Below the pieces are notes generated by a model. It saw nothing but the letters and a program-made list of their open reading frames with translations. It was not told where the DNA came from and ran no database searches. The position numbers and the translations under genes were made by a program. Below, piece by piece: positions 1-64,000 of a stretch of 64,000 nucleotides of DNA; position 1 is the stretch's first letter, and every line of letters begins with the position of its first letter. This stretch comes from an uncultured Carboxylicivirga sp. (GTDB lineage: Bacteria > Bacteroidota > Bacteroidia > Bacteroidales > Marinilabiliaceae): the NCBI GenBank assembly GCA_963668385.1, contig OY764327.1:5648724-5712723 (forward strand). The letters run 5' to 3'.

Positions 1-356
1 CCAAAACCGATCAAATGAGTACCATATTTGTCATAGAAGCTGCCAAAAAGCTAATGGCAAAATACGAGTATGAACCTGAACTTATCGAAAAAGGTGCAGT
101 TCTCCCCGTCCTCAGTAATCAAAAAATGAATGCCTATTTGAAAGAAATTGGTAGTATATGTGGTATTGCTAAACCTATATCAACCCATACAGCAAGGCAC
201 ACTTTTGCTACAACTGTAGCTTTAGAAAACAATATGCCTTTGGAAGTCGTATCAAAAACACTGGGGCATTCCAGCACAAAGATGACTCAACGTTATGCTC
301 GTACTACAGAGGTTTTAATTAAGAAGAATATGGAGAAGATTGCCCATTTGTATTGA
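1..356 (+). CDS. Tyrosine recombinase/integrase, C-terminal part (5' end outside window)
   Basis: Frame is open from the window start (KTDQMSTI...). Catalytic HTAR, LGH and TQRY motifs are intact. Confidence 0.92.
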   Translation, partial: KTDQMSTIFVIEAAKKLMAKYEYEPELIEKGAVLPVLSNQKMNAYLKEIGSICGIAKPISTHTARHTFATTVALENNMPLEVVSKTLGHSSTKMTQRYARTTEVLIKKNMEKIAHLY

Positions 357-402
357 GATGTACCTTACTTAAGGTATTTTTAAATAGTACTTTCAGGATT
401 TG

Positions 403-427
403 AATTTCCCCTTTTTGGGGGGAAATT
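403..427. terminator. Hairpin between convergent integrase and hipA
   Basis: AATTTCCCC ... GGGGAAATT inverted repeat. Confidence 0.5.
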
Positions 428-1662
428 TATTCATGTTTATTGACATCATTTATTGCCTTCTCAATGATTGTAATAGTCGACTTAGACACATCACATTCTT
501 TCGCGATTGAATTCCATTGCGAAACGGCCTCTTGTACTTCTTCCAAGATTAGCTCCGGTTTCTTTATTCCGAAATACTTTCCTAATTCTAAAAGATGTTT
601 CCTTCCAGGATTTTTACTCTCTCCTGCAACCATAGTACTATGAAAACCATATGCTGAATTTGAAAAAGTTAGATCATATACGGGAGCGAAACTCCAATTA
701 CCTTTGACATCCATTAAAAAAGAGAAGTTCTTACTATGATCATCCCGATTGTGAGCAAACACATTAAAAGCTGCCAGACGTAATACTTTCTCGTATGCTT
801 TCACATGTTTTTCAAGTTGAAAGGCACAATCCATTAAATGACCATAATCCATGGTGCTCATCCTAAAATTATCATGCATCAATCCACTAGCGGTATGCAT
901 GTGAATTCTTTTCTCTTTTATTCTATCAAAGCGTTTTGTACCAAAGTAAGTTTGTCCCGACCGCCCTGTGAATAGTTTACAATCACTCATCTCCAATCCG
1001 GCTTTTAAAGCCATTTTATGGTAAGCATATTCAACATTAGCAATCTCTTTAGGGTCAGAAGATGATGGAAATTTAATCAGCCAATCTTCAAAACCTTTTG
1101 CTAATTTTTGATGACCATGCATTAATTCTTTGGTGACATTATTATACCCAACAAAGATTTTAGGACGTGCTCCACCGGAAGAACCACCTAAAGTAAATAG
1201 TTCTTCAATTATATCAGAATCGCTTCCTTTCAAAATTTGATCCATTTCCCGGGCAATCATATCCAATTCAATTTCAGACGAAATTGAAACATCTTCATCA
1301 AACTTTGGTTTGTAACACAAAGCGCCCATACCTTTATCTCCAACATAAGCCAAACGATCCAATGGAGTTATATTTTGCATATTTACTCCCTTCGACGCAA
1401 GGGAACGATCTAACAACAACCTTCCCCAACCATCAGGTAACGAATCGTTAAAAACACCATACAGCCCATCAAAGGGTTCTGAACCGGTGGAAGTTATTTC
1501 ATTATTATAAGGCAGCTTAATCGGTGAGATATTAAGACCACATTTCAAAAAATCAACATTATAGCGAAAGTAGATTGTTCGATTATCCCTTACCATTTCT
1601 CCTACCTCATAACTTTGGCCTTCAAGCTCCAAAGACACTAAAATATTTTTGCTGTTTTCCAT
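427..1662 (-). CDS. hipA: HipA-family Ser/Thr kinase toxin (type II TA)
   Basis: N-terminal FNDSLPDGWG, P-loop-like SSGGARPK, catalytic NRDDHSKNFSF and PVYDL motifs. Confidence 0.93.
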   Translation of the reverse strand: MENSKNILVSLELEGQSYEVGEMVRDNRTIYFRYNVDFLKCGLNISPIKLPYNNEITSTGSEPFDGLYGVFNDSLPDGWGRLLLDRSLASKGVNMQNITPLDRLAYVGDKGMGALCYKPKFDEDVSISSEIELDMIAREMDQILKGSDSDIIEELFTLGGSSGGARPKIFVGYNNVTKELMHGHQKLAKGFEDWLIKFPSSSDPKEIANVEYAYHKMALKAGLEMSDCKLFTGRSGQTYFGTKRFDRIKEKRIHMHTASGLMHDNFRMSTMDYGHLMDCAFQLEKHVKAYEKVLRLAAFNVFAHNRDDHSKNFSFLMDVKGNWSFAPVYDLTFSNSAYGFHSTMVAGESKNPGRKHLLELGKYFGIKKPELILEEVQEAVSQWNSIAKECDVSKSTITIIEKAINDVNKHE

Positions 1663-1677
1663 TACAGATTCTTTTAC

Positions 1678-1956
1678 CTAAGATTTAGTTGTGAAAAGGC
1701 CTTCAATATTACCTAAGTCTTCTTTGGGTTGGAAAACTAGTTTAAAATCTTCCAGCCTATCAAGAAGGTGAGCTAACTTAAGCAATGATTCCAAAGATAT
1801 TTGTCCGGTAGTTTCAAAACGTTTTAAGCTACCTAAAGAGACACCAGATCTCTCTGCCATATCTGATTGAGATAACTTTAATTGTTTACGCAAGGCTTTG
1901 TGGCGCTTGGCCAGTTCCTTACCAATTTCATGAGGTGTAGGATTAATTGAGTACAT
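1678..1956 (-). CDS. hipB: XRE-family HTH antitoxin (HipB-like)
   Basis: RKQLKLSQSDMAERSGVSLGSLKRFE HTH; lies 15 nt upstream of hipA. Confidence 0.88.
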   Translation of the reverse strand: MYSINPTPHEIGKELAKRHKALRKQLKLSQSDMAERSGVSLGSLKRFETTGQISLESLLKLAHLLDRLEDFKLVFQPKEDLGNIEGLFTTKS

Positions 1957-1960
1957 ATAG

Positions 1961-2012
1961 CTAATATATTAGACAAATATAACTATATTTTCACTATATC
2001 GCTAATATATTA
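1961..2012. promoter_or_regulatory. Paired palindromic operator candidates upstream of hipBA
   Basis: CTAATATATTAG (1961-1972) and TAATATATTA (2003-2012) just 5' of the hipB start. Confidence 0.5.
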
Positions 2013-2308
2013 ACCACCACATTACAGAATGTCATTTATCAACTCGATTATATAAGTTGGAGGCCTATGGTCCTAAACTAAAAATTTGCTTTTCAGCATT
2101 ACTTGAATTTCTTAAGTTTTTTCAACCGAGCTGCTCAGCACTCTAGTTGAAAAAAATGTAAAGTAACTCAGTTGGAGTGCCGAGCACTACAACTTAAAAT
2201 TTGTTTTTATAGCCTCAATCGAGCTATTCAAATTTAATCAACAGGCTTCAATTACAACGTTGATTTGATATCTTTAATTATCAGTAATTAAATTCAAAAC
2301 ACATCGTC

Positions 2309-2674
2309 ATGAGAAATCTTATCGAAGAATTGCCTGAACAAATAAGCTTGACAGTTACAAAGCAAGACTTAATTGAATTTGCAGATTATTTAATTCAAGA
2401 ATATGCATCCTTACAAAGAACAGAATCGGCGCCTGAACATGACCTTAAAAAAGTAATTGATATCAATGAGGTCGCTGCCTATACTGGATTCTCTCGATCT
2501 TACATTTATAAACTAACAAGTGGCGGTTTAATCCCTCACTATAAGAGAGGCAAACGATTATATTTCAAAACACATGAATTAGAAGAATGGCTGACGGAAA
2601 ACAGAGGCTTCAACCTAGCCGACATTGAGAAACAAGCTTCAGATTACATCATGAGGAATCCTCGAAGGTTTTAA
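2309..2674 (+). CDS. Excisionase/AlpA-like HTH DNA-binding protein
   Basis: IDINEVAAYTGFSRSYIYKLTS...IPHYK...LYFKTHELEEWL. Confidence 0.88.
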   Translation: MRNLIEELPEQISLTVTKQDLIEFADYLIQEYASLQRTESAPEHDLKKVIDINEVAAYTGFSRSYIYKLTSGGLIPHYKRGKRLYFKTHELEEWLTENRGFNLADIEKQASDYIMRNPRRF

Positions 2675-2766
2675 TCATATTATCACCGAGGCTCACCCTA
2701 CAACATCTATAGCATATTTAATACAGATTATTATTTTCTTTGCAAAGATTAGCTATTAAAGATTAG

Positions 2767-5745
2767 ATGAGCAACATAGAGTATCAGATAGAACTTATTC
2801 AGCAACTCTTTAGATGTCGTAAAGACGTTTTTGCTATCCGCTGGGAGAAAGGAAGCAAGAAAGGTTATATGCCTGCATACAGCTATGATCCATACGTATA
2901 CAAACAACACAAAATTGGAGGAGGAACTTTAGCCAATTTTAATGATAAAGTAAGAAAACAACTTACATCCAACGAAATTAAACTACACCTTGAAGGCAAA
3001 CAATTTATTGGAATCTATCCTCTCTTAGAAGATAACACCTCCTGGTTTCTAGTGGCTGACTTTGATAAAGAAAACTGGAATGAAGAATCCTCTATGTTTC
3101 AAAACAAGTGCAACGAATACAATATTCCGGCATATATAGAACGTTCACGGTCTGGAAAAGGAGCACATGTCTGGATCTTTTTCGAGAAACCACTACCTGC
3201 AATAGAAACCAGAAAAGTATTTATAAGATTGCTAAAAGAATCTGGAATTATCTCCGAATTTGATAAATACTCAAGTTTTGACAGGCTATTTCCTAACCAG
3301 GATTATCTTTCCGGTAAAGGTTTTGGCAACTTAATTGCTCTTCCTTTTAACAAACTTACTTTAGCTCAGGGAAACAATTGTTTTGTAGACACATTGAGTT
3401 TTAATGCATTTGAGAATCAATGGCAGTTTTTGGAGAAAGTTAAACGTCTATCGTCAGAAAAATTCTACCAAATATTATCAAAATACAAATCAGGAGAAGC
3501 TTCTGTTTCATCAACAGCACAAATAACCAACGACAAATTGGTCATTACTGTCAAAAATAAAATCATTCTTAACAGATCAGGTATAAACAGGGGACTGATA
3601 AACTTTTTAAAAGAGGAACTCAATTTCACAAATACCGAATATTTCATAAAGAAAAAGCTTGGTAAGAGTACGCATAATATTGATCCGTATTTCAACTTTA
3701 TCGAAGAAAATGATAATGAAATCTTGATACCTCGTGGTATGGCCAGAAAACTCATTACGTTTTGCACAAAAAGTAAAATTGACTTTGAATTTAATGACAA
3801 ACGAAATAAACACAAGGAAATATCCTATTCTTGTAATATTGAATTAAGAGAACATCAAAAACAAGCTGTTGAAGCTACTACAAATAAAGACTTTGGAATA
3901 ATAGTTTCTCCACCAGGTAGTGGTAAAACTATTATTGGTTTAAAACTAATTGCCGAAAAGAAACAACCTGCGTTAATTGTTGTACATAGGAAGCAAATTG
4001 CTGATCAATGGATTGATAGGATTCAAACATTCTTAGGAATACCTAAACACAAAATTGGCATTATCGGACAGGGAAAATTAAAAATTGGTGAAGCAATTAC
4101 GGTAGCAATGATCCAATCTCTAGCAAAGAAACTAGCCAAAGAGGATTCTAATGATTTATTAAATGTTTTTGGAACAATAATAATCGACGAATGCCACCAC
4201 ATTCCGGCTAAATCATTTGCTGAGACCATCAATAAATTAAATACGTGTTACCTATATGGATTAACAGCGACACCGTTTCGTAAGCACACCGAGGATAAAC
4301 TCATATCTATACAATTAGGCAATACAATATGTGAGGTTGAACCCAAAGAGTGTAATAACTCACAAGAAGCAAGAATTATTGTAAGAAATACCGAACTTGA
4401 TGTCCCTTTTAATTCAAAAACTGATGCTTTTGAAACGCTCTCTCAAATTATTATACACGATTTAGCCAGGAACACTCTAATTATTAATGACATTAAGGCT
4501 GAATTGAACAATGGTAACAAATGTGTTATTATTACTGAGCGGAAAGAGCATATCAATACGATAAACCAGTTCCTTAAGCAACAATACGAAACAATTACGC
4601 TAAGTGGCGAGGATTCTAAAACATCCAGGAATCACAAATGGCAAATATTAGATGACGGTAACTTTGACGTTTTAATAACTACCGGACAATTTTTTGGCGA
4701 AGGAAGCGATATTCAAAATGTTTCCAGGCTATTCCTTGCCTATCCTTTTTCTTTTAAAGGTAAGTTAATCCAGTATATTGGCCGAGTACAGCGTTCTGAA
4801 GTTACACCAACTATTTACGATTACAGGGATTATAAAATTGAGTACCTGAATAAGATGTTCCTTAAAAGAAATGCGCATTACAGAAAGATTGAAAAGCTAC
4901 GTTCTCTATTTGATGATATAGATAATCAACAAGATCCCCAACCTACAGTTAATGAAATAAGAGAAAAGGTAAAACTCAAATTCGATGATTTAGAATTTCA
5001 TTATGGCTGTGTTCTTTTTAACTATGTTGACAAAGAAACAGGAGAACTCATTGAATTCTCAATTGACAATGATACTATCAGACCGGAATTCAGTATTCTA
5101 AAATCATATTTTGCCAAGCAGTTAAATATCAAAAATATCGAAGCTGCTATTTATGCTGAGTTTAAAGATGGTAGATTAATTGCGCAGGATGCCACATCAA
5201 CAGATATTGACCGAATTAATTCAGAAATAATAGACGGTGTTAAATTTCAATTCTTAAACAAGTATATTTTTGGTTCTAAGAGGACTAACAAACCAAATAT
5301 TGTTGATTTAAAAGATTTACAAGAAGGAAACACCCTTTATAATTCTGAAGAAGAATTAATCAACGAGATACTTAAAGATGAATCGGTTAAACATTACAGA
5401 CAAATTAAATACTTGTTAAAGCACCATCTTTCTAACATCCTAAAAATTAGATTTATTCTATCTCCCTTTTCCTTTGTATTCCTGGTAAAAGGCGAAGGGA
5501 AATATCACATAGTGGTAGAAACGCTAAATACAGAAGAAGCCACTTATATTTGGCACATTGATAAATCCAATTTAAATGAACGTCTCAACTCAATAAATAA
5601 AGACTTAAACATTATCCGAAACAAGGGCCGTCAGTTCTTTATTGAACATCAACCGGAAAACTTTAGCAGGATATTTCATGATTATTCAGATGATAAAAAG
5701 GGGTTTATAACATGGAAGGGACAGCTGGAAGAGAGGTTGTTGTAA
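2767..5745 (+). CDS. AEP (TOTE-type) primase domain fused to SF2 DEAD/DEAH helicase
   Basis: AEP motifs ADFD, SRSGKGAH, FPNQD..GNLIALP; helicase motifs SPPGSGKT, DECHH, TAT and QYIGRVQR; ~270-aa uncharacterised C-terminus. Confidence 0.85.
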   Translation: MSNIEYQIELIQQLFRCRKDVFAIRWEKGSKKGYMPAYSYDPYVYKQHKIGGGTLANFNDKVRKQLTSNEIKLHLEGKQFIGIYPLLEDNTSWFLVADFDKENWNEESSMFQNKCNEYNIPAYIERSRSGKGAHVWIFFEKPLPAIETRKVFIRLLKESGIISEFDKYSSFDRLFPNQDYLSGKGFGNLIALPFNKLTLAQGNNCFVDTLSFNAFENQWQFLEKVKRLSSEKFYQILSKYKSGEASVSSTAQITNDKLVITVKNKIILNRSGINRGLINFLKEELNFTNTEYFIKKKLGKSTHNIDPYFNFIEENDNEILIPRGMARKLITFCTKSKIDFEFNDKRNKHKEISYSCNIELREHQKQAVEATTNKDFGIIVSPPGSGKTIIGLKLIAEKKQPALIVVHRKQIADQWIDRIQTFLGIPKHKIGIIGQGKLKIGEAITVAMIQSLAKKLAKEDSNDLLNVFGTIIIDECHHIPAKSFAETINKLNTCYLYGLTATPFRKHTEDKLISIQLGNTICEVEPKECNNSQEARIIVRNTELDVPFNSKTDAFETLSQIIIHDLARNTLIINDIKAELNNGNKCVIITERKEHINTINQFLKQQYETITLSGEDSKTSRNHKWQILDDGNFDVLITTGQFFGEGSDIQNVSRLFLAYPFSFKGKLIQYIGRVQRSEVTPTIYDYRDYKIEYLNKMFLKRNAHYRKIEKLRSLFDDIDNQQDPQPTVNEIREKVKLKFDDLEFHYGCVLFNYVDKETGELIEFSIDNDTIRPEFSILKSYFAKQLNIKNIEAAIYAEFKDGRLIAQDATSTDIDRINSEIIDGVKFQFLNKYIFGSKRTNKPNIVDLKDLQEGNTLYNSEEELINEILKDESVKHYRQIKYLLKHHLSNILKIRFILSPFSFVFLVKGEGKYHIVVETLNTEEATYIWHIDKSNLNERLNSINKDLNIIRNKGRQFFIEHQPENFSRIFHDYSDDKKGFITWKGQLEERLL

Positions 5746-5820
5746 TCTATAAGTTTTTTTATCCTATTATTAGTATTTTTGATTAGCACTCAATCGCACA
5801 CATTACTAATCGATACCTGA

Positions 5821-8800
5821 ATGAAGATTCCTATAGAAGAAATTATAAAAAACATTTCGGATCAGTTAAGATCACTACAACAAGACATAAAGAAACGTTA
5901 TTCAACAGGCGACACATCAATAGCCTGGATAGCGGAACTGCATATACAACAACTTTTAAACATTATATTTGAAGCAGAATATAAGCTTTATAATCTAAAT
6001 TATAAGAAGCCAAATTATCCATCTGTTGATTTAGCGGATTCTATCAACGGCATTGCCTGGCAAATCACAGTAACAAACGATAAGAAAGGAGTAAAAAGTA
6101 AAATTAAACATACACTTGAAACCTTCATTAAGAATAGAGACAAAGATGAATATCCAGATCTTAGGAACATTAAAAAACTTCACCTTTTTATTGCCTCAGG
6201 CATACCTTCCGAATTAACTGGTAATGACATTCCTCTCAATGTTAAAACAGAAAAAGGACAAATAGATATTGAAAAAAGCTTGTTTGATTACGAGCACATT
6301 TGGGATTTCAATAAACTAATTGTTAAAATACTACAAATTGACAATACCGTAACTCTTACAAAAATAGAACAAGCTATAACTGGCATAATAAACCGTCCGC
6401 ATCAGTATCCTTATCCTTTTAATCTTGACTATATACCCAGAACTATTTCATCCGGTATCGAGTATAGAAAAGATTTTACATTAGAGTCTTTTAATGCTAA
6501 AACGAAACACATTGCTATACTAGCAAACGCTGGCGAAGGCAAAACAACCTTTATAGATCATTTAGCAAACCAACTTGCTCTTGATGAAAATGTATTGTGT
6601 ATCAAAGTTCGACTTATTGCCTACGTCAACAGTCTAACAGAGCTAATTAATACAGAATGTAAAAATTGGAAATACTGTTACAAAAGCATTAAGCTTGTAA
6701 TTATTTTTGATGGCCTAGACGAGGTTGACAATAGTCAGTTCGACAAAGTCTACAAGGAAATTAACAACTTCATTAGGAGCAATCACAATATCAATGTAAT
6801 TACCTCATGTAGAACAAACTTCTTCCCTCTAGAAGTTAATGATGATCGTAACAACGACTTTCCATCCAAAATATATTTCCTTGATAAAATTTCTGAAGAC
6901 AATAGAGTAGATTTTATTAGATCCAAACTTGGCGCAGATACTGATTTTTTTTTATCTACTCTTACTAATTCAGGCCTTAAGACCTTAATTGAAACACCTT
7001 TTTTCTTAGTAGAACTACTTACAATATTCTTAAGTGATAAAATACTACCAGAATCTAGAATTGACTTTTTACAGAAGCTAGTTAAAAGACAATTCTTATA
7101 TGAAAACCAAAAGGTTGGCACAATAAAAAGCTTCATAAAAAACAATAAGGCTAAAATTGATAATGAATTTAAAAAGCTAGCTTTCTTTATGCAATATTCA
7201 GGAGTTAATAAACTCAAAGATGAAGAATTACAAGAATTGATCCCTGAAACCCTGCTTCTTGATTCCTTAAAGCGGATACTACTAGAACCTATCAACGAAA
7301 CCTGTGATACATGGCGTTTTAAGCACAACAACTTCATGGAATATTACGCTGCTTTGTGCCTTAAAGAGGTAGATTGGAATACACTTAAATCGACAATTCT
7401 AATTCCAAACCATCACAAACTACGGCCTAGATGGTTAAACACTGTATCATTCTATTTTACACTAGCTGACGAAGATGACTTAAGCTTTAAAGAACTTTCA
7501 GAATGGCTAATACAGTATGATAATAATTCATTAGTAAAATTTGAAGCAGATAAAATACCGTTTTCAGCTAAAAATATCGTTCTTGAAAAACTAATCCAAA
7601 AGCATAAGGATGATAAGTTAAGAATTTGGGGTGATGGCTATACTATCAATGACCTTTCACGATTTATTGACATCAATAATAACAATAGAGCTCTTGAACT
7701 TTTATTGTCCTACCTAAAACCTGATGATATTTGTGAAGATCTTAAAATTGATATCATTGAAATTGTTAACACCAGAGATAACATATCTCCATATAAAAAA
7801 ACAATTACAGATTTATACTCATCATTATATCCTGTATACTACAAAACATCAATTGGTTCTAGAGTTATTGAAGGGTTACATAAATGGAAGATAAATATCT
7901 CCAACATAATCAACACCTTAACCCAAAGCACAATAGAGCTTCAAAAAGTAAGTAGTCTATCCATTTTTATTGATTATTTGGGTGATGTAGAAAACAATAC
8001 TTTAAGCGCCACTTTCTTAATCAATACATTGGATGCTGTTTTAAATGAAGATTCCTACGGTACAATTTATTATTACCCCAAATTGATTAAGCAGATCAAA
8101 TCTGCACCTCTTTTAAATGAGTTTCTTCTTGAGCTAATGGAATTTAAGAATGGGCGATCAGAATATAAAATATGGGATAAAGAAGAAAATTGGAAAGACC
8201 TATTTAGCATTATTAACAAGAAGGCATTTGAATTATTTGAAAATGAAAAAGAGTATCAGAACACCTATATCAAGGTCATAAATTATTTGGGGAGTAAACT
8301 AAGTTATTTTAGCAGAGATTTATCTCTTATTCTGCATCTAAAACCATACCTAATTAGGTTAAATGATAACGATAACTTATTTGAACTCTATCTGAGAGAA
8401 GCAGCCAATAGTAATGAATGGGATAAAGCACATTTTTGTATTCCTGCCATGCTTTATGAACCTGAAAGAATCATAAGTATTTTTGACCTTTACGACTCTA
8501 AAGACATAGATGACAGGAAGGTATTTAGGTTTGGGAATGCATTAAAAGCATTTGATCAAGATTTATATGATCAATTTTATTCTTCGTTAAATGTCAGATA
8601 CAACAATGCATTTGTTCCTAAACCAGATCCATGGAAAGTGCAAAGGAAAGAGAAGAGAAAGCTTAAATTGGAATTACTACTTGACAAACAAAGATTTATT
8701 ACGTATTTGAAACAAGTTTTTAATGACTTTAATGATCCGATCACTTATGATGCTATTCATCAAATGGAATACTATGATCATGAAAGACCTTTAGCCCCTC

Positions 8801-10071
8801 ACCTTGAAATAGTATTAAACCTTCTAAGGGATTTTATTAAAAAAGATAGCTCAGAAAACAAAGATCATATTCTCTCAACTATCGAAAAAGAAGAAAACTG
8901 GAAATGGTATCAATTAAACTATTACTTTAATTACGCCGCAAGTACTTCAAAAAATAAGATTCCAAAAGAAAACCTGGATTGGATTATAACATGGTGTACA
9001 GAAACTGAAAAAAATGTAAATTTTGATAATCCAATAACATGGCATGGAAATCAAAGTTATTCAATCAACAATTTATTTAGGTATTATGTAGTTTTGACAA
9101 TATTCACTCGAATTCCTCCAGAAAATGCTGAAAATTGCAATAAATTAGTTCGATTCATAGGATATTTTAATGAATTTGCCCTTAGAAATAATGATGAAGA
9201 AAAATATTCACTTGGCACACTCCTTATCAATAAAATAGGTCGCAATGCCTTTAATAAACAGCTGTTAGCTAATTTAAAGGCCGGAATTTATGACTCAATT
9301 AGCTTACAAGAATATATTAAATATCTGGAAGATCATTCCGAAATAACAAATCAAGAAGTCTTACTACCCTATCTTACTAATTCACAAGTTGAGTACTATT
9401 TAAGAAATCGAATATTCAAACTCTATATTAATATTGGAGGTGTATACAGCAAGGAAATATTGGGGTATTTAGATTTAATTGAACTTAACAACCACATTGA
9501 TTGGGAAGTTGTTGATTTTATTTTGCAATCAAATCCTTCTACTGTAACACAATGGCTTAAGGAAAAAATGAACCCTCTTGAAATTGACATTAACTATGTA
9601 ACGATAAGATTACTTCCTTACGAACCGGAGCAAGCATTGAGCATGTATCTTGAAGAATTTAAAAAGAGACAAACAGCATTAAGTGATAGGTTTCATGAGA
9701 ACGGCAATTTTCTAGAACAAATAAAAGTCAGGGAAATAAATCCTAGTTTATTATACGATTTTCTATGTGAACTTCTCATTATAAGTGTTGGAAAAGAATT
9801 CAAAAACAATGACCGAAGTAATTTTATTCCAAGCATTTTCAATCGCCTATTCGAACTTTTTAAAGAAGGATTAATAGATGATTTAATCTTAAAAGTTGAG
9901 GAGCTACTTGCATCAGTTAAGTTCAATGGGGCAAATGAGGAAAACATAAGAAACATCATTTATTGGCAGAAGGATTTTACAAAAAAATGTCATATTGAGC
10001 TTGATAAAAAAGTAAGTTTTAGAAGAGCTAATAGGGATTTGAAACTACTTCTACCGGAACTATACAAATAA
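5821..10071 (+). CDS. SMEK-like nuclease + NACHT/STAND NTPase + long helical C-terminus (Avs-like)
   Basis: N-terminal NLN..PNYPSVDLAD..AWQIT; Walker A ANAGEGKTT, Walker B IIFDGLDEV; TSCR sensor and FKHNNFMEYYAA winged-helix motifs. Confidence 0.8.
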   Translation: MKIPIEEIIKNISDQLRSLQQDIKKRYSTGDTSIAWIAELHIQQLLNIIFEAEYKLYNLNYKKPNYPSVDLADSINGIAWQITVTNDKKGVKSKIKHTLETFIKNRDKDEYPDLRNIKKLHLFIASGIPSELTGNDIPLNVKTEKGQIDIEKSLFDYEHIWDFNKLIVKILQIDNTVTLTKIEQAITGIINRPHQYPYPFNLDYIPRTISSGIEYRKDFTLESFNAKTKHIAILANAGEGKTTFIDHLANQLALDENVLCIKVRLIAYVNSLTELINTECKNWKYCYKSIKLVIIFDGLDEVDNSQFDKVYKEINNFIRSNHNINVITSCRTNFFPLEVNDDRNNDFPSKIYFLDKISEDNRVDFIRSKLGADTDFFLSTLTNSGLKTLIETPFFLVELLTIFLSDKILPESRIDFLQKLVKRQFLYENQKVGTIKSFIKNNKAKIDNEFKKLAFFMQYSGVNKLKDEELQELIPETLLLDSLKRILLEPINETCDTWRFKHNNFMEYYAALCLKEVDWNTLKSTILIPNHHKLRPRWLNTVSFYFTLADEDDLSFKELSEWLIQYDNNSLVKFEADKIPFSAKNIVLEKLIQKHKDDKLRIWGDGYTINDLSRFIDINNNNRALELLLSYLKPDDICEDLKIDIIEIVNTRDNISPYKKTITDLYSSLYPVYYKTSIGSRVIEGLHKWKINISNIINTLTQSTIELQKVSSLSIFIDYLGDVENNTLSATFLINTLDAVLNEDSYGTIYYYPKLIKQIKSAPLLNEFLLELMEFKNGRSEYKIWDKEENWKDLFSIINKKAFELFENEKEYQNTYIKVINYLGSKLSYFSRDLSLILHLKPYLIRLNDNDNLFELYLREAANSNEWDKAHFCIPAMLYEPERIISIFDLYDSKDIDDRKVFRFGNALKAFDQDLYDQFYSSLNVRYNNAFVPKPDPWKVQRKEKRKLKLELLLDKQRFITYLKQVFNDFNDPITYDAIHQMEYYDHERPLAPHLEIVLNLLRDFIKKDSSENKDHILSTIEKEENWKWYQLNYYFNYAASTSKNKIPKENLDWIITWCTETEKNVNFDNPITWHGNQSYSINNLFRYYVVLTIFTRIPPENAENCNKLVRFIGYFNEFALRNNDEEKYSLGTLLINKIGRNAFNKQLLANLKAGIYDSISLQEYIKYLEDHSEITNQEVLLPYLTNSQVEYYLRNRIFKLYINIGGVYSKEILGYLDLIELNNHIDWEVVDFILQSNPSTVTQWLKEKMNPLEIDINYVTIRLLPYEPEQALSMYLEEFKKRQTALSDRFHENGNFLEQIKVREINPSLLYDFLCELLIISVGKEFKNNDRSNFIPSIFNRLFELFKEGLIDDLILKVEELLASVKFNGANEENIRNIIYWQKDFTKKCHIELDKKVSFRRANRDLKLLLPELYK

Positions 10072-10130
10072 ACTGTCATTCAATTTAATCCTTTTAAGTT
10101 GAATATCTTAAAAACCAGAACCTGATGCTA

Positions 10131-11084
10131 TCAAAACCAATAATACAAATACCTATGCTTAGTAAGTTCTTCTCCTAATTTTTGATCCAATGCTGCTAGG
10201 TAAACATTAATATTTTCCTTGCTTACTTCTGACCAAATCTTCAAATATTGTTTTCGAACATCAAGATCTTTTTTATTATTAGAATGACTAACTCGTATTT
10301 GATCACCAGTGGCTAAATCTATAGCAGTAATTGATTCTTCGGAAATTTCAACATTCTTTAACCCAATATGAATTGGATAAGTATAACGTTGGTTTTCAAG
10401 TTCCTCTTTAGGATTTAATGTTATAGGGTTAATAATCCAAAAACTTATCCAGTCTTCTTTAACCCTCCATGATTCAACACTTTTTATTGAGTGAACAAGA
10501 AACCTATTATTCTTATATTCCATTACAAAACACCCATTTTCAAAATGCTTTCTTTTAATATCCAGCTCCTCATGATATTCTAGTGCTGATACAAAAGATT
10601 CTATAGTAGAAAATACTGAATTGATTGTATTTATCACCTGTGGAATGCCTAGCTGAGCAATTGCGCCTACAAATGAGTGGCGTTCTGGATGTGCATAATG
10701 ATTCCGAATTTTTCTGGCTTTCTCAAATGCAAACTTAAGTTTTTTCTCAGGCTCTTTTTTGTGAAGTTCATTCATCAATTGATTTAAAGACTTCCTCCTT
10801 TTGTTTCCATTTTTGAGTTCTAGATCTAAAGAAATTTCGAGTTGTTCACACCTGAATTTAACAGCCATCTCAACTATACCTAATAACTTTTTAAATCCTT
10901 CATCATACATTGGATAATGATACCAGGCATGAGCAAGCAAATGCTCTACTGTTTCATAATCCATTAATATATCCTTCGGAACAGTTGATATAAAACGACC
11001 TTTAAAAATATATTTGCTAATGTAATCATCATAAGAGCGACAATACGCTTCCCATCGAGTATCAGGAATCTCATATTTTTGCAT
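10131..11084 (-). CDS. HEPN-domain protein, putative RNase
   Basis: IVEMAVK helix and KIRNHYAH (RNxxxH) motif; 6 nt downstream of the HNH gene. Confidence 0.6.
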   Translation of the reverse strand: MQKYEIPDTRWEAYCRSYDDYISKYIFKGRFISTVPKDILMDYETVEHLLAHAWYHYPMYDEGFKKLLGIVEMAVKFRCEQLEISLDLELKNGNKRRKSLNQLMNELHKKEPEKKLKFAFEKARKIRNHYAHPERHSFVGAIAQLGIPQVINTINSVFSTIESFVSALEYHEELDIKRKHFENGCFVMEYKNNRFLVHSIKSVESWRVKEDWISFWIINPITLNPKEELENQRYTYPIHIGLKNVEISEESITAIDLATGDQIRVSHSNNKKDLDVRKQYLKIWSEVSKENINVYLAALDQKLGEELTKHRYLYYWF

Positions 11085-11090
11085 ACTTTA

Positions 11091-12167
11091 TTACCTTCCT
11101 AAATTTTCACATAATCCTTGCAAATAACGGTCGGAAGCTCTATCAATCAAGTAATCAAAAAATGCAACATAAACAATTGACCTTTCACGATAATTAACAG
11201 GGAAAGTACTTCTAAATTCAATTAAGTTCGCCTTTAGTTGTTCAATAGTATTTGCATGGGTTAACAGATTAGATTTTGCAATATATCTTTTGTATTGACT
11301 TTCCCAATTTTTAAAAACACCATTCGTAATTGTAGAATTATACTTGTCTTTGATATTAAAAAGCCTCAACCAACTATCAAATATTTCTTTATCATTGGGG
11401 TCTATAATATTTATTTTCAGTGACCAGTCATCATTTGAAATTTTATCATTTGAAACTGTAGGTTCATTTATAAAATTAAAGGTTACTAAAACTCCACCAT
11501 GATTACAGTATGGGTAAAGTCCTTTTACTCTACCTGTTGATTTATAAATTACGTCTTTGGTTCCTTTAGATGGTCTAGAATTACATCCTGTCCCCATTGG
11601 AACCAGATTGTCGAAGTTTACATGAATATATGGGTAAGTATCCTTGCATAGCCAATGGTCAATTGCGGTTCGTGCCTGACCATCCAAATTTAAAATGTTT
11701 TCTAGTCCACAAAATGGACAAACTTCTATATCATTTATAGTGTTAAAATCATCAACATAATCATCAAGATTAGTTGAAAAATGGTCATTGAACTTGTGAT
11801 ATGGAAGAGAGTTTTTCCAGAGGTGTTTAAACAAATTAATAATTGGAGTTCGAATACTAAAATGTAAACTTGCAGGTTTAATTGCAGTTATTCCATTCGT
11901 ATTCTCACATAAATCCTGAATTTTATTTGTGTCTTGAAAAGCTTTAATTACTTTTTCTCTATCATTATTAGATGGTAACGCTTTATAACTATTAAAAACT
12001 ATTTCCAACTTGTTATTTAAGTCAGTTTCACCAAAAACATCATCATACCATTCAGGGAAATCGATATCCGAAAATAAAACCTTTTCATCAAGCTGTGCAA
12101 AAAATGAATCTATAAGCCGATGCAGTTCTGCTAAATCTGTATTAACTTTTTGAAGTGTAAATAGCAT
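11091..12167 (-). CDS. HNH endonuclease (PtuB-like)
   Basis: CPFCG ... IDHWLCKDTYP...NFDNLVPM..GCN; TAATG coupling to the upstream ATPase. Confidence 0.8.
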   Translation of the reverse strand: MLFTLQKVNTDLAELHRLIDSFFAQLDEKVLFSDIDFPEWYDDVFGETDLNNKLEIVFNSYKALPSNNDREKVIKAFQDTNKIQDLCENTNGITAIKPASLHFSIRTPIINLFKHLWKNSLPYHKFNDHFSTNLDDYVDDFNTINDIEVCPFCGLENILNLDGQARTAIDHWLCKDTYPYIHVNFDNLVPMGTGCNSRPSKGTKDVIYKSTGRVKGLYPYCNHGGVLVTFNFINEPTVSNDKISNDDWSLKINIIDPNDKEIFDSWLRLFNIKDKYNSTITNGVFKNWESQYKRYIAKSNLLTHANTIEQLKANLIEFRSTFPVNYRERSIVYVAFFDYLIDRASDRYLQGLCENLGR

Positions 12168-13966
12168 TATTCAGGCTTTTGTTTGAGTTCGTACAATTTG
12201 CTAAATAGGAATTGCTTCTCGCTTGATTCCCCAAACTTACTAATAGCTTTTCTTACTGTATTAATATCATCTGATTCAATGGCAGCTTCAAGTTCTTTTC
12301 TCGCTTTATCAGGAATTAAAACATTTTTATCCGAAAGCATTTTCATGATATAATCAACAGAAGCACCATAGGTCTCAAATTCAAGTTCTTTTGTTGCTGT
12401 TGTTCCATTCTTTCTTTCAAACCAAACTACATTTTTGGTTTTACAATCTGAAAGCATAATTGGAGAGTGAGTCGAAAGAATAACATTTTGTCTTTTTCTA
12501 TCAGATTTATCTTCAATCCGCTCTTTACGCATTAGGTAAATATCATTTAATGTGCTGAAAAACTTTGAACTCCAATCTGCATTAAAATGAGTCGATGGCT
12601 CATCTAGGATGAATATTGTTCCTTCTTCTTCCATTAAAAGTAGTGTACCAACAATTTGAATGAACTGATGCTCTCCATCAGAGAGACTTTTATAGAAAAT
12701 ATCGGTTTTGTCTGATTTCTTTTTTAACCGAACATCACTAATGTAAAAGACTTTATCTTCCTTAATGATTTCAGGCAACATTTCAGCAATATTTTTCCCT
12801 AACCCTGCCTTCTTAGCATCTTCCCTTAATTCTACCGAATAGTTATTAATGTTTAATAAATCCAATAAGTACAAATTCTGAAAAAAGTCAGATACTTTTG
12901 ATTTTCTAAAAGTCTCCTGAAATGCTCTTTTTAATTCCATGTCAACATGAAAGTACAAGGTGAGTTTTATCCAATCTTTTTCAGGATTAATATCCTTTTT
13001 ATCATTGTCAATAGTGAATTTCTGTGTGGTTGAACAATAGATTAAGTTGGTAATAAAAGATTGAAGTTGAATCGGGATGCTCACTTTCTGAAACAAAAGT
13101 GATTTGAAACTTTCTAGTAGTTGTTCTACTTCTGAACTTCCTGTTAATTCTTCAATTTTATCTTTTAGCCTGCTATAGGAGTGGTCTTTTTTTACATCAA
13201 GATTAAAAACTAGCTTGAATGAATGGATGTCTTCAACATCAACTACATCTTTCATATATTCAAGCTCTTTGTTTATTTTAAAACCTAGGTTATCTTCTAA
13301 AACATTATCTTTAAAAAGAAAGTTAGTTAAAAGAACTGAAGCATTGGATTTGTAGTCCATCAAATAAAGTCTGTTTAACCTTGTTGTTCCAATTGACTCT
13401 ATATTATTTGTTGCTCTTTCAAATTCATCAAAATAGAAGAATCCCATACGTTGAAATGGTTTGCTAATTTGCTCATTTCCACCTGAAGAATATGCTACTA
13501 CTTTAGAAGGTAAAATCTTGTCAAATGCTTCAATATAATAATCTTCAGTACTGAAATCCTTTTTTATAAGTTGAACTTCCTTTTCTCCATCAACTTTATA
13601 TGTTATAATTGGCGGTTTATGTTTGTATTTTTTAATGGTTACATTTCTTGTCAGACCATTTTTTACATAATCGCCAGGTTCATTTTGTAACAAGTTGTTG
13701 GCTGATAATGGAATTAGATATTCTATTAAAAAGCCAAAATTGCTATCTGTTTTTATATATTTTTTTGCTGATAAATTATTGATTGATTCTAAATAGAAAA
13801 AGATTTCTGAAATCAACTCCATTACATTTGATTTGCCCGACCCATTAAGACCAGCAAAACAAATAGGGTCAATCTCGTTTCTATTGAAATTATTTTTAAA
13901 CTTAATCTCAAATTCAGGCTGTAAACCCCTAAACTCTGAATATATTTTAATTCTTACTATTTCCAT
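12167..13966 (-). CDS. Restriction-system-associated ABC-type AAA ATPase (PtuA-like)
   Basis: Walker A GLNGSGKS, signature LSDGEHQ, Walker B FILDEPSTH, H-loop STHSP. Confidence 0.88.
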   Translation of the reverse strand: MEIVRIKIYSEFRGLQPEFEIKFKNNFNRNEIDPICFAGLNGSGKSNVMELISEIFFYLESINNLSAKKYIKTDSNFGFLIEYLIPLSANNLLQNEPGDYVKNGLTRNVTIKKYKHKPPIITYKVDGEKEVQLIKKDFSTEDYYIEAFDKILPSKVVAYSSGGNEQISKPFQRMGFFYFDEFERATNNIESIGTTRLNRLYLMDYKSNASVLLTNFLFKDNVLEDNLGFKINKELEYMKDVVDVEDIHSFKLVFNLDVKKDHSYSRLKDKIEELTGSSEVEQLLESFKSLLFQKVSIPIQLQSFITNLIYCSTTQKFTIDNDKKDINPEKDWIKLTLYFHVDMELKRAFQETFRKSKVSDFFQNLYLLDLLNINNYSVELREDAKKAGLGKNIAEMLPEIIKEDKVFYISDVRLKKKSDKTDIFYKSLSDGEHQFIQIVGTLLLMEEEGTIFILDEPSTHFNADWSSKFFSTLNDIYLMRKERIEDKSDRKRQNVILSTHSPIMLSDCKTKNVVWFERKNGTTATKELEFETYGASVDYIMKMLSDKNVLIPDKARKELEAAIESDDINTVRKAISKFGESSEKQFLFSKLYELKQKPE

Positions 13967-16019
13967 TAGTGTGTATTAAATAAAGCCTGAATGGGGACTC
14001 CGAATATTTTAATTGTTTGTAATGTTCAGGGTATTCAGTATTCATAACTCCAGGAAAGTATGCCTGTTTGATTTCCTTTTCAGATTGTAATTCTTGAATA
14101 ATAAACTCATGCAACAATTCAAAAGAAGGATTGAAAAGTTTCTCTTTTAGCTTCTCTGCTAACCCATTGAATGTAAATGCCGATTCATTAAATTCTGTTC
14201 TGACAAATACTTTAAAAGACCTGAATAACTCTATTTTTACATTTTCTTCACTAATATTTACTAAACCATAATTATCACCTAAACGATTAATTATTTCTTC
14301 AAATGTAAATTCCTGCCCCTTAAACTCTTCATGAATAAACCGAGGCATATTTACATTGTAATTGGCAAATGTTATTTTGCCTGCCTGTGTCTCACTGATG
14401 TATTTTAGGATTGGGTCGTTTTCACGGGAAAGTTCTTCTTCTATTTCCTTTAATCGTTTTTCTTCTTGATATTCCTCAAATGCAGGTATCATAAAATCCT
14501 CAGCAATTCCAAGTTGAGTTGAACTGTCTTTTACAATCTGAAACTGCTCCAAAGTTTTTATAGCATCTAATGCAGGAATCTTTAAACTATTAAGCGTTTT
14601 TTGAAATGACTTGATTGCTTCCAATGCAGGAAGATTCATTTTTTGTATTGTCTCCTGTACAGCTTGAATATTTTTTAAAGGTTCAGATAATACTTTTTCA
14701 ATTTGTCGTTGCTGTTTTGCAATTGCTTGTGTCGCTTTTAATAAACTTAATTGTGATTCATACCAGTTAATGGTTCTTATACTGGTTTGTAACTCTACAT
14801 TTTCATCAACTAACTCAAGTTCTTCACGAAATGCCTTTTGAAGAAGTGAATTGAAAAGTTGTTTAGAATCAGTTAAGGATTTTTCAAGTTTTTGTTTTTC
14901 AGCCAAAGCTTTTTCAACAATTGACTCAAAACTTTTTTGCAGTTCAATTGGTGCTAATGGAAATAGATGTTGCTTGAACTTTACCTGAGATATATTCAGC
15001 ATAGAACCACTTGTCCCAGTAGCTTTCTTTGCTAAATTCGTTCGATAACCTCTATTGGTTAGGACATATTTGAAATAGAAAGTTTGTACTTTTTCTTTAT
15101 TTAGGTCAATTCTCCAAAGCTTATCAGGTAAAAACAATTCTTCATAATTCTTATCAACAACACAAGTGGCAGCAACTAGTTCCTTTGTATTTGCTCTTGA
15201 AAATAATAAATCTCCTTTTTGAGGGTGAACCAACTGTTTTTTTATAATTGACTTGTCAACAGCTTTATGTTGTTCAGGTTTAAAATACCCAGACGTAACA
15301 GAACTTACTTTTAATACACCTAATTCATCTTTCTGTATCTGTCTGTTTTCACCGTTAGCACTCCATCCTGATTTTATCCCTTTAATAAAACTTGACATTT
15401 TAACCTGTTCCCAGTTTTTGGTATTTAAAAAAGGGTCACCAAACATTTCAAGAAATACAGATTTAACCAATTCATTTAAAATTGTTATGCTTTGTTTTCG
15501 TTTCCGGATGACATCTTCTGCTTCATTTAATATTTGCGCATAAGCCTTTTGTTTGTCTATCGATGGGAAAGGAATTCTAAGGTTATCAATATGGGCATTC
15601 GTTAAATTATTAATATTTCCTCCTCGAGCAAGGTTTGATATTGTTTCTCTGTAATTCTCTGTTCTAAAAAACAAAGCGGCATAATCTTTATCAATGTTCT
15701 CATTAAATCTCAAGACTTTGCAAAATGCTCCAAAGCTAAATTCTAAATCAGAATTGACTTTGGCACTTTTACCAACTATTTTAATACTTCCGCTAGAAGT
15801 TGAAATTAAGATGTCACCTTTTCTTAAAAATTGGTTTGGTTTAACTAGACTATCAGGCACATACACTAAATCATTAAATGTTAGTTCTTGGTCATCAGTA
15901 ATGTTTCCTGCCCTTAAAATGGGGATATAGCCTTTTTGAGGAGCCAATAGAGATTGTTCCTTTTTATAAGTAATACCCCTAACTTGAGTTATGAGTTTTC
16001 CTAAGAGTTCAGTTCTCAT
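13947..16019 (-). CDS. hsdS: Type I RM specificity subunit with ~290-aa C-terminal extension
   Basis: Two TRD/conserved-region repeats (LRIPFPSIDKQ; FPLAPIELQKSF), then a non-HsdS tail; ATGA overlap with hsdM. Confidence 0.88.
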   Translation of the reverse strand: MRTELLGKLITQVRGITYKKEQSLLAPQKGYIPILRAGNITDDQELTFNDLVYVPDSLVKPNQFLRKGDILISTSSGSIKIVGKSAKVNSDLEFSFGAFCKVLRFNENIDKDYAALFFRTENYRETISNLARGGNINNLTNAHIDNLRIPFPSIDKQKAYAQILNEAEDVIRKRKQSITILNELVKSVFLEMFGDPFLNTKNWEQVKMSSFIKGIKSGWSANGENRQIQKDELGVLKVSSVTSGYFKPEQHKAVDKSIIKKQLVHPQKGDLLFSRANTKELVAATCVVDKNYEELFLPDKLWRIDLNKEKVQTFYFKYVLTNRGYRTNLAKKATGTSGSMLNISQVKFKQHLFPLAPIELQKSFESIVEKALAEKQKLEKSLTDSKQLFNSLLQKAFREELELVDENVELQTSIRTINWYESQLSLLKATQAIAKQQRQIEKVLSEPLKNIQAVQETIQKMNLPALEAIKSFQKTLNSLKIPALDAIKTLEQFQIVKDSSTQLGIAEDFMIPAFEEYQEEKRLKEIEEELSRENDPILKYISETQAGKITFANYNVNMPRFIHEEFKGQEFTFEEIINRLGDNYGLVNISEENVKIELFRSFKVFVRTEFNESAFTFNGLAEKLKEKLFNPSFELLHEFIIQELQSEKEIKQAYFPGVMNTEYPEHYKQLKYSESPFRLYLIHTNGNSKN

Positions 16020-17614
16020 TTAATCATTCCATTTAGTTCTTCCATACCTGAGAGAATCTCTTTTTCTAAGCTTATAAGTTTTTTCAGTAAATCTTTTGGT
16101 GGTTGGTATTCCTCTTCCTGATAATTGAAATCTTTATATGGATTATTGCTTAAATTAAAATCATTCTCTTCTATCTCACTTACTGGTACATAAAAATGTT
16201 GATTTTTACGTTCTTCTTCATTATCGCCAATTCTTTCTTTCCAGCTTTCTACAGCTTTTGGCAAAGGATTTTCTTTTAGTTTTCTTCGATTATCATCTAA
16301 GGAATAACCATCACTCAACAATTCATAAAACCAAACTTTGTCAGTATGATATTTTTTTGAATTGAGTTCCACTTTTGTGAACACTAAGATTGCTGTTTTA
16401 ACTCCCGTGTATGGCTTAAATACTCCTGATGGAATGGAAATTACAGACTCCAGCTGACAGTCCATAAGTAAAGACTTTCGAATGTCTTTTTGAGCTTTGC
16501 TTCCTCCAAATAAAACACCTTCAGGAATAATTACAGCTGCTTTACCTCCTGACCTTAACATTCGAATTATTCGGTCAAGGAAAAGTAATTCGGTAGATGT
16601 TCCCGAGATTCGGAATTTATCGCTCATTTCTGTTTTCGAAATCTTTCCTGTAAATGGTGGATTTGCCATAATTACAGAATATTGCTCATCGCTTTCGTGA
16701 GCATCATATTTTTTCGAAAGTGTATCTATGTTTTCAATATTTGGTTTAGAAATATCGTGTAACATAAGGTTCATTAAACCAATCCGAACCATAGTTTGGT
16801 CAATATCAAAACCAAAGAAGGTATTTTCTTTTAGTTTTTTCCAAACTTTGTCTTTAGTTATTTTATCACCTAAAGTCCCACGTTTAAAACCATTTTCGTC
16901 TGTGGTTAAATGTTTGTCACTAGTATACTTCGTAAGAATATGTTGATACGCTCCCAATAAAAAACCACCTGTACCACATGCTGGGTCGCAAATTTTGTCA
17001 GTAACATCGGGGTCTATTATTTCAGCCATCAATTGAATAATATGTCGTGGTGTTCTAAATTGTCCGTTTTTACCAGCTTGCCCTAACTCATTAAGAAGAT
17101 ATTCATAAACATCGCCTTGTGTGTCCTGAAACTCTTGTCCTTTATCTTGCTGTTTTTTTATCTCTTCGTAAATTTCATCAATTGCTTTCACTGCTTCATC
17201 AAGCAAAAGTGGACTAGTTAATAAGAATACAGCATTTTGCATTGAGCGAGTGTAGGGCTGGTCTTCACTTTTTAATGTTTTGATAAATGGAAAAACAAAT
17301 TTGTTTACCAAACTTAGCATAGCTTCAGGTTCCAACTCTTTAAACTGGCTCCATCTTAGCTTTTTCTTTTCTATAGTATTTTCTTTTGTTTCTTCCTCTT
17401 TTGGATTTAACTGGAATTTTCCTGCAAAAATGGACTCGTATTTTTCCTCGGTAAATTCCGATTTAACTATCTTACTTGTATCCATTTCATCTAACCTTCG
17501 CATGAAAAGAAGGTAGGATATTTGTTCAATTGCCGTAATTGGGTTTGTAATCCCTCTCGACCAAAACTTATCCCAAAGCTTATTTATTTTTGATTTTAAA
17601 TCTGATGATAGCAT
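16016..17614 (-). CDS. hsdM: Type I RM N6-adenine methyltransferase
   Basis: GQFRTPRH, DPACGTGGFL (motif I), NPPF (motif IV). Confidence 0.96.
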   Translation of the reverse strand: MLSSDLKSKINKLWDKFWSRGITNPITAIEQISYLLFMRRLDEMDTSKIVKSEFTEEKYESIFAGKFQLNPKEEETKENTIEKKKLRWSQFKELEPEAMLSLVNKFVFPFIKTLKSEDQPYTRSMQNAVFLLTSPLLLDEAVKAIDEIYEEIKKQQDKGQEFQDTQGDVYEYLLNELGQAGKNGQFRTPRHIIQLMAEIIDPDVTDKICDPACGTGGFLLGAYQHILTKYTSDKHLTTDENGFKRGTLGDKITKDKVWKKLKENTFFGFDIDQTMVRIGLMNLMLHDISKPNIENIDTLSKKYDAHESDEQYSVIMANPPFTGKISKTEMSDKFRISGTSTELLFLDRIIRMLRSGGKAAVIIPEGVLFGGSKAQKDIRKSLLMDCQLESVISIPSGVFKPYTGVKTAILVFTKVELNSKKYHTDKVWFYELLSDGYSLDDNRRKLKENPLPKAVESWKERIGDNEEERKNQHFYVPVSEIEENDFNLSNNPYKDFNYQEEEYQPPKDLLKKLISLEKEILSGMEELNGMIK

Positions 17615-20419
17615 CTATGCTGATATTTTTTGTGTTAATTCTACAATTTCGTTTATCTCATTTGGTTTAAATACACCCAATATTCCGTTTGGATGAATTT
17701 GAGTGAACGGAGCACCAACTAAATCTTTTTTACTTATTTGTCCTTTATCTATTATAAATTTCCTGAGAATCTCAAGAAACTGTATTTGATTAGCTCCAAG
17801 ATTATTGTGTTGTGAAATGAATTCATCGAAAGCTAAGCCAACTACTTCACCAAACGATTTTATTTTTTCAATCCCCAAAATATGTTTTATGAATTGAATA
17901 AATTTCGCATTATGATTATCGTAAACTTTTTGAAGCAATTGCAATGTAACATGTGGTTGCTTTTCTTTAAGCATTGTTGCTAACATTTCAATTTCACTTT
18001 GTGTAATTCCATGACCTGTTTTTATTTTTTGAAGAATTAGATTATTAGTTGCAAGGTCATGAATTGTACTTTCAACCATTTCTTTGTATTTCTGAATGCT
18101 TACGACTTCATTTTCAGGGCCAAATTCAACGGTTTCTTTTTTATATGTTACATCTTTTAAGTTCAATTGAACTTCTTCATTTCCACCAGTATTGATTCCT
18201 TTTCGATACCTCATTAATGGTGATAGTTTCTGAAGGATTTCTTCTAGTTTCTCTTCACTAATTGAGTTCCAAAAAGATTCTCTCAATGCCTGTTTTATTA
18301 AATCCTTTTGTTTGATAACAATATTGATAGACAAAGGCAATTCATCAATTTGTGCAATTAAAATTTCTTTCATTGCATCAAATTCTTCCTCTTTTTCTTC
18401 CAATAGTGTAATTGAAGTTTCAAGAACATCTTTTTTAAACCTCATTTCAAAGAAGTCAACTCTTGAAATAGCTCTCATTATTGGTGCAATTGTTAATTTC
18501 AAAAATTCAATTTTTGAATCATCAATTTTTTCCCAGAACCCTTTTTCTTTAAGCCTTGCCAAATCATTTGCATTGTCCATTACCACCACATTATTCTCTG
18601 GTAGTAATTCAATAATACCCTGTAATCGACTGATTTCTTTTTCTGCAATGGCTTTGGAATCTTTTTCTTTTGCAATTTCAAATTTGTCAAGTATGGTTTT
18701 GAAATACCTGACAGGTAAGGCTAATTGATTGTTACCCTCACGACCTTTTGGATTGAGCTTGAAATATTCGAAATTATCCCAACAATCAATAATCAGGAAT
18801 TTATCTTTTGTATGACACCAAGGCTTTAAATTATTCTCGTCCAGAACTCTTGTGCCACGTCCAATCATCTGCCAGAATTTGGTGTATGAGAAAACTGGTT
18901 TTGCAAAAACTAAGTTAACAGCTTCTCTAACATCAATTCCGGTATCTAACATATCAACACTAATTGCAATTCGAGGGAAGTCACGATTTTTAAATTGGTC
19001 AAGCAAACCACCTTTGCCATAAACACGAGGGTCTTCAGAAACAATAACTTTTGCCAATTCACCTTTGTGTTGTGGAAAGAATTGGTCGAAGATTTCTTTA
19101 ATTCTTCGTGCATGTTTTATGGTCATGCAAAAGAAAATGGTTTTGCCTGGCAAAACCCCGTTTCTATCTTTTATGCACTCTTCCATAAATTCCTTTACAA
19201 TCAGTGCATTTGTGCCTTTGTTTGTTACTGATTTTTCGAGTGAAGTTCCTTCAAAATTTAGTTCTTCAATGTCTTTACCTTCAGCTATTAGCTTTTTCTG
19301 GTCATCGATAGAAATGGTTGTAGCATGAATTCCGTCAACTTGAAACTTTGTGCTAATTTTTAGGACCTCAAAATCATTCAAATATTTTGGAATATTCTTA
19401 ACTGCTTCATCATAGGTGTATGCAAATGAGGGTAATCCATCTTCGCAATCGAAAACTTCGAAAGTATTATGGTCAATTACATCTGTTGGCGTTGCTGTAA
19501 GTCCAAGAACAACAGCATTGAAATAATTTAAAATGTTTTGATAAACATTATAAATCGAGCGGTGACTTTCATCGACAATAACTAAATCGAAAAAATGGGG
19601 AGAAAGACTATTTTGTTCTTCTTCAACAATATTCAACATTGTTGGGTACGTTGAAACATACAGTCTTCTGTCAAACACAAAGTCTTTCTCATTTTGATTT
19701 GGCCAAACAGAGTAATTTGGAGTATGTTCTTTAATCGCTTCAACTGCTTGGTTTCTTAGTTCAATTCTGTCAACCAGAAATAAAGCTCTTGAAATCCAAC
19801 CTGCTCGCATTAATGTGTCAATTAATGCTATTGTTGTTCTAGTTTTTCCAGTTCCTGTTGCCATTACCAGTAGGAATTTTCTTCTCCGTTGTTCAATTCC
19901 TTCCATTACAGTTCTAATAGCTTGAATTTGATATGGTCTTCCTGCTATTTCTGTATTTATCAATTCTTCAGCAAGCGGAGTTTTGTTTTCTCTGATAAAA
20001 GCTAGTCTTTCAAGGTCTGCTCTTGTTGGAAAACCGTAAACTTTATATGGAGCATATTCACCAACATTCCAAAAATAGATATCGTGTCCATTTGAATAAA
20101 AAACAAACGGTTCATTGCATTTATAAACTTCCTTTATTTTCTGAGCATATTGTTTGGCTTGTTCTTCTCCTTTTCTTGCATCCACAGAGTCCTTTTTGGC
20201 TTCGATAACTGCTAATGGTTTTTGATCTTTACCTAAAAGAACATAGTCACAATATTGATTTGACTTATAATTTTCGATTGGTTCCTCAACAATATTAGAG
20301 GAATCTGATTTAATTGTAAATTCCTGAATCACTTGCGTTAAGTCATCAACATTCCATCCCGCTTTTTTGAGCTTTAGGTCAATTATTTCTCTCCTTGTTT
20401 GTGATTCTAAATTTGCCAT
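17615..20419 (-). CDS. hsdR: Type I RM restriction subunit (EcoAI/EcoEI-like)
   Basis: DYVL...IEAKK nuclease motif, MATGTGKT, DESH, LTATP, QMIGRGTR. Confidence 0.95.
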   Translation of the reverse strand: MANLESQTRREIIDLKLKKAGWNVDDLTQVIQEFTIKSDSSNIVEEPIENYKSNQYCDYVLLGKDQKPLAVIEAKKDSVDARKGEEQAKQYAQKIKEVYKCNEPFVFYSNGHDIYFWNVGEYAPYKVYGFPTRADLERLAFIRENKTPLAEELINTEIAGRPYQIQAIRTVMEGIEQRRRKFLLVMATGTGKTRTTIALIDTLMRAGWISRALFLVDRIELRNQAVEAIKEHTPNYSVWPNQNEKDFVFDRRLYVSTYPTMLNIVEEEQNSLSPHFFDLVIVDESHRSIYNVYQNILNYFNAVVLGLTATPTDVIDHNTFEVFDCEDGLPSFAYTYDEAVKNIPKYLNDFEVLKISTKFQVDGIHATTISIDDQKKLIAEGKDIEELNFEGTSLEKSVTNKGTNALIVKEFMEECIKDRNGVLPGKTIFFCMTIKHARRIKEIFDQFFPQHKGELAKVIVSEDPRVYGKGGLLDQFKNRDFPRIAISVDMLDTGIDVREAVNLVFAKPVFSYTKFWQMIGRGTRVLDENNLKPWCHTKDKFLIIDCWDNFEYFKLNPKGREGNNQLALPVRYFKTILDKFEIAKEKDSKAIAEKEISRLQGIIELLPENNVVVMDNANDLARLKEKGFWEKIDDSKIEFLKLTIAPIMRAISRVDFFEMRFKKDVLETSITLLEEKEEEFDAMKEILIAQIDELPLSINIVIKQKDLIKQALRESFWNSISEEKLEEILQKLSPLMRYRKGINTGGNEEVQLNLKDVTYKKETVEFGPENEVVSIQKYKEMVESTIHDLATNNLILQKIKTGHGITQSEIEMLATMLKEKQPHVTLQLLQKVYDNHNAKFIQFIKHILGIEKIKSFGEVVGLAFDEFISQHNNLGANQIQFLEILRKFIIDKGQISKKDLVGAPFTQIHPNGILGVFKPNEINEIVELTQKISA

Positions 20420-21236
20420 AATGATAAGTTTGCAAATGTAACATATTTAAGGGCCAAACCTCTTTCATATATTCTTTAATTACATCAATAAGATCATCCG
20501 ATTCCACTGGTGTATATTCTGGTGATTTCGTAAGAAATATGTAATCGTATTTTAGGTACGTTTCAAAATGAGGATACCATATATGTCTGAAAGGTATTCT
20601 TTTGAAATTTTCATCTGGATTTGTATATGCTAATTGCGATATACTTGCTCCAGTTTTAAACCTATTCTTGTTATACAATCTCAGTTGTATTGAATGTGGT
20701 AATTTTAATATTGGTTGACCATACATATCTTTTTTGAGTGGATATTTAGGTAGATTAAAATACATAAATCCCAAATCACTAAAATCGTTTTCCAACGAAA
20801 TAAAATTTAATGATCGTATTAAATCAGCGCATGCTAAAAAAATTAGATAATTACTTATTTTCACCTCACTCTCTTTAGGAAATAATCTTAATGGCTTTGG
20901 CCGATGAAGTAAATCTTTAAAAATGTAATTAAATCCTAGATCCCCATTGCCTGTATCTGAATGTGCATCGACATGATCTATTGAAAACTTAACCGGTTCT
21001 CCCATTCTTAAAGCTAAATCTCGAAGAAAAAAGAAAACCTCATTATGATCCTTAAATATCTTTCCTTTAATTTTATTCTTTGATGATAACTTACAGTTTT
21101 GTTCCAAGAATTTCCTAACCCTGCCCTCTTCCCATGGTGAATAGTCTTCACTAGACAATCTACCTTCTGAACAAAACAGCGCAATTCCATCTAGAAAGAA
21201 ATCCAAATCTATATCTAAAACATTAAGAATCTTCAC
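20379..21236 (-). CDS. UPF0489-family protein
   Basis: LDIDLDFF, DHNEVF and DHVDAHSD motifs; GTG start; overlaps hsdR start by 41 nt. Confidence 0.7.
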   Translation of the reverse strand: MKILNVLDIDLDFFLDGIALFCSEGRLSSEDYSPWEEGRVRKFLEQNCKLSSKNKIKGKIFKDHNEVFFFLRDLALRMGEPVKFSIDHVDAHSDTGNGDLGFNYIFKDLLHRPKPLRLFPKESEVKISNYLIFLACADLIRSLNFISLENDFSDLGFMYFNLPKYPLKKDMYGQPILKLPHSIQLRLYNKNRFKTGASISQLAYTNPDENFKRIPFRHIWYPHFETYLKYDYIFLTKSPEYTPVESDDLIDVIKEYMKEVWPLNMLHLQTYHYGKFRITNKERNN

Positions 21237-21238
21237 AA

Positions 21239-22147
21239 TTAACTTTCAAAATAATCTGAATCAATTTCTTTATACACAAAGGTCTCTTTAGGGGAGATAC
21301 CAATATTGTCCTCAATCATAAGCTCAGCCAAACGTTTCCCATCAATCAGAATTAATGTACGATCAATCTTTTCGGCAAATTCTTTAGCAGAAGAAGGAAA
21401 ATCTGAGGTTGTGATAAAAACACCTTTACGTGCGTTATGAGCGAGCATAGCTCCAGCAAAATCTCGCACTTCTTTAACGGGTACTGTATTGCTGTATCGT
21501 TTCGCCTGGATGTATATTTTATCCAACCCCAAACGATCTTCATTGATAATTCCGTCTATTCCACCATCGGCGGATTTTTTAGTTACTTGTGCAGCTTCAG
21601 AGCGGTTTCCTCCATAACCAATTGCCTGAAGTAAATCTAAAACTAGTACTTCAAATTTATATGGATCAACCTTTATGAGTTGGTCAGACAATTGTCCTAT
21701 CAGTAACCTATTAATCTGTTGGTAGGCTTTCTCAAATTTCTCCTTTGGTGTTTGGATGTCTGATTCAACAATCTGTTCATTACTTTCTTCACTCTCTTTG
21801 CCATTAGTACCCACAAACTCATTAAAGGAATCATATTGCCTAAGAAAAGCTGCATCAATCCTTGTTCGATTAGTTTTCAGAACTTCCAAACCGAGATTTG
21901 TTATTTGAACAAAACCACGTTTCTCTGATTGTAATAAACCCGCTTTCTTTAAGTAAGTATTAGCCCAACCAACACGATTATCAAACAAAGGTTGTTTACC
22001 ACTGGGCAATAATTCTCGTCTATCTTCCTCTGTAAGGTTAAACTCCTGGGCAAGCTTTTCTATTAATTCCCGAAACTTATGTGTTTGTTCATCTGCAACA
22101 CACGTTAATAGTGGTAACATGATGGATTGATAATCTGGTACTGGCAT
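21239..22147 (-). CDS. mrr: Mrr type IV restriction endonuclease
   Basis: MPVPDYQSIMLPLL N-terminus (likely start 22147), RVGWANTYL, DGGIDG...IQAKRY. Confidence 0.93.
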   Translation of the reverse strand: MPVPDYQSIMLPLLTCVADEQTHKFRELIEKLAQEFNLTEEDRRELLPSGKQPLFDNRVGWANTYLKKAGLLQSEKRGFVQITNLGLEVLKTNRTRIDAAFLRQYDSFNEFVGTNGKESEESNEQIVESDIQTPKEKFEKAYQQINRLLIGQLSDQLIKVDPYKFEVLVLDLLQAIGYGGNRSEAAQVTKKSADGGIDGIINEDRLGLDKIYIQAKRYSNTVPVKEVRDFAGAMLAHNARKGVFITTSDFPSSAKEFAEKIDRTLILIDGKRLAELMIEDNIGISPKETFVYKEIDSDYFES

Positions 22148-22270
22148 GTGTGAACAATTTAAGTTCTCTAAAATAGCACTTCTCCGGGATATTATGCTCA
22201 ATAAAGCTGCCTTAATTGCACACTAATGCTCTAAAACATCCTAAAATCATATACATTCAGAATGAAAAAA

Positions 22271-23248
22271 TTAAGCAGTAACACACAAATCAAATTTCTC
22301 TATCAATAAGCCCAGGTACTTATTTTTCTTTTTAAGCTTATTTATAAGAGCATTTGGACCTGCCAGATACTGTTCCTTTTTTATGGAGATAACCAAATCG
22401 GCAATATCATCACCTTCATTTAAATCAGTATTTTCCAAAACAGTATTTACACTAACATCAAAGCTAGCTCTTTCGGCTATCTTGCTCCACTTCTCAAATG
22501 CTTTTCCTTTATCAGGAAATAAAGTCACCTGGTAACCGTTGAGGGCATTTAGCTTTTGTAGATTGAGCATTTCAATAGAACCAACAGCGACCCAACTGTA
22601 TTGTGGATAATATAACGCTCCAAATATGGCATTCTTTTCTCCTTCAGCAATAGCCACTGGAGTTGTTTTACTGGTAAGTAAATGCGCTCCAAAGAATACT
22701 TGCTTTAAATTGAAGTCCTTTTGCTTAGTAATATGATGCACCCAATTGATGTATCCATTACGTTTTAATGTATGTACATTATATTGCATCACTTTACCAG
22801 TCCGCACTTGCCCCAATCGGTTGACTTGCCAGAAAATAGTTTTGTTTCCTTTAGCTGTACCAACGTAATACTTCTGTAATACCTCCCAAACCATACGTTG
22901 CGGGAAATATTTACTCAATCCTATAGCAAAGTTGTTGTGGTAATAATTGGTAAGGGAGGCTGTCAATAACTTTTTGTCAATACATGAAGGTGGTTTTACA
23001 ATTATTTTTGGTTTTGGGACTGTTGTATAAAAATCACTCGGTTCGTATCCATTTTCCTCAAAGTACATCTTAGGGGTAAAATGGTAACCACATTTTTCAA
23101 CCCGGTTACATCTTCCGGTATAATCAGATAAATGTTTATTGGTTTGATTATCGACATACCTGGTAAAAGTCCTCTGATGACATTTCGGACAATGATACCT
23201 GGTTGACCGTCCTTTGTATTTTTCCAATGAATAGCGAATATCTGACAT
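22271..23248 (-). CDS. Zn-finger + DUF6371/Toprim primase-like protein
   Basis: CPKC..C.R...C Zn module; Toprim EGEKNA, FPDKG, DIAD. Confidence 0.75.
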   Translation of the reverse strand: MSDIRYSLEKYKGRSTRYHCPKCHQRTFTRYVDNQTNKHLSDYTGRCNRVEKCGYHFTPKMYFEENGYEPSDFYTTVPKPKIIVKPPSCIDKKLLTASLTNYYHNNFAIGLSKYFPQRMVWEVLQKYYVGTAKGNKTIFWQVNRLGQVRTGKVMQYNVHTLKRNGYINWVHHITKQKDFNLKQVFFGAHLLTSKTTPVAIAEGEKNAIFGALYYPQYSWVAVGSIEMLNLQKLNALNGYQVTLFPDKGKAFEKWSKIAERASFDVSVNTVLENTDLNEGDDIADLVISIKKEQYLAGPNALINKLKKKNKYLGLLIEKFDLCVTA

Positions 23249-23269
23249 AAAAGAGACTTTTCTTGTTTT

Positions 23270-23745
23270 AGTGGAGTTAGTGGAGTAGTGGAGGATTATT
23301 GTTTTTCAAGCACTTACTACTCCACGCCACTCCACTCACTCCACAAGTTGATGATTAATTAATTGGCGCTTCGCCCAAACCCGACTTCATCTCTTTGCTC
23401 AAGCCGCAAGGGCTTTTCCTTTCTTCCTGCAGCCGAAGAAAGAAACAAAGAAGTCCGCCGACTGCACCACTCGCTTACCCACTATTTCCTTATTTTTTGA
23501 GACAGAAAGAACTCACTGCGGTCAAACAGCTTTCTATCTTATCAAAACATAAGAAAAGTGGGTCCCAAGCTGCGTTGCTAATGTCGGGTACTCAACTCGA
23601 AACACTAGCATTTTATAGTAACAACCTTTTATAGTGCAGGAGAATAAAGATCAATTTATTTCATACTCCACAGTTACTACACTCAAACTCCACACATAAA
23701 AACCTGTGAATCAATAAAACTCCACAACTACGCAAACTCTACAGT
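23270..23745. repeat. GTGGAG/CTCCAC short-repeat cluster, candidate replication origin
   Basis: 3x GTGGAG (23271-23293) facing 3x CTCCAC (23320-23345); further ACTCCAC copies at ~23665, 23687, 23719; lies between primase and DUF3987 genes. Confidence 0.5.
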
Positions 23746-23784
23746 ATTCCCTGTTTTCTCTGAGCCATTATTGCAGCAGTAAGA

Positions 23785-25158
23785 TTAATTGAGTACGTCA
23801 GTTTCGTACACGCCTTTCTGCTTTTTATGCGCCAGTTTGGTATTGCTCAGCAATTGATAAGCGTATGATTCTTTGGCGATATTGAGTTTGTTGGCCATTT
23901 CAATAAACTCTTTATTGGTGAATTCCCGTTTACCAATCTTCTTTAAAACCTGAAATACCTTACCTTCCTTTGAGTTGTCTTCATACACATTTAAAACCAT
24001 GTGATTTAGCTTTAATGCATTGGAAAAGAAGTAATCCTTAAGCATAATGGCTTTCTTCATTGAACTTTCGCTTATCTGCTTGATCGCCTGCCCTGCAAAA
24101 AAACTATTGGAGACTTCAAGAACCAGGGCAAACCGTAAAATATATCTATCCAACTTCGACAGGATTCCCGATATGGTAGCATCTTTATTGGATGGCTTTA
24201 CATGTTTGTTAACTTCTTCAATAAACAAGTCCTCTGCCTTTTCAGATAACGGTAACTCTATCGTATTAATGCTCTCATAGACTTTATCCATCAATGCTTG
24301 CATCCTGGAATGAAATTTTTCAACCAGATAATTATCCGGATTCTTTCTTCCAATTAATTTCTTCTCCATTTTTAACGGAATGGCAAAAAGAATTCGTTCA
24401 AAGAAACCGTCCTTTATATCCTTGGCCTTAAAGGATGCAATCACATCATCCTGAATACTTCCTATAATTGATACGCAAGGCATACTCAATGAAGAGCTTT
24501 CAACTTCTTTACGATCCAAAGAAATAGGCGCACCATCCCATATTGATAAAAACTGACTTTGCTTTGAGGTTCCGCTATAACCAATCAGATTCAATATAAA
24601 ACTCTTAAACTCATCGGGCATCAATATCATACCATTGGGGTTTTGCTTATGCATATTTATCAGGGCCTCAAATGTTGGATCTGTCGAATACAGCTTTTTC
24701 TTAGTCGGTTTCTTTTCTCCTAAATCAGGATCATAATTGGCGATGGCTGCTTCATATTCCTGATCGTATTGCTTTTGCTGGTTTTTGATAGCTTTAAAAG
24801 CTGTTTTTAAGGGAGCACTTTTATTCTGTCCTGACTTGCCAACCAATACCACCCACATGGATGGATTTTCTATCCATTCAATATGTTTACGTAAATGATA
24901 CGAATTACCAATGATTCCGGCTAGAGCTGTAAAAACACTTACAGCTGTATAATCGATGTTATAATTTCCATTGTCATACAATTCAATAATGGTATCCTGA
25001 ATAAACTTTGGAAATATACTTAATGGAAATTCAGATTCCTCAGCTGTTTTCAATCTTAAATTGGCTTCTTGAAGTGACATCTTACCAAATGTAAGATGCG
25101 ACCGCCCCAATTCTGTTGTTTCTTTTTCAATTGATTCCATACGCAAAGGATTATCCAT
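23785..25158 (-). CDS. DUF3987/YfjI-family P-loop protein
   Basis: VLVGKSGQNKS, DPTFEAL, DEFKSF, DGFFERILF; likely ATG at 25158 overlapping the upstream HTH stop. Confidence 0.8.
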   Translation of the reverse strand: MDNPLRMESIEKETTELGRSHLTFGKMSLQEANLRLKTAEESEFPLSIFPKFIQDTIIELYDNGNYNIDYTAVSVFTALAGIIGNSYHLRKHIEWIENPSMWVVLVGKSGQNKSAPLKTAFKAIKNQQKQYDQEYEAAIANYDPDLGEKKPTKKKLYSTDPTFEALINMHKQNPNGMILMPDEFKSFILNLIGYSGTSKQSQFLSIWDGAPISLDRKEVESSSLSMPCVSIIGSIQDDVIASFKAKDIKDGFFERILFAIPLKMEKKLIGRKNPDNYLVEKFHSRMQALMDKVYESINTIELPLSEKAEDLFIEEVNKHVKPSNKDATISGILSKLDRYILRFALVLEVSNSFFAGQAIKQISESSMKKAIMLKDYFFSNALKLNHMVLNVYEDNSKEGKVFQVLKKIGKREFTNKEFIEMANKLNIAKESYAYQLLSNTKLAHKKQKGVYETDVLN

Positions 25159-25432
25159 TAATACTTTCCAGATAAGCTTCAATTTCTGAAGCCTTATAGT
25201 AGATTTTGCGTCCGGTTTTCTTAAAGGCAATAACCTTATTGTCACGCATGGTTTGCAAAGTCCGTCTACTCACATTTAAGAGTTTGCATACTTCTTCGGT
25301 AACGTACCACCTATCTTTAAAACCATCATTCTTTGCAACACTGATACTATCAATCTTATCATTAATATGGTCGATCTTGCCCATTAACTTATTGAAGAGA
25401 TGCTCATCTACAATTACAACTGTCTTGCTCAT
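25151..25432 (-). CDS. Excisionase-like HTH protein
   Basis: WYVTEEVCKLLNVSRRTLQTMRD...GRKIYYKASEI. Confidence 0.88.
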   Translation of the reverse strand: MSKTVVIVDEHLFNKLMGKIDHINDKIDSISVAKNDGFKDRWYVTEEVCKLLNVSRRTLQTMRDNKVIAFKKTGRKIYYKASEIEAYLESING

Positions 25433-25800
25433 TTTTATACGATTTAAATGTGTTATTAAAATTTATTTCGTCAAACCTAAGCAATACGGTACACTCACTT
25501 TCTCGTAAAAGATAGTAACGGAGTGTAATGGAATAAAAAGAATAGTAAAAGAACGTATCGTAACGTATTTTATCGTTTTAGCGGTTTTTAATTGAGCGCA
25601 AATAAATAATACTGAATACAGACTACATTACTTTTCGCTTCCAATTCTTGACATTTTTCTTTTTACTACTATTTGTTACTATCTAAAAATCAAGCGATTT
25701 TACTTTTATTACTATTTATTACCATGTTCTACAATTCTTTTGAAATTGCATTCTATTTCTCTATAATTGAATCATAAAAATGCAAAAATGACTCACTAAA

Positions 25801-26037
25801 ATGATATTTAGAAGAACGATATTGAAACAAGATTTGGCCATTAAATTATATCCACAAAGCTCAAATATTAATGCAGCGATGCAGCTGCTCAGGAAAGAAA
25901 TAAAACTATCACCGGAATTGAATAACAGACTTGAATTACTGACAAGAAATAAACGGGCTCATTATTATACACACAAAGAGTTGGAGGTTATTCTGGAACA
26001 TTTTTGTATCAGTCAGGAAGAATTTGAGTTACTATAA
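25801..26037 (+). CDS. DUF4248-like small DNA-binding protein, copy 1
   Basis: KQDLAIKLYP...AMQLLRKEI...ELEVILEHF. Confidence 0.7.
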   Translation: MIFRRTILKQDLAIKLYPQSSNINAAMQLLRKEIKLSPELNNRLELLTRNKRAHYYTHKELEVILEHFCISQEEFELL

Positions 26038-26564
26038 GGACTTCTTTGGGGAAATAATGGTAAAACATACTGAAAAACTTGCGAAAACAGGCTAAAAAGA
26101 ACTATCTATAACAATAAATAGATAGCTTTTGAGCTCTTTTTCATGCTTCTGAGCACTTTCAGAGTATTTACAGACCATATCAAGAGTATATTGCGCTTGC
26201 TTTTATGAGCTTTGCCCATTTTGAAGAGTATATTCAGCGTGCTTTTTGAATGCTTTCATTATTTACGAGAGTACTATCTGCGAGCTTTGCGGAATTTCAT
26301 TAGTTCCTTTCAAAAATCACCACTCATATGAAGGTAATAATTAAAGTACCATTATAAAAAACACTTGTTTATGAAGAGTATATTTTCAGTGCTTTCATGA
26401 TAATTTATAGAGTAAGTGGAGTCAAAAACTAAAAAAAGTGCTACTTGTCTTGATGTGGCTTAGTTCTGTCGCGAATTGGTATGGTCATAAACAATTCATT
26501 TTGAGTTTTATAATATAATTTTACAACCATCAAAATGAAGTAGAATAATATTAAGCGCAATACA

Positions 26565-26801
26565 ATGATATTACCTCGAACTATATTAAAACAAGATTTA
26601 GCCATTAAACTATACCCTCAAAGTTCAAATACAACTTCCGCCATGCAATTACTGCGTAAGGAAATTAAACTATCACATGAATTAAGCTGTAAGCTAGATA
26701 AGCTAGCTCGTAATAAACGTGCCCATTATTTTACCCACAAAGAACTGGAGCTTATCCTGGAACATTTTTGTATTGGTCAGGAAGAGTTTGAGGGGCTTTA
26801 A
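26565..26801 (+). CDS. DUF4248-like small DNA-binding protein, copy 2
   Basis: 62/78 aa identical to copy 1 (counted by hand). Confidence 0.7.
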   Translation: MILPRTILKQDLAIKLYPQSSNTTSAMQLLRKEIKLSHELSCKLDKLARNKRAHYFTHKELELILEHFCIGQEEFEGL

Positions 26802-26830
26802 GACCGGTTTGCAGATCTGCTATGGTAATT

Positions 26831-27580
26831 TTAATTTACTTCTATAATTAGTTCCTTTTCATAACCATTATATTTCTCATCACTATATCCATGTGGATTA
26901 CAGATAACTTCCGTTTCATTAATCTTATATCTCACAGGTATATGCACATGACCGTGAAGCCAATATTGAGGCTTTTGCTCAATAATAAAATCCTCTAAAT
27001 TGGAAGCATATGCAGAAGATACGGGATCTTCCTTATATTGATCTGGCACTGACTTTATGCTGGGAGCATGGTGCGTTACAACAATATTTGTAACGGTTTT
27101 AGATTCTATTAAGCTTTTTTTAAGCCATGATATGGATTGATTATGAAGATTAAAAGTATCTATGGTTCTTAGGCGTGAATATGAAGGATCTCTTCTTATT
27201 TTCTTATAATCATTCATCTTCTCCTGACAAATGATTCCATATTTAATTGGATTACCAAATATTGAAAAATCAGTCCAAAGGGTAGCTCCATGAAATGTTA
27301 TACCATCAATCTCTATCGATTCGTTTTCTAACACATGAATATTTGTTCCTTTTGCAAATTCTTTAATCTTTAGCAATGTTTTAGGATAACATCCCTTGTA
27401 GTATTCATGATTACCCAATACATATATAACTGGCTTATTGGATATTTCTTTCACCATCCAACTTATTCCTTTTACACCAAGATTGATATCACCTGCAAAC
27501 ACAACAATGTCAGCATTGTCAAAACTAAATTGATTAAATCCAAACTCTTGATGTATATCGCTAATGATCTGTATTTTCAT
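26831..27580 (-). CDS. Calcineurin-like metallophosphoesterase
   Basis: SDIH, AGD, GNHE, THH and HGHVH motifs. Confidence 0.92.
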   Translation of the reverse strand: MKIQIISDIHQEFGFNQFSFDNADIVVFAGDINLGVKGISWMVKEISNKPVIYVLGNHEYYKGCYPKTLLKIKEFAKGTNIHVLENESIEIDGITFHGATLWTDFSIFGNPIKYGIICQEKMNDYKKIRRDPSYSRLRTIDTFNLHNQSISWLKKSLIESKTVTNIVVTHHAPSIKSVPDQYKEDPVSSAYASNLEDFIIEQKPQYWLHGHVHIPVRYKINETEVICNPHGYSDEKYNGYEKELIIEVN

Positions 27581-27966
27581 CCGTTAAGTATATCTTCATT
27601 TGTCAGATGGAACTCTCTATGAATTTTAATTATTCTAATGTATACAATTTAGAATATTAAAATTCATGTTCGCTTCATTCTATAATTGCATTGACAATAC
27701 CCGTTCGGGTATAATTCATGGCCGTACTAGCCTATTTATACCTGATAGGGTATAAACAATTCATCTCATATACATGATACATTTAAGGAGATTGCGTAAT
27801 AACCAGAACAAACCAATTCTGTAGCATTTTTAGTATTTAGCGATGTGGAAGTTTTTGCATATGTAACATCTCTTGCTTCATTTTCACAGATACACAATGT
27901 TCACGTAACATGAACAAATTAAATATGTGAACAACTATGAAAATTCATATAGTTTTTAACTGAATG

Positions 27967-28104
27967 CTATAAGAAACTAATTCCTTTTTTTATTATCTGA
28001 TCAAGTTCCTGGTTTAAACTATTAATATGAAATTCAGCCCATAAAGGTAAATGGTCACTTATTTGCTTTTTACCACCTTTGGGACCTGTTATAATTGTTG
28101 CCAT
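27967..28104 (-). pseudogene. 45-codon remnant of an EEP (exonuclease-endonuclease-phosphatase) gene
   Basis: Hand translation MATIITGPKGGKKQISDHLPLWAEFHINSLNQELDQIIKKGISFL contains the EEP C-terminal SDHxP motif. Confidence 0.5.
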
Positions 28105-28132
28105 TTTATCAATTCTTTTAATAAAGTTTTAA

Positions 28133-29059
28133 CTACTTAAAATCCAAAACTTCTTTCAAGTGCGTTACCATCTGCGCATGCTTTTTTGCATTTACTTTTT
28201 TAAGTTTGTTAATATTTAGCAACTTCCACTGAATGGCAGGTAAATCTTTTAATACTGGTATGGGGAATAGTTCCCAGTCCGGTTCTCCACTTTCGAAACT
28301 CAATAAGAATCGCTTATCATTATCAGTAAGGCGTTCTCCAATAGTTTTAATTAATAGTGCTCGCGTTAATTCATAATCGTCATATGAAAATTCAACAGTT
28401 GTCATTCCGGCAAACTGATTCTCAAAAGCAGATTCCTGGTCTTTTAATATTGGAGAAAGCAATTCACTAATTGGTTTGTAATGGCTGATTAAGCCAATTT
28501 TGAATCCTTCCCAAATTTCATCAGTGAAGCCTTCGTTTTCAAGTAGTAGCTTTACATCAAATACATCACGAGGATGTTGTCTGTCTATGGCAGCACAGAT
28601 TTTACCTCCATATAATTCAGCCATAGAGACTACATTGATGGCTGCAAACTTGTCAAATTCATCCTGAACAGAATCAACCACCTGCATTAATTCGGTAGGG
28701 AAGACATTACCTCTGGTAATTGTATTCACTTCTATTTTGATTTGAGCGCCTTGACCTTGACAATTCAATTTAACGTCAGTTCCACCATTTAATGGAACGG
28801 TGTTGATTCTAATGCCCGGTATATTTTTTTCTATATCTGCCTTGATTCTTCCTAAACCTTCCTGAATATTATTAAGAGCTTCTGTTCTGGAATCGAGAGG
28901 CAAATAAGTCAGGTCAATATCAACTGACAAACGAAGCATTTCCCTAATAAAAAGGTTAATAGCCGTACCTCCTTTTAAGGCAAATATTTCTTCTTTTGCT
29001 ACATATGGTAGAACCTGTAGTAATAAATCCACTTGTGCTCTATATGCTGGTGAAATCAT
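28133..29059 (-). CDS. abiEii: AbiEii nucleotidyltransferase toxin (type IV TA)
   Basis: LKGGTAINLF..RLSVDIDL, GGKICAAIDRQHPRDVFD. Confidence 0.93.
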   Translation of the reverse strand: MISPAYRAQVDLLLQVLPYVAKEEIFALKGGTAINLFIREMLRLSVDIDLTYLPLDSRTEALNNIQEGLGRIKADIEKNIPGIRINTVPLNGGTDVKLNCQGQGAQIKIEVNTITRGNVFPTELMQVVDSVQDEFDKFAAINVVSMAELYGGKICAAIDRQHPRDVFDVKLLLENEGFTDEIWEGFKIGLISHYKPISELLSPILKDQESAFENQFAGMTTVEFSYDDYELTRALLIKTIGERLTDNDKRFLLSFESGEPDWELFPIPVLKDLPAIQWKLLNINKLKKVNAKKHAQMVTHLKEVLDFK

Positions 29060-29832
29060 AACTCTGCTAATTCTTTGGGTATTGTTATCTTATACTTTGA
29101 GCTGTATGCTCCACTTTCTGTTATCATCCGGTCTCCGCTACCTAAATCTATCTTATCTGTTTTCAGGAATTGAAACCACTGATGATTTGCCTTTTCTGCC
29201 ATATAAAGAAATAGACGTTTTACTTTCACTGAGTTGCAAGCTGATAGAAGCTCGCTCACCAATCTAGGCTTTAAGTTGACCAATCCTTCTAAAACCTGAT
29301 AGCATTCAACAAGGTCTGAATGTTGCGGAGCTAAAAACAGGCATTCCAATATGGCACGTTCGGGTGTTGATACATTAACTTTTGTATCTTTTATCTCCAT
29401 TTCCTTGATGCCAGTTTTTTCAGGAAGAAATGAAGTGGGTTTCTGAAATAACTCTACATTCCAATTGTAATTTATAAACCAATTTGGCATTCTGGTTTGC
29501 AAGGGTGAGAATAGGTATATCGTTTCCTTGCTTAACCTGAAATAATGGCTGAATCCATGTAAGGTTAATGCAGTTAAAGCGCCTACATGCACCTTAATGT
29601 TTAATTGATTTTGCATTGCATTCACACCTGCTTGCCATTCCAAGCTATCTCCGGGCTTTTTATATGCACCTCTTCCTAAAGGTTCTATCCATCCGCTGTC
29701 CTGATAGTACCTGCGTAGATGTCTGGATACACCATTGTTGTCCAATACTGCTGCTGTTATCACATTATTGGCCTGCAATAGATTAAAAAGCTTCTTTAAT
29801 TTTGTGTCATTATGCGTAGCCATACTACTCAA
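29056..29832 (-). CDS. abiEi: AbiEi antitoxin / transcriptional regulator
   Basis: N-terminal wHTH with GWIEPLGRGAY; STPERAILE, KVKRLFLYMA; ATGA overlap with abiEii. Confidence 0.9.
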   Translation of the reverse strand: MSSMATHNDTKLKKLFNLLQANNVITAAVLDNNGVSRHLRRYYQDSGWIEPLGRGAYKKPGDSLEWQAGVNAMQNQLNIKVHVGALTALTLHGFSHYFRLSKETIYLFSPLQTRMPNWFINYNWNVELFQKPTSFLPEKTGIKEMEIKDTKVNVSTPERAILECLFLAPQHSDLVECYQVLEGLVNLKPRLVSELLSACNSVKVKRLFLYMAEKANHQWFQFLKTDKIDLGSGDRMITESGAYSSKYKITIPKELAEL

Positions 29833-29870
29833 TTTTCAACAAAAATAAAGAATTGATTTAATAAAAGAAC

Positions 29871-29941
29871 TAAATAACTTTAAAAATATTACTTAACGAG
29901 TAGTTAAACTACGCAAAATTTCATATTTATAAAGTTATTTA
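29871..29941. promoter_or_regulatory. Inverted repeat upstream of abiE, candidate AbiEi operator
   Basis: TAAATAACTTTAAAAATAT (29871-29889) vs ATATTTATAAAGTTATTTA (29923-29941), 18/19 complementary; TAnnTTTG box at 29840-29847 on the minus strand. Confidence 0.5.
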
Positions 29942-30323
29942 TATTCTTTTCGTTGTCAAAAGCAATTAACCAATCAACAAAACCAAATGCTTATTATCAA
30001 TATGGCTTCTGTAATCGAAATCTTTCTTAAAACAAAATCTAATGATTCTTTACGTTGCTAAAAGGTTATTAAAATAAAGGCTTTAACCCTTATTGAGAGT
30101 ATTAATAATTTTTTACTTACGATACAAAGTCGACTTTCACAAAAAACTGGACAAAAATCCATTTTTAGGTTCGGTTCCTTTTTGCTATTTTTGGAAGGAA
30201 ATGAGTTCATTAAAACGCATTTAAAACGGGCATTTTTCACCCAGTTTTGGTGGACTTACAGTGGACTTTAAAAGTTGAATTCGTAAAACATTGAGAATTG
30301 GGCACTTAAAACAAATTTTCAGT

Positions 30324-30338
30324 TCCCTCTCTCTCCGC
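30324..30338 (+). other. attR-like duplicate of a tRNA-Ser 3' end
   Basis: TCCCTCTCTCTCCGC matches the T-arm/acceptor 3' end typical of tRNA-Ser; the upstream sequence cannot form a tRNA. Confidence 0.6.
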
Positions 30339-30372
30339 TTAGTTAAATGTCAATAGAAGACAGAAAAGAGAC

Positions 30373-30409
30373 AAGTCCTACAATATCAATATATTGTAGG
30401 ACTTTTTTT
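30373..30409 (+). terminator. Rho-independent terminator after the att/tRNA end
   Basis: AAGTCCTACAATAT-caat-ATATTGTAGGACTT followed by a T run. Confidence 0.7.
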
Positions 30410-30474
30410 ATGTCTTATTGTCACCTCAGTCTTCCTTAAAATGCAAAAAAACGACAAAGTTTTGTGACTAAATC

Positions 30475-30507
30475 GTGACCTATTTTTAAAATCGAAAAAT
30501 AGGTCAC
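30475..30507. promoter_or_regulatory. Inverted repeat, candidate integrase arm/operator site
   Basis: GTGACCTATTTTT-N7-AAAAATAGGTCAC upstream of the second integrase. Confidence 0.45.
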
Positions 30508-30600
30508 AAAATGGTATGATTTGGCTTAGTGTTGTCGCGAATCAACACCCCTACAAATGTTTCATTTTGTATTTGTTAATGTAGTTTTACAAACAGAAAA

Positions 30601-31830
30601 ATGAAGCTTATGAGAAGTACTTTTAATGTTCTTTTTTTCATTAAAAAGAATGCAGAAAAAAAAGATGGAACGGCACCTGTTGTTGCAAGAATTACCATTA
30701 ATGGTAAAATGGCTCAGTTCAACACCAAGCAATTTATTAAACCGGAAGACTGGAGTGTTGATTTAGGAAAAGCCAAAGGCAGAAATGCGGAAGCCAAAAC
30801 TATTAATTCTGTTTTGGAAGAAATTAAAATTTCTATTCACGAAGCTTATAATGACCTGACCAGAAGAGACACATTAATAACAGCCGAAAAAATAAAAATC
30901 ACATTCTTAGGCATTGGGTTGGAGCAACACTTATTGTTGGAGCTTTTTGAAGAATGCAACAATACGTTAAAAACACAAGTTGGCATTACCAAATCAAAAG
31001 CTACCTATCAAAAAGCAGAAGTGTGTAAACGACATTTATCTGAATATTTAAAAATAGAACACAAATTATCGGATATTGATTTAAGGGATATCAATCACTC
31101 CTTCATTGTTGGGTTTGAAAACTTCCTTACCATTAAATGCCATTGCAACTTAAATACAAGCGCAAAATTTATGCAAAAATTCAAAAGCATAGTATTGCTT
31201 GCTCAAAAGAATGGATGGTTACTGAATGATCCCTTCGGCAACTATAAAATATCTTTAAAGAAGGTTGACAGGGGCTACCTAAATGACGATGAACTAAAAC
31301 GCATCATGCAAAAAAGCTTTGGTAGTGAACGGTTAGAGCGCATACGTGATATTTTTATTTTCTCGTGCTATACCGGACTTGCATATATTGATATTAAAAA
31401 CCTTAGGCAGGAACACATAACTAAAGGTTTTGACGGCAATTTATGGATAAACACAAAGCGCCAGAAAACATCCATAAAAACGGTTGTACCTCTACTGGAT
31501 ATAGCCCAATTAATCCTAGATAAATACAAAGGTTTGCCCAATGGTGTACTTTTACCAATTCCAACGAATCAAAAAACGAACCAATATTTGAAAGAAATTG
31601 CTGATGTCTGCGGTATTAATAAAAACCTTACGTTTCACTTGGCACTGCATACTTTTGCAACCACTGTTACACTATCAAAGGGTGTCCCTATTGAATCCGT
31701 TATTAAAATGCTTGGACATACCAATATTAAAACGACTCAAATTTATGCTCGTATTACCAATGAAAAGATTGGTGCAGACATTAAATTATTAGCGGAAAAG
31801 TTAAAGGTTTCAGAAGTAAGTTTAGCTTGA
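30601..31830 (+). CDS. Bacteroidetes-type site-specific integrase, probably inactive
   Basis: Arm-binding N-terminus (GTAPVVARITING), FSCYTGL, LGH, TQIY; HxxR reads HLAL. Confidence 0.9.
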   Translation: MKLMRSTFNVLFFIKKNAEKKDGTAPVVARITINGKMAQFNTKQFIKPEDWSVDLGKAKGRNAEAKTINSVLEEIKISIHEAYNDLTRRDTLITAEKIKITFLGIGLEQHLLLELFEECNNTLKTQVGITKSKATYQKAEVCKRHLSEYLKIEHKLSDIDLRDINHSFIVGFENFLTIKCHCNLNTSAKFMQKFKSIVLLAQKNGWLLNDPFGNYKISLKKVDRGYLNDDELKRIMQKSFGSERLERIRDIFIFSCYTGLAYIDIKNLRQEHITKGFDGNLWINTKRQKTSIKTVVPLLDIAQLILDKYKGLPNGVLLPIPTNQKTNQYLKEIADVCGINKNLTFHLALHTFATTVTLSKGVPIESVIKMLGHTNIKTTQIYARITNEKIGADIKLLAEKLKVSEVSLA

Positions 31831-32024
31831 TATTAGCAACAACCTTTATGTTTCTATTTAACTAAATATTTCTGATTGATTCGATTCAGTCAGAAGATTT
31901 TCTTTTCATACAAATAATATTATTTCTAAAAAAAATGATAATATTAAAAAGAGGCCTTCTTTAAAGCACCTTTTCTCAAGAAATAATATTGTTTTTACAT
32001 ATCTTTTGATTTAATAAGTATGAG

Positions 32025-32197
32025 ATGATCCGATTGATCAAGATACTGCTTTACAATAATGACTACTCATTGGACTTAGCTGACCTTTTACCTCACAACT
32101 GGAAGAACTCATAGAATTGCGAGAATTGTCCATCGATTCTATGGACTGTTAGAGTGTCTCGATTATGCTTTTACGACGTGTGAGACCGAATGTTTAC
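32025..32197 (+). mobile_element. IS66 remnant: transposase C-terminus and right end
   Basis: Translates to ...LLYNNDYSLDLADLLPHNWKNS* (LLPxNW IS66 tail); IS66-like terminal ACCGAATGTTTAC at 32185-32197. Confidence 0.65.
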
Positions 32198-32371
32198 GTT
32201 TTAACTTGCAGGCTTTTTTATTAGAATTTAAATTACTTCGAGCTCATAAAAAAAGGGCCATTACAGACATAAGCTGTAACACCCCGATATTTTTTTTACC
32301 TGATTCAATTTGATACAAACAGTAGTATTATGGCTAACTTCTTCTTGTAATTCAGGGTTTATCTATATCAA

Positions 32372-32569
32372 TTAATAATCTAGCTCTTCGATTAAGTGCC
32401 GAATACACTTCTCGCAAAGACAAGATGAATAATTCAACTCGAGATACACAGCAACATTTTCCGGTATTTCAATAAAATTACACCAGCAAGTTGATGAACA
32501 GGTGCAGATAAAATTAGCACCACACCTTGGACACTCTTCATGTTGGTATCTCGAATCGGGATTATCCAC
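32372..32569 (-). CDS. Cysteine-rich CWC family protein
   Basis: CPRCG..F.C....CWC...CLCEKC. Confidence 0.85.
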   Translation of the reverse strand: MDNPDSRYQHEECPRCGANFICTCSSTCWCNFIEIPENVAVYLELNYSSCLCEKCIRHLIEELDY

Positions 32570-32577
32570 TCTTATTT

Positions 32578-33087
32578 CTAACGCTTAGGATCAATCTCAA
32601 TTAACATCTGATCCTTCAATACATTGTCTCCTTCTTTAATATGAATTTTACTTACCACACCATCCAAGGGAGCTACAATTTCGTTTTGCATCTTCATGGC
32701 TTCGAGAGTTAATAACACCTCTCCTTTTTTGATGGTTTGATTTAATTCAACCGGAACCTCACAAATCATTCCCGGAAGCATTGCTTTAATAGCCATTTTA
32801 CTAACAGAATTCTTTTGTGTGATTTTTTTCAATCGCTTAAACGACTTTTCTGTTTCAATAGTAAAGTTGTAGGTATTACCATTTAACAACACAGTACACT
32901 GATTCTGTTTTAAACGCACAACCTCACCATTAAAAGAATGACCATGAAGCTGTACTTCAAACTCATCCTTATCATTACGGGTAATTTGCGGTTCTACATT
33001 CTTTTTATCAATCTTTACAATTTGATTATTAGCAACATCAAAAGATACCGCCTTTCCATTAACCAATATATATCTGGTAGCTTTCAT
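32578..33087 (-). CDS. accB: Biotin carboxyl carrier protein
   Basis: EAMKM biotinylation motif. Confidence 0.92.
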   Translation of the reverse strand: MKATRYILVNGKAVSFDVANNQIVKIDKKNVEPQITRNDKDEFEVQLHGHSFNGEVVRLKQNQCTVLLNGNTYNFTIETEKSFKRLKKITQKNSVSKMAIKAMLPGMICEVPVELNQTIKKGEVLLTLEAMKMQNEIVAPLDGVVSKIHIKEGDNVLKDQMLIEIDPKR

Positions 33088-33090
33088 TGT

Positions 33091-34581
33091 TTAGCGCGAT
33101 TTTAAGTTTTGTTTTAGAAACCAGGCATTAGATGCTGTTTCGATCGATTGAGTTTCTTCTAGCTTATTTACTTCCTGCAAATAGGCAGCCAAAGCAATAC
33201 AAGCAGCTGCTGTTTGATCATCGGGATGCTGATAGTGCAACTGATCCATTTGCGTTTCAATAAAATCGGTATAATAATCACCTTCTACAAAAGACGGAAC
33301 CGTAAGCACTTTTCTAAAGAATGGAATAGTGGTTTTTAAACCTCTGACTCGAAGAGAACTCAATGCTTTCTTAGATCTTTCAATGGTTTGTTTTCTATCA
33401 TCACCAGTCACAATCAATTTGGCAAGCATAGAATCGAAACAAGCCGGAACCACCTTACCGGCAGAATAACCGCTATCAAAACGAATCGATTTCATTTTGG
33501 GCTCTTCAATATCTTCGATAATACCTGTACATGGAGAAAAATCGGCTTGCACATCTTCGGCATTAATTCTAAACTCGATAGCACTGCCCTTAATCTTTAA
33601 ATCTTCCTGCTTGATAGAAAGCTTCTCTCCCGATGCAATAATAATTTGTTGCTCAACTATATCAACACCTGTTATAGCTTCGGTAACCGGATGCTCCACC
33701 TGAATACGTGTATTCATCTCCATGAAGTACACATTATTATCTATATCAACCAAAAACTCAACCGTTCCAGCATTGTAATATCCTGTTTGCTTGCATAAAG
33801 CAACCGCATACGAACAGATTGTATTTCTAAGTTCGTCAGATAAAGCAGGAGAAGGAGCTTCCTCCATTAATTTTTGGTGTTTTCGCTGAATACTACACTC
33901 ACGATCGAAAAGATGAACAACATTTCCATGCTTATCGGCTAAAACCTGCACTTCGATATGACGAGGACGAGCTATGAATTTCTCAATAAAAACAGCTCCA
34001 TTACCAAAAACCGATCGTGCCTCATTAATGGCAGCACGAAGCATTTTGGGCAACATTTCTTCATTCTCAACAACACGCATTCCTTTACCACCACCACCGG
34101 CTACTGCTTTTACCATAACCGGATAGCCAATTTTAGCTATCACCGCTTCAGCTTCTTCCAGTGTATTGATTAAGCCTTTACTTCCTTCGGGAATAGGAAT
34201 TTTACAGGCTTTAGCTGTATTACGGGCAACACCTTTGTTTCCCATTTTTTGAATATGATCATGCGAAGGTCCTATAAAGGTAATGCCTCTGGCTTCACAT
34301 TCCTTAGGCAGAAATGGGTTTTCTGATAAAAATCCATATCCCGGGTGGATGGCATCTATTTTATTTTCAACAGCAGCATCTACAATTTTTTCTACACTTA
34401 AGAATATATTCGTAAATGTATCTTCCGAAACATCAATAACTTCATCTGCAAAAGATAAATAATGAGCATTGGGTTCCTGATGCGTCAAAAACACATACGA
34501 ACGAATGCCCATTTTTTTAGCTGTCTGTGCAATACGTATTGCAATTTCGCCTCTATTGGCTATTAATATCGATTTAATCAT
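33091..34581 (-). CDS. accC: Biotin carboxylase subunit
   Basis: ANRGEIA, HPGYGFLSEN, GGGGKGMR, EMNTRIQVEH. Confidence 0.96.
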   Translation of the reverse strand: MIKSILIANRGEIAIRIAQTAKKMGIRSYVFLTHQEPNAHYLSFADEVIDVSEDTFTNIFLSVEKIVDAAVENKIDAIHPGYGFLSENPFLPKECEARGITFIGPSHDHIQKMGNKGVARNTAKACKIPIPEGSKGLINTLEEAEAVIAKIGYPVMVKAVAGGGGKGMRVVENEEMLPKMLRAAINEARSVFGNGAVFIEKFIARPRHIEVQVLADKHGNVVHLFDRECSIQRKHQKLMEEAPSPALSDELRNTICSYAVALCKQTGYYNAGTVEFLVDIDNNVYFMEMNTRIQVEHPVTEAITGVDIVEQQIIIASGEKLSIKQEDLKIKGSAIEFRINAEDVQADFSPCTGIIEDIEEPKMKSIRFDSGYSAGKVVPACFDSMLAKLIVTGDDRKQTIERSKKALSSLRVRGLKTTIPFFRKVLTVPSFVEGDYYTDFIETQMDQLHYQHPDDQTAAACIALAAYLQEVNKLEETQSIETASNAWFLKQNLKSR

Positions 34582-34592
34582 TTCTTTTCTTG

Positions 34593-36131
34593 TTACATTG
34601 GAATATTTCCGTGCTTCCTTGGTGATTTTTGCTCAAACTTATTCTCTAACAACGAGAATGCTGATATAAGAACTTCGCGCGTCTTAGAAGGTTCAATCAC
34701 CTCATCAACATATCCTTTTTCTTCGGCTATAAACGGATTGGCTATATTGTTTTTATAGTCATCAACCAATTGTCGTTTCAATCCTTCAGCATCTTCGGCG
34801 GCAGCCAGTTCTTTACGATTTAATATTTTAATAGCACCCTCAGGCCCCATCACTGCAATCTCAGCTGATGGCCAGGCAAAATTCATATCGCCGCCCATAT
34901 TCTTACTATTCATAACAATATAAGCACCTCCGTATGCTTTACGCACAATTACAGTAATTTTAGGTATGGTAGCCTCGGCAAAGGCATACAATAATTTGGC
35001 ACCATGCATAATAATAGCACTATGCTCTTGATTAGTACCCGGCATAAAACCCGGAACATCTTCCAACACTAACACCGGAATATTAAACGAATCGCAGAAA
35101 CGAACAAAACGAGCCGCTTTACGCGATGCATTAATATCAAGTGTACCCGCCATCATTTTTGGTTGATTGGCAATAATTCCGATTACCTTTTTATTCAAAC
35201 GAGCAAAACCAGTAATAATATTTTGGGCATGATTTTCGGCAACTTCAAAAAAGGAATCCCTGTCGACAATACGATCGATAATATCAATCATATCATAAGG
35301 TTTACTCGAATCTTCGGGTAAAATATGTGATATATTCTCGGCGTTACGCGGATTTATATCATCCCAATTTAACAAAGGAGGTTGCTCTAAATGATTGGAT
35401 GGTAAATAAGACAGTAACTTCTTAACACCCAACAAACAGTTTTCTTCATCGTTATACACAAAATCGGTAACCCCCGATGTTGTACTATGCACATCAGCCC
35501 CTCCAAGATCTTCGAAAGTTACATCTTCGTTTAGAACCTCCTTTACAACTTGCGGACCTGTAACAAACATATGCGAAGTATGGCGCACCATAAAACGAAA
35601 GTCGGTTAAGGCAGGTGAATAAACAGCTCCACCGGCAGCCGGCCCCAATATCACTGATATTTGAGGCACAATACCCGAGGCTTTTACATTTTGTCGGAAA
35701 ATACCGGCGTAACCAGCCAAACTAGCAACACCTTCCTGTATACGAGCACCTCCGGAATCGATTAAGCCAACCACCGGATGCCCCATATTATTGGCCAACT
35801 CCTGTACCTTCTGTATTTTTTTTGCGTGAATCAATCCTAACGACCCTCCCATGATATTAAAATCCTGAGCATAAGCCATTACCTTTCTTCCATTTATCAA
35901 GCCATAACCGCAAATAACACCATCGCCATATTGGTTGGCATCGCCTGACTTTATAAATGCACCAATTTCGTTAAATGTTCCTTCATCAAACAAAAAATCA
36001 ATGCGTTCGCGAGCGGTTAACTTACCTTTATTATGTTGTTTCGAACAATAATCTCCCGAATATTGCTCTTGTAGTTTGTCTTTTCTTTGATGAAAAACTT
36101 TGTAGACCTTTCTGTTCTCCTCCATTTTCAA
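34593..36131 (-). CDS. pccB: Acyl-CoA carboxylase carboxyltransferase (propionyl-CoA carboxylase beta-like)
   Basis: DSGGARIQEG, GGAVYSPALTDF, DVPGFMPG, RKAYGGAY, KHGNIP. Confidence 0.93.
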   Translation of the reverse strand: MKMEENRKVYKVFHQRKDKLQEQYSGDYCSKQHNKGKLTARERIDFLFDEGTFNEIGAFIKSGDANQYGDGVICGYGLINGRKVMAYAQDFNIMGGSLGLIHAKKIQKVQELANNMGHPVVGLIDSGGARIQEGVASLAGYAGIFRQNVKASGIVPQISVILGPAAGGAVYSPALTDFRFMVRHTSHMFVTGPQVVKEVLNEDVTFEDLGGADVHSTTSGVTDFVYNDEENCLLGVKKLLSYLPSNHLEQPPLLNWDDINPRNAENISHILPEDSSKPYDMIDIIDRIVDRDSFFEVAENHAQNIITGFARLNKKVIGIIANQPKMMAGTLDINASRKAARFVRFCDSFNIPVLVLEDVPGFMPGTNQEHSAIIMHGAKLLYAFAEATIPKITVIVRKAYGGAYIVMNSKNMGGDMNFAWPSAEIAVMGPEGAIKILNRKELAAAEDAEGLKRQLVDDYKNNIANPFIAEEKGYVDEVIEPSKTREVLISAFSLLENKFEQKSPRKHGNIPM

Positions 36132-36175
36132 TTATTTAGTTCTTTTATGACATTCCATTTTTTTATTCCAACCTG

Positions 36176-36183
36176 CAAATCTA
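36176..36183 (-). promoter_or_regulatory. Bacteroidetes -7 promoter box in front of the carboxylase operon
   Basis: Minus-strand TAGATTTG(CA) matches TAnnTTTG, 45 nt upstream of the start codon. Confidence 0.45.
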
Positions 36184-36527
36184 ATCTCTACATATAACAT
36201 TTCATACTAATGTGATTAATAAAATACAAAAGGGTGCATGATTAAATAAGCACATTACTACAACACACTTCGGGAATAATCGTTTAATCACACCCCCTAA
36301 TGCCTTAGTATAATTATGAATAGTTGCAGACGTGATAATAAAAACTGATAGTAATTATTGCCAGAATTTGGCTTTTAATTTTTAATGCTAAAACCGATGT
36401 ATTAATACGCATATTACAATTATTTGCTAATTAACATATAATACTATCGCGAAATAATGAGTAGGGGAATATTTTTAAATCCGATACCTGCTTTTTATCG
36501 CGAAAGCAAATATCATTCAAACACAAT

Positions 36528-36705
36528 AAGACAGGTTTCCTGGCTTTCCCGACTTTTAGCACCTTCCCATTCGGCGTTTCCGAACAGTGGTTATTCGCTA
36601 AAAGCACATACTATTATCATAGCACGAGATTACAGTTGCGCGTCAGCCCATGATTCACACATGGTTCCCTATTAAACCCTTTTTAAAGGGTATCTTAAAG
36701 TCAAA
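36528..36705 (-). promoter_or_regulatory. Cobalamin riboswitch 1
   Basis: Minus strand AATAGGGAA...GCGCAACTGTAA...CCACTG...GGGAAGG...AGCCAGGAAACCTG; TAnnTTTG box at 36724-36731. Confidence 0.88.
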
Positions 36706-36903
36706 ATTTGAATGAACGACGTGCAAAAGTAGTAAAATTATTAAACCTACCTATTTAATTAGTAATGGATATTTACTGCTATTTACATTTTGATTAAAAC
36801 ATAATTATGAATAATACCATAATCATTAAGAAACCGTGATTTGCCGACCATTGATACAACATTACCTTATTATCGTAAATTGATCAAAAGAATTTCAAAA
36901 TAT

Positions 36904-38268
36904 TCAACTCTTCTGAAGTTGTAATGCTACAGATAATTCAAAAAGCTATAGATATATATCCCCGCTGGGGATAAATACTCAACTTCAGTTAAGAGACAAA
37001 TACATCGCCTACGAGCATAAGCGCTCAACTTCGGAGAAGTTGCATATCTATAGAGTTGATAGATAGTAAGGGATAAGTGCAACTCCAGCGGAGTTGAATA
37101 GATTTTAGTACCCTTTAAAAAAATTCTACTAATCACCCACACATAACCACTTACAAATATCATTGATGTTAAGACACTTTTCTTTTTTTTGCCTCTAGCC
37201 GGCTGGCTTTTACTTTCTTCCTGCAGCCGAAGAAAGTAAACAAAGAAGACTGCGGCTGCATTAGGTCCGATCATTTGCTATTGTAACTCTTAAGTGCGGC
37301 CGGGTGATCTCCAAGCCAAGCTTGGAGCTTCCCGGTCTTACTAAAGATCTACTGCTAGTAAATAATCTCCCCTAATGAGGCAGAAAGAGAGCCGCCCATT
37401 AATTAATATGTAGAATTCTACACTTGATATTCTTAAAACACTTCAAACTAACCAAGCTGTAATACATCGAATGTGAGCACAAGAGCCCTACTTCAGAGAA
37501 GTTATATATCTATAGAGTTGATAGATAGTAAGAGATTGACACAACTCCAGCGGAGTTGAATGGAAATTAGTACCCTTTAAAAAAATGCTACTAATCACCC
37601 ACACATAACCACTTACAAATATCATTGATGTTAAGACACTTTTCTTTTTTTTGCCTCTAGCCGGCTGGCTTTTACTTTCTTCCTGCAGCCGAAGAAAGTA
37701 AACAAAGAAGACCGCGGCTGCATTAGGTCCGATCATTTGCTATTGTAACTCTTAAGTGCGGCCGGGTGATCTCCAAGCCAAGCTTGGAGCTTCCCGGTCT
37801 TACTAAAGATCTACTGCTAATAAATAATCTCCCCTAATGAGGCCGAAAGAGAGCCTAGCGTTAATTAATATGTAGAATTCTACACTTGATTTTCTTAAAA
37901 CACTTCAAACTAACCAAGCTGTAATATATCGCCAATGCTCACTATAACTCAACTTCAGAGAAGTTGCACATCTATAGAATTGATAAATAGTAAAAGATAA
38001 GTGTAACTCCAGCGGAGTTGAATAAAGGATAACGAACACATCAAAAACATTATTCTTCTTCTTTGTAAATTATCTCCCCTAATAAGGCCGAAAGAGATCC
38101 TAGCGTTAATTAATATGTAGAATTCTACACTTGATATTCTTAAAACACTACAAACTAACCAAGCTGTAATACATCGAATGTGGGCACAATACCCCTACTT
38201 CAGAGAAGTTGCATGTCTATAGAATTGATAAATAGTAAGAGATTGACGCAACTCCAGAGGTGTTGAAC
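36904..38268. repeat. Mosaic palindrome-rich repeat array 1 (462+462+245 nt + partial unit)
   Basis: Units start at CAACTTC/CTACTTC 37026, 37488, 37950, 38195; REP-like hairpins CAACTTC-AGA-GAAGTTG and CAACTCC-AGC-GGAGTTG. Confidence 0.92.
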
Positions 38269-38315
38269 AGAAATAAGCTATAAATCTCAACAAACTTATA
38301 TCTCATTAAAAAACA

Positions 38316-38828
38316 CTAAACCGTTTCGCCCAAAGAGGCTGCAGACGATTGCAAAACGGGCTTCTTCCTTTGAAACAAACACGTTTTATCCACCAACTGT
38401 TTATCCACAATCTGATAAAACCGTTGATTGGTATCAGAGCTATCCAACCCTCCACAAACTTCAATATAAGGCCCAAGCTTTATATAATCGAAATTGGTGA
38501 GCGAACCAAATTCCGAAAACTTCGGTTTGCCCGAGTACCAGGCTGTTTTCATTCGATTATCAGTTACTATCTTAATGTATTCGGCCAGATAATTCACCTG
38601 TTCTGGAGCATCATCACCCCCCATAAAACAAATGCAGGTCACGCCCGTTCCATAACCGTTCACAAGCGAATCGATTACTTGCTTAGTTAAGGGCTCGCCA
38701 ATATCGTTTTGAAGCCAGGGACTATGACATCCCCGGCATTTATTCGGACAATTGGCAATATTGATAGCCAACGTTATTTCGTTTGGCACCTCTTGAAATA
38801 CAATATTATAACTGTGATACTTTAGCAT
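38316..38828 (-). CDS. nrdG: Anaerobic ribonucleotide reductase activating enzyme
   Basis: Radical SAM CPNKCRGC; directly downstream of nrdD. Confidence 0.95.
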   Translation of the reverse strand: MLKYHSYNIVFQEVPNEITLAINIANCPNKCRGCHSPWLQNDIGEPLTKQVIDSLVNGYGTGVTCICFMGGDDAPEQVNYLAEYIKIVTDNRMKTAWYSGKPKFSEFGSLTNFDYIKLGPYIEVCGGLDSSDTNQRFYQIVDKQLVDKTCLFQRKKPVLQSSAASLGETV

Positions 38829-40896
38829 AATGTCGTTGCGTTTCTTCCACTTGACGGGCTTGCGAAAAATTACTTACACGTTTCATATAACCAATTATAC
38901 GGGTCAGATAATCGAGATTATGACTTTTACATTTAGGACATTCGCCCAGGTTGTTTTTATCGATATGACCACAATCGTTACATATAGTATTAGGGATATT
39001 AAAAGTAAAATAGTTACACCCTTCTTGTATGGCAATGCGTAACAATTGCTTGTACTGATCCTTACTTAAGTGCTCATCTAAATTCATATGCAAAGCCGAT
39101 CCTCCGGTTAAATGCTCGATGTACTTTTTACCATGCAAGCGAAATTTATCAATCACATTGGTATTTTCATCTTCCACCACATAGAAGTAGCTGTTATAAC
39201 AATCGCGCTTCACCACATAGCCGTCTTCTTTGTCCCATTTAGCATGCTTCACACCCACATTTTCGGCAGGAATCATCTCACAATTAAACATTACATCTTT
39301 GGTGCGGTATTTTTTATTGTACGACTCAATCAGCCCCAAAACAGTTTGCACAAACTCAGTATACTTATCATTATCACTAATTTCGATACCTAAGAATTCA
39401 GCAGCTTCGACCAAACCATTTACTCCAATGGTAAGATACTGACGATCCATATTGATATATCCGGCATCGAATAAAGGTAACATCCCTTTTTCGAGCATAT
39501 ACTTCAGGTTTTCGTTATACGACTTTTGCACTTTATGAACCAGATCAACCACCTCTTCGAGAAAGAACAGGTAATGCGTATTTTGTCGCGAAGCATCTTG
39601 AATACATCTATTTAGGTTGATGGTTAGTACACTCTTCGATCCGGTTGAAACACCTCCGGCACCCAAGGTATAACTAAATCCGTTATCAGTAATTTCGTTA
39701 CGCAAACGACAACAACTGCTCAACGAGTCGGCATTGTCGCTCATATAGGTAAAAAACGAATGCCCTTCGGCGTACATTTCGGCTGTAAAATCGCCGTATT
39801 CGGTATCTTTCACATCACCATTATCGCTTAACAAAGCCATGGTTTCGACCGGAAAAGTCAACACATTTTTAGTACGTTCGGCATTGAACCATTTCATAAA
39901 ACGCTTTTGTAACCAACTTAGCGAATTCCAATGTGGTTTGCTTCCGTTAGGAAAGATAAAATGCTCGAAAAGACTATCGAAGTAATATTTATCGTAATAC
40001 GAAATATTCCAGAAAACAGCCTGAAAATTGCGGGCTCCGGTTGGTTGGTTGATAGAATAAACAATCTGCTCAAAGCAGTCGGTTATGATTTTATCAATGG
40101 TTCGTTGTTTGGCCGATAAATCAACTACTTTATCGGCATGTAAGTAATAATCGTCGCCATACTCTAAACCAACAAAGTAATTCATGTACATCAGGAATTC
40201 GGGTGTAGCACAGGCGCCGCTCAACATGCTCGAAACCATAAAAACCATGTTTATAAATCCACCACAAAACGATTTTAGATTGGTAGGCGCCTTTGAGTTA
40301 CCACCTATCGACGAGGTACCACCAATTAACCATGGATACATAGTGATACTAGCACAATAGTTAGCCAGGCTGGTTTCGTCGTTTTTATAGATATAGTGTT
40401 GATTCAGTAAATCAACGTATCGATCCGATAATTCTTTGCCATACATCTCTTTAATACGATCGGTAAGCATACGACGATTCAAGCGTATGAAGTTCGATTT
40501 AGGCAACTCGCCAATTAAAGTGGTAATGTTTTTACTTTCAACATTGGCATTGGCATCGTATTTACTACCCGTAGCTGCGTTTTGCGCATTGCAATAATCC
40601 ATTAAAAATTCCAGTTTATCAAGCACTTCTCGATCTTCTAAATGCTGCTGGCGATACAACATATAAGCCTTGGCCACCGAATAATAACGCTCGGCCATCA
40701 GTGCCACTTCCACCTGATTTTGAATACCTTCAACAGTAATATCGTTGGTTATATTTACCCTGCATAAAATATTAGTAATCACCTCGTCGGTTGCAAAACT
40801 ACCCACCGACAAAAAAGCCTTGCGCAAAGCACTTTTTACTTTTTCGATCGAAAAAGCCTCTTTTTTCCCATCTCGTTTAATAATGTATGTTTCCAT
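38806..40896 (-). CDS. nrdD: Class III anaerobic ribonucleoside-triphosphate reductase
   Basis: ATP cone (IKRDG), SSCCRL, CNDCG/CPKC Zn site, TRIIGY glycyl-radical loop. Confidence 0.96.
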   Translation of the reverse strand: METYIIKRDGKKEAFSIEKVKSALRKAFLSVGSFATDEVITNILCRVNITNDITVEGIQNQVEVALMAERYYSVAKAYMLYRQQHLEDREVLDKLEFLMDYCNAQNAATGSKYDANANVESKNITTLIGELPKSNFIRLNRRMLTDRIKEMYGKELSDRYVDLLNQHYIYKNDETSLANYCASITMYPWLIGGTSSIGGNSKAPTNLKSFCGGFINMVFMVSSMLSGACATPEFLMYMNYFVGLEYGDDYYLHADKVVDLSAKQRTIDKIITDCFEQIVYSINQPTGARNFQAVFWNISYYDKYYFDSLFEHFIFPNGSKPHWNSLSWLQKRFMKWFNAERTKNVLTFPVETMALLSDNGDVKDTEYGDFTAEMYAEGHSFFTYMSDNADSLSSCCRLRNEITDNGFSYTLGAGGVSTGSKSVLTINLNRCIQDASRQNTHYLFFLEEVVDLVHKVQKSYNENLKYMLEKGMLPLFDAGYINMDRQYLTIGVNGLVEAAEFLGIEISDNDKYTEFVQTVLGLIESYNKKYRTKDVMFNCEMIPAENVGVKHAKWDKEDGYVVKRDCYNSYFYVVEDENTNVIDKFRLHGKKYIEHLTGGSALHMNLDEHLSKDQYKQLLRIAIQEGCNYFTFNIPNTICNDCGHIDKNNLGECPKCKSHNLDYLTRIIGYMKRVSNFSQARQVEETQRHYAKVSQL

Positions 40897-41028
40897 AGCT
40901 TATTGGTTTGAAAATAAATAATAAGGCTAAGCGAGAAAACACGCGCAAGTAAAGTGCAAACAAAGGGATACGAAAATTCGATTGCTACACCTATTGCTTT
41001 TCACCCGAAAGCCTGGTTTATTTTGTAT

Positions 41029-41200
41029 TTGGCAGGTCTTCTGACTTTCCTGATTTTTCAACCCCTTCCCAACCGCCTGGCAGCAGTCAGTGGCTTTTGT
41101 TGAAAAAATACATCCCGCAAAAACGAGACAGGATTACAGCTACGGGGATAGTTCTTGAATTTCACAAGATTCCCTTTTAATCCGTTACGAACCCAATACG
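41029..41200 (-). promoter_or_regulatory. Cobalamin riboswitch 2 (nrdDG leader)
   Basis: Minus strand AAAAGGGAA...CCCCGTAGCTGTAA...CCACTG...GGGAAGG...AGTCAGAAGACCTGCC. Confidence 0.9.
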
Positions 41201-41440
41201 AATACAAAGAAATGAATAGTGATTTTAAATGTCTACCAACTCAAAAAATAGTTATTAAATAGATATTAACAGGGCACAATTCTCTAACCCTCTAACTATC
41301 TAACAAAAAACACCATAAGTAGATATCACAAGAGCTAAATACTGTAAAAATTAGTGTAAAGGGTGGATTTTCAAGCCAATTTGGCGAAAATTTTCGAAAA
41401 GATTATTACCTCGTTTAACCTACTATTAACGCAATAATAT

Positions 41441-43010
41441 GCAACTCCTCTGGAGTTGTAATTCTTCAATAAATTATTGAAACTATAGATATATATCCCC
41501 GCTGGGGATAATGACACAGCTGAAGAGAAGTTTTCGTTCTACAGAATGGATAATGAGCACCTTTGAATACACCTCCCTTATAGTTATTATATGCCAAACT
41601 ATAATACACCCGCCAGACATTATAGCCCTACTTCAGAAAAGTTGCATATCTATAGAATTGATGTATAGACACTTTTCTTTTTTGCCTCTAGCCGGCTGGC
41701 TTTTACTTTCTTCCTGCAGCCGAAGAAAGTAAACAAAGAAGGCCGCGGCTGCATTAGGTCCGATCATTTGCTATTGTAAATCTTAAGTGCGGCCGGGTGA
41801 TCTCCAAGCCAAGCTTGGAGCTTCCCGGTCTTACTAAAGATCTACTGCTAGTAAATAATCTCCCCTAATAAAGCCGAAAGAGATCCTAGCGTTAATTAAT
41901 ATGTAGAATTCTACACTTGATTTTCTTAAAACACCACAAACTAACAAACTGTAATACATCGAATGTGGGCACAAGAGCCCAACTTCAGAGAAGTTGCATG
42001 TCTATAGAATTGATAAATAGTAAGAGATTGACACAACTCCTGAGGTGTTGAATAAAGGATAACGAACACATCAAAAACATTATTCTTCTTCCTTATAAAT
42101 TATCTCCCCTAATAAAGCCGAAAGAGATCCTAGCGTTAATTAATATGTAGAATTCTACACTTGATATTCTTAAAACACTTCAAACTAACCAAGCTGTAAT
42201 ATATCGCCAATGCTCACTATAACTCAACTTCAGAGAAGTTGCACATCTATAGAATTGATAAATAGTAAGAGATTGACACAACTCCAGCGGAGTTGAATAA
42301 AGGATAACGAACACATCAATAACATTATTCTTCTTCTTTGTAAATTATCTCCCCTAATGAGGCCGAAATAGATCCTAGCGTTAAATAATATGTAGAATTC
42401 TACACTTGATATTCTTAAAAAACCGCAAACTAACAAACTGTAATACATCGAATGTGGGCACAATACCCCAACTTCAGAGAAGTTGCATATCTATAGAATT
42501 GATAAATAGTAAAAGATAAGTGTAACTCCACCGGAGTTGAATAAAGGATAACGAACACATCAAAAACATTATTCTTCTTCCTTGTAAATAATCTCCCCTA
42601 ATAAAGCCGAAAGAGAGCCTAGCGTTAATTAATATGTAGAATTCTACACTTGATTTTCTTAAAACACCACAAACTAACCAAGCTGTAATACATCGAATGT
42701 GGCCACAAGAGCCCAACTTCAGAGAAGTTGCATATCTATAGAATCGTCAAATAGTTAGGGATTACAACAACTCCAGCGGAGTTGAATATAAATTAGTACC
42801 CTTTAAAAATTCTACTAATCACCCACACATAACCACTTACAAATATCATTGATATTAAGACACTTTTCTTTTTTGCCTCTAGCCGGCTGGCTTTTACTTT
42901 CTTCCTGCAGCCGAAGAAAGTAAACAAAGAAAGCCGCGACTGCATCCGATATAGCCTTATATTTAGGTGTAGAATTCTACACTTGAAGTTCTCATATCGC
43001 TACAAATTAG
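41441..43010. repeat. Mosaic palindrome-rich repeat array 2 (five units, same family as array 1)
   Basis: Units start at 41628, 41980, 42225, 42469, 42714 (244-245 nt period); same inverted left-end unit as array 1. Confidence 0.92.
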
Positions 43011-43019
43011 CCATGCTAT

Positions 43020-43280
43020 AAATAGATTTCTTACCAGCCGCGAAAACAGCCAAAAAAACCGTCAGGTTTGTTGCCAACGGAGAAAACAGCCGAAAAAAAC
43101 CATCAGTTTTGCTGCCTTTGGCGAAAACAGCCGAAAAAACCATCAAGATCGTTGCCAACAGAGAAAGCAGCAAAATAAACCGTCAATTTTGTTGCCAGCG
43201 GAGAAAGCAGCAAAAAAAACCGTCAGGTTTGTTGCCAACGAAGAAAACAGACAAAAAAACCGTCAAATTTGTTGCCAACG
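43020..43280. repeat. Degenerate ~40-nt tandem repeat, about six copies
   Basis: Consensus approx AAAACAGCCAAAAAAACCGTCAGGTTTGTTGCCAACGGAG. Confidence 0.85.
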
Positions 43281-43659
43281 CTTGTTGAGCTTATGTTTGA
43301 TAAACAAAATATGGTTTGAACAAATTAAAAACCATATAAATAACACCACAAACGATAGTATTATTAGACCATAGAAGGTAATTTATCCAACACATACCCC
43401 AACATAAAATATAAGCTATCAACAGCTTGTTTATAACTTAGCCCCCATTTGATTATATCTATATTTGATTTATGTTTACTTTTAATGTGCCTTATTGGGT
43501 TAAATCGTTTTTTATACGTTTAAATTCATTAGACACTTATAATTATTTAAAAACGTTTTTATACCAATAAACCAAGTGATTAATAGAGTTAAGAAACTAA
43601 TGACGCTTATAAAGTAGTTAGCGGTCAGCAAAAAGTGCTAACTGTCAAGTAAATCTCAA

Positions 43660-44145
43660 ATGAATCATAATCGCTTAGACAAAAAAGAATTAAACAAGTT
43701 AAAGGGACAAACAGACCAACCAGATATAAATCAAAACCATTTTATTCTTCGTTTTATAGACTTTGATTTTGACCCGAAAATAATTTCTGATAGACTTGGA
43801 CTAAAACCTAGTTCGTCAGGACAAAAAGGTGAAGAATATTACATTGGGACTAAAAAAATACCAAGAATCAGAGATTGTAATCATTGGGACATAGAACAAA
43901 AGATAATATCTAACGATTTTATTGGTGACTTGCTTGATCTCTTTTTCAAGGAAATTATAATACCAAGAATTGAACTTTTAAAGGAATTAAAAAGTCAGTG
44001 TAAAATACTCAGATTAACAATGGTTCAATACTATTACACTGGACATAATCCTGGTTTTACTCTGACTAATGAACAAATTAAAATATTGGCAGACATTAAT
44101 GCGGAAATTGATATTGATGTCTATTGTTTATGCGAAGACAATTAA
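43660..44145 (+). CDS. DUF4279-like protein (cassette-like gene)
   Basis: FDPKIISDRLGLKP, PGFTLTNEQIKILADINAEIDIDVY. Confidence 0.75.
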   Translation: MNHNRLDKKELNKLKGQTDQPDINQNHFILRFIDFDFDPKIISDRLGLKPSSSGQKGEEYYIGTKKIPRIRDCNHWDIEQKIISNDFIGDLLDLFFKEIIIPRIELLKELKSQCKILRLTMVQYYYTGHNPGFTLTNEQIKILADINAEIDIDVYCLCEDN

Positions 44146-44155
44146 TAAATGCCGA

Positions 44156-44291
44156 ACCGCTAACACGCTGGAAATAAAGCATGGCTCGTTTACCTCGTCC
44201 TGACGCCTTTGTCTACTGTCTTAGTCCCCCTAACGGGTGACACGACACCACGACTAACGCGCCACGACTTCATCCAGCAAACGTTATGGCC
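44156..44291 (+). other. attC-like recombination site
   Basis: R''-like ACCGCTAAC 10 nt after the stop; imperfect long hairpin (GCTGGA/TCCAGC, ATGGC/GCCAC) ending in R'-like GTTATGGCC. Confidence 0.65.
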
Positions 44292-44339
44292 CATAGTCGA
44301 GTATTGAAAGTTAAGCTTTACCCTGTTTGACTAAAAGTA

Positions 44340-44685
44340 GTCATAATAGTATATGGAAAGTTTTGATTTGAAAGAAGGATCAAAGTTGATACGGTGATAC
44401 CGTTGAAAAGTCGCCTTTTCGGACGAGAAGCCGTCCAATCAACTTTGGAGAGAGAAGTTATTCGATTTAAATCAAAAATTAAGTTTGATTTAAACCTTCT
44501 CAAACAAAACGGACCTTTTAAGAATGACTACTTTTAGACCTGGCACACGGACACTCCATATAAAATATAATAGAGAATACGTGTAGCCGAAACAGGGTGA
44601 AACCAAAAAACGGGATAAATAGCCTAGCAAAGGACAATACCGACAACGGGTTCGCTGTTATTTTTTTTTAATAACAGCCCATAAC
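44340..44685 (+). pseudogene. Decayed cassette ORF
   Basis: Broken reading frames between GTTATGGCC (44283) and GCCCATAAC (44677). Confidence 0.3.
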
Positions 44686-44787
44686 ACAATTCACAACTCA
44701 ACATTAAAATATCCAAAAAATACAAGTACTTTTAATTTTTAAAAAGATACAATTAAAGAGGACAAGCCGTTTAAATCCATTATTTAT

Positions 44788-47331
44788 ATGTATAAAATTC
44801 GTTTTTTACTTCTAATTATTAGTTTCATTGTAAATTTTTCGTCTTTATTTTCTCAAACTCTCCCAGGGTGGTGTGAAAAAGTTAACTATGACAAAGAATT
44901 TATTGCAAATGAGCATAATCGTACCCAAGGAGTTTCATATCTATTGTCTGATGTTCAAGTAAACCTTGTTAAAGAGGAAGTTTATACACGTCTATCTTTA
45001 AAAATAACAGAGGAAAATGGTCTACGTCAGGCGTCATCCCTTGTTATGACTTATGATAGCACCTATCAGGATGCAAAGTTTTTAATGATTAAGATAATAA
45101 GAAGTGGAAAAGTTATTAATGTTTTAAAAAATCAAAAGCCTGAATTAATTAGAAGAGAAAGAAGTCTTGAATATGGTTTAATTGATGGAATATTAACCTC
45201 CTATATAGAAGTAAATGACTTACGGGTAGGTGATATTTTAGATTATAGTTATGTGGTGAAAGGATTTAATCCAATAATTAAAGGTTTCTATCTATTTAAT
45301 CAAAATACAAGCTTTACCGTGCCTATTGGTAAGATTCATATTTGTTATATCACAGATGGTTCAAATAATTCAGAATTTCAATTAAAAAATGGAGCTCCAA
45401 AACCGCAAATTAAAAAGGGTAACAACTCAATTAGATATATATGGGAAATAAATAATCCAGAAGTAATTTCATTTGAACAAGATATTCCTTCATGGTACAA
45501 TCCTATTCCATCAATTCTGTTTTCAGCCAAAACTACTTGGGAGTGCTTAGCAAATCAAATTTTAAAATTATTTACCTCGAAAGAAGAATTTAGTGATGAA
45601 TATAAAGCTTTGTTAGATACCATTATAAATAAATCTCCAGAAAAAGAAAAACAAGCAAGATATGCCATCCAATATGTTCAGAATAATATTCATTATTTAG
45701 GAAATGAATATGGTATTTATAGCTATAAACCAAGGCATCCAAATACTATTTTGCAAAAGAAATCAGGTGATTGCAAAGAAAAAAGTTGGTTATTGACATG
45801 TTTGTTAAACGATATAGGATATGAAGCGTATCCTGTTTTAGTAAACACAGTCCAAGGACATGTTTTAGATGAACAACCAGTATCGATGGGAGCATTTAAT
45901 CATTGTGTAAATTGTCTCATTATCGAAGAAGATACAATATTTGTTGATCCAACGATTACAAATCAAGGAGGAGGGATGAAGAATCTCTTTTTTCCAAACT
46001 ATGAAAATGGATTAATTTTGAAAAGAGGTACATCAGCTCTGACGCCTATACCATTACAAAACCAAGGAACAACAACTATTGATGAGACATTTAGCTCTGA
46101 TGATTTACAAGGATTGGCATATTTGAATGTAAAAACAGAAATGAGAGGAGGTAATGCTGATTTTCAAAGAGCATTATTAAAAAATATGTCATTTAAAGAT
46201 ATTCAAAGTGAATATTTAAAATTTTACGCAACTCTTTATTTAAAAATAGATACAGTACGTTTGTTATCATTTGAGGATAATATTGAAGATAATATAGTAA
46301 CATTAGAACAGTCATATTCTATAAAAAACTTCTGGAAAGTTTCAGATACGCTAAAGAATGAAGATGTTACAGCTAATTTTCAGGCTCAAACTATTCAAAA
46401 CCTATTACGTAGGGAAATATATCCTACAAGAAAAAGCCCTGTAGCTATAGCATACCCTATCGATATTAAGCAAACAACAATAGTAAATTTACCTGCTGAT
46501 TGGACTGTAGAAAATGAGAATGAAACAATTACAGGAGATGGATATAATTTTATCAGAACTGTAAGTTATGATAACCGAAAGCTTCGCTTAGAATATCACT
46601 ATGTTACTACACAATCTTATATAGATAAAACTCAATATGCAGATTTTATAGATCAGAATGGGCGCATATTTAATAAACTAAATTATGCATTATGGCATTA
46701 TGGTTCAACCATCATCGAAAAGAACAAAGAGCGTCCTCATCCCTTTTTTATAGTTTTTATTGTTCTAATAATTGGACTTTGTTCAATGTTTGCATTTCAG
46801 GCCTTTAAATATGACCCTATGGTTGATGTCAAGTATGTTAACAACAAACAATCTATTGGAGGTTGGTTGTTAGTACCTGCTATTGGCATAATTGTTTGGA
46901 CTGCATTTATGCTTGTAGCTTTTTTATTGAAAATTAATTGGGGAATAAATTCCTGGTTATATCCTAGCATATCAAATCATACATCAATAAAATTAGCATC
47001 TCGTTTTATTATGCTCTTTGGTATTTTGTTTATGACAATCTTTGGAATGTTAAATTCTATTTTATTGCTATTAAGACGAAGTAGTTTTCCAAAAATGATG
47101 ATTTATTACTATTTGACATTTGCTTTATTTACATTAGTAGTCAGCACCTTAATATTTGTAATTCAAAAGGAAGGGGCTATATTTTTTATGAACGTATGGC
47201 CATTCATTAATTGCGCAATATGGATACCTTATTTTATTAAATCCGAACGTGTTAAAAATACTTTTACGAGAAGATTAAGAATTAATACTATTAAAACACA
47301 GGATGAGAGAGTTACTGAAGTCGAGATGTAA
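44788..47331 (+). CDS. DUF3857 + transglutaminase-like + DUF2569-like membrane protein
   Basis: Signal peptide, LRVGDILDYSY, GDCKEK/FNH/VDPT triad, C-terminal IGGWLL TM bundle. Confidence 0.8.
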   Translation: MYKIRFLLLIISFIVNFSSLFSQTLPGWCEKVNYDKEFIANEHNRTQGVSYLLSDVQVNLVKEEVYTRLSLKITEENGLRQASSLVMTYDSTYQDAKFLMIKIIRSGKVINVLKNQKPELIRRERSLEYGLIDGILTSYIEVNDLRVGDILDYSYVVKGFNPIIKGFYLFNQNTSFTVPIGKIHICYITDGSNNSEFQLKNGAPKPQIKKGNNSIRYIWEINNPEVISFEQDIPSWYNPIPSILFSAKTTWECLANQILKLFTSKEEFSDEYKALLDTIINKSPEKEKQARYAIQYVQNNIHYLGNEYGIYSYKPRHPNTILQKKSGDCKEKSWLLTCLLNDIGYEAYPVLVNTVQGHVLDEQPVSMGAFNHCVNCLIIEEDTIFVDPTITNQGGGMKNLFFPNYENGLILKRGTSALTPIPLQNQGTTTIDETFSSDDLQGLAYLNVKTEMRGGNADFQRALLKNMSFKDIQSEYLKFYATLYLKIDTVRLLSFEDNIEDNIVTLEQSYSIKNFWKVSDTLKNEDVTANFQAQTIQNLLRREIYPTRKSPVAIAYPIDIKQTTIVNLPADWTVENENETITGDGYNFIRTVSYDNRKLRLEYHYVTTQSYIDKTQYADFIDQNGRIFNKLNYALWHYGSTIIEKNKERPHPFFIVFIVLIIGLCSMFAFQAFKYDPMVDVKYVNNKQSIGGWLLVPAIGIIVWTAFMLVAFLLKINWGINSWLYPSISNHTSIKLASRFIMLFGILFMTIFGMLNSILLLLRRSSFPKMMIYYYLTFALFTLVVSTLIFVIQKEGAIFFMNVWPFINCAIWIPYFIKSERVKNTFTRRLRINTIKTQDERVTEVEM

Positions 47332-47377
47332 GTATTGTTATAAATTTTATACAATTTGAATCTATAATAAAATGCCA

Positions 47378-47530
47378 GGCCATAACAAACCGCAATAGCG
47401 CATAAGGCGTTCGTGGAATTTAGGAAGGTCGCCAACTTCGGCTACCAACGCCAAATCGCAGATTTGGCGTTAAAAAGAAATGTAAAACAAAATATGCACT
47501 TTGGCTCCGCACAGTAATTAAACGTTAATC
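47378..47530 (+). other. Degenerate attC-like site
   Basis: GGCCATAAC, central hairpin AACGCCAAATC-gca-GATTTGGCGTT, then AAACGTT at 47520-47526 just before the next gene. Confidence 0.45.
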
Positions 47531-47543
47531 AATTAATTGAAAA

Positions 47544-48038
47544 ATGAAGAATAAATTAAAAAACGTAATTATAGCAGGATTAATGTTCGGACTTCTATTT
47601 GGTATCGTTCTAACCTTTCTTTTTGACATTAAATCTTCAGTAATTATTGGTTTTGTAACAGGGCTTTTATTTGGATTAGCTTTACTTCTATTTATGAATT
47701 CAAAAGCTGTAAAAAAACAAACAGAAATTGTAATTAATGAAGGCGAAGAAATTATTTATTCTGGAGTTGCTAATCATTTAAAGAACAAAGAAGCTGTTGG
47801 CGGTAAACTTTATTTGCAAAAAGACAAACTTCAGTTTCAATCGCACAATTACAATATTCAAAATCACAATCAAAAAATTGACATTAAAGAGATTAAAGAA
47901 ATTAGTTTCTATAACTCCATTGGAATAATTCCCAATGGACTTGCAATAATTAAAAGAGACGGTAAAACTGAAAAGTTTGTGGTTAATGGCAGACGCATCT
48001 GGAAAGAACAAATTGAAAAATTAACTGTGGTAAGCTAA
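47544..48038 (+). CDS. Two-TM protein with GRAM/PH-like domain
   Basis: Two N-terminal TM helices; VGGKLYL...LQFQSHNYN. Confidence 0.65.
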   Translation: MKNKLKNVIIAGLMFGLLFGIVLTFLFDIKSSVIIGFVTGLLFGLALLLFMNSKAVKKQTEIVINEGEEIIYSGVANHLKNKEAVGGKLYLQKDKLQFQSHNYNIQNHNQKIDIKEIKEISFYNSIGIIPNGLAIIKRDGKTEKFVVNGRRIWKEQIEKLTVVS

Positions 48039-48105
48039 ACCTAAACTCTAAGCGATAAAAAACACGAACCGCCACACAATTACTTAAACACCTAACACCC
48101 CACTT

Positions 48106-48675
48106 ATGAAAATATTAGTATATGCTATTACAGTAATCCTATTTGCTTCGTGCAGTACCAATTCAAACAAAAGCATCAACAAACCCCCAAAAAACATTGA
48201 GCAGCCTGTTTATTCAAAAATGAAGTTAATTACTTTTAATGGAAATAACTTTAATGTTGGATACCCAAATTCATGGACATTGAACCAAAGAGAGATGAGC
48301 AACAAATCGTCGGTTGCGCATTTTACAGCTAATTATAAAATTGCGAACAACAGAGCGATTACATTTCAAATAATAAACCTGCTTGATACGGCTTCTCTCA
48401 AAACCGGAGTAGAACACCTTATTGCCAGGTACTCGAAAAATCCTGTTTACACTCCACTTAAAACCTTTGAAATAAATAAAAACGTTTTTATTAATACACG
48501 CATTAAGTTTACCAATGATGTATCCAGCGAAAGCTATTTTCTAAAAAATGGAGAGAATCTGTTTTGGCTAACTTTTATGGGCGATGTAGCAGATTTAGAT
48601 AAACACAATAGTGAGTTTCGTGCAATGGTTGAATCGTTTGAGTTAAATAACAGTGTAGATAATCAAGAGCAATAA
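48106..48675 (+). CDS. Hypothetical lipoprotein (PsbP-like fold possible)
   Basis: Lipobox LFASC; FNVGYPNSWT. Confidence 0.6.
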   Translation: MKILVYAITVILFASCSTNSNKSINKPPKNIEQPVYSKMKLITFNGNNFNVGYPNSWTLNQREMSNKSSVAHFTANYKIANNRAITFQIINLLDTASLKTGVEHLIARYSKNPVYTPLKTFEINKNVFINTRIKFTNDVSSESYFLKNGENLFWLTFMGDVADLDKHNSEFRAMVESFELNNSVDNQEQ

Positions 48676-48778
48676 AAACCTACATCATTCAAGTTAATTC
48701 AAATAGATAAGCTTTGGATAAGTAAGATGGTTGGTACAGCCTGTACCCAACAATAATTACAAAACATTAAAACACTAT

Positions 48779-50548
48779 ATGAAAGCACACTTTTATTATA
48801 TAATCCTATCCATTTTAGTACTTACAGGATGTGTTAGCAAATCAAAACGAATAGAGAATCAAGTTATTTTCGCAAAAACATATGGGTATGTAAAGTACTT
48901 TCATCCGAGTGATGAAGCTGCGCAACTCGACTGGGATAGTTTTGCAATATATGGCGCTTCTCAAATAGATAAATGCCAATCAGCAAGTGATGTAATTAAG
49001 GTGTTGGAAGATCTATTTAACCCCATAGCACCCACCATTCAGTTTTCATCCAATATCTCAGATTTTGATACAAATATACCTGCACCTGATAGCATTGATG
49101 GGTTCAGGCAAACATACTGGCAACACAATGGAGTGAGTTTCGGTATGATTAATCAAATACGTAAATACGAAAGCAGGAGAGTAAATAGAGCTAATGACGA
49201 ACAGAGTAAACAATTATTTGATTATTGTCCAAAATCGAATGAATGCATTATCAAAGAAATTGGTGAAGGTATTTACTGCCAAATTCCTATCGTACTTTAT
49301 TGCAACGATGATTATACCTTTCCGCAAGCCAATAAGCATAAATTAGAGCAATTGAATGATGAATTACAGTCTCTTAAAAATTCAAAACCCTCTGATTTAT
49401 ATACACGCTTAGGTAATATAGTAAATGTGTATAACGTTTTTCAACACTTTTATCCCTACTTCGATGTGGTTAATGTTAACTGGGAAACTGAATTTAAAAA
49501 CGCTCTTAATGCGAGTTATTCTGATAAAGATCTATTCGATCATTTAATTACTTTAGAAAAATTCACCGCTTCGTTAAAAGATGGACATATTCATATTTAC
49601 AACTCACGTATAAAACAATATGCACCACCCATAGCTTGGGATTGGGTTCAGGATCGATTAATAATTACACAAGTAGAAGAAGGTAACGACTCAATTAAAG
49701 TAGGTGACGTTGTTACACAAATAGAAGGTAAGAGCCCCGAGCTGTACTTCAACGAAGTGCATTCCAGAATATCTGCAGCTACAAAGGGATATTTGAATTT
49801 TATTGCTAATAGTAAAAGCCTCCAAGGAGATTTTCACAGCTATATAAATATTGTAATTGAAGGGAAAAAGTATAGCTTAAAAAGAACCGTTAATTATTAT
49901 GCATGGTTAGATCGAACCTGTAAAAAACCAAGATATAAGGAAATAGAGAATGGTATTTGGTATCTTAATTTAGATAAAGTTGAAATAGATACTATAGATA
50001 TGCTTTTACCTAAGTTGGAAGAAAGCAAATCAATAATTTGTGATTTAAGAGGATATCCAAATAAAAGCGGAGGTTTCATTACGAATCTTTTAGCTATAGA
50101 TGACACAACAAAGTCATGGATGCAAACACCTCAGATAGTTTACCCCGATCAAGATAAAATTATAGGTTATAAAAAGTCTAATTGGATTGGCTCTGCAGTT
50201 AAACGAAAACCTTATCTGGGTGATAAAAATGTGATATTTATTATTGATGGAAGGGCTATCAGTTATGCAGAAAGTGTTATGGGCTATGTAAAAAATTATA
50301 ACCTTGCAACCATAATAGGTCAACCTACAGCCGGCACAAACGGCAGCATTAATTCGTTTAGTTTGCCCGGAGGATACAAAATTAGTTTTACAGGGATGAA
50401 AGTTGTAAAACATAATGGCTCACAACTACATGGTATTGGTATATTACCAGATATTTATTTAGAAAAAACAATTAAAGGGGTAAAAGATGATCGAGATGAG
50501 TTTTTAGATAAAGCTATTGAATTTGCAAGAAACAAGAGCAAAAGCTAA
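48779..50548 (+). CDS. S41-family peptidase lipoprotein
   Basis: Likely start MKAHF.. with LTGC lipobox; LKDGH, ICDLRGYP, AISYAES, GQPTAGTNG. Confidence 0.88.
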   Translation: MKAHFYYIILSILVLTGCVSKSKRIENQVIFAKTYGYVKYFHPSDEAAQLDWDSFAIYGASQIDKCQSASDVIKVLEDLFNPIAPTIQFSSNISDFDTNIPAPDSIDGFRQTYWQHNGVSFGMINQIRKYESRRVNRANDEQSKQLFDYCPKSNECIIKEIGEGIYCQIPIVLYCNDDYTFPQANKHKLEQLNDELQSLKNSKPSDLYTRLGNIVNVYNVFQHFYPYFDVVNVNWETEFKNALNASYSDKDLFDHLITLEKFTASLKDGHIHIYNSRIKQYAPPIAWDWVQDRLIITQVEEGNDSIKVGDVVTQIEGKSPELYFNEVHSRISAATKGYLNFIANSKSLQGDFHSYINIVIEGKKYSLKRTVNYYAWLDRTCKKPRYKEIENGIWYLNLDKVEIDTIDMLLPKLEESKSIICDLRGYPNKSGGFITNLLAIDDTTKSWMQTPQIVYPDQDKIIGYKKSNWIGSAVKRKPYLGDKNVIFIIDGRAISYAESVMGYVKNYNLATIIGQPTAGTNGSINSFSLPGGYKISFTGMKVVKHNGSQLHGIGILPDIYLEKTIKGVKDDRDEFLDKAIEFARNKSKS

Positions 50549-50711
50549 CTCATTAAAAAATCAATACATGCCACTATCAACTCATGCAAAATACAAACCT
50601 AAGCTCGTTACGACTTCAAATAGTAAAAATTGTTTATTCTTTTCATTATGCCAACTAATACCTTAGCTTGCCAACACTACCAATATTTGGTATGTTTGTA
50701 AAAAATGAGCT

Positions 50712-50963
50712 ATGGATAAGAATACATCAATAACACTAGGAAATCATTTTGACGATTTTGTCAAAAGCAGTATTTCAACTGGGCGATATAAAAATGTAAG
50801 TGAAGTAGTTAGAGCTGGATTAAGATTACTGGAACAAGAAGAAAATAAAGTAATTGCATTAAGAAAGGCAATACAAGAGGGATTAAACAGTCCGCTAGTT
50901 GAGGATTTTGACTTTGACAACCATTTAAAAGAATTAAAAGCCGATAAAAAGAAAAATGGCTAA
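50712..50963 (+). CDS. parD: ParD-like RHH antitoxin
   Basis: TSITLG...GRYKNVSEVVRAGLRLLE. Confidence 0.9.
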   Translation: MDKNTSITLGNHFDDFVKSSISTGRYKNVSEVVRAGLRLLEQEENKVIALRKAIQEGLNSPLVEDFDFDNHLKELKADKKKNG

Positions 50964-51255
50964 AGTTTTATTTAGACAAAGAGCCATTAATGATTTATCA
51001 GACATTTGGAGTTACACCGCATTCAAATGGACAGAAAAGCAAGCTGATAAATATTATCAATCCATAAAATCAGTATGTAAAGAAATTGGTATAAATCCGT
51101 TTATTGGAAAACCATATTCTGAAATTGGCAGGAATTTATTGGGCATAAAGACAGGCAGACACATTATCTTCTATCAAATTCTATCTGAAAATAAGATTGA
51201 AGTCATCAGAATTCTTCATGGCCAAATGGATTTAAAGAAAAGGTTGAATGAATAA
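50956..51255 (+). CDS. parE: ParE/RelE-family toxin
   Basis: AINDLSDIWSYT..W...QADKY; HIIFY...IEVIRILH; 8-nt overlap with parD. Confidence 0.9.
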   Translation: MAKVLFRQRAINDLSDIWSYTAFKWTEKQADKYYQSIKSVCKEIGINPFIGKPYSEIGRNLLGIKTGRHIIFYQILSENKIEVIRILHGQMDLKKRLNE

Positions 51256-51356
51256 ACTACACGTTGGCAATAGTGTCCATTAGCGTGCTATTACAGTTTT
51301 CCTTTCATCACACAACTATCAAAAAATAATCGATTTACGCAATAACTACGGCTCAA

Positions 51357-51392
51357 AAAAAAGCCCTGCCAAATAATTGACAGAGCTTTTAG
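51357..51392. terminator. Bidirectional terminator between parE and the B12 operon
   Basis: AAAAGCCCTG...CAGAGCTTTT. Confidence 0.5.
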
Positions 51393-51412
51393 CAATATAA
51401 AAAAGAGTAGTA

Positions 51413-54400
51413 TTAAAGCTTTTGAACTTTTTGTGTAACTACACCTGCATCGCTTACAATTCGGATAATATAGGTTCCTTGTTGTAATCGACTTAGGTTA
51501 ATTTGCTCTAGCGATTGCGATGTACTCAATTGAGTCATCACTTTTCTACCGGCAATGGTATATACCTCAATACGCTGCACATTATTATCAGCCATTTTAA
51601 TATTTAGAATATCTCTGGTAGGATTTGGATAGATCTTCACTTCCGTATTGTTTTTTCTTATTGATGTAGCATGATCGCTTTCATTCAACTCATCAATACA
51701 AACATAACCCGGAGTTAATAATCCATACGCATTATTTCGCGAGCCACTAATACTAAAAGTTAACTTTTGAACAGCACCTAAAACACTTAAATCAACCCAT
51801 TTCCAGTCTTTTAATACATAGTGATCTTCAGCATTCTCAGAACGATAATCGGCCAAATAAAAATCAATGCTTCCGGTAGATTCTCCTTCGCTATCAAAAC
51901 CGTTAATCACTAATTTAAACCAATCGCCATCGGTAAAGGCATCACCCGCAAAGGCATCACCATTTTCCATCGAACTTGCCGCATAAGCAGTATTAGTTAA
52001 ATAGCATCCGGTTAGTTGTTCGCCTTCCTGCGTATTGGTTAGCTCAATTTCGGGATTACCATAAGCTACATAAACAACACCATAGGTTTCGGTATTATTT
52101 GCACCGCTTCCAGCAGTCGAATGGAATTGATCATCTAAACCATTGTACGATGTACTGGTTTCGTTACTATAACCAAAATTACCCCACGAATCATACGCTG
52201 GAAAGTAATAATTATTGAATTTAAAACTGCCCGAATAAAATTCCGACATTTCCTGCTCTGGATTTCCGGCCCAATGTGATTCACTTTGATTCAATAATCC
52301 TTCGAAAGTAGCCGGTAAAGCTACACCTCCGTTTACATTAACAATCATACTTTCAGCAAAAGATGTACCTCTGGCATCAGTAACCATCAATGTATATTCA
52401 CAACTTGACTGTGGAGCTACCTGTGGTTGTGCTTCTTCGTAGGCATTTTCATCATTAACCGAAGTCCACAAATAACTGTAGGGTTTAACACCTCCCTCGA
52501 TGGTAGCTGTTAAAGTTGCCATTTCGCCACGATTAATTGTTACATCATACAAAGATGTTAAGTGTAGTTCGGCTGGTACATCGGCGAAGTTATCAAGCAT
52601 CAGTTCACCCTCTCCGGCTGTTATATAAACCTCAGTAACATCATGCAATGCTTGCATATCAGCATAACTCCATGTTGATGACGCAGGATAGCTTAACTCC
52701 GTATCGGAATCGGCACCATTTACACCGCCTTTTACTGTAATAGCTGCAGTACTTTTATAAAAGAATCCTTCCAACGTTAATCCCTCTGTAGTATTAGTCA
52801 AATTAACAGTTGCCTGCGTATTGGTAGCTATCACACCATATTTAGCAGAACCATCTACGCCCTCACCTTCAGCAACAGTTACATTGGTAAACATGGCTGT
52901 TCCATCTTCAAAAACAGCATCGCTGATATAATTCACATCTTCAAAAGTTGCTACTTCTGTTGATTTAAAATCGGTAGTGAATTCCAATGACGCAACCGCA
53001 TCCATTGTATTACCCAGATTATCTTCGGCTACAATATAAATTACATATTCGGTATTATCGTTTAACTCCTCAACAGAAGTTTTCGACTGTATATCAGCAG
53101 CAAAAGTTACATTACCTTTTAAATTATCAGCCAACTCATTGTCCTGTGCATCGGTTCCTGCTTTAACCTGCGCAACTGTTGGAGCATTGTCACCTGCAGG
53201 CAGAACCACCCACCAGGCATTACCCGCTTCGTTAAACGACAATAAAAGATCAGCTGAATATGCTGTTATGTCTTCAACTTTTGGATATCCATCGTTAAAT
53301 ACCGGTGCATCAAAATCAGATTCGGTAAACTCATCGGCTCCTATGGTAGGTGTATCGTTACTTCTTTCCTGATCTTCGAAGTCGGTTGTTATATACAATA
53401 TAGGCAAAGCACTATTAAGGCCTCCCACCTCTTTTACATGCAAATCGCTGTTTGAATAAAATTCAACTGATTCTGAAATAGAATGAGAAGCAGTTGCTTT
53501 TTCCTGCCAAGCTGCCAAATCTGCGTACGATACCAAATTGTCGGAATATCCTACACTTGCCAAAGTAGTTCCTGTTGAATAAATATTATTGTAATCGAAA
53601 GACAGACCATTCATAAATTCATCTCGCTGAACAGCAATGGCCAAACCACCTGCATTATTAATGAAGATATTATTCTTTAGCTCCAAATTCTCAGGAATTT
53701 CGCTTGAGCTTCCATTAATATATAAAGCATTTGAACCTGTAGCTTCGTTGCCCTGCATTACAACCGTATTATAAAACAATTGTGCATTGGTACATTTATC
53801 ATCCAACAAAATACCGTTTGATGCATTATTGGTTTGAATAAAGGCAATTGCATTGTTATAAATACGTGCTGAAGTTTGAGCTGTTCCACTAACCGGACGA
53901 CACTCTATACCATATGATTTAAGCGAACGATCGATGGTAATGGTATTATTAGCAATGGTACTTTCACCAATCATACGGTAAGCATCAATGCCAATATATG
54001 AACTATACGGAGAGGTATTGTTTACAATGGTATTACCATCAACAAAAGCATCTTCTTCGTTATTGACATAAATACCTTTCGAAAACTGCCCTTCAAAAGT
54101 ATTACTCAGAATTTGTGCACCTTTCTCTTTAGGCAATGCAACATATCCTGTACCACCAATATAGGCGCCAATTGAACCACCTTTAAAATGACAATTTTTA
54201 ATAGTTATAAAATCGTTGTTTTGATTGGCAACATCTTCAGCATCATTTTTAATACAAGCAACAGTAATTGCATTCCAGGCTGTACTTATTGTTTCAACCG
54301 GAGCATCAAGCACACAACCATCAAAGGTTACATATCGGCTTTGGTTATTAATAAGTACTAAAGCATCGTAAGTTTTTTGCGATGATTTAACGGTAATATC

Positions 54401-57400
54401 TTTAAACACCACATAATCGGCACCATTGATATATAATACAGCATCGTCGGGTGAATTATAATCTGATGAAGCAGATTCCTCACTCTCTATAATTACATTT
54501 TCAGGGGTATTACTCTCTGACACAAACGTAATGAGGTTAGTTGCTGATGTACCCTTAATATGAGGTAATGTAGAGCGTTCGCTATAAGTACCATCCTTAA
54601 CAGTAATGGTTACCGGTTCTTCTACACCATTTTCTGCCAAAGCACTAAAAGCATCGGTAAAGTTGGCAAAATCATCTTCTGTATCTGAACCAATGGTGTA
54701 ATTTCCTTTTAACCCGGCTGCAATAACAGCACTTCCATCCGGATTACCTTCAGCAATGTCATGTTCAACGCTATTAACTTCTATTGATGTAAGTTGTGCA
54801 TCCAAAACATTGTTAACCACAGCATCGGAACTAACATTGTACATCAGCCAAAAATAAACGGTGCCTTCAACAGCTACATCCAGATTACCTTCCACTTTTA
54901 CAGTTCCGGCTGGAGATTCTTGTAATTCGCCAAATTCAACAGATGAAACAGGATTAAACACCTCATCGGTACCTGAATAAAATAATTGTGCTGAAGCAAT
55001 ATCAGTCGAAGCCGTTGTTCCTTCGGTACTGAATGAAATTGCATTAACATTGGCTGCTGTAGTTTCGCCAGCAAAACTGGCAGCTATCCGAAGTATATTG
55101 GCATTCGACTCGCCTCTTAATGCGGTGTTGATGCCTTGTTCTACCGAAGCTCCCTGATACGAATACGGCTGTGGTTCGAATGTATAAACCAAAGCATCGA
55201 AACCAGCTTCGGGAGTTGAGTAGGATCCCGATTTAAATACAACTGTTAATTTTCCGTCTTCAGATGTTGATTTTGCAATAATTGGATCTTGAGCAGATGT
55301 GATATTATCATCGTCATCTAATTCCATAATTAAAGCATCATCAGTAACTTCGGCTCCGTTATATATTTCAAAATCCTCAGCCCAGGTAATCTGCAATGCA
55401 GATATATCTAATCGAACACGCTGTCCTTCTGTTTCAGGAATAAAAGTGACTGTTCCCTCAAAACTTTTACTGTAGTTTTCGTTTAATCCACCATCGTCGT
55501 AAAAATTCAATGGGTTTTGGTTAACCACAACCTCATGCGTACCCGCTTCCATTTCATATAAACGCTTAATGGTACGGTTACCATCCGGAACACCGTTGGA
55601 AACAATATACTCATCTCCATCAATAGTAATTTTATTAATGGATGCATCTACCACATTATCAACGGTTGCAGATGATGCAATATCGTATACTAACCAAAAA
55701 TGATTAACACCTTCGTGTAACTCTCCAACATGAGTAATGGTAAATTCTCCGTCAGGTGTTAGTACACTTTCACCCGATTGCGATTCGGTTGTAAAATCGC
55801 TACTATAGCCGGTACTATACAAACGTGCTGCAGAAATATCTGCATTATTGGTTGTACCATCGGTATTAAAAGTAAAATCAACTTCCGAAACAGGGTTTGT
55901 AGTACCACTTAAATTAAGCTGAACATGAAGAATTTCCTGATCGGTGCTTCCGGCCTTTACAATTTGAGTTGATTGACTAACCTCAACTGATTCATACTCC
56001 ATATCAGAAGGAATCGCACTGTAGATATTCCCTTTCCAACCTGCTTTTGTTTGAGAAGAATACAAAGCATTTCCCACAAATTTAACAGTAAGCGCACCGT
56101 CTGGCGCTGTTGACGTAGTAATACCTATTGGGCCTTCATCGCAATTAGTATCGTCGGCTTGCCAGATAATATCATCGGTTGCTGTTCCCGAACCATTGTA
56201 AATAGTAAAGAAAGCTTTTGTACCTGAAACAGAAGCCTGATAAAGCACTTCAAAAGATTCGAAATCCATTTTAACTACTTCTCCCTCAGTTGCAGGTAGA
56301 AACGTAACCGTTGACATAGCATTAGGGTTGTAATTGGCCCCTTCTCCACCATCATCAACAAACGACACTGGCGCATAAATTGTTTTGCTATGTGTACCTG
56401 ACAAAGGCATATAAAACGTATTGTCAATTGTTCTACTTCCTTCTGCTGATGGTGAATCCAAACTATGTGAAGCTCCTGATATTGTTATAGCGTTTACTTC
56501 AGCATCCAACACATTGCCTTCGGTGGCTGTATTACTCACATCGTAAACAAGCCAGAAAAAGTTTGAACCTTCAACTAAATCCTGAGAACCTGTAATGATA
56601 TAATCGCCTGAAGGAGATTCTATTTCACCAAACAGGTTATCATTCGAAAACTCCGCACTACCTGCCGTATAATAGATTTTAGCTTTACTTATATCAGACG
56701 CATCTGTTGTTCCGTTTATCGATAAGCTGAATTCATCAGCAGCTAATTTGTTTTCGGTATATTGAGTACTTACTTCTATAAGAGCCATTTCCTGATCAAC
56801 ATCACCGGCCGCCAAGTCCTCAGTATTTATTTGATACATTAACGCAGCATCGAAAACCATATTCTGTGGCGTAATCTCTTTAACCAATGCATCCCAACCA
56901 GCTTTAGGTACCCCGGTTTTTACCTGAAAAAAGATGGTAACCGAACCATCGTCAGCCATTGAAGTTATTGGTGGAGGCATATTGGAATATTGTCCAATTA
57001 AGTTTGCTTCATCTGCTATTGTTCCATTATATACCTTAAAAATATCGTTGTAGCCAACGCTTGAAGTATTAAAAATGGCAAAACTATTCCATTCTATTTT
57101 GACCTTTTTGCCAGTTGTTGCCGGCTTAAAAGTGATGGTTCCTTCAAAACCTTCGGTATAATTTCCATCTTTACCACCATCGTCGTAAAAAGCTACAGAA
57201 CCATTAACCATATATGTATTGGTTCCACCTTGCATATTAAGAATTTTACTTAATAAACGATTCCCTTCCGGTGCAGCATTATCAGTTGTATGTACCACTG
57301 AAGCAACGGTAACACTATTACATTCAGCATCAATAACATTATCGGCAGTTGCTTCTGATGAAATATCGTAAGCCAGCCAAAAGTAATTATTACCTTCGTT

Positions 57401-58189
57401 TAATTGCTGACTACCAGTAACAGCAAACTCACCATTAGGAGTATTACATTCGCCAAACAAGGTTGCATCACTAAAATCAGAAGAAGATGCACTATAATAT
57501 AACTTTGCTTTTTCTATATCAGTAACATCAGTTGTTCCATTAGTTGAAAAAGAAAACTGAGAAGCTGACTCCTGAGTTAAAGCTCCCTCTGTTTTTACAT
57601 TTACCCTAAGTATTTCCATATTACTAGCCCCTATCGATGCTACATCGGTATTGGGTTGTGCTGCATTAATGAATTGCACTTCCATTGGAGAAGGAGCAAA
57701 CACCTTTATTTCGTCGAGAAATAAGTAATATTTATCTTCTGAAATTGCCTGAAAAGCTATGTAAACATTTTGTCCGGCATAGGCCGATAAATCATAGTTT
57801 AACTCCTCCCAAGAAGTTCCGGGCTCTACTTTTAATGCAATTTCTTCGGTAAAATCTTCCTGAGCATAGCCCGTTGTCGATAGTTTAATATTAAACTGAT
57901 CTTTATAATTCGAACTATAGTTCTTTGTATAAAAAGACAACTTACCATTTTCTTTAATGGTGATTTGAGGTGTTATCAGCCAGTCGTTATGAGCATCGGA
58001 ATTGTACTTTATACGCGTACATTTACCCGCAAAGCCATCGGATTCTGACTCCCAGGTATTACTACCTCCTTCATTAATAACAGTCCATCCATCCGGCGGA
58101 AATACCTCACCTTCGAAGGATTCGTTTAATTGAGCGTTTATCTGCATGAATATTGAAAGCAGAAACGCTAAAACAGAAAATTGTTTCAT
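51413..58189 (-). CDS. Giant T9SS-secreted multidomain protein with C-terminal DUF4465 (BtuJ-like) domain
   Basis: Signal peptide, cleaved-adhesin-like domain, 4 BNR-N-like (NYFWLxYD) and 3 CUB-like (FYDDGG) repeats, beta-helix, DUF4465-like (DWKWVDLS, YVCIDE), T9SS CTD (KIYPNP). Confidence 0.85.
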   Translation of the reverse strand: MKQFSVLAFLLSIFMQINAQLNESFEGEVFPPDGWTVINEGGSNTWESESDGFAGKCTRIKYNSDAHNDWLITPQITIKENGKLSFYTKNYSSNYKDQFNIKLSTTGYAQEDFTEEIALKVEPGTSWEELNYDLSAYAGQNVYIAFQAISEDKYYLFLDEIKVFAPSPMEVQFINAAQPNTDVASIGASNMEILRVNVKTEGALTQESASQFSFSTNGTTDVTDIEKAKLYYSASSSDFSDATLFGECNTPNGEFAVTGSQQLNEGNNYFWLAYDISSEATADNVIDAECNSVTVASVVHTTDNAAPEGNRLLSKILNMQGGTNTYMVNGSVAFYDDGGKDGNYTEGFEGTITFKPATTGKKVKIEWNSFAIFNTSSVGYNDIFKVYNGTIADEANLIGQYSNMPPPITSMADDGSVTIFFQVKTGVPKAGWDALVKEITPQNMVFDAALMYQINTEDLAAGDVDQEMALIEVSTQYTENKLAADEFSLSINGTTDASDISKAKIYYTAGSAEFSNDNLFGEIESPSGDYIITGSQDLVEGSNFFWLVYDVSNTATEGNVLDAEVNAITISGASHSLDSPSAEGSRTIDNTFYMPLSGTHSKTIYAPVSFVDDGGEGANYNPNAMSTVTFLPATEGEVVKMDFESFEVLYQASVSGTKAFFTIYNGSGTATDDIIWQADDTNCDEGPIGITTSTAPDGALTVKFVGNALYSSQTKAGWKGNIYSAIPSDMEYESVEVSQSTQIVKAGSTDQEILHVQLNLSGTTNPVSEVDFTFNTDGTTNNADISAARLYSTGYSSDFTTESQSGESVLTPDGEFTITHVGELHEGVNHFWLVYDIASSATVDNVVDASINKITIDGDEYIVSNGVPDGNRTIKRLYEMEAGTHEVVVNQNPLNFYDDGGLNENYSKSFEGTVTFIPETEGQRVRLDISALQITWAEDFEIYNGAEVTDDALIMELDDDDNITSAQDPIIAKSTSEDGKLTVVFKSGSYSTPEAGFDALVYTFEPQPYSYQGASVEQGINTALRGESNANILRIAASFAGETTAANVNAISFSTEGTTASTDIASAQLFYSGTDEVFNPVSSVEFGELQESPAGTVKVEGNLDVAVEGTVYFWLMYNVSSDAVVNNVLDAQLTSIEVNSVEHDIAEGNPDGSAVIAAGLKGNYTIGSDTEDDFANFTDAFSALAENGVEEPVTITVKDGTYSERSTLPHIKGTSATNLITFVSESNTPENVIIESEESASSDYNSPDDAVLYINGADYVVFKDITVKSSQKTYDALVLINNQSRYVTFDGCVLDAPVETISTAWNAITVACIKNDAEDVANQNNDFITIKNCHFKGGSIGAYIGGTGYVALPKEKGAQILSNTFEGQFSKGIYVNNEEDAFVDGNTIVNNTSPYSSYIGIDAYRMIGESTIANNTITIDRSLKSYGIECRPVSGTAQTSARIYNNAIAFIQTNNASNGILLDDKCTNAQLFYNTVVMQGNEATGSNALYINGSSSEIPENLELKNNIFINNAGGLAIAVQRDEFMNGLSFDYNNIYSTGTTLASVGYSDNLVSYADLAAWQEKATASHSISESVEFYSNSDLHVKEVGGLNSALPILYITTDFEDQERSNDTPTIGADEFTESDFDAPVFNDGYPKVEDITAYSADLLLSFNEAGNAWWVVLPAGDNAPTVAQVKAGTDAQDNELADNLKGNVTFAADIQSKTSVEELNDNTEYVIYIVAEDNLGNTMDAVASLEFTTDFKSTEVATFEDVNYISDAVFEDGTAMFTNVTVAEGEGVDGSAKYGVIATNTQATVNLTNTTEGLTLEGFFYKSTAAITVKGGVNGADSDTELSYPASSTWSYADMQALHDVTEVYITAGEGELMLDNFADVPAELHLTSLYDVTINRGEMATLTATIEGGVKPYSYLWTSVNDENAYEEAQPQVAPQSSCEYTLMVTDARGTSFAESMIVNVNGGVALPATFEGLLNQSESHWAGNPEQEMSEFYSGSFKFNNYYFPAYDSWGNFGYSNETSTSYNGLDDQFHSTAGSGANNTETYGVVYVAYGNPEIELTNTQEGEQLTGCYLTNTAYAASSMENGDAFAGDAFTDGDWFKLVINGFDSEGESTGSIDFYLADYRSENAEDHYVLKDWKWVDLSVLGAVQKLTFSISGSRNNAYGLLTPGYVCIDELNESDHATSIRKNNTEVKIYPNPTRDILNIKMADNNVQRIEVYTIAGRKVMTQLSTSQSLEQINLSRLQQGTYIIRIVSDAGVVTQKVQKL

Positions 58190-58225
58190 TTTTAAGTTAA
58201 GATTAAATTGAATTATTTTTAATTA

Positions 58226-59320
58226 TTATTGGTTGCTAAAACAAAATGCCCCGGGTATAATTCCCACTTTAAATGTATCGATGGGTTCGGCTTTGGACGA
58301 AAACCGATAGATGACACCCTGCTGCACATAATCAATAGCATCGGCTACATACACCTCCGATGTTTTTGGGTCAACATCCAAACCGTAATATCCACCCGAG
58401 TAACTTCCTGCATATTCACTTTTTATAAATAGTTCGGGCTCTCTATCCGAATCAACTGCCATGCGATAAATATGCTTATTGATATAATACAAAGTATCTG
58501 CTGTTCCATTGATGCAAAGTTCTGATGGAGAGTCTTCGATATTCAGTCGCCATATTTTTTCAACCTGACGAGTTTCGGCATCCATACGTATTAAACCGGG
58601 TTCTTCATTACCATATGGATTTCCACTATAACCGCCATCGGTAATGGTCCAAACCTTATCATTTTTATCTATCACCAGCGAAGTAGGTTGTTTCAATACT
58701 TCAATAGAATCTACCAGTTGATCGGTATTTGAATCGATAACCAGAATTTTATTATCGTAGCTCCAGCAATTGGCAAAAACAAAGTTCTTGTATTGCACCA
58801 TCTGCTCTGTAGAGTGCTGATAAAATACCGATGAATTATTATTTACATTAATCTTACCGGTTACTTCAAAAGTGCTGGGATTGATAATACTGATTTGCTT
58901 GGCATACAAATCGCTTACATAAGCTTTGGTATCGCTTATAAAATGAATATAACGAGGAGAAACTAATCCTGTAATAGTGGCTACATATTCAAAAGTGCGC
59001 GTATCAATAACGAAAATCTTACCACTGTTATTAAGCACAACATATCCGAGTGTATCACGAATAGCCATTGATTGAGCAACATCGCCCAATGGTAATGCAT
59101 TATTACGATAAAACACATTGTTATACACTTTCATCGAATCAATATCGTAATACGACAACGAAGCATTATCGTACATAAAGTTGCCTTCGTTTACAATAAA
59201 TAATCCCCTCTCTTTTTTTTCCGGAACAATTCCCCCATTAATAGTATACCAATCATCATCATTGATACAAGACGTAATTGATAAAATGAATACAAGGAAT
59301 ATGATAAACTTTTGAACCAT
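58226..59320 (-). CDS. btuG: BtuG-like beta-propeller cobalamin-binding lipoprotein
   Basis: SITSC lipobox, [29 protein letters not shown]; follows the TonB receptor in a B12-riboswitch operon. Confidence 0.8.
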
Positions 59321-59322
59321 TG

Positions 59323-61362
59323 CTACAATTTAAGAGTGATCACACATTCGTAATATCTACCAGACATAAAGCGGTTAAGTATGTTGCGATAGGTTTCGTC
59401 AAACAGATTATGAATCTTCAGCTCAGTATTGAGACGTACTTTACCTATATTAACTCCATACCCTAAACTCATATGGTTTAAAGGCACCGCATATAATTTA
59501 TAATACGGGTAATCTAAGCCCTGATTCGAATCATCATCAATAGTTTCCATATTACTACTTAGCAAATAGCGCTCTCCATAATATTGAAATTGATAATTGA
59601 CAAAGAAGTTTTTATAGCGTCCACCAACCAAAGCGTTAGCCGAATGAAGTGGTATAAACGGCAATTGCATTCCCATAGAAGCATCTTCGTTATTAAGTGG
59701 CTCTCCTTCGTTGTTAGTTTTTGTATAGGCATAATTACCCTGAACCTGTAGATTACAATTACCTATTTGTTTCGAGAGACTCAAGTTGACTTCAACTCCA
59801 CGCGATAGTACATTTTTAAGATTGAAAGCTTCCCAACCACCTTTATTAGATGGCAACCACAATATCCAATTGTTGATGTCGGAATAATAAGCCGACACCT
59901 GATAATCAATTTTAACTGAACTACAATTAAGAACCTGATGAACACCCGTTTCTATGGTATGCCCTTCTTCGGGAACCAAACCAGGATTACCTCCGGGAAC
60001 ATAGTATAAATCGTTTAGTGTAGGAGCGTGAAAATTGCGGGCCAAATTACTTCTCCAAACAAAATCAATTCCTTCAAAAGGTATGACACTCACACCTATA
60101 TTATACACTAAAGGAGATTCTGTTTGCGGAATCCAATCGTTCCTTAATTCCAGCAATAAATTCATCCATTTACCAGGCGTAAAGTAAGCTCCTACAAAAC
60201 CTGAATATTCGACTCGCTCTTCGTCATAGCCCTTCATTTGAGCCGAATCCAAACAAGTAATATTGTAATAATCGATATCGGCAGAAGCTTTTACATGAAG
60301 CTTATCATTGAATGAATATTTTGCTTCTATATTGTTTTGCGAACTCAGCATATCACTTCCTGAGTTAACCGGTTTTTGTTCTCCAAAACCGCTTACATCA
60401 ATGCGCATTACATAATCGAGCTGCTGATAATCAATACCCGATCGAAAATTCAGCTGTAAATTATTTCCATAGTATTTTGTATCAACTACTCCCTTTATGG
60501 TTTTATCATCTTGTTGATTACTTCGTTTTACATCTTCATTACCTTCGTAACTCATCACCATTGGTATCGAACGCGTTCCATCCTGCGCCCATATTTTTGC
60601 TGAACTTACCCATGGCTTCTCCCATCGATAATAAAACTCCTGCACAAAACCCAGCTTTGAATAGTCACCATTATCATTTTTAACCTCGGGATATCCGGGC
60701 AAATGTTTATTAATAAATGGATAATTATTTTCTGAGCTACTTCGGTACATACGGGTTTTCGATTGTAATTTATCCGAACCCAAATCAACCCGCAACATAT
60801 TATCGAAAGTTGAAAAACTTCCAATGCCCTGTAGCAACATTGCACTAAAGCGGTTATTCCAGTCGGCGGTATTGTTTAAGCTGATACTTCCCCCCAAAGC
60901 TCCGGAGCTTTGCGAAATGGACGCACTGCCATATTTAATGGCCACATCATCGAGAACATAAACCGGTATGGTACTAAAGTCAACCATTCCCAACATAGGT
61001 GAATTCATATTCAAACCATTCCAGGTTACCTGTGTATGTGTGGGTGCTGTGCCTCTAAAACTAGCAGTAGATAGAGCTCCTCTTCCCTGGCTTTTAATAT
61101 AAACAGTTGAATTCTGAGTTAATAAATCTGCTAACGAAGCCGTTGTTTTATTTTGAAGAACCATCGAATCCATTTCGGTAATCTTCATCCCAGCTTCTTC
61201 TTGCTTGAAAATATAGTTTGCCTTTACCTCTACTGCTTTAATTAAAACCACAGAATCCAAGCTATTCTGACTATATAAAATCTGAGAAAACAAAACAAAC
61301 AGTATAGTTAGGCAACAGTTTATTGATCTATTGTTTAACAAGCTTGAAAGTTTGTGTAACAT
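59323..61362 (-). CDS. btuB: TonB-dependent cobalamin receptor
   Basis: Plug domain ([13 protein letters not shown]), RAPT-like [10 protein letters not shown]-terminal NLFDETY...GR. Confidence 0.85.
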
Positions 61363-62788
61363 TATCTTGCGATACTTTTATAATATATATTCCGGCTAAA
61401 AGATTCTTAATATTAATTACATCCGTTTCGTTGTAAGCATTTACAACTTGTACCAGCTTACCTGTGATATCGTATATATATACATCAGCATTGTTCACAC
61501 CTTGTATTCTGCAAACATGGGTAGTTGGATTAGGATACACTTTCACATTCAAGTTGTCAGATAGAGAAAGACCGGTTGGTACATCATCTACTATTTTAAT
61601 ATTGAATGATCGGTATATAGCGGCATCCTTTGCCCAGGTACAAGTAATGGTTGTTTCTCCAACACCAATTCCACGCATAACACCATCTAACGAAACCGAT
61701 GCAATAGCTGAATTATCAGACGACCAAATCAAATTCTGATTATCATTCAAATGCCCTTTCGAAATCACATAACTCTCAAAAGTAAAACTGTAATCTTTAT
61801 ACCATTTATATTGACGAACCACCGGATGTTGCCCAACATTTTTGGGAGTGTTACTTACAATTACATCAGTTACTCCGTTAATTGAAGCATTAGGCTTTAC
61901 CACAGCAATTCCGGAAACTTCAGTTGATAATTCGCCAATTGCACCCGCATTTTGTGCCACACCTGTATATATGCGAACAAAATCAATTTGATCGAGATAA
62001 ACTGAGTTTCCATCTTCATCCACAGCCCAGTCAATATCAAAAGCATCGCCTCCACAACCTTCTGTTTCATAAAGTGTATATGGATTATCGGGTATATCCA
62101 TCGAAACATTTCTTACAATGCTTTTATTATCAACGTAGCCATAATCAAACTCATCATTAACCCACACCGTTCCCTGCGATGTGCGCGACTTTAATAATGT
62201 ACCATTCAGAGTATAGCTATCCTGATCAATGTTTGGATAGTTTTCGCTCAGAGGATAATGCTGTTGCGGATGAAATGCCTTCATATAAACGACTACTCCG
62301 TTATTCCCCTCACTATCGTACCAAGGTACATCTGCTAAAGCATTAGGATTGTCGTAGGTGATGGAATAATTATACTTTGTCGTTGATAAAAAATGGTCGC
62401 TTCCCTTAAGCTCATACCATGTATCATCGGGTAAGCCATTTCCATTTTCGTCTTTCATCACCTGAACAATCCCTGGTTCAGAGCTTCCCGAATAAGAATT
62501 ACCAAAAACGGTAAAATCAACTCCATATGGATTGTCAAGATCATTGATTACCGGTGCATCAAACCCTAAAGTAATTGATCCTCCCCAAAAACCAAGTGAT
62601 ACCATTTTACCAGCTTCCGCTGCTTGGTTTAGAATACCTGTTGCATTTTCAGGTAAACCTGGAGAAGTATTAATAAATTGCCCAGGGGCAGGCGTAAAAT
62701 CAAAAAGCTTGGTTGCATAACGAACCTGAGCATTAATACACACATGGGTTAGCAAAAAAAAGATAATAGCAATTTGCAGTACTTTCAT
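61328..62788 (-). CDS. T9SS cargo with BtuH-like domain and Ig-like domain
   Basis: PAPGQFIN, SLGFWGG, EPGIVQV...TWYELKGS, LDQIDFVRIYTG; Big_2-like WSSDNSAIASV; YPNP CTD. Confidence 0.7.
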   Translation of the reverse strand: MKVLQIAIIFFLLTHVCINAQVRYATKLFDFTPAPGQFINTSPGLPENATGILNQAAEAGKMVSLGFWGGSITLGFDAPVINDLDNPYGVDFTVFGNSYSGSSEPGIVQVMKDENGNGLPDDTWYELKGSDHFLSTTKYNYSITYDNPNALADVPWYDSEGNNGVVVYMKAFHPQQHYPLSENYPNIDQDSYTLNGTLLKSRTSQGTVWVNDEFDYGYVDNKSIVRNVSMDIPDNPYTLYETEGCGGDAFDIDWAVDEDGNSVYLDQIDFVRIYTGVAQNAGAIGELSTEVSGIAVVKPNASINGVTDVIVSNTPKNVGQHPVVRQYKWYKDYSFTFESYVISKGHLNDNQNLIWSSDNSAIASVSLDGVMRGIGVGETTITCTWAKDAAIYRSFNIKIVDDVPTGLSLSDNLNVKVYPNPTTHVCRIQGVNNADVYIYDITGKLVQVVNAYNETDVINIKNLLAGIYIIKVSQDNVTQTFKLVKQ

Positions 62789-63024
62789 TCGTTTGTTTTC
62801 TTATATTTTAACTCTTCTGTATTGATTGACAGAATTATTAATCTTCGCATACTTTAATATTATATACAGCAAGACATAACAATCCCATTGTGTTTAATTA
62901 GTCGGTTAAATAAGACACACTAAACACTCAACATCAAATATTTAATAGATACACCCCTTAAGAAGTAGAATAGAGATATGACCTTCTGAATTCGCAAAGG
63001 TTTAAATTGCCTAGAAAAAAAACG

Positions 63025-63110
63025 TAATTTTGTATCATGATACAGTTATTTAATTGTGTTATATGCATGGATGACAGAAGGTTTTGGCGAACACTGTCAT
63101 CCCTTTTATT
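63025..63110 (+). ncRNA. Candidate short promoter-terminator transcript / leader element
   Basis: TAATTTTG -7 box (63025-63032), palindrome TGTATCATGATACA (63031-63044), stem GGATGACAG/CTGTCATCC plus T-rich tail. Confidence 0.35.
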
Positions 63111-63366
63111 TATATTAATGAAGAGCAAGAGAATATTAACTAGAGATTATTATTAACCTCAAACACATATAGCATAATCAAATACCATTTCTATCAAAAT
63201 ATCAATTGATAAGCCGAAAAAAATTATGATGATGAGAAAACATTACACTGCTCTTGTTTAATTATTAAATCATTCGATTTTGTAGCAGCAATGTATATCA
63301 AGAAGTATTTACAAGATACCTGATTAACCACCCGTTCACCGCAGGCTACAAAAATCGTATATCAAT

Positions 63367-63540
63367 TGGCAGGTCTTCTGACTTATCTCACTTCTGATCC
63401 CTTCTCAACTGTCAACCGACAGTCAATGGTTTAAAATCTGAAACTGTTTTTGAGACTTACAGCAGCGGGAACTGTTGCCGACTTTCACGGCATTCCCTTT
63501 TAATTTGTTGCAATGGATAATCCATTACCAAAACCAATTT
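63367..63540 (-). promoter_or_regulatory. Cobalamin riboswitch 3 (btu operon leader)
   Basis: Minus strand AAAAGGGAA...CCCGCTGCTGTAAG...CCATTG...GAGAAGG...AGTCAGAAGACCTGCC; TACATTTG box at 63546-63553. Confidence 0.9.
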
Positions 63541-63639
63541 GAGTGCAAATGTAAAAGAAAAATATATCTTAAACATAAATTTTAAATAAATATTTAAGTA
63601 TTTGTAAAACTTAAATCAATAGAGGCTTTCAAAAAAAGT

Positions 63640-64000
63640 CTATTCTAATTTATCAGGAAAGAAGCAGCGGAACACGCTTCCCTTTTGCAGTATACTTTCC
63701 ACGCCTATATCGCCTTTATGTGCATCCATAAATTCTTTACAAAGCAACAAACCTAATCCGGTTCCTTCTTCGCTATCAGTTCCGCGCGTTGATATATCTT
63801 TATGAACAGTAAACAACATGTTGAGTTTTTCAGAATCCATCCCCACTCCGGTATCAGCAATGCTAATTTCTATTCCATTTTTATCTCCGCCTAAAACAAC
63901 CGCATTAACTACCACCTCCCCATTTTTACGCGTGTATTTTATTGCATTGGAAACTAAATTACGAATGATGGTCTCCAGCATTTTTTCATCCGCATAAATC
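63640..64000 (-). CDS. Sensor histidine kinase, HATPase_c C-terminus (5' end outside window)
   Basis: NLVSNAIKY, DTGVGM, GTGLGL, GSVF boxes; frame open to the window edge. Confidence 0.93.
   Translation of the reverse strand, partial: IYADEKMLETIIRNLVSNAIKYTRKNGEVVVNAVVLGGDKNGIEISIADTGVGMDSEKLNMLFTVHKDISTRGTDSEEGTGLGLLLCKEFMDAHKGDIGVESILQKGSVFRCFFPDKLE

Follow-up and report, generated by a model that had tools for sequence, protein, structure and literature searches.

Septu consists of an ABC ATPase and an HNH nuclease, PtuA and PtuB (e.g., PDB 8EE4). PtuAB effectors known so far act as toxins, released or sequestered, whose targets are tRNA-Tyr or DNA, which they nick (PMC12819146, PMC12673091, PMC13096335). 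In the type I-A retrons (Ec78/Eco7 and Ec83) such an effector is co-opted by means of additional elements in the partners (PMC12819146). PrrC, which is encoded in the type IC operon of EcoprrI, has been described as sensing inhibition of the type I enzyme (PMC12707154). In MADS (MAD1–8), deletion of the S gene was possible only when the gene for the methylase or the ATPase was removed as well, and MAD6, MAD7 and MAD8 are mandatory.

The locus described here lies in a window of 64,000 nucleotides, the whole stretch of DNA that was analysed, on contig OY764327.1 of an uncultured Carboxylicivirga sp. A sequence-only reading had taken eight genes in it for one coupled operon, in which a type I restriction-modification (RM) enzyme may guard a PtuAB-like effector. 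The layout and the junction lengths were reproduced exactly from the ORF coordinates: all eight ORFs are on the minus strand (Table 1), with junctions of 2, −41, 0, −4, −20, −1 and +6 nt. The gene identities were likewise confirmed, by domain and profile matches and by family-level comparison, that of the UPF0489-like protein more tentatively. The longest form of the Mrr ORF spans 21239–22201 and begins with a TTG at 22201, and the ATG at 22147 agrees with the end given earlier. In our interpretation, to which we give an even chance, the eight genes are three separate anti-phage modules that form a mosaic on an integrative mobile element. Mrr and a UPF0489/arginase-fold hydrolase make up module A, and module B, the core, comprises hsdR-hsdM-hsdS, the TIGR04435 ABC ATPase and the HNH nuclease, with the mechanism proposed below. 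The DUF4145-type HEPN protein stands by itself as module C and comes from a small family that is habitually found at the 3′ end of genes for type I restriction. The tyrosine integrase likely marks the end of the integrative element or of a defence island.

Table 1. Features of the eight-gene block and its surroundings (positions in the window).
Feature	Position	Strand	Remarks
Mrr-type type IV restriction endonuclease	21239..22147	-	Module A, gene 1; Mrr_N, Mrr_cat, PADLOC mREase_IV
UPF0489-like arginase-fold metal hydrolase	20379..21236	-	Module A, gene 2
HsdR, type I restriction subunit, EcoAI/EcoEI-like	17615..20419	-	Optional core-module member
HsdM, type I N6-adenine methyltransferase	16016..17614	-	Core module
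HsdS, whole ORF (690 residues)	13947..16019	-	Specificity core + C-terminal extension
HsdS specificity core, residues 1-405	14805..16019	-	Two target-recognition domains + conserved regions
HsdS C-terminal extension, residues 406-690	13947..14804	-	Coiled-coil linker + globular tail; proposed ATPase adaptor
ABC-type ATPase, TIGR04435, PtuA-like	12167..13966	-	Core module
HNH nuclease, partner of ATPase	11091..12167	-	Core module
DUF4145-type HEPN domain + PH-like beta-barrel protein	10131..11084	-	Module C, separate restriction-linked gene
Mobile-element backbone: DUF6371 + zinc-ribbon protein, DUF3987, HTH_17	22271..25432	-	Pfam; context, outside system
Tyrosine integrase	30601..31830	+	Phage_integrase, Arm-DNA-bind_5, Phage_int_SAM_5; context

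All three type I subunits are present in the window. HsdR, an SF2 helicase with a PD-(D/E)xK nuclease, matched ResIII (1.3e-42), EcoEI_R_C (1.7e-25) and HSDR_N in Pfam and REase_I in PADLOC (4e-150), and its translation shows the motifs DESH, ATGTGKT and D...EAK. HsdM matched N6_Mtase (9.5e-67) and HsdM_N and contains NPPF, and HsdS matched PADLOC Specificity_I (3e-66) over residues 6–401 of 690. The ATPase scored 347.3 bits against NCBIfam TIGR04435 (cut-off 300), with residues 1–595 aligned to positions 1–567 of the 568 in the profile, and this 599-aa protein also matched the PADLOC PtuA model PDLC00293 (1.6e-42). Its Walker A (GLNGSGKSN), signature (SDGEHQ), Walker B (DEP) and H-loop motifs are invariant in 20 homologues. 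Matches of the ATPase profile in the PDB were confined to PtuA chains (E 2e-8 to 3e-4, C-terminal half), which supports the earlier description of the ATPase-HNH pair as PtuAB-like. The HNH protein matched PADLOC PDC-M62B (2e-18) and, over residues 150–207 only, PtuB (1e-6). Residues C150, C153, D170, H171, N184, C195, N196 and K201 (CxxC...DH...N...CN..K) are invariant in 30 homologues. A PDB search with its sequence returned no match, and Foldseek with its AF2 model (pLDDT 93.9) found no PDB fold match for the whole protein.

Comparison with 79 related loci, taken from the best 80 of at least 512 relatives and distributed over Bacteroidota, Campylobacterota, Thermodesulfobacteriota, Bacillota, Spirochaetota and others, showed that the order hsdM-hsdS-ATPase-HNH and its strand are essentially invariant; more distant relatives beyond the best 80 might break this order rule. 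Within this set the HNH gene followed the ATPase gene in 77 loci, and HsdS and HsdM were found in 73 and 71, the absences being due to contig ends or to divergent, undetected subunits. The same pattern was seen in 11 independent loci, which the family HMM had picked out of an evenly drawn set of 400 genomes. The hsdS/ATPase junction was overlapping in 66 of 72 loci, and the ATPase/HNH junction was an overlap or a gap of at most 7 nt in all loci but one. At least four natural HsdS-ATPase fusions were found (P0066, P0070, L047 and L046), all in metagenome assemblies, where frameshift errors are possible. In each of the 79 + 11 loci with readable flanks, an hsdS-like gene stood immediately upstream of the ATPase-HNH pair, and no other conserved neighbour of the core module was found across the related loci. 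All partner HsdM proteins belong to one lineage (phmmer E-values ~1e-150). The comparison shows M, S, ATPase and HNH to behave as one inherited unit, an arrangement that is widespread, labelled in databases and often persists without HsdR. Our literature search found no experimental study of this arrangement and no paper naming TIGR04435 or its family name.

The sequence-only reading had made the full type I enzyme the partner of the pair, and this part was not supported. Upstream of hsdM, hsdR was found in 39–40 of the 79 loci from the best 80 of at least 512 relatives. It was absent beside 23 of 63 evaluable loci; the pair does not require the complete type I enzyme as its partner. No HsdR homologue at all was present in 13 of 22 genomes with such hsdR-less loci, and the other nine had only homologues of 29–39% identity; the large ORFs neighbouring these loci are housekeeping genes. 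Loci with and without hsdR are interleaved on the ATPase tree, which requires at least 12 changes, and the closest relative among the best 80 of at least 512 (L001) retains only a 116-aa HsdR remnant. Genomic comparison shows HsdR to be a dispensable, optional member of the core module.

The median length of HsdS in the family is 531 aa. The C-terminal extension of the window protein has homologous counterparts in L001, L002, L003 and L009, and in 22 loci a related tail forms the very C-terminus of HsdS. Among 1.84 billion representatives, the tail was found only at the C-terminus of proteins of ~640–750 aa and in a few shorter ones, which are probably truncated. The recognition domains of HsdS are exchanged between close relatives, also inside hsdR-less clades, while the tail stays conserved. 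Distances between HsdS tails correlated with those between ATPases at r = 0.83, versus 0.58 for ATPase and HsdM, and we propose that the tail may serve as an adaptor for the ATPase. We assign the core module to one type I lineage (EcoAI/EcoEI-like) with this C-terminal adaptor tail on HsdS. The ATPase in turn exchanges its last ~100 residues together with the HNH partner, which mirrors the interface that solved structures show between the PtuA C-terminal extension and the PtuB C-terminal domain (PMC12819146). The connection of type I genes with the ATPase-HNH pair suggested by the sequence-only reading is thus upheld, and invariant order, overlaps, fusions and tail co-variation make it far tighter than that of island neighbours.

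Most likely, as we infer from these data, the M-S core carries a docked PtuAB-like nuclease arm and directs it without any need for HsdR. The chain of contacts would run from M2S1 through the HsdS tail to the ATPase dimer and from the ATPase C-terminal extension to HNH, as gene fusion, co-variation and co-swapping suggest. The methyltransferase core would in this way gain a second, HsdR-independent nuclease arm. Tentatively, and with slightly less than even confidence, we suggest that the M-S core, on recognising an unmethylated target site, licenses ATPase-HNH to cut. In that case the unit would act as a restriction enzyme with a PtuAB-like nuclease, which would work beside HsdR in the window and replace it in hsdR-less genomes. 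All 67 family HsdM proteins compared have an intact NPPF, loci without hsdR included, and this, together with the exchange of recognition domains in hsdR-less clades, implies that methylation and specificity still matter. However, both features could also reflect recent loss of HsdR or epigenetic roles of the methylase, and the known PtuAB effectors are not site-directed restriction enzymes. In addition, a second restriction nuclease looks redundant beside an intact HsdR, which speaks for a back-up or guard function in hsdR-containing loci such as that of the window.

A guard role is the live rival, although we consider it unlikely. Here the M-S (or R-M-S) complex would keep the PtuAB-like pair inactive until Ocr, ArdA, Stp or other damage to the complex frees it, and the freed pair would nick DNA or cut tRNA, leading to abortive infection, in parallel with retron Ec78-PtuAB and EcoprrI-PrrC. 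It draws on the same evidence for physical coupling (fusions, tail co-variation and essentially invariant order) and accounts for the retention of a second nuclease beside an intact HsdR, as in the window. There is precedent in the type I-A retrons, where PtuAB is sequestered through elements acquired by PtuA (PMC12819146), and in PrrC and PARIS as RM guardians (PMC12707154). However, the 23 hsdR-less loci have no HsdR to guard, the genome itself lacking any homologue in the 13 cases given above, and the M-S core there would be a pure decoy. A sequence-independent decoy for DNA mimics would need neither an intact NPPF nor exchange of recognition domains. The guard/abortive trigger is no better supported than the restriction-like one.

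It is improbable that the ATPase-HNH pair works as an autonomous system of the Septu type, functionally independent of M-S, which is merely embedded in restriction operons or appended to them because it tends to land there (“guilt by embedding”). Type I RM, BREX and Hma loci often harbour nested defence systems that can work alone, and the PADLOC models PDC-M62 and PDC-M01 (from Payne et al.) match the ATPase-HNH proteins; for Septu, a position inside Hma was seen in just 0.7% of cases (Payne et al., bioRxiv 10.1101/2024.01.29.577857). The constant position behind an hsdS-like gene in the 79 + 11 loci with readable flanks nevertheless argues against autonomy, as do the HsdS-ATPase fusions, the co-variation of a family-specific HsdS tail with the ATPase, and the single lineage of the partner HsdM.

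The genes flanking the core module have different associations. In module A, the Mrr protein exceeded the Pfam cut-offs for both the winged-helix domain Mrr_N (3.8e-35) and the PD-(D/E)xK domain Mrr_cat (3.5e-38), and its match to PADLOC mREase_IV (2.7e-79) begins at residue 19. The UPF0489-like protein scored 19.1 bits against PF12640, under the gathering score of 27; PF12640 was found in many of its 41 homologues. The metal-binding motifs D8/D10/D12, H64 and H88-D90-H92-D94 are invariant in the family, whose profile matched the peptide arginase 8brp (1.8e-4). Its C-terminal tail of 24–25 residues is non-conserved and missing from homologues of ~250–260 aa, and the 41-nt overlap with hsdR exists because of this extra tail. 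In module C, the HEPN protein of the window (AF2 model, pLDDT 89.7) had no direct Pfam match, and 13 of 16 family members matched DUF4145 (PF13643; best 1.3e-5), others matching HEPN_Apea, Csm6_HEPN and Abi_2; a fold search gave no diagnostic match. With these family-level matches and with E72, R124 and R127-N128-x3-H132-P133 invariant in the family, the protein belongs to the DUF4145 branch of the HEPN superfamily, and its RNase activity is putative. In four of five contexts, HEPN homologues were located directly 3′ of hsdS or hsdR, and never with an ATPase-HNH pair. The HEPN and UPF0489 genes associate independently with other restriction genes.

The mosaic is also visible in a metagenomic contig (L087), where Mrr-UPF0489-hsdR-hsdM-hsdS-ATPase is preceded by the same mobile-element backbone, 85% identical to that of the window. 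Identities to the window of 91% for Mrr, 47% for UPF0489, 60% for HsdR and 29% for the ATPase point to independent histories of the modules. In another locus (L086), the UPF0489 gene again lies downstream of Mrr (82% and 58% identical to the window genes, respectively), and the neighbour is a different restriction system. A backbone of the window type is also found beside the core module in L072 and L105. The sequence-only reading had included HEPN and UPF0489 as possible extra parts of the RM-guarded PtuAB effector, and had named their failure to co-occur with the module elsewhere as one half of what would refute it; neither was found with the module in the 79 related loci, and the modules evolve separately. 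That all eight genes form one such layered system is highly improbable and largely refuted by the neighbourhood survey, which contradicts it: the genes are co-directional with every junction at most 6 nt, and most of their order recurs on L087, but HEPN and UPF0489 occurred in 0 and Mrr in 1 of the 79 loci from the best 80 of at least 512 relatives, no accessory family is conserved around the core module, HEPN homologues stand beside other type I systems without the pair, homologues of UPF0489 come after genes for Mrr, SIR2_2 or HD-CE/HATPase_c_3, and the L087 identities are unequal.

Compared with Septu, the core module has the same ABC ATPase gene followed by a translationally coupled HNH nuclease gene, the PtuA match and, among solved structures, PtuA chains as the sole relatives of its ATPase profile, and in the window family the C-terminal ATPase segment inherited with the nuclease fits the PtuA/PtuB interface. 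In contrast to a self-contained two-gene Septu, the pair never stands alone: hsdM-hsdS precede it in all readable loci, and HsdS fusions occur. Furthermore, PDB similarity is confined to the C-terminal half of the window ATPase (E ~1e-8), and the window HNH protein is larger (358 aa) and PtuB-like only over an HNH core of ~55 residues (1e-6). With the type I-A retrons the module shares a PtuAB-type effector co-opted by a separate sensing module (PMC12819146), and the best PDB matches of the window ATPase profile are retron PtuA chains. A reverse transcriptase domain was found by Pfam in no ORF from 427 to 33087, the partner in the window is a DNA methyltransferase/specificity complex, and the adaptor is on HsdS, not on PtuA. 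As with PrrC, an effector gene is locked into a type I operon next to hsdS. However, PrrC is one protein in which an N-terminal ABC ATPase is fused to a C-terminal nuclease domain, whereas the window ATPase (599 aa) has no nuclease domain, HNH is separate, and an ATPase domain is lacking in the HEPN protein (317 aa); moreover, the HEPN gene is not linked to the ATPase-HNH pair elsewhere, and HsdR is often absent in the family.

The window ATPase is a member of the TIGR04435 family (“restriction system-associated AAA family ATPase”), and the PDC-M62B model matches its HNH partner, so the link to restriction genes is already recorded in annotation resources. PDC systems are candidates only, and TIGR04435 and PDC-M62/PDC-M01 are annotation labels with putative function. 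MADS likewise combines a type I-like methylase (MAD2) and an S subunit (MAD5) with a DNA-cleaving ATPase-nuclease pair (MAD3-MAD4). The window proteins are not its members by NCBIfam scores (MAD2, 127 vs 720 bits; MAD3, 16 vs 420; MAD5, 42 vs 400) and gave no matches to MAD6–8, and MAD4 is an OLD/Toprim-type nuclease whereas the window partner is HNH. MADS nonetheless provides a precedent for the joining of a methylase and an S-like subunit to a DNA-cleaving ATPase-nuclease pair.

The window locus belongs to a Septu/type I variant that is catalogued but as yet uncharacterised, and it is an intact member with HsdR; its core unit, hsdR-hsdM-hsdS-ATPase-HNH, is flanked by two more small modules of some interest. 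All eight minus-strand ORFs were recovered with the junctions of the sequence-only reading (2, -41, 0, -4, -20, -1 and 6 nt), whose end point, 22147, is the ATG that fits the start of the Mrr profile. The gene identities given there were borne out by family searches against Pfam, NCBIfam and PADLOC, with homologues for the two weakest cases. The UPF0489-like protein fell below the Pfam threshold for PF12640, a domain carried by many of its 41 homologues; the DxDxD and HxDxHxD motifs are invariant in this family, and its profile matches a peptide arginase (8brp). The -41-nt junction arises because this protein ends in 25 residues that are not conserved. The product of the last gene, of HEPN type, had no direct Pfam match; its R-x2-R-N-x3-H-P motif is invariant, and DUF4145, a HEPN family, was matched by 13 of 16 members. 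Scans for promoters (sigma-70 and Bacteroidota patterns) and terminators performed no better than chance.

Coordinates and assignments of features in the window and in related loci (L handles) from other genomes
Feature	Position	Strand	Assignment or content
Eight-gene block	window 10131-22201	minus	
Mrr		minus	Mrr_N, Mrr_cat (Pfam)
HsdR		minus	ResIII, HSDR_N, EcoEI_R_C (Pfam)
HsdM		minus	N6_Mtase, 9.5e-67 (Pfam)
HsdS		minus	canonical up to ~residue 405 of 690 (PADLOC)
ATPase		minus	TIGR04435 "restriction system-associated AAA family ATPase", 347 bits (cut-off 300); PADLOC PtuA, 1.6e-42
HNH protein		minus	PADLOC PDC-M62B, 2e-18; PtuB, 1e-6
HEPN-PH genes	window 10131-11084; L080 4639-5589; L084 10001-10963; L091 7219-8175		
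Mrr-UPF0489 pair	window 20379-22147; L086 4427-6130; L087 5239-6909		2-3 nt apart
hsdM-DUF4145-hsdM-hsdS	L084 5199-9998; L091 2422-7207		HEPN gene between two hsdM
Element backbone	window 22271-25432; L087 2262-5116; L072 11180-13800; L105		DUF3987, DUF6371-zinc-ribbon, HTH_17
HsdR remnant	L001 6110-6457		last ~116 codons
Rest of island	window 427-10071, 26831-31830		HipA kinase, HTH_17, AEP-TOTE primase-helicase (992 aa), SMEK-nSTAND3 NTPase (1416 aa), metallophosphatase, AbiEii/AbiEi pair, tyrosine integrase

From an alignment of 20 ATPase homologues we retrieved 79 loci in species-representative genomes of several phyla (ATPase identity, 27-69%), drawn from the best 80 of at least 512 relatives, and these loci were searched by phmmer with the window proteins as queries. 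The order hsdM-hsdS-ATPase-HNH on one strand was found in essentially all 79: HNH was detected in 77, HsdS in 73 and HsdM in 71, the absences being contig ends or divergent S subunits. The hsdS stop overlapped the ATPase start in 66 of 72 loci, and the ATPase/HNH junction was an overlap or a gap of at most 7 nt, with one exception. No further gene family recurred around the core unit in these neighbourhoods. In a second, independent sample, the TIGR04435 model scored above its cut-off in 12 of 400 evenly drawn Bacteroidota genomes (3%), the window's own among them, and the architecture was identical at all 11 other loci. The family was found in none of 17 other species of the window's genus, which fits horizontal acquisition. 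Two loci, L057 and L113, show a rare order, in which a large helicase-like gene or hsdR is followed by an hsdS-like gene, the ATPase, HNH and hsdM; the S gene still lies directly 5' of the ATPase and HNH genes.

The sequence-only reading was partly right: coupling of a type I RM system to a PtuAB-like pair is supported by HsdS-ATPase fusions, the invariant gene context and co-variation of the HsdS tail, the end of the extension past canonical HsdS. At least four natural fusions were found (proteins P0066 and P0070, loci L046 and L047), and HsdS is long in the family (median, 531 aa). Between close relatives both recognition domains have been replaced (10-30% identity), and identity remains at 65-94% for HsdM, for the ATPase and for the final ~100-150 residues of HsdS. 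Pairwise distances of the HsdS tail and the ATPase correlated with r=0.83, against 0.58 for ATPase-HsdM and 0.66 for ATPase-HNH. The tail variant of the window is rare; it lies at the very C-terminal end of proteins the size of HsdS, with the exception of a few shorter, probably truncated ones. A jackhmmer run with the globular tail found related tails at the end of HsdS in 22 loci; a run that took in the whole extension strayed into the coiled coils of HsdS and was left out. ATPase lineages have exchanged their HNH partners, with the breakpoint within the ATPase gene and the last ~100 ATPase residues going with the nuclease. In three pairs of loci (L050/L058, L018/L024 and L062/L076), ATPases that are 78-83% identical overall share 6-47% identity over their last ~100 residues, and the HNH partners are just 23-37% identical. 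Judging from these comparisons, the nuclease cassette is swapped along with the ATPase C-terminus, which is consistent with solved retron/Septu complexes, where PtuB is clamped at its helical C-terminal domain by extensions at the PtuA C-terminus (PMC12819146). The predicted model of the window HNH protein is confident (pLDDT, 93.9) and has a helical domain at its end; a Foldseek search with it returned no match. PDB sequence and profile matches of the HNH and HEPN proteins were rejected as coiled-coil or 14-3-3 noise. The physical chain would run from the methylase-specificity core (M2S1) through the HsdS tail, the ATPase and its C-terminal extension to HNH.

In 39-40 loci a gene for cognate HsdR (~930 aa), in some cases a fragmented or truncated copy, lies upstream of hsdM; it is missing from 23 of the 63 loci with sufficient flanks. 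Loci with and without hsdR are interleaved on the ATPase tree, requiring at least 12 changes. Whole-genome searches of 22 R-less genomes detected an HsdR homologue nowhere in 13, and the other nine carry just 29-39% identical ones. A different HsdR hidden downstream in R-less loci was rejected, because phmmer with two other HsdR types gave no match; ten large ORFs adjoining such loci encode housekeeping proteins by Pfam (TonB receptors, SecA, Pol III alpha, TraG and similar). In L001, the closest relative of the window unit (Odoribacter MAG; ATPase identity, 69%), an HsdR remnant precedes intact hsdM-hsdS-ATPase-HNH, a snapshot of hsdR loss. The NPPF motif of HsdM is intact in all 67 family loci, R-less ones included, recognition domains still turn over inside R-less clades, and the catalytic residues of ATPase and HNH are invariant. 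Since hsdR is dispensable and these features are kept, the four-gene set hsdM-hsdS-ATPase-HNH is, by comparative evidence, the selected unit.

The reading we favour, at slightly less than an even chance, is that the ATPase-HNH pair is a restriction-like arm: the M-S core would detect an unmethylated site and license the pair to cut. We favour it because R-less loci retain an active-looking methylase and diversifying specificity, because the nuclease is apparently tethered to the DNA-reading subunit, and because there is a precedent in MADS, where a methylase and an S subunit occur together with an ATPase-nuclease pair that cleaves DNA. The window unit itself was rejected as a MADS member, its scores lying far under the cut-offs. 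More tentatively, hsdM-hsdS(tail)-ATPase-HNH could represent a class of restriction-modification enzyme that is sufficient by itself and independent of HsdR: its methyltransferase core would read sequence and methylation state, and a PtuAB-like ABC-ATPase/HNH docked on the HsdS tail would cut. The class would have its pure form in the roughly 40-50% of family loci that are R-less, and loci like the window would combine one specificity core with two alternative nuclease arms. The guard model of the sequence-only reading, in which the RM complex guards the PtuAB-like pair, has precedents in retron-PtuAB and PrrC/PARIS and would explain a second nuclease that is apparently redundant beside an intact HsdR, as in the window. 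The R-less genomes count against it, and we regard it as a live but less likely rival. An autonomous Septu embedded in an RM operon is improbable, being contradicted by the HsdS-ATPase fusions and the invariant context.

Least probable of all is a single eight-gene machine, which the neighbourhood survey contradicts. The suggestion that HEPN and UPF0489 are components of the RM-ATPase-HNH system did not hold, as each was found in 0 of the 79 related loci by phmmer; Mrr lay beside the core unit in one. The HEPN-type family is small (16 clusters), and in four of five contexts its members come straight after the hsdS or hsdR gene of a different type I system that has no ATPase-HNH pair, so that, from its neighbourhoods, this gene is an independent restriction-linked gene. 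In the predicted model a PH-like barrel comes after a helical N-domain, and Foldseek gave only low-TM DH/PH-like matches of no diagnostic value. Such HEPN-PH genes lie immediately 3' of hsdS or hsdR in a number of type I systems that are unrelated to one another (see table), a genomic habit similar to that of PrrC, but they lack an ATPase domain. In L084 and L091, hsdR comes after an HEPN-PH gene and two genes for large helicases.

Mrr-UPF0489 is a recurring pair. Elsewhere, genes for more distant homologues of the hydrolase lie immediately behind other effector genes, namely SIR2_2 (L090) or HD-CE/HATPase_c_3, or are found in defence islands, which suggests that the hydrolase may serve defence nucleases as a general accessory enzyme. 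L087 repeats the window layout on the same mobile-element backbone, with identities of 85% for DUF3987, 85% for DUF6371, 91% for Mrr, 47% for UPF0489, 60% for HsdR, 49% for HsdM and 29% for the ATPase; in L086, which adjoins a different restriction system, UPF0489 is 82% and Mrr 58% identical. These unequal values imply that each module has a history of its own and that all of them use one cargo hotspot. The backbone of this integrative element repeatedly adjoins restriction-ATPase-HNH cargo, and cargo modules of widely differing ancestry at the same position argue for a defence hotspot. No tRNA gene marking the island end was found.

The ATPase family is already named in NCBIfam, and PADLOC lists related pairs as candidates from "guilt by embedding"; our literature search, limited for subscription journals, found no papers mentioning or testing the family. 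Should the pair be the nuclease of R-less loci, it would be a new way of building a restriction enzyme; should it be a guard, the PrrC/PARIS principle would extend to a family that is widespread and centred on Bacteroidota (~3% of the genomes in an even sample of that phylum). Because the system is compact (four or five genes) and offers clear point mutants, both ideas are directly testable. The family would be the second natural case, after type I-A retrons, of a Septu ATPase-nuclease wired to another sensing module, here a methyltransferase that reads sequence and methylation.

Follow-up and report, generated by a model that had tools for sequence, protein, structure and literature searches.

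The anaerobic ribonucleotide reductase genes nrdDG of an uncultured Carboxylicivirga sp. stand between two arrays of palindrome-rich tandem repeats, and the question raised by this locus is what these arrays are. They lie in a window (the whole stretch of DNA analysed) of 64,000 nucleotides, and the original prediction took them for either a higher-order, REP/BIME/REPIN-like non-autonomous element or a tandem array of structured RNAs.

Both arrays were ORF-free, and a Pfam search of the array reading frames gave zero matches, in agreement with the claim that no coding feature explains them. Tandem Repeats Finder detected a period of 462 nt at 36999-38024 (2.2 copies, 90% matches) and a period of 245 nt at 37821-38267 in array 1, as well as a period of 245/489 nt at 41851-42788 (3.8 copies) in array 2. 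Together with a repeat search, these results bore out the nine units in two mosaic arrays that had been proposed, four in array 1 and five in array 2. The array unit was a three-part mosaic consisting of a REP doublet, a structured element called L (whole or as a remnant), and a 125-nt tail. Long units (462 nt) carried a full copy of L between the REP doublet and the tail, and short units (245 nt) carried a 51-nt filler followed by just the last ~35 nt of L. The features of the region were the following:

36513-36712, minus strand, cobalamin riboswitch 1
36899-38290, plus strand, array 1: head, then units of 462, 462, 245, and a partial 106 nt
36899-36993, plus strand, head of array 1, with REP hairpins CAACTCT-TCT-GAAGTTG and TATCCCC-GCT-GGGGATA and the CTATAGA tag inverted
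37016-37477, plus strand, unit 1.1, long: REP doublet, L, and tail
37191-37393, plus strand, L copy 1
37478-37939, plus strand, unit 1.2, long
37653-37855, plus strand, L copy 2, 98.8% identical to copy 1
37940-38184, plus strand, unit 1.3, short: REP doublet, 51-nt short middle, and tail
38185-38290, plus strand, unit 1.4, partial: REP doublet alone
38316-38828, minus strand, nrdG (activating enzyme), Fer4_12 domain
38806-40896, minus strand, nrdD, NRDD and ATP-cone domains
41014-41211, minus strand, cobalamin riboswitch 2, the nrdDG leader
41436-43021, plus strand, array 2: head (41436-41530), then five units
41618-41969, plus strand, array 2 unit, long: truncated doublet, L, and tail
41684-41886, plus strand, L copy 3, 95.7% identical to copy 2
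41970-42214, 42215-42458, and 42459-42703, plus strand, three short units of array 2
42704-43021, plus strand, last unit of array 2, long: L truncated, tail degenerate
42875-42945, plus strand, L copy 4, which stops after the triplex-type motif
43027-43299, minus strand, six 40-nt repeats, each a hairpin and a T-run, abutting array 2

Array 1 lay between the promoter of riboswitch 1 and the stop codon of nrdG, and a Bacteroidetes-type -7 box (TAnnTTTG) was located at 36731-36724, between riboswitch 1 and the array. The six 40-nt repeats constituted a separate family with two other genomic loci. The statement that no transposase is adjacent held within ~5 kb; the tyrosine integrase at 30601-31830, a Bacteroidetes-type enzyme with an Arm-DNA-bind_5 domain and not IntI, was situated at the end of a separate defence island.

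In the repeat search, the first hairpin region was represented by ten copies in register across the arrays, the long middle by copies at 37180, 37642, and 41673 with a truncated version at 42843, and the tail carrying TGTAGAATTCTACA by eight copies within the arrays. The variant segments ran CACAAGAGCC, CACTATAACT, CACAATACCC (a-b-c) in both arrays, with array 2 restarting afterwards, which confirmed the shared order described earlier. A CRISPR-like reading of these segments was rejected, as there were just three mildly different variants that recurred in the same order. The inverted end unit said to open both arrays proved to be a 95-nt head at 36899 and 41436 (78% identical, with CTATAGATATATATCCCCGCTGGGGATAA unchanged in both). 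Because each array has its own copy of this head, a single array split by the insertion of nrdDG was ruled out. Homology of the two riboswitch-to-array spacers was also rejected, the similarity beginning only at the array heads. Identity between the arrays equalled that within them (best stretch, 644 nt at 91%; longest exact match, 102 nt). An assembly artefact is unlikely, since the genome assembly is one 6.27-Mb contig and the units differ from one another by 5-15% rather than being collapsed or expanded identical copies. The REPs of the arrays were regularly spaced in units of 245 or 462 nt with defined linkers; within units, both hairpins had the same polarity, and the tag was inverted solely in the head.

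The modules were not confined to the locus to the same extent. The REP doublet was present in ~20 further copies elsewhere in the genome, and L, an unrelated dispersed element, in ~27 other copies with sharp boundaries. The tail alone was specific to the nrdDG locus: no copy was found in 30 related genomes, and 8 of the 10 genomic occurrences of its palindrome GTAGAATTCTAC fell inside the arrays. The notion of one higher-order element was therefore abandoned.

The REP doublet comprised two hairpins, CAACTYC-NNN-GRAGTTG (7-bp stems, 3-nt loops), and the tag CAYATNTATAGA. A total of 66 REP-type hairpins were identified, 59 of them intergenic, against ~2 per 2 Mb of shuffled sequence, and the tagged motif occurred 30 times in this genome versus 0 times in a reversed control. 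The family thus numbers about 30-66 copies in this genome, below the usual REP/RAYT level of >100. Stem position 6 covaried without exception (39 AACTCC/GGAGTT, 25 AACTTC/GAAGTT, and 0 mixed pairs), and covariation was present in the hairpins of both the REP doublet and L. The GTAG or CGTC head was absent from the doublet hairpins, GTAG being seen in the tail palindrome only.

REP hairpins also flanked, on both sides, a single-copy IS200-like Y1 transposase gene at G000 4863982-4864446 (~4.864 Mb in this genome). The encoded protein matched Pfam Y1_Tnp (1.3e-23) and the NCBIfam model NF033573, transpos_IS200 (59.4 bits; cut-off, 55), and did not reach the curated RAYT model NCBIfam NF047646. 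Y1 orthologues in G017, G013, and G012 also lay within REP doublets or clusters, bringing the association to four Carboxylicivirga species in all; the orthologue of G017 lay between inverted REP doublets with conserved synteny, and that of G012 was inside a REP cluster. The grammar of the array head matched that of a 4-hairpin composite REP element of the latter species. Three canonical RAYTs that reach NF047646 were present in the genome, each with other REPs of its own. Motif counts across the genus did not track close Y1 orthologues: G015 had 14 motif copies, yet its Y1 homologue was merely 39% identical, and G009 gave 0 strict matches to the motif despite a 68% orthologue. Judged from these sequence associations, the Y1 transposase is the likely partner of the REP doublet family, and the REP/BIME/REPIN-like reading of the original prediction was strengthened by this gene and its counterparts in three other species. 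At least five further REP-bearing tandem arrays, with differing unit sequences, were found at 0.195, 0.424, 2.346, 2.639, and 3.689 Mb, which suggests that the hairpins are linked to local amplification.

The arrays are recent and dispensable, because C. linearis has this nrdDG-riboswitch block but no arrays. Dispersed REP and L copies were old (78 to 92% identical) and array copies were 90 to 99% identical, which indicates that the units multiplied by local tandem duplication; no sign of recent transposition of the REP or L family was seen in this genome. We consider it probable, if well short of certain, that the arrays are locally amplified, non-coding, BIME-like mosaics of pre-existing intergenic repeat modules. 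In BIMEs (bacterial interspersed mosaic elements), REP hairpins form composite clusters. As recent local pile-ups of hairpin repeats, they would therefore represent no new gene or RNA machine. RAYT/IS200 enzymes spread elements as single-stranded DNA, and the Y1 enzyme may once have spread the REP doublets in this form. Unequal recombination or slippage during replication would then have multiplied a composite in which L and local sequence were joined to a REP cluster, the entire array including its head would have been copied once across nrdDG, and gene conversion between array copies could have generated the long/short unit mosaic. The arrays likely form a hairpin-rich terminator/insulator zone that separates transcription units, and, as 1.4- to 1.6-kb direct repeats, they likely enable RecA-mediated deletion or amplification of the accessory cassette formed by nrdDG and its riboswitch.

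The L element, ~200 to 250 nt in length, combined a GC hairpin with a triplex-type motif (CTTTCTTC / GAAGAAAG / CAAAGAAG) and a 135-nt hairpin whose apex was invariant (AAGTGCGGCCGGGTGAT...CTTCCCGGTCTTAC). In the array copies, the triplex-type motif read CTTTCTTC / GAAGAAAG / (C)AAAGAAG, with a class II layout, and its three segments varied together across 73 L copies (AAGAAA, AAAAAA, and GAAGAAA variants). The exact core of L was found on at least 120 contigs belonging to Marinilabiliaceae, Marinifilaceae, Prolixibacteraceae, Salinivirgaceae, and Flavobacteriales, and it spans many marine Bacteroidales and Flavobacteriales. The apex was conserved and the arms were variable, with strong, Watson-Crick-only covariation (168 double changes versus 49 in shuffles); the two invariant non-Watson-Crick pairs were G-T on the plus strand, and a wobble-pair test of the arms favoured no strand once base composition had been corrected. 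Copies were scattered round the chromosome behind large housekeeping-type genes, usually directly after a stop codon and in fixed orientation. A gene-direction rule fitted 21 of the 27 copies and a replication-direction rule 20 of the 27, the two rules being inseparable because the discordant cases split 6 versus 5. The genes adjoining L had unrelated functions, and a role as a cis-regulatory leader was rejected because the downstream genes have no function in common.

No neighbouring protein family was enriched over 120 L loci. DUF559 was rejected as a partner, the DUF559 loci here being flanked by other repeats, and so were the canonical RAYTs, since all three have REPs of their own. The core was absent from viral contigs, and L was absent from plasmids. 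At one locus, L was present in C. linearis and absent here, with the intergenic DNA too diverged to define ends or a target-site duplication. A covariance model (R1) applied to 300 Bacteroidota genomes, with 11 candidates per genome scored, gave matches in its own genome only, and a literature search by sequence string gave no match. The L family is unrecorded in Rfam or the literature searched and is the most novel component of the arrays.

A more ambitious reading, which we hold only tentatively, is that L is a structured nucleic-acid element of Bacteroidota that may act as folded single-stranded DNA for an enzyme or as a mobile terminator, and that REP and L hairpins, possibly with Y1, could drive local amplification and could bracket and mobilise nrdDG. 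The L of that reading has a triplex-type motif, a 135-nt hairpin with arms preserved solely through compensatory Watson-Crick changes, and a 45-nt apex invariant in at least two orders, including a fixed G-T pair.

It seems improbable that minus-strand transcription of the arrays, whether through read-through from nrdDG or starting at the Bacteroidetes-type -7 box TAAGTTTG at 38298 (minus strand, directed into array 1), yields transcripts that are processed into functional unit-length RNAs, for example in B12 or anaerobiosis regulation. Folding of unit 1.2 was indeed better than that of shuffled sequence (z = -4.1 for minus-strand RNA; z = -3.5 for plus-strand DNA), the L hairpin covaries strongly, and the reverse complement of L in array 1 is co-directional with the upstream genes, as at 21 of the 27 dispersed loci. 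However, wobble pairs were nearly absent from the covarying arms of L (6 of 920 cells), a pattern uncommon in RNA helices under selection, and the two invariant G-T pairs of the plus strand would be A-C mismatches in minus-strand RNA. In Rfam searches, the two cobalamin riboswitches were the sole matches across 36300-43700 at E<=5, and a typical L copy had none at E<=10. Each of the two riboswitch promoters is downstream of the arrays, a sister species with the same nrdDG and riboswitches has no arrays, and the unrelated functions of the genes adjoining L also argue against this possibility.

It is similarly unlikely that the arrays are the working ends of a mobile unit that captured nrdDG and its riboswitch and that would move by excision of an inter-array circle or by head-anchored Y1 copying. 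The nrdDG genes are accessory (2 of 18 genomes of the genus), the nrdDG-riboswitch 2 block was 97.6% identical to that of C. linearis versus ~78% for the flanking genes, the same head opens both arrays in direct orientation with differing ends, and the arrays have long near-identical stretches in common. This identity is nevertheless unexceptional, because many other regions of the two genomes reach 96 to 98%. Moreover, the C. linearis block occupies the same site next to riboswitch 1 without an array, the limits of the high-identity block fall 72 and 165 nt within the inner edges of the arrays rather than at those edges, and no second copy of the nrdDG-array unit was found in this genome. Movement of 4.5-kb composites is not known for IS200-type enzymes.

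Quite unlikely, too, is a purely neutral minisatellite, in which intergenic DNA with old repeat relics slipped and Y1 and the hairpins had no part. The age of the dispersed REP and L copies, the exclusiveness of the tail, the lack of arrays in relatives, and unit relationships resembling unequal crossing-over with gene conversion are all consistent with it, but hairpins of the same kind occur in tandem arrays of unlike units at the other loci mentioned above, and TGTAGAATTCTACA was invariant in 8 of 8 tails amid drifting sequence. Finally, attC-like recombination sites in an integron-like cassette array can be all but dismissed, for although the hairpin of L is long and imperfect, covaries by Watson-Crick pairs only, and mostly lies just past a stop codon in fixed orientation, the RYYYAAC/GTTRRRY core sites are absent, the conserved apex and variable arms are the reverse of attC, L is scattered over the chromosome behind large housekeeping-type genes, and the sole nearby recombinase is the Bacteroidetes-type integrase of the separate island.

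The mosaic reading of the arrays extends REP/RAYT-type biology to marine Bacteroidota, with a probable IS200-like partner in place of a canonical RAYT, and suggests that such hairpins are able to seed kilobase-scale tandem arrays. It also sets the accessory, B12-regulated cassette for anaerobic ribonucleotide reduction between recombinable direct repeats, which would offer a simple path to gene loss or amplification. L may outweigh the arrays in importance, being a structured intergenic repeat with an exact core that spans orders; should a dedicated enzyme or a terminator role belong to it, it would represent a new class of bacterial repeat.

Among known systems, ERIC/IRU and Correia (CREE) elements are imperfect palindromic intergenic repeats of 100 to 160 nt. 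L resembles them as a long, imperfect, non-coding intergenic palindrome with co-oriented neighbour genes and an orientation bias, but its 29-nt core is exactly conserved in two orders while the arms change by compensation, and no terminal inverted repeats or target duplications are definable for it. The 5' module of L, with a pyrimidine arm, loop, purine arm, and mirror purine strand, resembles the class II triplex motifs of PIT, BoxC, and TMECO, in which short loops connect a pyrimidine arm, its purine complement, and a mirror purine third strand, each >=6 to 7 nt long (Holder 2015, PMC4666352). The L motif, in contrast, is A/T-rich rather than G/C-rich, is joined to the 135-nt hairpin with an invariant apex, is a candidate for triplex formation, and has no linked DUF559 gene in this genome. 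The BrickBuilt MITE of Porphyromonas gingivalis is likewise an intergenic, non-coding tandem array of the Bacteroidota between a leader and a tail, species-specific and near promoters, as the arrays are here; its repeat unit is 23 nt, and the element itself is dispersed 19 times (Klein 2015, PMC4596501), whereas here the units are 245 and 462 nt, the whole array is limited to one locus, where it occurs twice, and dispersal is confined to the modules.

The closest likeness is to REP/REPIN-RAYT systems and BIMEs, in which short extragenic hairpin repeats also occur as doublets (Nunvar 2010, PMC2817692; Bertels and Rainey 2011, PMC3116915), a single-copy syntenic Y1 gene lies between inverted copies of the same repeats, and, in the BIMEs of enterobacteria and pseudomonads, REPs form mosaic clusters with other motifs. 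The family described here differs in being small, with tens of copies rather than hundreds, in having an enzyme that scores as IS200-type and not as a curated RAYT, and in hairpins without the GTAG or CGTC head (Di Nocera 2013, PMC3733652). Its units of 245 and 462 nt are far larger than those of BIMEs and enclose an unrelated 200-nt structured element, and its host is a marine member of the Bacteroidota.

The two predicted arrays of 245- and 462-nt units proved to be real. Tandem Repeats Finder returned periods of 462 nt (36999-38024), 245 nt (37821-38267) and 245/489 nt (41851-42788), and all array modules were found in register by a repeat search. The arrays bracket the anaerobic ribonucleotide reductase genes nrdD and nrdG (nrdDG), and their units consist of a REP doublet (module 1), an element termed L or its remnant (module 2), and a tail (module 3).

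Arrays and neighboring features in the window
30601-31830: tyrosine integrase of the Bacteroidetes type, with the domains Arm-DNA-bind_5, SAM_5 and Phage_integrase; it closes a defense island
36513-36712: riboswitch 1 (cobalamin), before the carboxylase operon
36899-38290: array 1; head, then two long units, a short unit and a partial unit
38316-38828, minus strand: nrdG
38806-40896, minus strand: nrdD
41014-41211: riboswitch 2 (cobalamin), before nrdD
41436-43021: array 2; head as in array 1, followed by one long unit whose first module is truncated, three short units, and a final long unit ending inside the middle module

As the original prediction had stated, the segment preceding each unit, present as three mildly different variants, followed an identical order in both arrays, with array 2 then restarting. 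None of the ORFs within the two arrays had a family match. An assembly artifact is unlikely, because the source genome is a single 6.27-Mb contig and the array units differ from one another by 5-15%. Of L, the short units retained just the final ~35 nt, preceded by a 51-nt filler. The 125-nt tail, which carries the invariant palindrome TGTAGAATTCTACA, was confined to arrays 1 and 2 and was not found in 30 related genomes. Array units had better predicted folding than shuffles on both strands.

The REP/BIME-like interpretation was partly upheld: the units contain REP doublets with a likely Y1 transposase partner elsewhere in the genome, but the "long middle" of the long units is a separate element, L, of about 200-250 nt. 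Each unit opens with ~80 nt that contain the hairpins CAACTTC-AGA-GAAGTTG and CAACTCC-AGC-GGAGTTG, both with a 7-bp stem and a 3-nt loop, connected by CAYATNTATAGA and a spacer of about 25 nt. The family is small, with ~20 further genomic copies of the doublet module. Hairpins of this type numbered 66 in the genome, 59 of them intergenic, compared with ~2 per 2 Mb of shuffled sequence; at the single variable stem position, both sides always changed together. The tagged REP motif occurred 30 times in the genome and 0 times in the reversed control.

L had about 27 copies with sharp ends outside the arrays. Its exact core (AAGTGCGGCCGGGTGAT...CTTCCCGGTCTT) was present in at least 120 contigs, from Carboxylicivirga, Saccharicrinis, Ancylomarina, Labilibaculum, Marinifilum, Roseimarinus, Draconibacterium, Salinivirgaceae and several Flavobacteriales lineages; no viral contig contained the core, and no plasmid contained L. 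In L, a small GC hairpin is combined with a class II intrastrand-triplex-type motif, whose three strands covary, and with a 135-nt hairpin that has compensatory replacement in its arms and an invariant apex. Double changes occurred in 17 of the 25 pairs of this hairpin (168 double-changed cells versus 49 in shuffles), and its covariation score was 0.44 versus at most 0.11 for slid partners. Since wobble pairs occupied only 6 of 920 cells and the two invariant non-Watson-Crick pairs were G-T on the plus strand, a DNA-level hairpin, or the L-sense strand, appears to fit better than a typical RNA helix.

L matched no Rfam family, had no enriched neighbor gene, and in this genome showed no linkage to DUF559 or RAYT genes. 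Its reverse complement lay 16-50 nt after a stop codon, in gene direction, at 21 of 27 loci; a replication-direction rule fitted 20 of 27, so either gene direction or replication direction may underlie the orientation bias. A role as a pathway-specific leader was ruled out because the genes downstream of L are functionally unrelated. A lone L 5' module (GC hairpin and triplex-type motif without the long hairpin; variant CTTTCTTC/GAAGAAAG/CAAAGAAG, as in the array copies) lay at 23390-23466, inside a defense and toxin-antitoxin island (427-31830) encoding HipA, an AlpA-like HTH protein, DUF3987, AbiEi/AbiEii and others. Orthologous L copies at genome position ~3521100 and in the Carboxylicivirga linearis sequence L031 were near-identical apart from an inverted 8-nt triplex-hairpin loop (TCTTGATA versus TATCAAGA), a hairpin-loop inversion.

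On the minus strand, one cobalamin riboswitch lies downstream of each array. Neither the two riboswitches nor the riboswitch-to-array spacers were homologous to each other, and similarity between the arrays started exactly at the array head. A Bacteroidetes-type -7 box between array 1 and riboswitch 1 places the arrays upstream of that promoter and outside the leader; a further minus-strand -7 box, at 38298, is directed into array 1.

Among 18 genomes of the genus, only two carried nrdD. The second carrier was C. linearis FB218, in which the block extending from nrdG to a little past riboswitch 2 was 97.6% identical and adjoined a riboswitch 1 homolog (87%), the carboxylase operon being 78% identical; there were no arrays on either side of the block. 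The arrays are thus recent, and neither nrdDG nor the riboswitches require them. A C. linearis sequence, L146, compared with 36132-36731, had a ~540-aa membrane-protein gene between the riboswitch 1 homolog and the carboxylase operon; this gene is absent here, and riboswitch 1 may therefore have lost its original target.

Identity to the nearest paralog was 78-92% for dispersed REP and L copies and 90-99% for array copies, so the arrays grew by local duplication rather than new insertions. Splitting of a single array by insertion was argued against by the head kept in both arrays. Unit identities crossed the arrays (tails of units 1.2 and 2.2, 96%; doublets of units 1.3 and 2.4, 95%), a pattern that copying of a block and later gene conversion would be expected to leave. 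Between the two arrays, exact matches reached at most 102 nt, and the best stretch was 644 nt at 91%.

REP-bearing tandem arrays with different unit sequences occupied at least five further genomic loci, one 2.4 kb long, so the phenomenon is genome-wide and independent of nrdDG. ORF-poor, hairpin-rich tandem arrays lay at genome positions 2638900-2641600 (five to six repeats of ~437-nt units) and 3689000-3690900, each unit with a REP-type hairpin, TAACTCC-GGA-GGAGTT, and an AATATTAATAGC tag. Window positions 43027-43299 hold six 40-nt tandem repeats that resemble successive terminators, each forming a hairpin with a T-run behind it on the minus strand; two similar arrays lay at genome positions 1741076-1741422 and 3315607-3315905. 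Another dispersed repeat, of ~230 nt, lies at reverse-complement positions 1235-1464 of C. linearis L146; at 85-95% identity, this genome has at least 30 copies (for example, 3279910-3280139).

By analogy with the IS200/RAYT family, the Y1 enzyme of this genome would formerly have dispersed the REP doublets as single-stranded DNA. Unequal recombination or slippage would then have expanded a composite of REP cluster, L and local sequence, and a single event would have copied the whole array, leaving a hairpin-rich zone between transcription units. As direct repeats, the arrays should permit RecA-dependent loss or amplification of nrdDG. Within the arrays, the L family most deserves further work.

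Transposase genes in the genome
4,863,982-4,864,446: IS200-like Y1 transposase, single copy (Pfam Y1_Tnp, 1.3e-23; HUH and YxxxQ motifs)
535506-536072, 854951-855505 and 3981039-3981587: canonical RAYT genes (NCBIfam NF047646), each with its own flanking REP type

The search for a RAYT/IS200-like transposase flanked by the same REPs was positive, the Y1 gene being surrounded by hairpins of the array type. Its orthologs in three other species (82%, 81% and 67% identity) also lay inside REP doublets or clusters, of xxACTCC/GGAGTxx type, one with the doublets inverted and the neighboring gene conserved. Across the genus, REP motif counts did not follow the presence of close Y1 orthologs. The three canonical RAYTs had REPs that differ from the array doublets, one type having GTAG heads (GGTAGTT-TGT-AACTACC), and the Y1 protein reached the IS200 model and not the RAYT model. 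In one related species, the REP hairpins form a four-hairpin composite of ~170 nt, with identical copies at contig ends, and in both arrays the head and first doublet share the grammar of this composite.
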